Of a stretch of DNA of 32,916 bases, positions 1 through 32,916 are shown piece after piece. The stretch spans positions 1 through 32,916 of the forward strand of contig JAOZNS010000003.1 in the NCBI GenBank assembly GCA_029933635.1, in the 5' to 3' direction. The notes under the pieces were generated by a model. The model saw nothing but the letters and a program-made list of their open reading frames with translations. It was not told the origin of the DNA and searched no databases. A program made the position numbers and the translations under genes. Position 1 is the first letter of the stretch. The number at the start of each line of letters is the position of its first letter. This DNA comes from Candidatus Zixiibacteriota bacterium. GTDB lineage: Bacteria > Zixibacteria > MSB-5A5 > SM1-73.

Positions 1-10
1 AAATTATCAA

Positions 11-922
11 TTGGGTTTTATCGTAACCGCCTGTTTTGTAATCAAAAATAATGTGAGATATTTTTACAGGATTAAGGCCATCTCCACTTCGGGAACATCT
101 CTATCGTTGCCCAGCAATCCAGCCTTTTCCAAGGTGCAATGGTTTGATCTTAGCAGGTTGACTTTATTTATCTTGGCGGTGATAATCGGGTTTGCCATCT
201 TTTATTTCATCAACAAAGCTAAGACCGGAAAGGAACTTTTCATCCGCAAGATCGCTGGGTTGGAGGCGGTGGATGATGCGGTTGGTCGGGCAACCGAGAT
301 GGGAAGGAAGATAATTTATATCCCCGGGATCATGGATATGGACAGCATGCAGACCATCGCTGGAGTGACCATCCTTGGAAGGGTGGCCAAGCTGGTAGCC
401 GAATACGAAGCCAAACTTGAGGTTCCTGTGTCGAGATCTCTGGTGATGGTAACCTGCAGAGAGGTGGTTAAGGAGGCATTTCTTAATGCTGGAAGACCGG
501 ATGCTTATAACGACAACATGGTGTATTACCTCACAGACGATCAGTTCGGCTATGCTGCGGCACTGGATGGACTCTTCTTAAGGGACAAACCTGCGGCTGT
601 TTTCCTTCAGGGTCAGTTTTATGCGGAGTCCCTCATCTTGGCTGAGACTGCCAACTCGGTGGGAGCCATCCAAATTGCTGGAACCGCCATGCCCACTCAG
701 CTTCCCTTTTTCGTCGCCGCCTGCGATTATACCCTAATAGGAGAGGAGCTATTTGCCGCCTCAGCCTATCTTTCTAAGGATCCCAAGCTTTTGGGAAGCC
801 TCAAAGGACAGGATGTGGGCAAGCTCATATTTCTTTTAACCATACTGGTAGGGGTTACCCTGCTTACCCTTAATTCTCTTTTAGGATGGAATCTCCCTGA
901 TTTGACCACCATACTATTCTAA
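11..922 (+). CDS. Cassette 1 gene A: DUF6754-like membrane protein, probably 5'-partial
   Basis: Frame is open to the window edge, so the TTG at 11 is probably not the true start. Fn3-like tail YFYRIKA...S..SNP precedes a TM helix. Motifs GRATEMG, AESLILAET and QLPFFVAACDYTLIGEELFAASAYL are shared with 3228-4469 and 6719-7591. Family name is from recall. Confidence 0.8.
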   Translation: MGFIVTACFVIKNNVRYFYRIKAISTSGTSLSLPSNPAFSKVQWFDLSRLTLFILAVIIGFAIFYFINKAKTGKELFIRKIAGLEAVDDAVGRATEMGRKIIYIPGIMDMDSMQTIAGVTILGRVAKLVAEYEAKLEVPVSRSLVMVTCREVVKEAFLNAGRPDAYNDNMVYYLTDDQFGYAAALDGLFLRDKPAAVFLQGQFYAESLILAETANSVGAIQIAGTAMPTQLPFFVAACDYTLIGEELFAASAYLSKDPKLLGSLKGQDVGKLIFLLTILVGVTLLTLNSLLGWNLPDLTTILF

Positions 923-938
923 GGAGTGAAGAAAGAAA

Positions 939-1589
939 ATGCGAAGAGAGGTTCCCTTAGTTTTGACCGCCATCGTGGGGCTGACTATGATAGTTGCCCA
1001 TTTCATCCCGCCCTTTAACATATTGAAGGACCTTTTCGAGGATTGGTTTTTCATAATAGCCGCATTTGCCATCTATTTGGGAGTTTTAAACCTGCTTAAG
1101 GTCAATGCGGATAAGGTTTATAAAAAGGAAAGGGATTGGCCCTTTGGGGTGGTGGTGATTTTGGGGTTTCTTCTGATAACCATAGTGGGGCTATTTTTCT
1201 CCGGAGGAGCCAAGCATTTCCTTGATCCGGGCACACCTTTCTTTTATCTGTATGATCATGTCTATTATCCACTTTCTGCCACCATGTTTGCCCTTCTGGC
1301 TTTCTTTGTCGCTTCAGCCTCTTATCGAGCTTTTCGAGCAAGGAACGTGGATGCCACCATGCTCTTGGTTGCTGCTTTTGTGTTGATGTTGGGGCGGGTC
1401 CCAGTTGGAGACTGGATCAGCGCCTGGCTTCCAGAGGGATACAGGTTAGGAGATGCGGCCGATTGGATTATGGATTTTCCTCAGACGGCGGGACAGAAGG
1501 CTATCATGATCGGCATAGCCTTAGGGGTGATCTCCTCGGCACTGAGGGTCATACTTGGACTGGAGAGGACCTATATGGGAGGGGAGTGA
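939..1589 (+). CDS. Cassette 1 gene B: polytopic membrane protein of unknown function
   Basis: About 6 hydrophobic segments. Motifs ATMFALLAFFVASASYRAFRAR and ILGLERTYMGGE are conserved in 4490-5107 and 7654-8274. AAGGAG upstream. Confidence 0.85.
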   Translation: MRREVPLVLTAIVGLTMIVAHFIPPFNILKDLFEDWFFIIAAFAIYLGVLNLLKVNADKVYKKERDWPFGVVVILGFLLITIVGLFFSGGAKHFLDPGTPFFYLYDHVYYPLSATMFALLAFFVASASYRAFRARNVDATMLLVAAFVLMLGRVPVGDWISAWLPEGYRLGDAADWIMDFPQTAGQKAIMIGIALGVISSALRVILGLERTYMGGE

Positions 1590-1595
1590 TCGAAG

Positions 1596-2462
1596 ATGAA
1601 CCAAAAGACCGACCAGAATGAAAAGAGTTTTTGGCAGACCCTTCTCAATATAGATCGAAGGATCATCTTTCTTTTCATCGCGGTTGCGGTTGCATTGCCG
1701 TTGTTCTTCAGAATTTCAATGCACATACCGGTGACTCCGGTGGCGCGAGGGGTATATGATGCCATAGAGAGCCTTCCTCCCGGCTCTAAAGTGTTAGTCT
1801 CGTTTGATTATGATCCCGGATCCATGCCGGAACTTCAGCCAATGGCTGAGGCATTCTTCCGCCATGCTTTCGGGAAGGATCTGAAGGTGATCATTATGGG
1901 ACTCTGGCCGCAGGGTCCCTTGCAGGCAAACATTGCCCTAAAGGAGGTCTTCAAGGACGAGGAGATAAGGGCGAAAAATCTTCAGTATGGCATAGATTAT
2001 GTCAATTTAGGATTCACCGCGGGCAACGAGGTGGTGATCGACCGAATGGGGCACAGCTTTGAGGAATCTTATCCTCAGGATAGCAGGGGAACGCCCCTTT
2101 CTCAAATTCCCCTGATGAGAGGCGTGAGGAGCTATGACAACATTGATCTGATATACAATCTTTCTGCCGGCTATCCGGGGACCCAGGAATGGGTGCAATA
2201 TGCGGTGGACGTTTTTCATGTGAAATTGGTTGCAGGCAATACCGCAGTTCAAGCACCCTCCATGTATCCTTATGTTCAGACGGGTCAACTGCTGGGGGTT
2301 CTGGGTGGGATGAAGGGTGGAGCTGAATACGAGGTTGCCATAGGGCGACCGGGAAAAGCAGTAAGATATATGTTCTCTCAAGCCATAGCTCATGCGGTGA
2401 TCTGTCTGTTCATCATCATAGGTAACTTGGCTTTCTTCTCGCTGAAAAAGAAGAGATCTTAG
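1596..2462 (+). CDS. Cassette 1 gene C: soluble alpha/beta domain between N- and C-terminal TM helices
   Basis: DRR-TM start, DYDPGSMPE, YGIDYVNLGF, GQLLGVLGGMKGGAEYE, final TM and basic tail KKKRS. Paralogous to 5125-5949 and 8359-9207. Confidence 0.85.
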   Translation: MNQKTDQNEKSFWQTLLNIDRRIIFLFIAVAVALPLFFRISMHIPVTPVARGVYDAIESLPPGSKVLVSFDYDPGSMPELQPMAEAFFRHAFGKDLKVIIMGLWPQGPLQANIALKEVFKDEEIRAKNLQYGIDYVNLGFTAGNEVVIDRMGHSFEESYPQDSRGTPLSQIPLMRGVRSYDNIDLIYNLSAGYPGTQEWVQYAVDVFHVKLVAGNTAVQAPSMYPYVQTGQLLGVLGGMKGGAEYEVAIGRPGKAVRYMFSQAIAHAVICLFIIIGNLAFFSLKKKRS

Positions 2463-2475
2463 CTGGAGGTTGACC

Positions 2476-3135
2476 ATGAGTGGAGAAGCTGTGGGATTGT
2501 GGATCGGTGCCCTTTTGACCCTGGGAATTTTCAGCTTTCTATATAAAGATAACCCCTTCTATAAATTCTCCGAAGCTTTGTTTGTGGGCGTATCTGCTGG
2601 CTATTGGTTCGTGGTCACTTACTTCAATTACTTTTTACCCAAATTGGTGGATAACCTGACTTTGGCTTATACCGAGCTGGTCACCCATGGGAGGGTGGAC
2701 TATCACTGGGTTTACTTGGTGGGAGGAGCGCTGGGGATCTTGATGCTTTTGAGGCTTCTGCCCAAGGTGGGGTGGTTGTCCCGATGGTCTTTGGCTTTTG
2801 TGGTGGGAACCACCGCTGGACTGCAATTCACCCGTTACCTGCAGAGCAACGGAATAATTCAGGTGAAGGGAACCATTCTTCCCTTATTTGTTGGGGGAGA
2901 TCTGCATGCCACCATCGGCAACATTGTGATCGTGGTAGGAACATTCTGTGGCTTGATCTATTTCTTCTTCTCCAAGGAACATAAAGGCGCCTTTGGCGGA
3001 GCCGCTCGGTTGGGAGTATGGTTTTTGATGATTACCTTTGGAGCCTTATTCGGATACACGGTGATGAGCCGTATGTCGCTTTTGATCGGGAGGATGTATT
3101 ATCTTTTCCATTATTGGTTAGGTTTGATCGGATAA
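2476..3135 (+). CDS. Cassette 1 gene D: polytopic membrane protein of unknown function
   Basis: Motifs IFSFLYKDNPFYK.SE...VGVSAGY and LIYFFFSKEHKG are conserved in 5960-6598 and 9238-9864. ATG 2476 preferred over TTG 2470 because GGAGG lies at 2465-2469. Confidence 0.85.
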   Translation: MSGEAVGLWIGALLTLGIFSFLYKDNPFYKFSEALFVGVSAGYWFVVTYFNYFLPKLVDNLTLAYTELVTHGRVDYHWVYLVGGALGILMLLRLLPKVGWLSRWSLAFVVGTTAGLQFTRYLQSNGIIQVKGTILPLFVGGDLHATIGNIVIVVGTFCGLIYFFFSKEHKGAFGGAARLGVWFLMITFGALFGYTVMSRMSLLIGRMYYLFHYWLGLIG

Positions 3136-3227
3136 GTTGGTTAAAGCGTTTAAGAGGAACGTAGATCGGATCGTTAAATTTTTTGGTTGCAAACACCCCA
3201 TTTTGGTCACTGGTAGAAGAGGTGATG

Positions 3228-4469
3228 ATGAAAAACAGAGTTGTTTTTTGCAATAAGTTTTTGTCAAGCTTGGTGGTGGGACTTTGGTTTCTCCTTCTGA
3301 TGGGGACCTCTTGGGCTCAACAGGCTCAGAGGATCTCAGCTGAAGATTCGTTGGCGCTGTTACCTTCCCCTCCTACTGAGGTGATGGCGAAAGATGCTCC
3401 CAATGATGGGGGACATGCTCTTTTGGTCACCTGGAAGCTTTCAGCTGACGATGGGGCAGGCAGAAACAACGTGATCTCTTATGAGATATTAAGATCGGAT
3501 AATCCGGACTCCGGTTTTGTGGTAAGGGGAATGGTGCCCGCGGGAACAAATACTTACAAGGATGAAGGGGTTAAGGAGAAGGATTCGGAGAATTATTTCC
3601 CCAGTCACAAAAATTTTTACTACAAGGTAAGGGCCAATGCAGAGAGGGGCTCATCCGAATCTGAGGTTTCCCCGCCAGCTTATGCTTATGGTCAGCTATT
3701 TCACACCGGCAAGACGGTAATCTTTGTGGCTTGTGTGCTCTTCTCGGTCTTCACCGTGATCTTTATCAGAAAAGCCAAGCGGGGAGAGGAGCTTTATGTG
3801 CGTCCCATTGCAGGAATCTCCGCTGTGGACGAAGCTATAGGCAGAGCGACCGAGATGGGAAAGCCGATCCTTTACATTCTGGGATTGGGAACGGCAGCGG
3901 AGATCGCAACAATCGCTTCCTTCACCATACTCTCTCGCATAGCCAAGATGACCGCAGAATATCGGACCCCCATTTTGGTTCCCTGCAGGGATCCCATAGT
4001 GATGATGGTGGCCCAAGAGACGGTGAAAGCCGCTTATCTGGATGCGGGAAGACCGGATATGTATAAGGAGGAAAACATCTACTACATCACCTCCATGCAG
4101 TTCGCCTATGTGGCCGCGGTGAACGGAATCATGTTGAGGGAAAGGCCGGCGACCAACTTCTATATGGGAAAATTCTATGCCGAATCTCTGATCCTGGCAG
4201 AAACCGGATCGGTGGCAGGGTCCATTCAGATCTCTGGCACAGATGAGATCGCTCAGATCCCCTTCTTCGTGGCCGCCACCGACTATACCTTGATTGGAGA
4301 GGAACTTTACGCCGCCTCCGCTTACTTGGGCAGAGAACCATTACTTTTGGGTTCGCTTAAGGCTCAGGATTGGGGAAAGGCTTTGGTGATGATCAGCCTG
4401 ATCTTGGGGGGGCTGGCGGCAACGTTTTCCCTTAATTTCTTTGTAAACCTGTTTGCGATAAAACTTTAA
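3228..4469 (+). CDS. Cassette 2 gene A: signal peptide + fibronectin type III-like domain + DUF6754-like domain
   Basis: GAGGTG at 3219-3224 supports ATG 3225/3228. Signal-like N-terminus ends SWA-QQ. Fn3 pattern PSPPT.V...LVTW...YEILRS...YKD...YYKVRA, then TM and the conserved gene A motifs. Confidence 0.85.
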   Translation: MKNRVVFCNKFLSSLVVGLWFLLLMGTSWAQQAQRISAEDSLALLPSPPTEVMAKDAPNDGGHALLVTWKLSADDGAGRNNVISYEILRSDNPDSGFVVRGMVPAGTNTYKDEGVKEKDSENYFPSHKNFYYKVRANAERGSSESEVSPPAYAYGQLFHTGKTVIFVACVLFSVFTVIFIRKAKRGEELYVRPIAGISAVDEAIGRATEMGKPILYILGLGTAAEIATIASFTILSRIAKMTAEYRTPILVPCRDPIVMMVAQETVKAAYLDAGRPDMYKEENIYYITSMQFAYVAAVNGIMLRERPATNFYMGKFYAESLILAETGSVAGSIQISGTDEIAQIPFFVAATDYTLIGEELYAASAYLGREPLLLGSLKAQDWGKALVMISLILGGLAATFSLNFFVNLFAIKL

Positions 4470-4489
4470 TCATCCAAGGGGTTTTAAGC

Positions 4490-5107
4490 ATGCGTGGACA
4501 GCTTCCCGTCGTAATCGTCTTCATCTCGGGCGTGTTCATGGCCGTTCAATACTTCATTCCCCACGATGCGGGAGTATTCTTTTATGAGTATGGATTGGAT
4601 TGGATCATTGTCATCGGAGTCTTTGCCATGCTTTTGGGCATCTGGAGCCTGTTTCGAGTTCAACTGGATAAGGTGACCAAGAAAGCTCCCGGGTGGGGAT
4701 ATAGCGTGGTGGCTTTGGGCGGGCTTTTTTTCATGCTGATCGGCGGTCCCTTATGGGGGATCGAGGAGGGAACCCCTTTTATGCAGGTCTTCTGGTATAT
4801 CTATACCCCCATTCAAGCCACCATGTTTTCCCTCTTGGCCTTCTATATCGCCTCTGCCGCCTATCGGGCTTTTCGGGCTAGAACCGTTCTGGCAACCATT
4901 CTGCTTCTGACCGCATTGGTGATCATGCTTCGTTTGATCCCCTTAGGACCCATCTCCGGTCCAAATCAGAAGTTAGCCACTTGGATCTTAATGGTTCCCA
5001 GCATGGCAGCCAATCGAGCCATCTTGATCGGGATAGGGTTGGGAATTGTAGCCACCTGTTTGAAGATCATCTTGGGGATTGAGAGAGCATATATGGGGCA
5101 CGATTAA
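4490..5107 (+). CDS. Cassette 2 gene B: polytopic membrane protein
   Basis: QATMFSLLAFYIASAAYRAFRAR; ILGIERAYMG; paralogue of 939-1589. Confidence 0.85.
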   Translation: MRGQLPVVIVFISGVFMAVQYFIPHDAGVFFYEYGLDWIIVIGVFAMLLGIWSLFRVQLDKVTKKAPGWGYSVVALGGLFFMLIGGPLWGIEEGTPFMQVFWYIYTPIQATMFSLLAFYIASAAYRAFRARTVLATILLLTALVIMLRLIPLGPISGPNQKLATWILMVPSMAANRAILIGIGLGIVATCLKIILGIERAYMGHD

Positions 5108-5124
5108 GTTGTTGGAGGCAAAAA

Positions 5125-5949
5125 ATGGATTTTTATGAAAGATTGATGAATTTGGATCGAAGGTGGGTTTATCTGGTGGTGGGTATAGCGGTAATCATCC
5201 CGGTTTTAAATCCCTTTCGGGTGCCCGTTTTCGTCACCCAAGAGGTTAAAGCTATTTACGATTTTGTGGAGAGCCTGGAGCCGGGAGATATTCTCTTTCT
5301 GGCGATTGATTATGATCCCCAAGCCATGGCAGAGGTTCATCCCATGGCAAGAGCCATCATGCGCCAATGTTTTTCCAAGGATATCAAACTCATCATTTCC
5401 GCGCTTTCGCAGAATGGACCAGGGATGGCGGAGCAATTGATAAGTGAGGTGGCAAAGGAGTATAATAAGAAGAGCGGAATAGATTATTGCTATCTGGGGT
5501 ATAAGCCTTATTTCGGCTTGGTCATTCTGGCGATGGGGCAGAATTTTAGAATTCCCTTTCCAGAGGACTACTATGGGGTTCCATTGGATTCCCTCCCCAT
5601 GATGCGGGGCGTCAGAAATTATGATGATGTTAAAGGGGTAATTGATATCTCCTCCGGCAACATAACCGATGCTTGGATCATATATGGCAATGGACGGTAC
5701 AACGTTAAATTAGCCATCGGGGTTACCGGAGTGATGACCGCCAATTATTATCCATTTTTAGCCTCCGGACAGATATTCGGTTTGATGGGAGGGCTTAAGG
5801 GGGCCTCGGAGTATGAGGCTCTCTCCAAAAAGGGAGATAGAGCCATCAAGATGATGAGCATCCAGACCACAGCTCACATCGTCATCATCCTGTTCATCGT
5901 GGCGGGCAACATCGGCTACTTCATGTCCCGAAGAAGGAAGGGAAAGTAA
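5125..5949 (+). CDS. Cassette 2 gene C: two-TM anchored soluble-domain protein
   Basis: LDRR-TM, DYDPQAMAE, SGQIFGLMGGLKGASEYE, basic tail RRRKGK. GGAGG RBS. Confidence 0.85.
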   Translation: MDFYERLMNLDRRWVYLVVGIAVIIPVLNPFRVPVFVTQEVKAIYDFVESLEPGDILFLAIDYDPQAMAEVHPMARAIMRQCFSKDIKLIISALSQNGPGMAEQLISEVAKEYNKKSGIDYCYLGYKPYFGLVILAMGQNFRIPFPEDYYGVPLDSLPMMRGVRNYDDVKGVIDISSGNITDAWIIYGNGRYNVKLAIGVTGVMTANYYPFLASGQIFGLMGGLKGASEYEALSKKGDRAIKMMSIQTTAHIVIILFIVAGNIGYFMSRRRKGK

Positions 5950-5959
5950 GGAGGAGAGA

Positions 5960-6598
5960 ATGGATCTGGGGACAATAATCTGGAACACCGTGGCACTTTT
6001 CTTGACCTTGTGTATATTTTCCTTCCTCTATAAGGATAATCCCTTTTATAAATTCGCAGAACATCTGGTGGTGGGAGTATCAGCCGGTTACTTCGCCATC
6101 ATCCTTTTCTATAACGGCTTCATTCCCAAGGTCTGGATACCTGTGGTCAAAAAGGGAGAGTGGTGGTATCTTTTACCGGCCATCCTTGGCTTTATGACCT
6201 GGACTCGTTTTTCGAAAAAATGGTCCTTTATCTCCCGGTTCTCCATCGCCTTTTATATGGGGATTGCGGTGGGCGTGGCTATGCCCTTGGAGATGCAACA
6301 GCGAGTGATTAAGCAACTTCACGCCAGCATGTTGCCCGTATATTTCACCAACGTGCAAGGTTTCTGGAACCTTCTTATTATTCTGGGGGTACTTTGTGGG
6401 TTGATTTATTTCTTTTTCTCCATGGAACACAAAGGAGTTGTGGGAGGAGCGGCCAGGCTTGGGATCTGGATTCTGATGATTGGATTCGGTGCAGGATTTG
6501 GATTGACCGTGATGGGAAGAATTTCCCTTCTGGCAGATAGAATAGAGTTCATGCGCGAATGGTATCTTATGCTAACCCAATTCATCTCCGGGGGGTGA
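5960..6598 (+). CDS. Cassette 2 gene D: polytopic membrane protein
   Basis: IFSFLYKDNPFYKFAE, LIYFFFSMEHKG. AGGAGG RBS. Confidence 0.85.
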   Translation: MDLGTIIWNTVALFLTLCIFSFLYKDNPFYKFAEHLVVGVSAGYFAIILFYNGFIPKVWIPVVKKGEWWYLLPAILGFMTWTRFSKKWSFISRFSIAFYMGIAVGVAMPLEMQQRVIKQLHASMLPVYFTNVQGFWNLLIILGVLCGLIYFFFSMEHKGVVGGAARLGIWILMIGFGAGFGLTVMGRISLLADRIEFMREWYLMLTQFISGG

Positions 6599-6679
6599 GG
6601 CCTCATTTATTGTTAGTTTAATTTTATCAGAATAAACTCTAATTTCTTTTGCCCTAAATATTCTTCACACGATTATGGA

Positions 6680-6701
6680 GCCTGATGAATCAGGCAACTG
6701 C
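6680..6701. repeat. REP-like palindrome between cassettes 2 and 3
   Basis: GCCTGAT-GA-ATCAGGC (6680-6695) followed by AACTGC. Reverse complement GCAGTTGCCTGATTCATCAGGC resembles GTAG-class REP elements. Confidence 0.45.
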
Positions 6702-6718
6702 AATTTCCTTCTCTTTGT

Positions 6719-7591
6719 ATGAAGATTCTTACCCGTTTGAAACCATTTCTTTTCTTTTTCCTTCTGACGCTTTTGATGGATCCATCACTATCAGTTGCTG
6801 GGGAGGATTTGTCTAAGAGTTGGTTTAACCCTCACCGGGTAAACATGCTTTTGTTTTTGATCTTCTTTTTTGCGGTGATAATCTTTTTTATCGATCGAGC
6901 CAAAAAGGGCAAAAGTCTTTTCATCCGGAGGATTGCCGGATTGGATGCCATAGAGGAGGCGGTGGGAAGAGCCACAGAGATGGGCAAGCCGGTGCTTTAT
7001 ATCTCCGGAATAGAGGATGTGGACAATATTCAAACTGTAGCCTCCATGATAATTTTGGGCAACGTTGCCAAGATGGTGGCAAGCTATGATACCCCTTTGC
7101 TTGTTCCCATATGCCGACCTTTTGTGGTTCCGGTGGCGGAGGAGAGGGTGAAGGAGGGGTATGCCGCTGCTGGCAGACCGGAGGCATATAACCGAGACAA
7201 CGTTCGTTATATCTCCGATGAACAGTTCGCCTATGCGGCTGGAGTTCAGGGGATGATGCTTCGCGATCGCCCAGCGGCTAACCTGATGTTTGGTTCCTTT
7301 TTTGCTGAATCCCTGATGTTGGCTGAAACCGGTTTTCTGGCTGGCGCCATTCAGGTGGCAGGCACAGCCAACATTCATCAACTCCCCTTCTTTGTGGTGG
7401 CATGCGATTATACCATAATTGGGGAGGAACTTTTCGCTACCAGTGCCTACCTTTCCAAGGAGCCCAAGCTCTTGGGAAGCCTGAAAGGATCGGATTTAGC
7501 CAAAGCCATAATCATGGTGATTTTAGCCTTAGGCGCTATCCTGGAGACAGCCGGGATAACTCATTTCACACGCTGGTTTTTTATCGAATAA
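6719..7591 (+). CDS. Cassette 3 gene A: DUF6754-like membrane protein without Fn3 domain
   Basis: Signal-like N-terminus, TM, GRATEMGKP, AESLMLAETG, QLPFFVVACDYTIIGEELFATSAYL. In-frame TGA at 6686 rules out an upstream extension. Confidence 0.85.
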   Translation: MKILTRLKPFLFFFLLTLLMDPSLSVAGEDLSKSWFNPHRVNMLLFLIFFFAVIIFFIDRAKKGKSLFIRRIAGLDAIEEAVGRATEMGKPVLYISGIEDVDNIQTVASMIILGNVAKMVASYDTPLLVPICRPFVVPVAEERVKEGYAAAGRPEAYNRDNVRYISDEQFAYAAGVQGMMLRDRPAANLMFGSFFAESLMLAETGFLAGAIQVAGTANIHQLPFFVVACDYTIIGEELFATSAYLSKEPKLLGSLKGSDLAKAIIMVILALGAILETAGITHFTRWFFIE

Positions 7592-7653
7592 AATTTTTTA
7601 ACACAGGGTAAGTCTTACGGAAAGATAAGTCAATTTATTACAAAGGGGTTTGG

Positions 7654-8274
7654 ATGAGACGTGAGATCCCCATGGCGATCTGCTTTCTGGCTGGCTTGTC
7701 ATTCATCCTGGAATATTTCATTCCCCATCATAAGGTCCTTTCAATCTTTGAGACCTTCCGTCAGTGGGCCATAATCGTCATTGCTTTCGCCTATGTGTTA
7801 GGGATAGCCAATATAGTAAGAATCAACTATCATGTGATCCAGAAAAAGGGAAGGGACTGGCCCTATAAGATAATCCTGGTGATCTGCCTTTTCTCCATGA
7901 TCACTGTGGGGGTTTTTGGTGGCACAGGAGAGGGAACCGTTTTCGATTGGGTCTACTATCACGCTCAGTATCCTTTACAGGCAACCATGTTTTCGCTTCT
8001 GGCATTCTTCATCGCCTCGGCGGCATTTCGGGCCTTTAGGGTCCGGACCTTTCATGCATCCCTTCTGGCGGCAACCGCCATTTTGGTGATGATCGGAAGG
8101 GTGCCGGTGGGAGAGAGCATATGGAGGCATTTCCCCGACCTGACCGAGTGGATAATGAACGTCCCTCAACTGGCCGGGAAAAGAGCCATCATGATCGGCG
8201 CGGCTCTGGGTGCCATTTCAACTGCGCTTAAGGTTCTAACCGGTTTGGAAAGAACCTATCTGGGGGGAGAATAG
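7654..8274 (+). CDS. Cassette 3 gene B: polytopic membrane protein
   Basis: MRREIP start, QATMFSLLAFFIASAAFRAFRVR, GLERTYLGGE. Confidence 0.85.
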   Translation: MRREIPMAICFLAGLSFILEYFIPHHKVLSIFETFRQWAIIVIAFAYVLGIANIVRINYHVIQKKGRDWPYKIILVICLFSMITVGVFGGTGEGTVFDWVYYHAQYPLQATMFSLLAFFIASAAFRAFRVRTFHASLLAATAILVMIGRVPVGESIWRHFPDLTEWIMNVPQLAGKRAIMIGAALGAISTALKVLTGLERTYLGGE

Positions 8275-8358
8275 GAAACTCTTGTGGGAATTTAAAGATG
8301 ATTTATCTTTTAACTTTGGCATAGGTGAGGAAGGGCCAGAATCCTTCGAGGAAAAGAA

Positions 8359-9207
8359 GTGAAGAAATTTATGGAAAAACTTGAGCGGCTGGATAGAAGG
8401 GTGATATTTGTCTTTATTGCTATCTCCGTCGCTTTACCCTTACTTTTTCCGGTGTATTTGGATTTTTCCGTCACCCCCCCGGTTCAAAGTTTTTATGATG
8501 CTATAGAGAAGCTTCCTCCGGGCTCCAAGGTGTTGGTCTCCTGTGATTATGACCCCGGCTCCATGCCGGAGCTTTTTCCCATGAACGTGGCGGTATTTTA
8601 TCATCTCCTCTCCCGGGATCTTAAGGTCATCACCATTCAGCTTTGGGCCACCGGCACCCTTTTGGCAGAGCGAGCCATGACTGAGGTTTTAAAGGAGTTC
8701 CCGGAGAAGAAATATGGGCAGGACTGGGTGAATCTGGGGTTCAAGGAGGGAAGAGAGGTGGTGATGGTCTCAATGGGGACCAGCATACCGAAAACCTTTC
8801 CCACCGACTCACGTGGAAGCAAAGTGGAGGATATCCCCATCATGGAAGGGGTGAAAAATTTTGATGATTTCGCTCTTTTGGTGAATATATCTGGCGGTTT
8901 GCCGGGGACCAAAGAATGGGTGCTTCAGGTGCAATCCAGATACCATGTGAAGCTGGGCTCCGGATGCACGGCGGTCAGCGCACCGGAGTTTTACCCCTAT
9001 GTTCAATCAGGACAACTGGTGGGGCTTTTGGGGGGAATGAAGGGGGCGGCTGAATATGAGAAGTTGGTGAAAAGACCTGGAACCGCACAAAGAGGAATGG
9101 ACGCTCAGTCGGTCTCACATATCGTGGTCTTTTTGTTTATCCTGATCGGGAACATTGCCTATTTCTCAGTCAAGGGAACCAGGAAAAGACTTAAAGTTTC
9201 ACGATAG
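8359..9207 (+). CDS. Cassette 3 gene C: two-TM anchored soluble-domain protein
   Basis: LPPGSKVLVSCDYDPGSMPEL, SGQLVGLLGGMKGAAEYE. GTG start; ATG 8371 is an alternative. Confidence 0.85.
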   Translation: MKKFMEKLERLDRRVIFVFIAISVALPLLFPVYLDFSVTPPVQSFYDAIEKLPPGSKVLVSCDYDPGSMPELFPMNVAVFYHLLSRDLKVITIQLWATGTLLAERAMTEVLKEFPEKKYGQDWVNLGFKEGREVVMVSMGTSIPKTFPTDSRGSKVEDIPIMEGVKNFDDFALLVNISGGLPGTKEWVLQVQSRYHVKLGSGCTAVSAPEFYPYVQSGQLVGLLGGMKGAAEYEKLVKRPGTAQRGMDAQSVSHIVVFLFILIGNIAYFSVKGTRKRLKVSR

Positions 9208-9237
9208 TGCTTAAGTTTGAGTCGGGAGTAGAAGTTC

Positions 9238-9864
9238 ATGCCGATAGAGGAAACAATAGGAATCTGGGTGGGTGCCTTTTTGACCCTGTGTATATTTTCC
9301 TTCCTGTATAAGGATAATCCCTTTTATAAGCTGGCCGAACACATATTTGTGGGGATATCTGCAGGATACTGGGCTACACTGGAATGGCATAACGTCTTTC
9401 TACCTAATCTATGGAAACCACTTACCCAGGAAGGAAGGCTTCTTCTTCTGGTTCCCTTCGCCTTTGGAATTTTGCTTTTCGGACGTTTCACCAAAAAATA
9501 TAGCTGGCTTTCCCGCTGGTCCATGGCGCTGATCATCGGAATCTATGCAGGAATAACCATAGTGGGCTATGGATCAGGAGATCTGATACTTCAGATTCAC
9601 GCCAATTTGCTTCCCTTGTGGACCGACGATTGGTTCACCTCCTTAAATAATATCCTATTAACCGTTGGGGTGATAACCGGTCTGATCTACTTCTTCTTCT
9701 CCAAGGAACACAAGGGACTCTTTGGGGCCGGAGCCAAAGTAGGCATCTGGTTTCTGATGATCTCCTTTGGGGCTTCATTTGGCTATACGGTCATGTCCCG
9801 TATGTCTCTTCTGATCGGCAGAATATACTTTCTTTTAGGAAACTGGCTCCATCTTTTGGAGTAA
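9238..9864 (+). CDS. Cassette 3 gene D: polytopic membrane protein
   Basis: IFSFLYKDNPFYKLAE, LIYFFFSKEHKG, YTVMSRMSLLIGR. Confidence 0.85.
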   Translation: MPIEETIGIWVGAFLTLCIFSFLYKDNPFYKLAEHIFVGISAGYWATLEWHNVFLPNLWKPLTQEGRLLLLVPFAFGILLFGRFTKKYSWLSRWSMALIIGIYAGITIVGYGSGDLILQIHANLLPLWTDDWFTSLNNILLTVGVITGLIYFFFSKEHKGLFGAGAKVGIWFLMISFGASFGYTVMSRMSLLIGRIYFLLGNWLHLLE

Positions 9865-10132
9865 TTCCCGGCCACCTGAAATCGTTGGTGTTCAACTGGG
9901 GCAATCTTATCTTTTCGACGACACGATTATGAACAAAGACATCCCCGGCTTATCAGGAGGAGTTTCTCATTTCGCTTTTGGAGAAGGTGTGGGTCTTTCT
10001 TATTTAGGTTGGGAGATTTAATGTAAGTTATTGTATTTGAGAGTCAAATAAAAAAGCATCAACTCTTAGCGAAAAAGATCAGTCTAAAAGGGTGAGGTTG
10101 AAAATCACTCTTTTTTTGCTTTTTCTATCTTT

Positions 10133-10168
10133 CCCTCACCCTAACCCTCTCCCCAAGGGGAGAGGGAA
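10133..10168. repeat. BoxC-like palindromic element
   Basis: CCCTCACCCTAACCCTCTCCCC-AA-GGGGAGAGGGAA. Perfect 10-bp stem (10145-10154 / 10157-10166) with a pyrimidine-rich leader typical of BoxC-type repeats. Confidence 0.7.
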
Positions 10169-10348
10169 CTAACTGTAAATCTATCAACCTTGTGGGTTTT
10201 AAATCATGAAGGTGCGACCTGAAATACGAAAGAACCGGAAATGCCAGGTCTTTCGCATTTTCCCCAAGATTAAAATGAAAAGGAACAGATCTTTCAATTA
10301 TCCCCATAGGGGGAGAGGTTCTAAGATCCTGCGCCTGATGATTTTGGA

Positions 10349-10426
10349 TAGGGGCGAATCTGAAGATTTTCTCTTTTGATTCGGTCAGTTGACTCAAATG
10401 AGGTGGAGTTAAAGCTCTACCCCTAC
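10349..10426. repeat. Degenerate GTAG-type REP doublet (REPIN-like)
   Basis: TAGGGGCGAATC... at left and ...GCTCTACCCCTAC at right in inverted orientation, each with an imperfect internal hairpin. Confidence 0.4.
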
Positions 10427-10606
10427 ATAAACTACGCCAGCACAATATGGACCACCTCCAGGAAATTTCATTCGAAGCTACATTTTTATTTCTCTCGCCC
10501 TAACAACAACCTGCAAAGAACTCTTTTGAGAATGACCCAAAACGTTTAAGCCATTTCCGCAGGATTCAAATGAAGAGGTTTTTTACTCCATCTCATAAAT
10601 GAATTT

Positions 10607-10637
10607 AAAAAAAAGCCCCGCCGTTTAAAGGCGGGGC
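10607..10637 (-). terminator. Rho-independent terminator of the dcw operon
   Basis: Minus strand GCCCCGCC-TTTAAAC-GGCGGGGC-TTTTTTTT, about 105 nt after the ftsZ stop. Confidence 0.85.
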
Positions 10638-10741
10638 CTGTCGCAAAGGAGGCATTGAGGGTCACTAAAGGAGGTATAAGATAGACGGTCATTCTTTCGA
10701 AATCTGCCAATCGGTATGTTTCGAAAAATAATCTTATATTT

Positions 10742-11893
10742 TCATCCCTCGTTTTGTTTCCTCAAAAAAGTGGGAACCTCCCAGTCATCTGCCTGATATG
10801 AGCGAACCTTGCTTCTGGATGAGACCTGGTGAGGCTTCCCCAGAGGTTCCTTTTGTTTCAGCGAGTTTTTTTCCAAAATCAGCTTGCCTGATGAGAAAAG
10901 GTCGGAGCCGGATTCGGTTTCCTCGCTTTTCAGATTATTGCCAAATCCAGTGGCGATGACCGTTACCCTGATCTCATCCTGAAGATTCTCATCTATCACC
11001 GCGCCGAAGATGATGTTGGCCTCGGTCCCCGCCGCCTCGGCAACCAAGCTGGCGGCCTCATTTACCTCAAGAAGTCCCATATTACTGTTGCCCGTGATGT
11101 TGATTAAAACAGCCTTAGCTCCATTTATGGAGACGTTATCCAGAAGGGGACTGGAGATAGCCTGGGTGGCAGCTTCCTTGGCGCGATTCTCACCGATTCC
11201 GTATCCAATGCCCATGAGCGCATCTCCCATCTCCGACATCACGGTCTTGACATCTGCAAAGTCCAGATTGATTAAGCCGGGGACGCTGATAAGGTCGGAG
11301 ATCCCTTTGGTGGCTTGAAGCAGAACCTCATCTGCCATCCTGAAAGCATCGGTGAGCTTGGTATCTGGGTTGGCTAAGCTCAAAAGCTTCTGGTTGGGAA
11401 TGACTATCAAAGTATCCACCTTATCCTTTAGCTCCTCAATTCCCATAAGGGCGCGGCTCATACGCTTTTTTCCTTCAAAATCAAAAGGCTTGGTTACGAT
11501 CCCGATGGTTAAGGCTCCCTGATCTTTAGCCAGCTCTGCAACAATGGGACAGGCGCCGGTGCCGGTGCCACCTCCCATTCCGGCGGTGACGAAGATCATA
11601 TCCGCACCCAAAAGTGATTCTGCCACCACATCCCTGTCCTCCTCAATCGCCCTTCTGCCGATCTCCGGACTGGCTCCTGCGCCTAATCCTTTGGTAAGGC
11701 GAGAGCCGATCTGGACCCTATGGGTGGCTTTGCAATTCTCCAAATCCTGGAGGTCGGTATTTATGGAGATGAAATCCACTCCCGAGAGTCCAGCGTCGAT
11801 CATTCGATTGACAGCATTCCCTCCGGCCCCACCCACCCCTACCACCTTCATCCGGGCGTAATTTTCATAACTTGTGTCCAGCTCAAAAAACAT
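10742..11893 (-). CDS. ftsZ: Cell division GTPase FtsZ
   Basis: GVGGAGGNA, GMGGGTGTG, INLDFADV, C-terminal EVPTFLRKQ. Confidence 0.98.
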   Translation of the reverse strand: MFFELDTSYENYARMKVVGVGGAGGNAVNRMIDAGLSGVDFISINTDLQDLENCKATHRVQIGSRLTKGLGAGASPEIGRRAIEEDRDVVAESLLGADMIFVTAGMGGGTGTGACPIVAELAKDQGALTIGIVTKPFDFEGKKRMSRALMGIEELKDKVDTLIVIPNQKLLSLANPDTKLTDAFRMADEVLLQATKGISDLISVPGLINLDFADVKTVMSEMGDALMGIGYGIGENRAKEAATQAISSPLLDNVSINGAKAVLINITGNSNMGLLEVNEAASLVAEAAGTEANIIFGAVIDENLQDEIRVTVIATGFGNNLKSEETESGSDLFSSGKLILEKNSLKQKEPLGKPHQVSSRSKVRSYQADDWEVPTFLRKQNEG

Positions 11894-11919
11894 AGCTTCT
11901 CCCTCCCTCTTTTGGAATT

Positions 11920-13146
11920 TTAAAGATATGAACTAAAAATGTTTTTCATCTTTTGAAACCATCCCTTTGCCTTCAGGCGTCCTCTTAGCTTTCCTTCTCT
12001 CATCTGTTCCCATCCGTAGAGGATCAGCCCCACTCCAGTCGAATAGATGGGGCTGGAGGCATGTTCCTCCAGACCGGCTAAGCCTTGTGGTTTTCCGGTT
12101 CGCACCGGAACATCAAATATCTTTTCTGCCAGCTCCACCATTCCTGGCATCAACGATCCTCCGCCGGTGAGAACGATTCCGGCGGTTAAAAGGTCAAAAA
12201 AGTTACTTTTTTTCATTTCTTGAAGGGTAAGGCTAAGTATTTCCTCCACCCGGGGTTCGATTATTGCGGAAAGCACAGTTCGGGAGATCTGTTGAGGCTT
12301 TCTCCCCCCCACCCCAGGAACCTCAATGGTCTCATCCGGATCCACCAGGCTGGATATGGCACAACCGTAGAGTTTTTTAATCTCCTCAGCCTGATCCACC
12401 GGCGTTCTTAGACCAATGGCCACATCGTTGGTGATGTTTTTTCCTCCTAAGCCCACCACCCCGGTGTGTCTGATGGAGCCGTCATAGAAGATGGCAAAAT
12501 CGGTGGTTCCCCCTCCCAGATCCAAAAGCGCCACCCCTAACTCCTCCTCATCCGGAGACAATAGTGCGTAGCTGGTGGCAAGGGGTTGAAGCACCAGATC
12601 CTTTACCTCCACTCCAGCCTTTTTTACGCTCCGGTAGATGTTCTGAGCGGAGGTAATAGCTCCGGTGACTATATGAACCTCGGTTTCTAACCTCACCCCC
12701 ACCATTCCCACCGGATCTTTGACTCCGGTTTGATCATCCACCGTGAACTCCTGAGGCAGGACATGGATGATTTCCCGATCCATGGGCAAGGCAACCGTCT
12801 TGGCAGCTTCGATAACCTTCTCCACATCCGTGGGGGTGATCTCGTGATCGGAGCCAGATACTGCGATCACCCCTCTGCTGTTGATGCTTCGGATGTGATC
12901 GCCAGCTATGCCAGCAAAGACGGAGTCCACCTTAACTCCTGCCATCATCTCCGCATCTTCCACCGCGGTAGCTATCGACTCCACGGTCCTCTCCAGGTTG
13001 ATGACCACTCCCCGCTTCAGTCCTTCCGATGGACTGGTGCCAATACCAATTATCTTGGGTTGCCCGGACTCACCTATCTCTGAAATGATGGCTGCTATCT
13101 TGGTGGTCCCTATATCCAAACCGACGATTTGACTTTCATCTCCCAT
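11920..13146 (-). CDS. ftsA: Cell division protein FtsA
   Basis: GLDIGTTK, LDLGGGTTD, VLTGGGS, amphipathic C-terminus; position before ftsZ. Confidence 0.97.
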   Translation of the reverse strand: MGDESQIVGLDIGTTKIAAIISEIGESGQPKIIGIGTSPSEGLKRGVVINLERTVESIATAVEDAEMMAGVKVDSVFAGIAGDHIRSINSRGVIAVSGSDHEITPTDVEKVIEAAKTVALPMDREIIHVLPQEFTVDDQTGVKDPVGMVGVRLETEVHIVTGAITSAQNIYRSVKKAGVEVKDLVLQPLATSYALLSPDEEELGVALLDLGGGTTDFAIFYDGSIRHTGVVGLGGKNITNDVAIGLRTPVDQAEEIKKLYGCAISSLVDPDETIEVPGVGGRKPQQISRTVLSAIIEPRVEEILSLTLQEMKKSNFFDLLTAGIVLTGGGSLMPGMVELAEKIFDVPVRTGKPQGLAGLEEHASSPIYSTGVGLILYGWEQMREGKLRGRLKAKGWFQKMKNIFSSYL

Positions 13147-13161
13147 GTCTGCCTCTTGGTC

Positions 13162-13998
13162 TTAAAGGTTTTGGACTTTTGTCTGATCGGGAGGGTTTTC
13201 GCTTTTCCCTTCTGGCAAGGGAGCTTTTCTTGAGGAATCGGTCAGCACCACCTGATCATCGAATCTAAGATCCAGACATAAAAACTGGTTGACTTTGTTC
13301 TCCATGGCCAGGATGGTTTTCACCCTTCTCCATTTTTTCTTAAAATCGCCCAGCCCCATCATCACTTTGACCCCGGGCAGAAGATAGACAATTGGATCGG
13401 AAATATCTCGAAGGTTGATCTCGGCTAAAAGCTTTTCCAAATCGGGATCAGCCGAAAGCAGAGTGCTGTATAACTCCAACGCCTTTGCCACCTTAAGATT
13501 AGAACATTTCCGATAAGGTTTTAAGGCGTTCTCTGTTTTTGGATCTACCTCCTTTGACTCGATTCCGGTCACCATTGGGAGATCACGGTATAAATCCTCC
13601 TGATCTAAAGGGATGATCTCCTGATCGATCGACAGCCCACAAAATCCCCATTCCCCCAGATCAGGGAATTTGGCTGGAAGGCTGAGCCAGAGAATCGGCA
13701 TCTTTTCTTGCACCTCAATCAATATGCTCTGTGGAAACCTTCTTTTTATTAAGACCCCCTTTATCCTCGGGTCCTTTTTTAGCTCTGCCTCAATCTGGGT
13801 TAAGTTCAGGCTGAAGATGTTTTTGCCCAGGCATGGTTGGACTTTTTTCATGATCTCGTTGGATGTTATCTTGTGGTTTCCCCGGATCTTAATTTCGATC
13901 ACATCGAAGTTAGGGGAGTGACAAACGTATATGTAGGTTCCGCAAAATATCAATATGATCGCAACAAGGACAAAAAAAGTTCTCTTCCCGTTAGTCAA
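13162..13998 (-). CDS. ftsQ: Cell division protein FtsQ/DivIB
   Basis: N-terminal TM, POTRA-like I.IRGN...RRFPQSILIEVQE, C-terminal LDLRFDDQVV; synteny. Confidence 0.9.
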   Translation of the reverse strand: MTNGKRTFFVLVAIILIFCGTYIYVCHSPNFDVIEIKIRGNHKITSNEIMKKVQPCLGKNIFSLNLTQIEAELKKDPRIKGVLIKRRFPQSILIEVQEKMPILWLSLPAKFPDLGEWGFCGLSIDQEIIPLDQEDLYRDLPMVTGIESKEVDPKTENALKPYRKCSNLKVAKALELYSTLLSADPDLEKLLAEINLRDISDPIVYLLPGVKVMMGLGDFKKKWRRVKTILAMENKVNQFLCLDLRFDDQVVLTDSSRKAPLPEGKSENPPDQTKVQNL

Positions 13999-13999
13999 A

Positions 14000-15373
14000 T
14001 TATTCCCTCAACTGATTTAAAAGTTGCGTTCCAGCCTTGTATACATCCCCTGCTCCCATGGTGATGACCATATCGTTTTCTCTTATCATCCGTCTCAGAA
14101 AGGAGGCCACCTTCTCTAATTGTGGAACATAAAATACATTTTTATGTCCGAGCTTCTTAGCGGAATCGGAGATGAGCTGCCCGCTCACTCCCGGTATAGG
14201 ACTCTCTCGTGCGGGATAAACGTCGGTCACCACCAGCACGTCAGAAAGGAGAAGTGCTCTGCCAAATTCTTGATGGAGGTCCCGGGTTCGAGAAAACAGA
14301 TGAGGTTGAAATACCGCCACCGTTCTTCTTTTCCATCCAGTCCTTGCGCTTTCTAAGGTGGCTAAGATCTCCGTGGGATGATGGGCATAATCATCCACCA
14401 CCAAAACGCCTTTCACCTCTCCTTTGATCTCAAATCTTCTATGCACCCCTTTGAACTTCTTCAGTCCACCTATAATTTTCTCCCAGGGTATATCCAGTTC
14501 CAAACCGACTCCAATTGCCGCCAGGGAGTTTTTTACATTATGAGCTCCAGGAACGGATAGAGATACCTCTCCTTTGTTCTCCCCATTGATTTGCACTTCA
14601 AACCTGCTGTGGTTTTTCTCAAAACGGATGGAGTAAGCTTTAAGATCTGCCTCCGGAGATAGACCATAAGTGGTCAAGGGTCTTTCTATTTGAGGAACCA
14701 GCTCTTGCAAATTCCTTTCGTCCCAGCATAGAATTACCCTTCCGTAGAAGGGGACCTTATTCACAAACTCGAGGAAGGCGGATTTTATTTCTTCAAAATC
14801 TTTGTAATAATCCAGATGCTCCGCCTCCAGCGTGGTGACCACTGCGATGGTGGGGGTGAGCTGTAAAAAGGAGCGATCGTATTCGTCCGCTTCTGTCACC
14901 ATAAATTCTCCATTTCCCAAGCGGGCGTGCGCACCCAAGTTGATCACCCTTCCGCCCACCACGATGGTGGGGTCCAGTCCCCCCTCAGACAGGATCTCAC
15001 CCACCATCGAGGTGGTGGTTGTCTTCCCATGAGTGCCGGCGATGCCGATCCCGTATTTCATTCTCATCAGCTCGCCTAACATCTCGGCCCTTCTTATCAC
15101 CGGGATCCTTCTATTTTTTGCTCCGATCACCTCTGGATTGTCCTTTTTTACCGCGGAGGAGATGACCACCAGGTCTGCATCCTTTACATTCTCTTCAAGG
15201 TGTTGACTTCGAATCTTTATCCCAAGATCCTGTAACCTTTGGGTGGTCTCGGAGGATTTGAGATCAGAGCCGGTGACCTCATATCCCAGATTGAAAAGCA
15301 CCTCGGCAATGCCGGACATCCCCGCTCCACCAATTCCTACAAGATGGATATGTTTTATTTTACTGAATTTCAT
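14000..15373 (-). CDS. murC: UDP-N-acetylmuramate--L-alanine ligase
   Basis: GIGGAGMSG, GTHGKTTT, EADEYD, DDYAHHPTE. Confidence 0.97.
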   Translation of the reverse strand: MKFSKIKHIHLVGIGGAGMSGIAEVLFNLGYEVTGSDLKSSETTQRLQDLGIKIRSQHLEENVKDADLVVISSAVKKDNPEVIGAKNRRIPVIRRAEMLGELMRMKYGIGIAGTHGKTTTTSMVGEILSEGGLDPTIVVGGRVINLGAHARLGNGEFMVTEADEYDRSFLQLTPTIAVVTTLEAEHLDYYKDFEEIKSAFLEFVNKVPFYGRVILCWDERNLQELVPQIERPLTTYGLSPEADLKAYSIRFEKNHSRFEVQINGENKGEVSLSVPGAHNVKNSLAAIGVGLELDIPWEKIIGGLKKFKGVHRRFEIKGEVKGVLVVDDYAHHPTEILATLESARTGWKRRTVAVFQPHLFSRTRDLHQEFGRALLLSDVLVVTDVYPARESPIPGVSGQLISDSAKKLGHKNVFYVPQLEKVASFLRRMIRENDMVITMGAGDVYKAGTQLLNQLRE

Positions 15374-15448
15374 AATCGATACTGGGTGATCCCAAAGCCT
15401 CGGTTATTTTATCTTTATGGGTTTGCATAATTTTTAAACCCACGGTTC

Positions 15449-16558
15449 TCATCTATAGATTTTTACCCTTTTCTTCAAAAGTCTGTCCATCTCATCAACC
15501 AAAAGTGATGTTGCCTCGGGTCTGCTCACCTCTTTGCTTTTCTCCGCCATCCGTTTCAATTTGGCCGAATTAGAAAGAAGAGAACGAATCTGCACGGAGA
15601 GTTTTTCTGCGGTTAGGTCCCTTTGCAGTATCATCTTTGAAGCCCCCTTTTCTTGTAGACTTTCGGCATTATGTCTTTGATGATCTCCGGTGGCGAAGGG
15701 AAAAGGGATGAGTATGGAGGGTTTCCCGCAGGCGGTGATCTCCGCTAAGGTTAATGCTCCTGCCCGGGAAACCACCAAATCCGAAGCCGCATACGCAGAT
15801 CCCATGTTTCGAATGAATGGATAGACCGCGCATTTAATTTTTTTTCCTTTCACCTTCTGAGAGATCCGAGGAAAATCCGCTTCTCCGGTCTGCCACAGAA
15901 CTTGCCATTCGGGCGGAAGCAAATCCAAGCATTGCAAAAATACAGAATTTATGGCATGAGCACCCTGACTGCCGCCGAAAACGAATATGGTGGCTTTTCC
16001 CTGATCCAATCCAAATTCCTTCAGGGCATGACTTCGCTTCGCCTGGAGAAGATCTCCTCTTATGGGATTTCCGATGACAGTCAATTTTTTTCTTTGGCGG
16101 AAATACCGGACCGATTCTGGATAGGAGAGACATACCCGGTCCACGAAATGGATCAAAAATCGGGTGGAGATTCCCGGGTAGCTGTTCTGCTCCTGGATCA
16201 TGGTGGGCACCTTCAATAAGCTGGCCAAAAGGACCACCGGAAAGCTCACATATCCCCCGGTTCCCACCACCAGATGGGGTTTGGTCTGATTTAATATCTT
16301 GATGGCTTGATAAAAACCTCTCAAAAGATAAAACCAGAGGAACAGGTTGGATAGAAAAGAGCTTCTGGCGAATCCTTTCGTCTGAATAAACACCAGCTTA
16401 AAACCATGTAAAGGAACGACCTTTCTTTCCAGTCCCTCCTTGGTTCCCACGAAGATAAGCTGACTTTGGGGAACTCTCTTTTTGAACTCCTTGGCCATGG
16501 CTATTGCCGGAAAGATGTGTCCGCCGGTCTTTCCTCCTGCAAATATGACTCTTATCAT
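15449..16558 (-). CDS. murG: Lipid II-forming GlcNAc transferase MurG
   Basis: GGKTGGHIFP, GTGGYVS, EQN, GNP, GGSQGA, SRAGA, HQ..NA. Confidence 0.97.
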   Translation of the reverse strand: MIRVIFAGGKTGGHIFPAIAMAKEFKKRVPQSQLIFVGTKEGLERKVVPLHGFKLVFIQTKGFARSSFLSNLFLWFYLLRGFYQAIKILNQTKPHLVVGTGGYVSFPVVLLASLLKVPTMIQEQNSYPGISTRFLIHFVDRVCLSYPESVRYFRQRKKLTVIGNPIRGDLLQAKRSHALKEFGLDQGKATIFVFGGSQGAHAINSVFLQCLDLLPPEWQVLWQTGEADFPRISQKVKGKKIKCAVYPFIRNMGSAYAASDLVVSRAGALTLAEITACGKPSILIPFPFATGDHQRHNAESLQEKGASKMILQRDLTAEKLSVQIRSLLSNSAKLKRMAEKSKEVSRPEATSLLVDEMDRLLKKRVKIYR

Positions 16559-17679
16559 ATCCTTGTTGTGCCCACAATGCGACGCGCTGGAACGAACTTG
16601 GTCTGTCTGGAGATGTTTAGAAGAATTCCCATCCCGAGCGAAGAAAAGACCAAAGATGAACCACCATAGCTTAAAAAGGGCATGGGGAGTCCTGTGGTGG
16701 GCAAAAGCCCTACCACCACGCTCGCATTGATTATAACTCCCACAAAGATGCTGAAAGTTATCCCGAATGCCAGAAGATATCCAAAATCGTCTGAGGCTTT
16801 TTGTGCAATAGACATTCCCTTTGCGGTCAAAAGAAGAAACAAAATCAAGATAGCTGAAGCTCCTAAGAATCCCAATTCCTCGCCGGTGGTGGCGAAGATG
16901 AAATCGGTATAGGGCTCAGGCAGAAAGAAAAGCTTTGCCTTCCCTTCACCCAGCCCCACCCCCAAAATCTCACCTGAACCCAAAGCCAAGACGGACTGCT
17001 TCATCTGATAGTTTCCTTTGAGGGGATCCTCCAAAGAATTGAGATAATCATTTACTCGTGCCTTTTTATACCCGAGGAGAAATACCAAGATGCATACACT
17101 TAAAATCAGAGGAGCAACGATCAAAAGAAGGTGTCGAACCTTCGCTCCGGCCACAAACAGCATCCCCAGAACAACCGAGGATAGAACCAGAACCGCTCCA
17201 AGATGGGGTTGTTTCAAGATCAAAACGGCGGCCACCCCGAAGATCGCGAAATAGGGGAGAAGAACAGACTTAAGCTCTTTTATTTGACCTTTCCTTCTAC
17301 TTAAAGAAGAGGCCATGAACAGTATCAGAGCATATTTAAAAAGCTCAGAAGGCTGAAAGTTCACCGGTCCAAGCTTTATCCATCGATTGGCTCCCCTGGT
17401 GGAGGGAAATAACAGCACCGTCACCAGCAGAAGAAGTGAAAGAAGTAGGACCAAAGGAGAGATTTTTTCGAATCGATGGTAGTCCACCTTGGTCAGAATC
17501 AAAATCAGTGCTACGGAGATGATCGCCCAGATAGCCTGCCTTTGGACAAAGAAGGTGGAACTTCCCATTTTTTCGGAAGCAAGTATGGCTGAGGCGGAAT
17601 AGACCATCACCACTCCAAAGGCTATTAAGATTAAGACTACCAACATCAAAAGATAATCTGGTCTGGATTTATCGATCAT
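16555..17679 (-). CDS. ftsW: SEDS peptidoglycan polymerase FtsW
   Basis: RWI..GP..FQPSE, LPEPYTDFIF, EELG, PFLSYGGSS. Confidence 0.96.
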   Translation of the reverse strand: MIDKSRPDYLLMLVVLILIAFGVVMVYSASAILASEKMGSSTFFVQRQAIWAIISVALILILTKVDYHRFEKISPLVLLLSLLLLVTVLLFPSTRGANRWIKLGPVNFQPSELFKYALILFMASSLSRRKGQIKELKSVLLPYFAIFGVAAVLILKQPHLGAVLVLSSVVLGMLFVAGAKVRHLLLIVAPLILSVCILVFLLGYKKARVNDYLNSLEDPLKGNYQMKQSVLALGSGEILGVGLGEGKAKLFFLPEPYTDFIFATTGEELGFLGASAILILFLLLTAKGMSIAQKASDDFGYLLAFGITFSIFVGVIINASVVVGLLPTTGLPMPFLSYGGSSLVFSSLGMGILLNISRQTKFVPARRIVGTTRI

Positions 17680-17691
17680 CTGACCTTTTCC

Positions 17692-19077
17692 TTAGGGATT
17701 AACAGTGGCACCATGCCTTCGAGCTAATTCTTTTACACCGGATTTGAATACGTTTCCTCGGTGCTGGTAATCCTTAAACATATCGAAGCTGGCACAGCCC
17801 GGAGATAACAAGACGGTATCATTTAGGGAGGCTTTTCTGAAACTTTGGCGCACCGCCTCCTCCAGAGAGTCGGAGAAAAAACAGGGGACCAAATCGCCAA
17901 GGGCCCGTTTGATCGTTTCCTTTGCCTCCCCTATCAGGATCAATGCCTTTACGTTTTTCTGAACCAGCTCTCTCAGTTTGGAGAAATCTCCTCCCTTGTC
18001 TTTGCCACCGCCAATGAGAATAATTGGCGGGGTTACGCTCTGCAGAGCATACCACACCGACTCCACGTTGGTGGCTTTGGAATCGTTAATAAAGCTTACC
18101 CCGGAGATGGTGGCCACCTGCTCCAACCTATGCTCCAACCCTTTGAAACCTCTTAAAGCGCTCTGCATGGACTGAGGTGCAACTCCCAAGATGCCACAGA
18201 TGGTGCAGGCAGCAGATGCATTAGAAAGATTGTGGGGACCTTTGATGCTTATCTGGCAGGTCTTTATGATCTCCTGCTCCTTTCCGTTCCATCTTAGGAC
18301 CAACTTTCCATCTTTGACGAAGGTTCCCTCCTCCACCTCCCTTTGAGTGGTGAAAAAGACCTTTCTGCTTTTTCCGTATGAGGAGAGCTTGAGGCTATTT
18401 GGGTCGTCTGCGTTTAACACGGCGAAATCTTTCTCGGTCTGATTTTCCAAAATGCGCAGCTTTGCCTCCATATACGATTTCAAATCGGGATGGCGATCCA
18501 GATGATCCGGGGTGATATTCAGAATCGAGGATACGTATGGCTGAAACTCCTCAATTCTTTCCAACTGAAAGCTGGAAAGCTCCAGAACCAAAAAGCCATC
18601 TGAGGAGATCTTTTCTACTAGGCTCGAGAAGGGAATACCAATGTTTCCTCCCACCTGAAATTCCCTTTCGTCCTCCTTCAATATTTCACCTACCAAACTT
18701 ACCGTGGTGCTCTTCCCATTAGAGCCGGTGATTCCGATGATCTTTGCATCGGTCAGCCAGAATGCCACCTCGATTTCGGAAAGTATGGGCACTCCCAAAT
18801 CCTCAGCCTGGGACAGGATAGGAATCTTAGGAGGGATGCCGGGACTTACCACCAGAAAGTCCTTATCCCGGATAGCCCTTGAGGTATGTCCACCTGTCTC
18901 AAAATCTATGTTCCACTTTTTAAGTTGACTTATCTCCGAGGTCAAAAGTTCCTTTGATTTAAGCTCGGATACGAAAACATCCGCCCCTGTTTTCTTAAGC
19001 AGTTTGGCACAGGCAAGACCAGTTCTTGCCATCCCCAAAACTGAAATTCTTTTTCCTATGATCCTGTCCTTTCTCAT
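17692..19077 (-). CDS. murD: UDP-MurNAc-L-Ala--D-glutamate ligase
   Basis: GSNGKSTT, ELSSFQL, DHLDRH, NDSKATN, LSPGCASFD. Confidence 0.97.
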   Translation of the reverse strand: MRKDRIIGKRISVLGMARTGLACAKLLKKTGADVFVSELKSKELLTSEISQLKKWNIDFETGGHTSRAIRDKDFLVVSPGIPPKIPILSQAEDLGVPILSEIEVAFWLTDAKIIGITGSNGKSTTVSLVGEILKEDEREFQVGGNIGIPFSSLVEKISSDGFLVLELSSFQLERIEEFQPYVSSILNITPDHLDRHPDLKSYMEAKLRILENQTEKDFAVLNADDPNSLKLSSYGKSRKVFFTTQREVEEGTFVKDGKLVLRWNGKEQEIIKTCQISIKGPHNLSNASAACTICGILGVAPQSMQSALRGFKGLEHRLEQVATISGVSFINDSKATNVESVWYALQSVTPPIILIGGGKDKGGDFSKLRELVQKNVKALILIGEAKETIKRALGDLVPCFFSDSLEEAVRQSFRKASLNDTVLLSPGCASFDMFKDYQHRGNVFKSGVKELARRHGATVNP

Positions 19078-19171
19078 AAAAATTCGGTGCTGAAGTTGAA
19101 ACCAATCCTTATAGTTTACATCCTTTTTGCCTTTCCCCTTTGTTTTCCCTCTTCACAGATGCGAAGCAGGG

Positions 19172-19200
19172 ATTGTGGGGTGAAGCTTTCAGATTGTCAA
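19172..19200 (-). promoter_or_regulatory. Internal sigma70-type promoter upstream of murD
   Basis: Minus strand TTGACA (19200-19195), 17-nt spacer, CACAAT (19177-19172) in the 171-bp mraY-murD gap. Confidence 0.55.
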
Positions 19201-19248
19201 ACTGTTTTTCTCAACATAATCAACGGTGAGAGACATATGATCCACTTT

Positions 19249-20334
19249 TTATCGTATCTTAAGGGTGCTTAAGGTCAAAAGCGCTAAAATTGCGCCAGCG
19301 ATCCAGAATCGGACCACCACCTGCGGCTCCTTCCATCCTGAAAGTTCAAAATGGTGATGTAAAGGCGCCATACGGAACACCCTCTTTCCCCAGGTTTGAA
19401 AGACAAATACCTGAATGATCACCGAGAGGGCTTCTGCCACAAAGACGCCACCCACGATCAAAAGCAACATCTCCTTTTTTATGAGGATGGATAAGGCGCC
19501 AAATGCTCCCCCTAATGCTAAGGCGCCGGTGTCGCCCATGAACACCTGAGCAGGGTAGGTGTTGAACCATAAAAACCCCAAAGCCGCTCCCACCACAGCT
19601 CCGCAGAAGATGGTCAACTCCCCGGCTCCCTCCAGATAGATTATGGATAGATAATGGGAGAAGTCCACTCGACCGGTGATATAGCACAGACCAGCGAAAG
19701 CAAAGGCACATAAGCCAATCAACCCAATGGCTAAGCCATCCAGTCCATCGGTTAAATTCACCGCGTTGGAGGCGCCGGTGATCACCAGGATCACCAAGGG
19801 GATGTAGAATATTCCAAAATTTACAAAATAGTTTTTAAAAAACAAAATATCTGAGGCAGTGTTAAAGTTGGAGGAAGGGGGAAACACGCGCAAGAGCAGG
19901 CCCAGAAGCACGCCCAAAGCAACCTGTCCGGCAAGCTTTTTTCTTCCGACCATTCCCCTGGGCTGATGTTTAATCGCTTTAAGATAATCATCCATAAATC
20001 CCAAAAGCCCCATCCAGACGGTAACCAGAAGGATCAAACGAATGTAAAGATTGGTCAAATCGGCCCACAAAAGGGTAGGAATCACCACGGAGAACAAAAT
20101 GATTATCCCTCCCATGGTAGGGGTTCCTTCCTTAACTTTATGGGTGGAGGGTCCCTCATCTCTTATCTTTTCGCAGACCTTTCTATCCTTCAACTTCCGG
20201 ATGATTATGGGTCCTAAAATCAGGCTGATTAGAAGGGCTGTGAGGGTGGCGCCAGCGGTTCTGAAGGTTATATATCTGAAGAGATTAAAAAGTATGAAAA
20301 CCTTGGTTAAAGGGTAAAGCAGATGGTAAAGCAT
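19249..20334 (-). CDS. mraY: Phospho-N-acetylmuramoyl-pentapeptide transferase
   Basis: KEGTPTMGG, DDYLK, NAVNLTDGLDGL, FMGDTG, MAPLHHHFE. Confidence 0.98.
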   Translation of the reverse strand: MLYHLLYPLTKVFILFNLFRYITFRTAGATLTALLISLILGPIIIRKLKDRKVCEKIRDEGPSTHKVKEGTPTMGGIIILFSVVIPTLLWADLTNLYIRLILLVTVWMGLLGFMDDYLKAIKHQPRGMVGRKKLAGQVALGVLLGLLLRVFPPSSNFNTASDILFFKNYFVNFGIFYIPLVILVITGASNAVNLTDGLDGLAIGLIGLCAFAFAGLCYITGRVDFSHYLSIIYLEGAGELTIFCGAVVGAALGFLWFNTYPAQVFMGDTGALALGGAFGALSILIKKEMLLLIVGGVFVAEALSVIIQVFVFQTWGKRVFRMAPLHHHFELSGWKEPQVVVRFWIAGAILALLTLSTLKIR

Positions 20335-20402
20335 CCCATTCCTACAGCAGTTTGTTAGGTTGATAATCCGTCATCTTCCTGGCTGAAAAGATCATGTTTC
20401 AA

Positions 20403-21815
20403 TCAGTTCTGTCGGGAGTAAAGATTTTTTAAACTGAAAACCACCTCTTCGGTTCTCATCTTTCTAGATCCTTTGACTAAAACCACATCTCCCCCCTTCA
20501 AATTCTCTTGGAGGTAAAGGCTAACCTGTTGGTTGCTTTTAAAACTTAGAATGTTATGGGGACTCATGCCGGCTTGTTTTGCTCCCTCCCCAATGAAGCC
20601 AGCCAGCTCCCCCACCAGGAGGAGCAAATCCACCCCTGATTTGGTCGCCTTCCTTCCTACCTCCAGATGAAAATCCACTGCCTTCTCTCCTAACTCCAAC
20701 ATGTCTGCCAAAACAGCAATCCTTCGCCCTGAGGTCTTTATCTTTTTAAGAGTTTCTAAAGCTATCTCAACAGAGACAGGATTTGCATTGTAACTATCGT
20801 TAATCACCCTTATGTCGTTGAGACGGATAAGTTCCATCCTCAACTCCGAAGGGGTATATTGTTCCAAGCTCTGCTTGATTTTCTGGGAATCCACCTCCAA
20901 AAGGCTTCCCACCGCAAATGCGGCTAAGGCGTTATAGACGTTATGAATACCCAGAAGCTTCAAGTTGACCATCAGCTCCTTATTCGCTCGAAAGCTGATG
21001 TAGCCATCCCCGTTGGCAACGATTTTGTCTGCGGTAAAATCTGCTTCCTTTTCTATGCCGAAGCTTATCACCCTTTCGTCCTTTTTCTTTTGCCGTATTC
21101 GGCTTGATAGTATGGGGTCGTCTGCGTTCAGAATCAGGGTTTTAGGGGAGGACATGTTGTCCGGGAGTTCAAATTTCGCCTGGGCGATCCTTTGAAGGCT
21201 CTGCATCGATTCCAAATGGGCTGGTCCTATGTTGGTGATTACGCCGATTTGAGGATTTGTCATTTGGGCGAGCATTCCTATCTCTCCAAGATTGCTCATG
21301 CCCAGCTCCACCACCAAAACCTCTGAATCGGAGTTGAGTTGAAACAAAGTAAGTGGCACACCAATCAGATTGTTATAACTTTTAGGCGAGCTTACCACCT
21401 TGAATCGAGCGGACAATACCTGGGCTATCATGTCTTTGGTTGTGGTCTTGCCGTTTGTCCCGGTTACAGCCACGGTGGGTATATCAAACTTTCGTCTGTG
21501 CCAGAATGCCAGCTTCCTTAAAGCCTTTTTCGTATCCTCAACAAAAACCACCGCGACTTTATCAAAAATCTTTGAATCTATCATCTGTTGCTTATCCTTA
21601 GCCAGCACCAACGCTGAGGCGCCCTTTTGCACAGCGGATTTGGCAAATTGATGACCATCGAACCTCTCACCAGGGATGGCAATAAAAAGATTCCCTCTCC
21701 TTAGGTTGCGCGAGTCTATGCTGATGCCCCGAATCAGTTCATTTCTGTTATGAGGAGGTTTCTGACTTTCTCCTTGAACCACATGAGTCAATTCTTCTAA
21801 ACTTATCTGAAACAT
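20403..21815 (-). CDS. murF: UDP-MurNAc-tripeptide--D-Ala-D-Ala ligase
   Basis: GERFDGH, GTNGKTTTK, NNLIGVP, DSYNANP, DMLELG, KGSR. Confidence 0.96.
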   Translation of the reverse strand: MFQISLEELTHVVQGESQKPPHNRNELIRGISIDSRNLRRGNLFIAIPGERFDGHQFAKSAVQKGASALVLAKDKQQMIDSKIFDKVAVVFVEDTKKALRKLAFWHRRKFDIPTVAVTGTNGKTTTKDMIAQVLSARFKVVSSPKSYNNLIGVPLTLFQLNSDSEVLVVELGMSNLGEIGMLAQMTNPQIGVITNIGPAHLESMQSLQRIAQAKFELPDNMSSPKTLILNADDPILSSRIRQKKKDERVISFGIEKEADFTADKIVANGDGYISFRANKELMVNLKLLGIHNVYNALAAFAVGSLLEVDSQKIKQSLEQYTPSELRMELIRLNDIRVINDSYNANPVSVEIALETLKKIKTSGRRIAVLADMLELGEKAVDFHLEVGRKATKSGVDLLLLVGELAGFIGEGAKQAGMSPHNILSFKSNQQVSLYLQENLKGGDVVLVKGSRKMRTEEVVFSLKNLYSRQN

Positions 21816-21859
21816 AGTATTTTGGGACGCCCATTTGCAGGGCGATTCATCAATTGTCC

Positions 21860-23353
21860 TTACTGACCGGATTTAGTTAATGCCGAAGCACCCAACAGCT
21901 CCAGCACCGTCTCCTTGTCTGAGAAATGGATTTTTTTGTTTCCCACCATCTGATAATCCTCATGTCCTTTTCCTGCCAGAATCAGAGTATCTCCCGGTTG
22001 GGCTATCTCCAATGCTTTCTTGATGCCTTCCCTTCTGTCAATTATCACCCGAACCTTTCCTTTCTCTTCTATCCCATGCATGATTTGCTGGACGATCACC
22101 TCCGGGTCTTCGGATCGGGGATTGTCTTCGGTCAGAAAGATGAGGTCCGCATACTGAGATGCCACCTTTCCCATCAGAGGTCTTTTGCCCTGATCCCTAT
22201 CACCCCCACATCCAAAAAGGAAAAGCAATCTTTTCTTGGTAAGCTTTCTGGCGGTCTTCAAAAGTCTTTCAAAGGCGTGAGGGGTGTGTCCGTAGTCTAT
22301 CCAGATATTGAAGTCCTGCCCTGCCTGGATTCTTTCCATGCGCCCGGGAATCGAAGTCACCGCTTCCAAGCCCGATTTTATTGTGTCCGGATCTAACTTT
22401 AAGGCAAATCCTGTTGCCACGCTGGCTAAGGCGTTATATATGTTTGACTCTCCGATAAGTTTGAAGTCCAATTTCATCTCCCCTGCTGGAGTTGCTAAGT
22501 CGATTAAAGATCTATCCGGGGTGCAGATGAAATTTGTGGTGAAGAAATCTGCATGGGGATCGTTCAGGGAATAGGTCAGGGATCCGGTTTGGGTCTGTTG
22601 GGAGAAATATCTCCAATTGGGATCATCCACATTCAATACCGCACAGCCGTCCCTTTCTTTCAGCTTCTTGAACAAAAGCCCCTTGGCTTGTCGATAGGCC
22701 TCCATGGTCTTATGAAAATCAAGATGTTCATGATTCAAATTGGTAAATATTGCTACATCAAACAGGGTTCCGTCGACCCGGTGTAAAGCCAAGGCATGAG
22801 AGGAAACCTCCATCACCACAAAGGTAGATTTTTCTTTGAGCATCTGGAAAAACATCCTTTGCAGATCCAGCGATTCTGGAGTGGTGTTTTTTGCCTTTAT
22901 CCTCTGTTCACCTATCCAGTGGGCTATGGTCCCAACCAGCCCTACTTTGCTTTGGTTTTTTTCCAGAACTGATTTCACCAGATAGGAGATGGTGGTCTTT
23001 CCATTGGTGCCGGTGATGCCCACCACTTTGAGCTTCCTAGAAGGGAAACCATAAAATTTGCTGGCCAAAAGGGCTAAAGCCTCTCTGGCATCCGGAACTA
23101 TCACTTTAGCTTTGGCTCTGAAGTCACCATCCTTCTGTGCCACCACCGCCACCGCGCCCCCTTTTAAGGCCGAACGAATATATTTGTGCCCATCGTCTGA
23201 ATACCCTTCTATGGCCACGAAGAGGTCTCCTCGACTTATCTGGCGGGAGTCGTATTCGATCTTCTTTATGGTTAAATCCACCTCTCCCCAGATCTTCTTG
23301 GAAGGAAGCACCTGCAGAAGCTTCTTGAGATTTTGCTCGGTTTTTCTACTCAT
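21860..23353 (-). CDS. murE: UDP-MurNAc-dipeptide--meso-diaminopimelate ligase
   Basis: GTNGKTT, TTPES, MEVSSH, GCGGDRD, DNPR (DAP-type motif), AGKGHE. Confidence 0.96.
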   Translation of the reverse strand: MSRKTEQNLKKLLQVLPSKKIWGEVDLTIKKIEYDSRQISRGDLFVAIEGYSDDGHKYIRSALKGGAVAVVAQKDGDFRAKAKVIVPDAREALALLASKFYGFPSRKLKVVGITGTNGKTTISYLVKSVLEKNQSKVGLVGTIAHWIGEQRIKAKNTTPESLDLQRMFFQMLKEKSTFVVMEVSSHALALHRVDGTLFDVAIFTNLNHEHLDFHKTMEAYRQAKGLLFKKLKERDGCAVLNVDDPNWRYFSQQTQTGSLTYSLNDPHADFFTTNFICTPDRSLIDLATPAGEMKLDFKLIGESNIYNALASVATGFALKLDPDTIKSGLEAVTSIPGRMERIQAGQDFNIWIDYGHTPHAFERLLKTARKLTKKRLLFLFGCGGDRDQGKRPLMGKVASQYADLIFLTEDNPRSEDPEVIVQQIMHGIEEKGKVRVIIDRREGIKKALEIAQPGDTLILAGKGHEDYQMVGNKKIHFSDKETVLELLGASALTKSGQ

Positions 23354-23542
23354 GTTTGCCAGAAGCTAAAGTCTTGTCCGTTCTCTTAGAAAATGTTTCG
23401 ATTGAAATAGCATAAATGTGTAGCCAGAATTCAAAGTATAAAGCTTTATCTGTCTTGTTGCTTAAACAACTCGTTTGTAGCTTCGCTAATCCGATCATAA
23501 AGATGGCTCTTTGGTATGGATCGCCGTTCTATCATACGTCCA

Positions 23543-25579
23543 TTAAGGCTGGCATCTAATTATGCACCGGGTATCCCGATTTACTCGGGAGTTGGGTTCT
23601 GGAGTCTGTCTCACCACCATTCCGCTTCCCTGGAGATCAAACTGTAAGCCTTCACGGACAAGCACCCTCACTGCCTCTCGGATGGTCATCCCTCGAACGT
23701 CCGGCATCAGCAATTCCTCCTCTGGAGATGGATCCGGAACTGAAAAAAGATCAAAAGCTTGCAGATCTTCCTGGTATAACCTTTTTGAAGTTACATCTGA
23801 ATCGATCTCCCTGCTGGCAGTGGAAACCACACTGCCAGAAGAGGTGACCAGCAGACGATCTGCGGTAAGAGAGACGATTCGCTGGGTGGTTCTTTTAAAC
23901 ACCGGGGCCGCGGTTAATCCTCCCAGATGTTCCTTTTTGGGGCTGTCCAGGATAATCAATCCCACCAGCTGGGGGTCCTCCGCGGGAAAGAATCCTACAA
24001 ACGATGCGATGACGCTTCCTTTTTGGTATCCTCTCTTTCCCGGCTTTGCCTTTTGAGCGGTGCCGGTCTTCCCGCCGATACTTAACCCTTCCATCTTTGC
24101 CTTCCTTCCGGTTCCAAAGCTTACCACTCCCTTCATGAAATCTATCAAAAGGTGAGCGGTTCGTTTGCTGATCACCCTTCTGACCGGCGTGGGGCTTTCT
24201 AATTTTAAAGTATCTTTATTCGTATCGAGGATCGCCTTGACCACAAAGGGTCTCATCAGAATGCCGTCATTGGCTATGGCGGAATATGCACAGACCAGTT
24301 GTAAGGGGGTGAGAGAAATTCCCTGTCCAAATGCGATGCAGGAAAGCACGAAGTCTGACCACCGTTTAGGTGAAGGGATAAAACCTCTTGCTTCTCCTGG
24401 CAGATCGATTCCCGTCTTTTCGCCTATCCCAAAATCGGTTATGTATCGATACAACTTTTCCGGGCCCACCATCATGGCAATCTTAGAAAGAGCGATGTTT
24501 GAGGAATAGATCACGCTTTCCTTGAAGGTTAGCCATCCGTAAGCTTTAACGTCATGGATTGTCCTTTGGCCAATCCTGAACTCTCCATTCTCAGCAAAGA
24601 TGCTATCCTGGGGCTCCAAGACCTTCTCCTCCAAGGCGCAAGCAGCGGTTATGATCTTAAAGGTTGAGCCAGGTTCGAAATTATCACTTATGATTTTGTT
24701 CCTGATGGGCAATCCTTCTTGCTTATTGCAATAAGCCATTGCCAGAATCTCGCCTGTTTTAGGATTCATGAAGATGGCGCCACCCCCATCTGCTTCAGTT
24801 CTTTCTATCCCCCTCTTCAGCTCCTCCTCCACGATGCTCTGCAGTTCCACATCGATGGTTAAAACCAGATTTTTACCGTCCTCTGGTTTCTGGAGGGGAT
24901 ACTCTGCAATCTTATATGAATTTCGGTGTCCATCCCGCTGAAAAATAGCCTTTCCGTCTTTTCCGGCCAGATACCGATCATATTGATATTCCACCCCGGC
25001 AAGTCCTCGATTATCGATGTCTGTAAACCCTAACACCTCTTCGGCTAAATCTCCATACAGATGATACCTTTTGGTCTCATCGATCGTCCAAACCCCCTCC
25101 AACCTTCTTCGTTTTATCCTCTCACTCTCTTTTACCTCCACCTTTCTTTTCAGCCAGACGAACCTCTTACGTTCCTTCAACCTTCTTTTTATCTGGTCAT
25201 TGCCCAGGCCGGACGAGCTAAATGCTTTTGCCACCTGATCGGGGTTTTTAACGCTCTCCGGAATGGCAAAAAAAGATTCCACCGGCAGATTGATGACCAA
25301 AGCCTTCCCATTTCGGTCGTAGATGATTCCCCTTTTTGCCTCAAGTTTGATGTGCTGTTGGTGTTGCTTGGTGGCGATCTTTTTATATTCTGTTCCTTTA
25401 ATGACCTGAATGAAAAAAAGACGGGACAGGATCAAAAGCCATACGATGATTCCCAAGGCAAAGATATGAGAGGTCCTCCCTCTGGAGAACCTGTTCAGGC
25501 TCGAAGGCCTGTGTCTTCCAGAAGGCAAACGGCGCAGTTGGTAAGCGGTTTTACGGCTCTTGTTCGATCTCTTTAGCAA
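23543..25579 (-). CDS. ftsI: Class B penicillin-binding protein FtsI with C-terminal PASTA domain
   Basis: RG.IYDRNG, GVE..YD..L.G, STFK (SxxK), SSN (SxN), KTGTAQ; PASTA-like MPDVRGM...Q.P.P. Start codon uncertain. Confidence 0.93.
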   Translation of the reverse strand: MLKRSNKSRKTAYQLRRLPSGRHRPSSLNRFSRGRTSHIFALGIIVWLLILSRLFFIQVIKGTEYKKIATKQHQQHIKLEAKRGIIYDRNGKALVINLPVESFFAIPESVKNPDQVAKAFSSSGLGNDQIKRRLKERKRFVWLKRKVEVKESERIKRRRLEGVWTIDETKRYHLYGDLAEEVLGFTDIDNRGLAGVEYQYDRYLAGKDGKAIFQRDGHRNSYKIAEYPLQKPEDGKNLVLTIDVELQSIVEEELKRGIERTEADGGGAIFMNPKTGEILAMAYCNKQEGLPIRNKIISDNFEPGSTFKIITAACALEEKVLEPQDSIFAENGEFRIGQRTIHDVKAYGWLTFKESVIYSSNIALSKIAMMVGPEKLYRYITDFGIGEKTGIDLPGEARGFIPSPKRWSDFVLSCIAFGQGISLTPLQLVCAYSAIANDGILMRPFVVKAILDTNKDTLKLESPTPVRRVISKRTAHLLIDFMKGVVSFGTGRKAKMEGLSIGGKTGTAQKAKPGKRGYQKGSVIASFVGFFPAEDPQLVGLIILDSPKKEHLGGLTAAPVFKRTTQRIVSLTADRLLVTSSGSVVSTASREIDSDVTSKRLYQEDLQAFDLFSVPDPSPEEELLMPDVRGMTIREAVRVLVREGLQFDLQGSGMVVRQTPEPNSRVNRDTRCIIRCQP

Positions 25580-25991
25580 CAGCTTCCTCTCCCCTGAGAA
25601 TACCTTTCTGAATCGTCTTCAGCTTAGCCCAGATGTTTTTGGGAAAACCGGGTTTTTCCTCCAAATAGGTGGAATCAGACGATTCGCGAATTAAACCTAT
25701 CTGATGTAAGTCCGGATAAACAAATCCCATCCTTTTGCCTATCTTTTCGATCCTTTCGACGGAGCTGAGTTTGGCTACCTCAACCTGAAGATATTTAAAA
25801 CTTTTCTGTTTTTGTTCGATCTGGAGCCGCAACTTCTTGGTATGGGCAGAAAGCGTGATAACGGTCACCCTCTGCCAGATGTAAACGCAGGAGAGGACGA
25901 CAAATCCAAGAAGAATAAAAAACAACCTAATCCTGCGAGCTTTCTTGCCTTTTGAGGGAAAGCGACATCTTTTTATTTTAACCCTGCTCAA
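25551..25991 (-). CDS. ftsL: Cell division protein FtsL-like
   Basis: Basic N-terminus, single TM, coiled coil ending LSSVERIEKIG...GF..P; lies between rsmH and ftsI. Confidence 0.8.
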   Translation of the reverse strand: MSRVKIKRCRFPSKGKKARRIRLFFILLGFVVLSCVYIWQRVTVITLSAHTKKLRLQIEQKQKSFKYLQVEVAKLSSVERIEKIGKRMGFVYPDLHQIGLIRESSDSTYLEEKPGFPKNIWAKLKTIQKGILRGEEAVAKEIEQEP

Positions 25992-26047
25992 GTTCTCTTC
26001 CCTCCATCTATGATCGAATCAATTAAAAGAACATACCGCTCTTTCAA

Positions 26048-27046
26048 TTATACATGAGTCAGCTTCTCTGCCGCCCAGAGCCTTGCGCTTCTGGCCCGAG
26101 GATTTCTTTCCTTCTCCTCAAGAGAAGGAGTTATGGGCTTGGTCGTGATCACCCTCAAATTGGCTTTAGCCTCACAACAGCATACCGGAAGGTGGGGTGG
26201 ACAGATGCAACCTTTGCTTTCTTTTCTCATCTTCTCTCTTATCAACCGGTGTTCCAGGGAGTGATAGGAAATTACACATAATCTCCCCTTAGGGGCCAAA
26301 CAACGTATGGCTTGGTTTAGCCCCTGTTTAAGCTCCTCCAACTCCTGGTTTACCTCTATCCGGATGGCTTGAAACACGCGGGCTAAAGACTTTATTCTAA
26401 ATTTGGGATTGATCACCGACTCCACCAAAACTCTAAGCTGAAAGGTGGTACTTATGGGTGAAACTTTTCCTCGACTCACGATGGCACGAGCAATCTTTTT
26501 GGAATACTTCTCCTGACCAAACCTCTTAAAGATCTTAACCAGGTCTGATTGCGAATAATAATTGACCACCTCAAAGGCGCTCTTTTCTTGGGACCGATCC
26601 ATTCGCATGTCCAATGGTCCATCCAATTGGAAGCTAAAACCACGTTTTTTGTTTTCCAGTTGAGTTGAACAAAGACCTAAATCAAAAAGAAACCCTGACA
26701 CCTCCTTTAAGTTCAATCTTGAAAGAAGGTTTTCTATCTGACTGAAACGAAGATGAGCAAAACAAATCCTATTTCTGTATGGGGCCAGCCTTCTTCTGGC
26801 GATATTCAAAGCGTTTGCATCTCTGTCAATACATATCAATCTGACGCTTGGCTTTACCTTTGCGACAATAGCCTCTGCATGTCCCCCGGTTCCCACCGTA
26901 GCATCACATATGACCTTGGGACTCTCCAGTAGGAGATTTTCCAAAACCTCTTTCACCAGAACGGGCTGGTGCAGACCGTTTTTATTTTTCTTTGCATGTT
27001 TTAACACACCCTTTACATTAAAAGGATCTTCTCTTTGGAGGGTCAA
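26048..27046 (-). CDS. rsmH: 16S rRNA m4C1402 methyltransferase RsmH
   Basis: HQPVL, DATVGTGGH, GPLDMRMD, FQAIRIEVN.EL, ISYHSLE, NPRARSA. Start uncertain. Confidence 0.96.
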   Translation of the reverse strand: MTLQREDPFNVKGVLKHAKKNKNGLHQPVLVKEVLENLLLESPKVICDATVGTGGHAEAIVAKVKPSVRLICIDRDANALNIARRRLAPYRNRICFAHLRFSQIENLLSRLNLKEVSGFLFDLGLCSTQLENKKRGFSFQLDGPLDMRMDRSQEKSAFEVVNYYSQSDLVKIFKRFGQEKYSKKIARAIVSRGKVSPISTTFQLRVLVESVINPKFRIKSLARVFQAIRIEVNQELEELKQGLNQAIRCLAPKGRLCVISYHSLEHRLIREKMRKESKGCICPPHLPVCCCEAKANLRVITTKPITPSLEEKERNPRARSARLWAAEKLTHV

Positions 27047-27085
27047 ACCTTTCTATAAATATGAGGGGGCAGAAGTTTGGCACTC

Positions 27086-27529
27086 TCACGATCCAAATAT
27101 CTTCTCTGCCGCCTCTTCGAAGCTCTCTTTGTGCCGTTCTCTATATTTCTGATACACCTCAGGCGACCATAGTTCAATCCGGGACAAAATTCCCAAGATT
27201 AAAACCTCCTTAGTTATCTGAGCTGATTTCAAAAGCTTATCCGGAATGGTAAGCCGACCAACCCGATCAATTCTTACATCCTCTGATTCCGGGACGAAGG
27301 CTCTCAGTAAAAACCGGTGCTCTCCAACATCCACCTTCAGGTTTCTGAGTTTCTCCTCCTGTTTGGTCCACTCCTCAAGCGGGTAGAGAAAAATACAGCC
27401 ATCATATCCCGGACCTATTACAAAATGATCGTTGGAGGAAACCGGGACAGCCTCCCTTAACTTCTTAGGCAATTTAAACCGTCGCTTGCTGTCTATTGTG
27501 GAGGTGTATGTTCCTTTAAAAGAAGCCAT
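27086..27529 (-). CDS. mraZ: dcw cluster transcriptional repressor MraZ
   Basis: F.G.Y..TIDSKRR and a second IDRVGRLTIP repeat; first gene of the dcw cluster. Confidence 0.93.
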   Translation of the reverse strand: MASFKGTYTSTIDSKRRFKLPKKLREAVPVSSNDHFVIGPGYDGCIFLYPLEEWTKQEEKLRNLKVDVGEHRFLLRAFVPESEDVRIDRVGRLTIPDKLLKSAQITKEVLILGILSRIELWSPEVYQKYRERHKESFEEAAEKIFGS

Positions 27530-27764
27530 GAGAAGCGAAAAACTTAGCTTATGACGGTGACTAATTCTAACCCAGAAGAGGGCGCCAACATCTACAAGTT
27601 CTTAAGATCCCCACCTTTTTGCCGTAAGTCCTTATTCCCAAACTTCTTCCTAATAAATGGATGATCAATCAAAAGCATTTTAATAAGAAAATCTTGATAA
27701 CTTCAAATGAAGCTTTAGAAAAGCACAACATATCATTACAATGGCTTAATAAAAACGGACGTAG

Positions 27765-27810
27765 TCCCTTTTCGCCCATTTCTGCCCAAAAACGTCCACT
27801 TTCTTGCCAC
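27765..27810 (-). promoter_or_regulatory. Putative MraZ-binding direct repeats
   Basis: Plus-strand TCCC/GCCCA/GCCCA/GTCCAC/GCCAC at about 10-bp spacing (minus strand TGGG/TGGA/GTGG), directly downstream of the -10 box. Matches the known MraZ TGGGN-repeat architecture. Confidence 0.6.
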
Positions 27811-27811
27811 A

Positions 27812-27840
27812 ATGATACACAAGCAGTGGTTTTTTGTCAA
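27812..27840 (-). promoter_or_regulatory. sigma70-type promoter of the dcw operon (Pmra)
   Basis: Minus strand TTGACA (27840-27835), 17-nt spacer, TATCAT (27817-27812). Confidence 0.7.
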
Positions 27841-27995
27841 GGAAAAAATTCAATTTGATTAAATATTTTTACGCAATTGTGTTAATGTAGAAAGCCTACC
27901 ACAATCTATGGGGTCTTTCCAATATCAAATATCCACTTCAGAGAAAAGGATAACTTTTCTTATTTCTCTGGACTTGGACTTATCCTCATAACTTC

Positions 27996-28009
27996 TTGAC
28001 AAAAGTCAA
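27996..28009. promoter_or_regulatory. Palindromic regulator site, FNR/Crp-like
   Basis: TTGAC-AAAA-GTCAA perfect inverted repeat; FNR consensus is TTGAT-N4-ATCAA. Confidence 0.4.
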
Positions 28010-28050
28010 ATTGGCGACCAAACGCTCCTCTTGCCAAAATCTTCTCCTGG

Positions 28051-28067
28051 CTGGCATATATGTTGCA
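28051..28067 (+). promoter_or_regulatory. sigma54 (-24/-12) promoter of the C25 peptidase gene
   Basis: CTGGCATATATGTTGCA has exact GG-N10-GC spacing and is close to YTGGCACG-N4-TTGCW; 60 nt before ATG 28128. Confidence 0.7.
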
Positions 28068-28127
28068 AAATGGTGCTGTCGTGCATTCTAAATCCTTTTG
28101 AAGGCTGACCTCAAAAGGGGGGTAGCC

Positions 28128-30620
28128 ATGAGCAGGAGCTTAACCTGGTTTTTAATTCTTTTTCTTATTTTATCCCCAGAATCAATGAGATTGGTGTACT
28201 CTGTTCCGTCAGGGTCAAACATAACTTATCAGATTTGTTTCTCAGAAAGAGATCTGTTTTTTGATCGGATGAATGGTTTTGACCTGGTGGATCTGAAAGG
28301 TAGCATCCGTTCATCGGATGTGGGCTGGCCCGACCTACCTATCAGGCTGATCCATCTCATCCTTCCCACCGATCGCAGGGTAGGTGATGTTTTAGTAATA
28401 AATGAACAGCCAGTGCTCCTTGAAGGGGAGTATCTCATTCTTCCCACCCAGCCAGATCAAAAGACGGATGAGATTTCTGAAAAAGAATGGGTGGATCCAG
28501 ACCCTGAAGTTTATAATTCCGATTCATTGTATCCATCCCGTCTGGTGGAGGTGGTCGAGGAAGGCTATCTGGCCGGCAACCATCTGGTCACACTGGCGTT
28601 ACATCCCCTACAATACCAGCCCAAGTCGCGAAAGCTTTTCTTTTATAAACAGCTAAACATTAATGTAGAATTGGAGCCTTCTGAAAAGCTCCCTTTATCT
28701 TCCCGGATAAGGAGAAGATCAATCAAGGCCCAAAGGTTATATGAGAAGATTCTGCAACAGGTGGTGGACAATCGAAGAGACATTCCCGATTTCATTTGCA
28801 AAGATTTTCCATCCATGGTGTTCAAGGCAAATATTGACAGCTTTGTTTTTCCGTCCTATCTGGTGGTTACCACCCCGGAGCTAAAGCCAGCATTTTTGCC
28901 CCTTGTGGATTGGAAGAACAAAAAGGGAACCGATGCTGACATCGTTTGCATCGATAGCATACTTTTAAATTATTCGGGAAGAGACGATGCGGAAAAACTT
29001 AGAAACTTTTTGATCGATGCCTATCAGAACGGAACCAGCTGGGTGCTTTTGGGAGGAGATGAGGATGTGGTTCCCATCAGATATGCCTATCCCACCAACA
29101 CATCCATCTATCCCCCGAATACCGATCAGCAGATTTGTGATCTTTACTTTTCCGATGTCGACGGAGAGTGGGATCAAGATAACGACGGCATCTGGGGAGA
29201 ACCTCGGCAGGATAGTCCAGACCTTTTCCCGGATTTGTTCGTGGGAAGAGTTCCTGCGAATGATACTACAGAGGTTAAGGCTTTTGTGGAGAAGCTGATC
29301 TCCTATGAAAGAAATCCAGGGAATGGATCGACCGATTATCTTACCCGCGCGTTATGGATGAGCTCAGATCAGATGAGAGACTGGAATGGGGGAGAGGGAC
29401 AGCATCAGCTGGTTTCTCAATACATCCCTATCAGTTTCTCTCAGGATTTGATCACACTTATAGAATCTCCAACCGGAGACGCCCAGAATCCAGTTGGTCC
29501 CGATGGGAGAACCTGTGTGGAGGTGATGAATCAGGGCTGGGGGATCATTGGCGTTTTGGCTCACGGGAAATCAAATGGCTTTGTGGCCAAATCGAATTTG
29601 ACCAACGGCACTCCCAAGTCGTGGGTCTTTACTGCTCCGGGAGGAGGTGGCGGGCACGGACACCTGCCCAACCTGAATGTCGAAGGGAAGTATGGGATAA
29701 TGTATTCAATATCCTGTAGCCAGAGTGCCATAGACGTTGATAAATATCCTTCCTTGGGAGGAGAGCCATGCGTAGGGGAATTTTATCCTTTAGCTTTGCA
29801 AAAGGGTGGAGTGGCATTTTTGGGTTATTCCAGGTGGGGATGGGTAAACGTCTCCTACCAGCTTTTTGAAAAGTTCTCAGAGTACCTATTCGACAACAAC
29901 CTGGGACATCACATCGGAGTGGCAGAAGCTTTATCCAGATGTGCCTATCCTTCCTACAGAGATATAGATTATGGGCACAATCTTTTTGGTGATCCAGAGA
30001 TGCAGGTATGGACAGAGATCCCAAAAGAGCTGGTGGTTGACCATCCGAACGAGGTAAACATAGGTTGGCAAACCATCAACTTCTTCGTCACCTCTCAGGG
30101 AGCGGCTGTAGGCAGTGCCTCGGTTTGTTTAAGCTTAAGAGAACGGATGATATTTTTGGGGCAGACCGATCAGGAGGGTCGGCTAAGCGGTGAGATGAAC
30201 TTAGATGATGTGGGAGAGATGAGCGTGGTGGTAACGAAGCATAATTATATTCCTTATGTTGACTCGATCACCATCTCCTTGCTGGCTGACGTCGGTGAGG
30301 ATGAAAATGGGGATGAAGATTTCTCTCAGGTTAAGTCATTTTCGCTGTTTCAAAATTATCCCAATCCATTTAATCCCATCACCAATATTCTATTTGCGGT
30401 AAAAAGCGACCAGGACCCCGTCCGGACCACCATCAGGGTCTATAATCTTTTAGGCGAAAGGGTGAGGACTCTGCTGGACGAGCCCAAGAAGCCGGGAAAC
30501 TACCAGATAATCTGGGATGGTAAAGATGAGGATGGAAAAGAGGTGTCAAGCGGGATATATCTCTATACATTGGAAGCAGGTAATTACAGGCAGACAAAAA
30601 AGATGATCCTGATGAAATAG
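28128..30620 (+). CDS. Gingipain-like C25 cysteine peptidase with propeptide, Ig-like domain and T9SS type-A/FlgD-like C-terminal domain
   Basis: Signal-like N-terminus (ATG 28128 after AGGGGGG), G.PDLP propeptide motif, WVLLGGD..VVP, DLYFSD.DG.W, VGRVP, catalytic AHG and SISC, NLFGDP, and LFQNYPNPFNP...WDGKD..G..VSSGIY...KMILMK. Confidence 0.9.
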   Translation: MSRSLTWFLILFLILSPESMRLVYSVPSGSNITYQICFSERDLFFDRMNGFDLVDLKGSIRSSDVGWPDLPIRLIHLILPTDRRVGDVLVINEQPVLLEGEYLILPTQPDQKTDEISEKEWVDPDPEVYNSDSLYPSRLVEVVEEGYLAGNHLVTLALHPLQYQPKSRKLFFYKQLNINVELEPSEKLPLSSRIRRRSIKAQRLYEKILQQVVDNRRDIPDFICKDFPSMVFKANIDSFVFPSYLVVTTPELKPAFLPLVDWKNKKGTDADIVCIDSILLNYSGRDDAEKLRNFLIDAYQNGTSWVLLGGDEDVVPIRYAYPTNTSIYPPNTDQQICDLYFSDVDGEWDQDNDGIWGEPRQDSPDLFPDLFVGRVPANDTTEVKAFVEKLISYERNPGNGSTDYLTRALWMSSDQMRDWNGGEGQHQLVSQYIPISFSQDLITLIESPTGDAQNPVGPDGRTCVEVMNQGWGIIGVLAHGKSNGFVAKSNLTNGTPKSWVFTAPGGGGGHGHLPNLNVEGKYGIMYSISCSQSAIDVDKYPSLGGEPCVGEFYPLALQKGGVAFLGYSRWGWVNVSYQLFEKFSEYLFDNNLGHHIGVAEALSRCAYPSYRDIDYGHNLFGDPEMQVWTEIPKELVVDHPNEVNIGWQTINFFVTSQGAAVGSASVCLSLRERMIFLGQTDQEGRLSGEMNLDDVGEMSVVVTKHNYIPYVDSITISLLADVGEDENGDEDFSQVKSFSLFQNYPNPFNPITNILFAVKSDQDPVRTTIRVYNLLGERVRTLLDEPKKPGNYQIIWDGKDEDGKEVSSGIYLYTLEAGNYRQTKKMILMK

Positions 30621-30896
30621 AAGATATTTGCTCACCTTTGCCCAGAAGAATAAAGATTTAAAAGATACAGCGATTATAATCTTTCCCCCTTAAGAACTTC
30701 TTAAAAAAGATTCTGCCGACGAAATCAAATCCTTTGGTGTTTTCAGTTTTTAAGATACCAAAATGTTGATTGGCTAAGCGAGACCGTGTCAGATCACATC
30801 ATTCTGTGGTTCAAATTATCCTATGAAATATGTAGCCCCATGGATGATCTCACGACACCAATAAGCCTTTTGCCCCTATGAGGATAAAAATTAGGC

Positions 30897-30925
30897 TTGC
30901 ATAGGATGGGAAAATGGCTTACAAT
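30897..30925 (+). promoter_or_regulatory. sigma70-type promoter of the exosortase operon
   Basis: TTGCAT, 17-nt spacer, TACAAT ending 17 nt before ATG 30943. Confidence 0.55.
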
Positions 30926-30942
30926 AAAAAAGCAAAGAGAAA

Positions 30943-31515
30943 ATGAAAAGCAGAAAAAAAGCTAAAAGAAAAGATCACACCGCCAAAGCTAGACCGAAGT
31001 CTTATAAGGCTATCATCAGATTTTGCCTTATCTTTCTGGGGCTTTTGATCATCCTCGCCACCTCTTATCCCTTCCTGAATGAGAAGTTCAATCCCCAGTT
31101 CAACTGGCTTATGATGAGGACCGCTGATATCACCGGTTTCTTTTTGAGGCTTGTGGGACAGACGGTTCGAGTGAGTGGACGGATAGTTTCATTGCCCAAT
31201 TTCTCCATCGAGGTGGTGGGTGAGTGCACCGGACTTTACGAGATGCTTGTCTTTCTTTCTGCCATGATAGCCTATCCCGCAGGACTGAAAAAGAAATTGA
31301 TCGGGGCCGGCTTGGGGATTCCCTTTCTTTATGTGATCAACCTGGTCCGAATTGTATTCATCACCCTGGTGGGCAACTGGTCTCCTAAGACCTTCGACTT
31401 TTTGCATCTGTATTTCTGGCAGGTGGCAATGGTTTTAATCATCCTCTCCGTGTGGGTTCTGTGGATTCAAAAGGTGGTATATTATGAGAGAAAAGCTGGG
31501 GTGGTTCATCGTTAA
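30943..31515 (+). CDS. Exosortase/archaeosortase-family protein (short, XrtH-like)
   Basis: Cys-Arg-His triad in typical context: IEVVGECTG, INLVRI, FDFLH; about 4 TM segments. Subfamily assignment is tentative. Confidence 0.85.
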   Translation: MKSRKKAKRKDHTAKARPKSYKAIIRFCLIFLGLLIILATSYPFLNEKFNPQFNWLMMRTADITGFFLRLVGQTVRVSGRIVSLPNFSIEVVGECTGLYEMLVFLSAMIAYPAGLKKKLIGAGLGIPFLYVINLVRIVFITLVGNWSPKTFDFLHLYFWQVAMVLIILSVWVLWIQKVVYYERKAGVVHR

Positions 31516-31954
31516 GTTTATTTTGATCTCCGTCCCTTTGTTTATCCTCTGGCACTGGAAAGGAGAGGAAAGATATTTGATTCTCTTTAACCACCTGCTC
31601 ACCCTGCTTCTGATAAAGGTGGCCGGCTTTGACATCCGATATTTTCCTGCTCCAGTGGACATCTTCAATAATCTGATTCCTTTTGTCTCTTTAATGATAA
31701 TTACAAAGCAAATGAAACTCCAAAACAGGCTTTTCCGGATAGCTTTGGGGCTTTCGATCTTGATCCTCTGGCATATGATCTTAACTGAGCTGGTCTATCT
31801 TTTGCATGATGAATATGGGGTTTCTTCTCGGGCTTATGAAAAATTGAGCGTGCCTTTGTATCTTTTCAGTGAGACCTTACCTTTCATGTTATGGATACTT
31901 TTTGCCCGCAAGCAGGTGGCGGGGCTGTTTTTGCGCCTGAAGAAAAGGAGCTGA
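31484..31954 (+). CDS. Exosortase-associated membrane protein
   Basis: Overlaps the exosortase 3' end by 32 nt; about 4 TM segments; layout parallels the exosortase but the protein has no Cys. Confidence 0.7.
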   Translation: MREKLGWFIVKFILISVPLFILWHWKGEERYLILFNHLLTLLLIKVAGFDIRYFPAPVDIFNNLIPFVSLMIITKQMKLQNRLFRIALGLSILILWHMILTELVYLLHDEYGVSSRAYEKLSVPLYLFSETLPFMLWILFARKQVAGLFLRLKKRS

Positions 31955-32018
31955 TAGCTTGCTTTTCTTGGTATGAATTTAAAAAAGATTTTTAACTCTG
32001 GTTTAAAAGGAGGAGCAC

Positions 32019-32702
32019 ATGTCCAATGGGTTCTGTGCAAATGATGAATACTATGTTACCCCATCCAGTTTGAGAAAGAAAGCGGAGGAATGGAAAAAGC
32101 AGATTGCCTTCTACAACCTTCATCGAATGAAGCCAAATTTCAAAAGATCCTGTCTTCTGGTGGTGGACATGCAGAATTTCTTTCTTGATCCGAGAAGCCC
32201 CACCTTCACCCCGGGAGGCTTAGCTATATTGCCCAATTTAACCAGACTGATTAAGGCATTTAGAAGGAAGAAACTCCCGGTGATTTATACCGCCCATGTG
32301 CACAAAGACCAAAAGCTGGATGGCGGAATTTTAGCCTGGTGGTGGGAGGGGATGATCATGGAGAATACGAAAGATGCGGAGATTTATCCTGGTCTGACAC
32401 CGTTGCCGGAGGAGAAGGTAGTCTATAAACATAGATACAGCGCCTTTTATAACACCGATCTGGAGACCGTGCTCAGATGTTTGAAGGTGGGAGATCTAAT
32501 AATTACTGGAGTGATGACCAACTTGTGCTGTGAGTCAACCGCACGTGATGCTTACTTCAGGGATTATCGGGTCTTCTTTCTTCTGGATGCCACCGGGACC
32601 ATAAATGAGGAACTGCATCTGGCTACCCTCAAGAACTTAGCCTTTGGATTTGCCTATGTGACCACCACCGAAGAAATTTTGCGAAAACTATCCAGAAGAT
32701 AG
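32019..32702 (+). CDS. Isochorismatase-family cysteine hydrolase
   Basis: LLVVDMQNFF, KHRYSAFYNT.LE, GVMTNLCCESTARDA (Asp-Lys-Cys triad); AGGAG RBS. Confidence 0.92.
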   Translation: MSNGFCANDEYYVTPSSLRKKAEEWKKQIAFYNLHRMKPNFKRSCLLVVDMQNFFLDPRSPTFTPGGLAILPNLTRLIKAFRRKKLPVIYTAHVHKDQKLDGGILAWWWEGMIMENTKDAEIYPGLTPLPEEKVVYKHRYSAFYNTDLETVLRCLKVGDLIITGVMTNLCCESTARDAYFRDYRVFFLLDATGTINEELHLATLKNLAFGFAYVTTTEEILRKLSRR

Positions 32703-32812
32703 GCATTTTTGTTGTCTACGAGTTCCGCTATCTAACTTTCATGATCTCTGGATGTTATCATCCAGAAAACGAAAACCTAAACCTATCTAATTTTCCTGGA
32801 TATTCCCCAAGT

Positions 32813-32841
32813 TTGACAGACAAATGCTTAAGAGGTAAAGT
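32813..32841 (+). promoter_or_regulatory. sigma70-type promoter for a gene running off the window end
   Basis: TTGACA, 17-nt spacer, TAAAGT; an open frame from ATG 32847/GTG 32880 runs to the window end. Confidence 0.45.
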
Positions 32842-32916
32842 ACTGTATGGCAAGGGAGGAGTTCCATAGAAGGAGGGGGGTGGCCGCAGGCTTCAGTGGG
32901 GTTGAAAAAATTGGGA

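What the first reader, a model, noticed from the sequence alone, without database searches (positions are those of the whole stretch)
11..9864. Triplicated four-gene membrane cassette (DUF6754-like A + B + C + D): candidate undescribed transport or sensing complex
Seen: twelve co-oriented ORFs repeat in strict A-B-C-D order three times. All are membrane-associated, apparently intact (A1 is cut by the window edge) and diverged, yet keep invariant motifs: A GRATEMG / DYT.IGEEL.A.SAYL; B ATMF.LLAF..ASA..RAFR; C DYDP / GQ..G..GG.KG..EYE; D FSFLYKDNPFYK..E / YFFFS.EHKG. I see no Walker A/B, CxxCH, Fe-S, kinase or HTH motifs. Known: this layout does not match ABC, TRAP, TTT, ECF, Mrp or Rnf operons as I recall them. 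Inference: a stoichiometric four-subunit, ATP-independent complex, probably a secondary transporter, with paralogues specialised for different substrates.
Basis: partly seen in the sequence, partly recalled or inferred. Interest (0 to 1): 0.9.

Follow-up and report, generated by a model that had tools for sequence, protein, structure and literature searches.

The report
Tripled membrane module of unknown machine
Three old copies of a four-gene membrane module sit here, and the module belongs to a conserved eight-gene system with an actin-fold ATPase that is found in many uncultivated bacterial phyla and has no studied relative.

Summary

A is DUF6754: one membrane helix, a cytoplasmic Rossmann-like domain, then a second helix. 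B and D are six-helix proteins with predicted opposite orientation. C holds a periplasmic Rossmann-like domain between two helices. B, C and D match no Pfam or NCBIfam family.

The order A-B-C-D follows 91 of 105 A genes in 79 loci from many candidate phyla. Natural C-D fusions exist.

The main new result is that the cassette does not stand alone. It is linked to, and co-occurs with, four more genes:
- t and s, two small membrane proteins
- M, a GlmL/MutL-family actin-fold ATPase
- X, a protein with an RnfC/NqrA-type barrel-sandwich domain

Both orders occur: t-s-M-X-A-B-C-D and A-B-C-D-t-s-M-X. In this genome M and X lie at a contig end that faces the cut start of the window.

In Zixibacteria, DUF6754 is in 81 of 81 genomes, mostly with 5 matches. 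X is in 80 of 81, as a single copy.

"ATP-independent secondary transporter" is not supported. My best reading is one ATPase motor shared by several membrane modules. The function is unknown, and my paper searches found no description.

The parts
2..922 (+). A1: DUF6754 protein of cassette 1. Its 5' end is cut by the contig end. What remains is the tail of a beta-rich ectodomain, a membrane helix, a cytoplasmic Rossmann-like domain and a C-terminal membrane helix.
   Evidence: ORF. PF20539 match at E = 4.6e-123. 49-55% identical to A2 and A3. Its orthologue is the first A of L007 and L008, at 75-78%.
939..1589 (+). B1: six-helix membrane protein, predicted N-terminus inside.
   Evidence: No family over a Pfam cut-off; the weak TauE match is seen in only 1 of 96 family members.
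1596..2462 (+). C1: protein with two membrane helices and a periplasmic Rossmann-like domain between them.
   Evidence: Fold inferred from the C3 model.
2470..3135 (+). D1: six-helix membrane protein, predicted N-terminus outside.
   Evidence: No Pfam hit at E <= 1.
3183..4469 (+). A2: DUF6754 protein of cassette 2, with a signal peptide and a ~140-residue FN3-like ectodomain.
   Evidence: PF20539 at E = 3e-114 over residues 170-423. The ectodomain of the A profile hits a solved 'Fn3-like protein' only weakly, E = 0.0057.
4490..5107 (+). B2
   Evidence: 41% identical to B1 and B3. 65-72% identical to the second B of L007 and L008.
5125..5949 (+). C2
   Evidence: 38-40% identical to C1 and C3. 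64-72% identical to the second C of L007 and L008.
5960..6598 (+). D2
6719..7591 (+). A3: the short form of the DUF6754 protein. It has a signal peptide and a short periplasmic stub, with no ectodomain.
   Evidence: PF20539 at E = 5e-116. AlphaFold2 model with mean pLDDT 90.8.
7654..8274 (+). B3
8359..9207 (+). C3
   Evidence: AlphaFold2 model with mean pLDDT 95.3. Lysine and arginine counts place both termini inside the cell.
9238..9864 (+). D3: last gene of the array.
   Evidence: It is followed by 877 nt without an ORF of 110 aa or more, then by the convergent ftsZ gene.

Best explanation
The twelve ORFs are three ancient copies of the membrane module (A-B-C-D) of a conserved eight-gene system, t-s-M-X plus A-B-C-D.

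Anatomy, from predictions and natural variants:
- A spans the membrane twice. It carries a variable periplasmic head (FN3-like here, a BamB-like propeller in another phylum, or none) and a very conserved cytoplasmic Rossmann-like DUF6754 domain.
- C holds a Rossmann-like domain in the periplasm between two helices.
- B (N-terminus inside) and D (N-terminus outside) are six-helix proteins of about 205 aa. Their strongly conserved loops face the cytoplasm.
- M is a GlmL/MutL-family actin-fold ATPase with its nucleotide-binding motifs invariant.
- X is a soluble protein that starts with an RnfC/NqrA-type barrel-sandwich domain.

Proposed mechanism (inferred, not shown):
1. One M-X pair per genome is a cytoplasmic motor. 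It docks on the DUF6754 domain of A and on the conserved cytoplasmic loops of B and D.
2. ATP turnover drives movements through the B-D membrane core to the periplasmic domain of C and the head of A.
3. There a periplasmic or envelope ligand is moved or handled.
4. The three to five A-B-C-D modules per Zixibacteria genome are alternative membrane units that share the single motor and differ in their periplasmic parts.

The substrate and the direction are unknown.
For: The unit is real:
- 91 of 105 A genes in 79 loci are followed by B, C and D. 12 more are cut by a locus end, one (L076) is broken by a run of N, and one (L071) is truly solitary.
- All four genes of each cassette have their orthologue at the same position in L007 and L008: 63-78% identity on the diagonal against 35-57% off it.

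Link to t, s, M and X:
- M and X both lie in 33 of the 79 loci, s in 24 and t in 18, mostly as t-s-M-X-A-B-C-D.
- In another phylum the order is A-B-C-D-t-s-M-X in 4 of 4 regions fetched.
- Co-occurrence of A and X in three phyla:
  - Zixibacteria: A in 81 of 81 genomes, X in 80 of 81.
  - Phylum of G081 (151 genomes): both in 46, A only in 2, X only in 2, neither in 101.
  - Phylum of G084 (61 genomes): both in 28, A only in 2, X only in 0, neither in 31. There the two are often far apart on the chromosome.
- X is elsewhere in the genome in 4 of 5 genomes whose A-B-C-D locus showed no M or X.

This genome:
- M (L085 1820-3664, minus strand) and X (L085 1-1017, minus strand, cut at residue 339 of about 375) run off the end of contig C148.
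- A1 is cut at the start of C318.
- The closest relatives, L007 and L008, read M-X-(A-B-C-D)x3.

One motor, several modules: Zixibacteria genomes give 2-6 DUF6754 matches (5 in 56 of 81), but one X.

M and X:
- M matches PF13941 at E = 1e-129. Mean column identity is 70% over 20 sequences from several phyla. TDCGSTTTK, DxGGATTD and GSGGVLSHAP are invariant. That these are the actin-fold nucleotide-binding motifs is my recall.
- X: RnfC_N matches 5 of 14 members (best E = 5e-8) and NQRA_N matches 4 of 14.

Topology and contact:
- Lysine and arginine counts place the A domain inside and the C domain outside, B with its N-terminus inside and D with its N-terminus outside.
- The C-D fusions P0145 and P0152 carry an extra membrane helix in the linker, as this topology requires.
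- Long D forms have an N-terminal anchor helix plus an extra domain.
- Long B forms have PDZ, PD40 or FG-GAP domains inserted at the predicted periplasmic loop.

Models: A3 has pLDDT 90.8 and C3 has 95.3.
Against: - No result here shows that any two of the eight proteins touch.
- No result shows that M hydrolyses ATP or that anything is transported.
- GlmL-family proteins are known only as accessory genes of B12-dependent mutases (names of the NCBIfam models). As far as I recall, none powers a membrane complex.
- M and X could be a soluble enzyme pair that merely shares regulation with A-B-C-D.
- Four genomes have A without X: G106 and G176, G084 and G262. Two have X without A: G188 and G190. 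The completeness of these genomes is not given.
- Many cassettes, including the one on C279 of this genome, lie away from M and X.
- The folds of A and C are generic Rossmann-like, with a plateau at Z about 8-10 and no specific match.
- No expression data could be obtained.
Confidence: 0.5

Rival explanations
1. A-B-C-D is a self-sufficient, ATP-independent secondary transporter, and its paralogues take up different substrates. t-s-M-X is a neighbouring operon for metabolism or regulation of the substrate.
For: - Two six-helix subunits with opposite predicted orientation. This resembles the inverted repeats of many carriers, which is my recall.
- A periplasmic alpha/beta domain in C that could bind a solute.
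- Several diverged copies per genome.
- No Walker A motif in the cassette.
- Many cassettes lie away from M and X.
Against: - No match of B, C or D to any transporter family in Pfam or NCBIfam.
- A and X co-occur almost perfectly in two phyla where the system is patchy: 74 genomes have both, 6 have only one, and 132 have neither.
- The eight genes stay together in two different orders.
- DUF6754 is in 81 of 81 Zixibacteria genomes, which is unusual for accessory uptake systems.
- The periplasmic inserts are protein-binding modules (propellers, PDZ, FN3-like) rather than solute-binding folds.
Confidence: 0.15
2. An ion-translocating coupling complex built like Rnf or Nqr. X is the peripheral subunit (like NqrA or RnfC). 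B and D are the antiparallel six-helix pair (like RnfA/RnfE). A and C are the membrane-anchored cytoplasmic and periplasmic domains. A cytoplasmic reaction run by M-X is coupled to ion flow across the membrane.
For: - The N-terminus of X matches RnfC_N in 5 of 14 members and NQRA_N in 4 of 14. ESM Atlas clusters of X carry RnfC_N in 19% of their members.
- B and D are about 205 aa each, have six helices and have opposite predicted orientation.
- Very high conservation and presence in every Zixibacteria genome searched fit a bioenergetic enzyme.
- Transhydrogenase domain III is among the fold matches of both A and C, at Z 7.8-9.2.
Against: - hhalign of the B and D profiles against E. coli RsxA and RsxE gives probabilities under 1%.
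- No Rnf-Nqr Pfam hit.
- No conserved cysteine in B, D or X. A, C and D each have only one Cys or His column conserved at 80% or more, so there are no Fe-S or haem sites.
- No counterpart of RnfD/NqrB.
- No known ion pump uses an actin-fold ATPase (my recall).
Confidence: 0.12
3. An envelope sensor or signal-relay complex. Variable periplasmic heads sense envelope or external cues, and the conserved DUF6754 domain passes the signal to M-X in the cytoplasm.
For: - The periplasmic modules vary widely: FN3-like, BamB-like propeller, PD40, FG-GAP, PDZ and EF-hand.
- In this genome one cassette (contig C279) has a Ser/Thr protein kinase and a LiaF-like envelope-stress protein inserted between B and C. 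The LiaF-like gene recurs in the same place in L067.
Against: - No known signalling output domain in any of the eight proteins.
- Twelve membrane helices in B plus D is more than a relay would be expected to need (inference).
- The kinase and LiaF-like insert is seen in 2 loci only.
Confidence: 0.12

Closest known systems
Rnf / Na+-NQR redox-driven ion pumps
   Same: - A peripheral cytoplasmic subunit that begins with an RnfC_N/NQRA_N barrel-sandwich domain (X).
- Two membrane subunits of about 200 aa with six helices each and opposite predicted orientation (B and D).
- One membrane-anchored cytoplasmic domain and one membrane-anchored periplasmic domain (A and C).

The layout of Rnf and Nqr is from my recall.
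   Different: - No sequence relation of B or D to RsxA or RsxE.
- No Rnf-Nqr Pfam hit.
- No conserved Cys or His sites for Fe-S clusters or flavins.
- No subunit like RnfD/NqrB.
- An actin-fold ATPase is present instead of an NADH or ferredoxin site.
GlmL/MutL accessory proteins of B12-dependent glutamate mutase and the GlmL-related ornithine-degradation protein Or-4
   Same: M matches Pfam MutL (PF13941) end to end, at E = 1e-129 over profile positions 1-450.
   Different: - M scores below every NCBIfam cut-off: GlmL 233.9 against 475, Or-4 220.6 against 600, and glmL_fam 175.1 against 204.
- It has about 130 extra C-terminal residues.
- No mutase gene was seen beside it in the loci inspected.
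- It is linked to membrane proteins instead.
ECF and ABC importers, or PTS, with a shared energising module
   Same: The logic is the same: one cytoplasmic energy module per genome (M-X, single copy) and several membrane modules (2-6 DUF6754 matches).
   Different: - No ABC ATPase, no Walker A motif in the cassette, and no EcfT or S-component.
- No PTS family hit in A-D.
- PtsI does lie upstream of the cassette on C279.
Actin-fold ATPases with bitopic and polytopic membrane partners (MreB-MreC-MreD, PilM-PilN-PilO)
   Same: An actin-fold ATPase is encoded with bitopic proteins that bear periplasmic domains and with small polytopic proteins. The comparison is from my recall.
   Different: - M belongs to the GlmL/hydantoinase branch, not the MreB, FtsA or PilM branch.
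- No Pfam MreC, MreD, PilN or PilO hits.
- The neighbouring dcw cluster is not syntenic: FtsZ, FtsA, FtsQ and MurC were found in 0 of 79 related loci.
Proton-translocating transhydrogenase (PntB domain III), sirtuins, RCK/KTN domains, GT-B half-domains
   Same: The soluble domains of A and C have the same general doubly wound alpha/beta fold.
- A: Z 10.1 to Sir2A, 9.6 to TrkA-N, 9.2 and 9.0 to transhydrogenase domain III.
- C: Z 9.9 to MT0777, 8.7 to SIRT1, 8.0 to transhydrogenase domain III.
   Different: - The scores form a plateau: 197 chains at Z >= 8 for A, with sequence identity of 5-14%.
- Foldseek gave no hit at E <= 0.001 for A and only generic hits for C.
- No sequence hit in the PDB.

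Membership tests
Pfam DUF6754 (PF20539) | Match to the family HMM above the gathering score of 27 bits | tested here: met
   A2 scores 380.9 bits and A3 386.7 bits. A1 scores 409.5 bits.
Rnf / Nqr | Membrane subunits of the Rnf-Nqr family (the RnfA/RnfE/NqrD/NqrE type) | tested here: not met
   No Pfam hit at E <= 0.01 for B2, B3, D2 and D3, or at E <= 1 for B1 and D1. hhalign of the B and D profiles against E. coli RsxA and RsxE gives probabilities of 0.16-0.48%.
Rnf / Nqr | Conserved cysteines in the six-helix pair that hold the Fe-S cluster (recalled feature) | tested here: not met
   No Cys column is conserved at 80% or more in B (96 sequences) or D (80 sequences).
Rnf / Nqr | Peripheral subunit with an RnfC_N/NQRA_N barrel-sandwich domain | tested here: met
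   X: RnfC_N in 5 of 14 members (best E = 4.9e-8) and NQRA_N in 4 of 14 (best E = 1.5e-5). hhalign against the whole of E. coli RsxC aligned only 21 residues, at probability 1.9%.
ABC transporters | Walker A ATPase encoded in or with the permease genes | tested here: not met
   No [AG]xxxxGK[ST] pattern in the 12 cassette proteins. No ABC family hit for A-D. The linked ATPase M is PF13941.
TRAP, TTT, ECF, Mrp, PTS and other curated transporter families | Match of a membrane subunit to the family's Pfam or NCBIfam model | tested here: not met
   No family for B2, B3, C2, C3, D2 or D3 at E <= 0.01 in Pfam-A or NCBIfam. Among the 96 B members, the commonest hit is TMD0_ABC in 12 and TauE is hit in 1, with no model hit by more than 12.
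GlmL / MutL (methylaspartate mutase accessory protein) | Score above the NCBIfam equivalog or subfamily cut-offs | tested here: not met
   M: NF040745 233.9 against 475, NF040744 220.6 against 600, TIGR01319 175.1 against 204.05. The broader Pfam MutL model is met at 433.4 bits against 27.
Anti-phage defence systems (PADLOC) | Match to a PADLOC model | tested here: not met
   No hit for 7 of 8 proteins (A3, C3, D3, M, X, t, s). B3 gave only weak '2TM effector' hits, at E = 0.002 and 0.0068.
DHS-like / Sir2 / transhydrogenase dIII NAD(P)-binding domains | A specific structural match that stands above other Rossmann-like folds | tested here: inconclusive
   These domains are among the top rows for A (Z 10.1-9.0) and C (Z 8.7-7.8), but they tie with RCK, GT-B and SDR folds.

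The most novel reading that the evidence does not exclude
A previously unrecognised class of envelope machine. A GlmL-type actin-fold ATPase (M), with an RnfC/NqrA-like adaptor (X), powers interchangeable four-subunit membrane modules (A-B-C-D). These modules reach into the periplasm with protein-binding heads. The machine is a core, multi-copy feature of Zixibacteria and is widespread in other uncultivated phyla. It would be the first membrane translocase or transducer driven by this ATPase family.
Probability: 0.35. Interest if true: 0.9.

Novelty: categorically new. Interest (0 to 1): 0.8.

Why it matters
- The family is large. The word-index search returned 7,985 DUF6754 proteins at E <= 0.001 among its capped 8,000 candidates.
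- It is present in every one of 81 Zixibacteria genomes sampled.
- None of the eight proteins has a studied relative apart from the generic ATPase family of M.
- All 79 related loci come from metagenome-assembled or uncultured records, so the system has escaped genetics.
- If the eight proteins form one ATP-driven machine, it would add a new kind of energy coupling at the bacterial inner membrane. It would also give a function to thousands of "hypothetical" genes in candidate phyla.
- Even the modest result corrects how these genes should be annotated and studied: the unit is eight genes, not four, with one motor for several modules.

Tried and rejected
**Complex prediction.** Complex prediction on A3+B3+C3+D3 with A as the partner returned "no answer". 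The scores were 0.77, 0.74 and 0.75. The control with C replaced scored 0.73, and the controls with A replaced scored 0.00. I use it neither for nor against binding.

**Expression.** The look-up of sequencing runs (kind rna) listed no RNA holder.

**Sequence searches of the PDB.**
- The profiles of B, C and D gave nothing better than E = 0.57.
- The A profile gave only a weak FN3-like hit for the ectodomain.
- X and M gave nothing.

**Fold searches.**
- Foldseek on the PDB gave no hit at E <= 0.001 for A.
- For C it gave four generic Rossmann hits at E <= 0.001.
- The VIA wide searches gave plateaus of Rossmann-like folds.

**Internal homology.** hhalign of A against C and of B against D found no relation, with probabilities of 2.2% and 0.65%. 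An origin as an "inverted duplicate" is therefore unsupported by sequence, although A and C share the fold type.

**ESM Atlas.** For B it returned only unnamed clusters.

**Other tests that gave nothing.**
- Defence system: rejected.
- Link to the neighbouring cell-division cluster: rejected. FtsZ, FtsA, FtsQ and MurC were found in 0 of 79 related loci.
- Fusions of A with B, or of any neighbouring pair in the 79 loci: none found. None of the 33 long B relatives or the 120 listed long D relatives carries PF20539.
- Promoter-like and terminator-like sites in 1-10800 are not clearly above the shuffles: 20 against 13.7 +/- 3.4, and 18 against 14.6 +/- 4.1.
- No Rfam family and no tRNA in the window.

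**Literature.** Three full-text searches were run and only the listings were seen.
- 'DUF6754' gave 0 papers.
- 'PF13941', 'PF20539', 'GlmL family', 'GlmL-like' and 'MutL-like ATPase' gave 0 papers.
- 'GlmL' or 'Zixibacteria' gave 1,125 papers; none of the 15 listed was relevant.
- No paper was opened.

Full report
**1. The observation**

Positions 2-9864 hold twelve + strand ORFs in the order A-B-C-D, three times, separated by 6-120 nt. Copies of one family are 37-55% identical, with BLASTP E-values of 8e-48 to 2e-107. Different families do not resemble each other. None of the twelve proteins has a Walker A, CxxCH or CxxC pattern. The window starts at the start of contig C318 of a 364-contig assembly of 2.77 Mb, estimated 94% complete, so A1 is cut by the assembly. 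The best database hits to A3 are named Zixibacteria.

**2. The four proteins**

- **A** is Pfam DUF6754, at E = 3e-114 to 5e-123. An AlphaFold2 model of A3 (pLDDT 90.8) shows:
  - a signal-peptide-like helix and a membrane helix
  - an alpha/beta domain of six parallel strands (residues ~70-247)
  - a long C-terminal membrane helix
- A2 and most relatives carry a beta-rich head of about 100-140 residues between the signal peptide and the first helix. It gives only a weak FN3-like hit, E = 0.0057. In another phylum the head is a ~500-residue BamB/PQQ_2-like propeller. It scores 55 bits in one protein and 24-25 bits, below the cut-off, in two others.
- **C** (model pLDDT 95.3) has an N-terminal helix, an alpha/beta domain and a C-terminal helix.
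- **Topology of A and C.** Counts of lysine and arginine over the family alignments put the A domain in the cytoplasm. They put the C domain in the periplasm with both C termini inside.
- **B** has six hydrophobic segments, with its positive loops 2 and 4 inside, so its N-terminus is inside. **D** has about six segments, and its positive loops 1, 3 and 5 (including FLYKDNPFYK and FFSKEHKG) are inside, so its N-terminus is outside.
- **Natural variants agree with this topology:**
  - Two C-D fusion proteins (P0145 of 593 aa and P0152 of 635 aa) have one extra membrane helix in the linker.
  - Longer D forms begin with an anchor helix and an extra domain.
  - Longer B forms have PDZ, PD40 or FG-GAP modules inserted in the middle of the protein, at the predicted periplasmic loop 3.
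- **Family searches.** B, C and D match no Pfam or NCBIfam family. No profile finds a solved structure by sequence.
- **Fold searches.** The folds of A and C are generic. Both score best against sirtuins, MT0777, RCK/KTN domains, GT-B halves and transhydrogenase domain III, at Z about 8-10 on a broad plateau.
- **Cofactor sites.** A, C and D each have only one Cys or His column conserved at 80% or more, and B has none. Fe-S or haem sites are therefore unlikely.

**3. The cassette elsewhere**

I examined the 79 best loci. All 79 are metagenome-assembled or "uncultured" records. By title they include 14 Zixibacteria, 11 Eisenbacteria, 5 WOR-3, 5 Fermentibacteria/Aegiribacteria and 3 Cloacimonadota. 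Coatesbacteria, Stahlbacteria, Edwardsbacteria, Hatepunaea, Calditrichaeota and others also appear.

Of the 105 A genes in these loci:
- 91 are followed by B, C and D in that order
- 12 are cut by a locus end
- one (L076) is broken by a run of N
- one (L071) is truly alone

Sixteen of the 79 loci hold two or more complete cassettes. This genome has five cassettes: three here, one on C279, and one split over C351 and C211.

The triplication is old. In L007 and L008 each of the three positions holds the orthologue of the same position here, for all four genes, at 63-78% identity against 35-57% off the diagonal.

**4. The main new result: four more genes**

Clustering the flanking ORFs showed recurrent neighbours:
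- **t**: about 150 aa, two hydrophobic segments, and a weak YcxB-like tail
- **s**: about 130 aa, a hydrophobic stretch and a charged tail
- **M**: about 610 aa, Pfam MutL/GlmL at E = 1e-129
- **X**: about 375 aa, with no family of its own. Its N-terminus matches RnfC_N in 5 of 14 members, NQRA_N in 4 of 14 and Biotin_lipoyl in 6 of 14 (lead)

M and X both lie in 33 of the 79 loci, s in 24 and t in 18, mostly as t-s-M-X-A-B-C-D. In a different phylum the order is A-B-C-D-t-s-M-X in 4 of 4 regions fetched. The two four-gene blocks therefore stay together in either order.

Co-occurrence of A and X:

| Group | Genomes | Both | A only | X only | Neither |
|---|---|---|---|---|---|
| Zixibacteria | 81 | 80 | 1 | 0 | 0 |
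| Phylum of G081 | 151 | 46 | 2 | 2 | 101 |
| Phylum of G084 | 61 | 28 | 2 | 0 | 31 |

In the phylum of G084 the genes are often far apart on the chromosome. X was also found elsewhere in 4 of 5 genomes whose A-B-C-D locus lacked it. Related genomes are not independent, and the completeness of most of these genomes is not given.

M and X are very conserved. Mean column identity is 70% for M over 20 sequences and 67% for X over 14 sequences from several phyla. In M, TDCGSTTTK, DxGGATTD and GSGGVLSHAP are invariant. I recall these as the phosphate-1, phosphate-2 and adenosine motifs of actin-fold ATPases. M scores below all NCBIfam cut-offs for GlmL, Or-4 and glmL_fam, so it is a separate branch of that family.

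**5. This genome**

- M lies on contig C148 (L085 1820-3664, minus strand). X follows at L085 1-1017, minus strand, and runs off the contig end at residue 339 of about 375.
- A1 is cut at the start of C318.
- The nearest relatives read M-X-(A-B-C-D)x3.
- The two contig ends therefore most probably join, with about 0.5 kb missing. This is an inference.
- A nucleotidyltransferase/HEPN gene pair sits between M and X here.

**6. How it may work**

Shown:
- the gene content
- the conserved order in two permutations
- co-occurrence across three phyla
- confident models of A and C
- a topology supported by natural fusions and inserts
- one X per genome against 2-6 DUF6754 matches (5 in 56 of 81 genomes; the tool warns that matches are not copy numbers)

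Inferred:
- The eight proteins form one machine.
- A single M-X motor docks on the cytoplasmic DUF6754 domain and on the conserved cytoplasmic loops of B and D.
- ATP turnover is passed through the B-D core to the periplasmic domain of C and the head of A.
- The several A-B-C-D modules are alternative membrane units.

The periplasmic add-ons are FN3-like domains, propellers, PDZ and EF-hand. As I recall, these modules bind proteins or polymers. For that reason I lean towards handling of an envelope or periplasmic macromolecule rather than uptake of a small solute.

I give the whole reading 0.5. The claim that A-B-C-D belongs to an eight-gene system I would put near 0.85. The ATP-driven transduction step I would put near 0.4.

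**7. Rivals**

- An ion-coupling complex with an Rnf/Nqr-like layout: 0.12.
- An envelope sensor: 0.12.

The layout shared with Rnf/Nqr is striking: a barrel-sandwich peripheral subunit, two antiparallel six-helix subunits of about 200 aa, and anchored domains on both faces of the membrane. However, hhalign against E. coli RsxA and RsxE gives probabilities under 1%, and there are no cofactor ligands.

**8. Novelty**

DUF6754 is a catalogued family of unknown function. B, C, D, X, t and s have no family in the copies of Pfam and NCBIfam used here. Three literature searches found nothing on the system. Only listings were seen, and supplements are closed. No known kind of transporter, pump, secretion system or defence system passes a membership test. 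I therefore rate it categorically new in kind, with its function unknown.

**9. Limits**

- The complex prediction gave no verdict.
- No RNA runs were listed.
- B, D, M and X were not folded.

Noticed in passing
window 10742-27529, minus strand: A complete cell-division and cell-wall (dcw) cluster lies convergent with the cassette array. By Pfam match it contains MraZ, MraW, a DivIC-like protein, a PBP transpeptidase with a PASTA domain, two Mur ligases, a family-4 glycosyltransferase (MraY-type), a MurD-like ligase, FtsW/RodA, a family-28 glycosyltransferase (MurG-type), a third Mur ligase, FtsQ-type POTRA, FtsA and FtsZ. FtsZ, FtsA, FtsQ and MurC were found in 0 of 79 related loci.
   Followed up: yes
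window 9865-10741: This 877-nt stretch between D3 and ftsZ has no ORF of 110 aa or more. It holds a strong terminator-like hairpin on the minus strand (10639-10613; 10 pairs, 8 of them G-C, followed by a T run) just downstream of ftsZ. No Rfam match.
   Followed up: partly
window 28098-30620 (+), 30943-31515 (+), 32019-32702 (+): These three ORFs are a C25 (gingipain-type) peptidase with a type IX secretion sorting tail, an exosortase-EpsH-like membrane protein, and an isochorismatase-family protein.
   Followed up: partly
L085 (G000 contig C148) 1062-1774, minus strand: A nucleotidyltransferase (Polbeta/NTP_transf_2) and HEPN gene pair is inserted between M and X in this genome. L007 and L008 have only 110-117 nt between M and X.
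   Followed up: partly
L096 (G000 contig C279) 5724-7753; cassette genes at C279 6730-12456: The fourth cassette of this genome is interrupted between B and C by a Ser/Thr protein kinase, a LiaF-like envelope-stress protein and a 105-aa ORF. It is preceded by PtsI and a PGI/PMI-type SIS protein. The LiaF-like gene is also found between B and C in L067, at 60% identity. A PGI-like protein precedes the cassette in 5 other loci, and a PtsI C-terminal fragment lies upstream of it in 5 loci (Pfam for the PGI-like protein; the PtsI fragment was identified by eye only).
   Followed up: partly
P0145, P0152 (public protein collection): These are natural C-D fusion proteins of 593 and 635 aa, with an extra membrane helix in the linker. 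Only 11 of the 120 listed long D relatives were read, so there may be more.
   Followed up: partly
L069 18777-20501; P0266, P0272, P0273; P0133, P0136, P0140, P0149: Some B variants carry a domain of about 370 aa with FG-GAP-like repeats (judged by eye for L069), or PDZ, PD40 or FG-GAP modules (precomputed Pfam), inserted in one loop. Some D variants carry EF-hand or long coiled inserts in another loop.
   Followed up: partly
L071 9920-10786: A solitary DUF6754 gene follows a PGI-like gene. It is followed by two dockerin-like small proteins instead of B, C and D. It is the only true exception among the 105 A genes.
   Followed up: partly
L010 and other Eisenbacteria-labelled loci: In these loci the eight-gene unit is flanked by gcvPB upstream. 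Downstream lie an LplA-like lipoate ligase, a TonB-dependent-receptor-like protein, a protein with a type IX sorting tail, and a PorV-like protein. This is probably synteny limited to that lineage.
   Followed up: no
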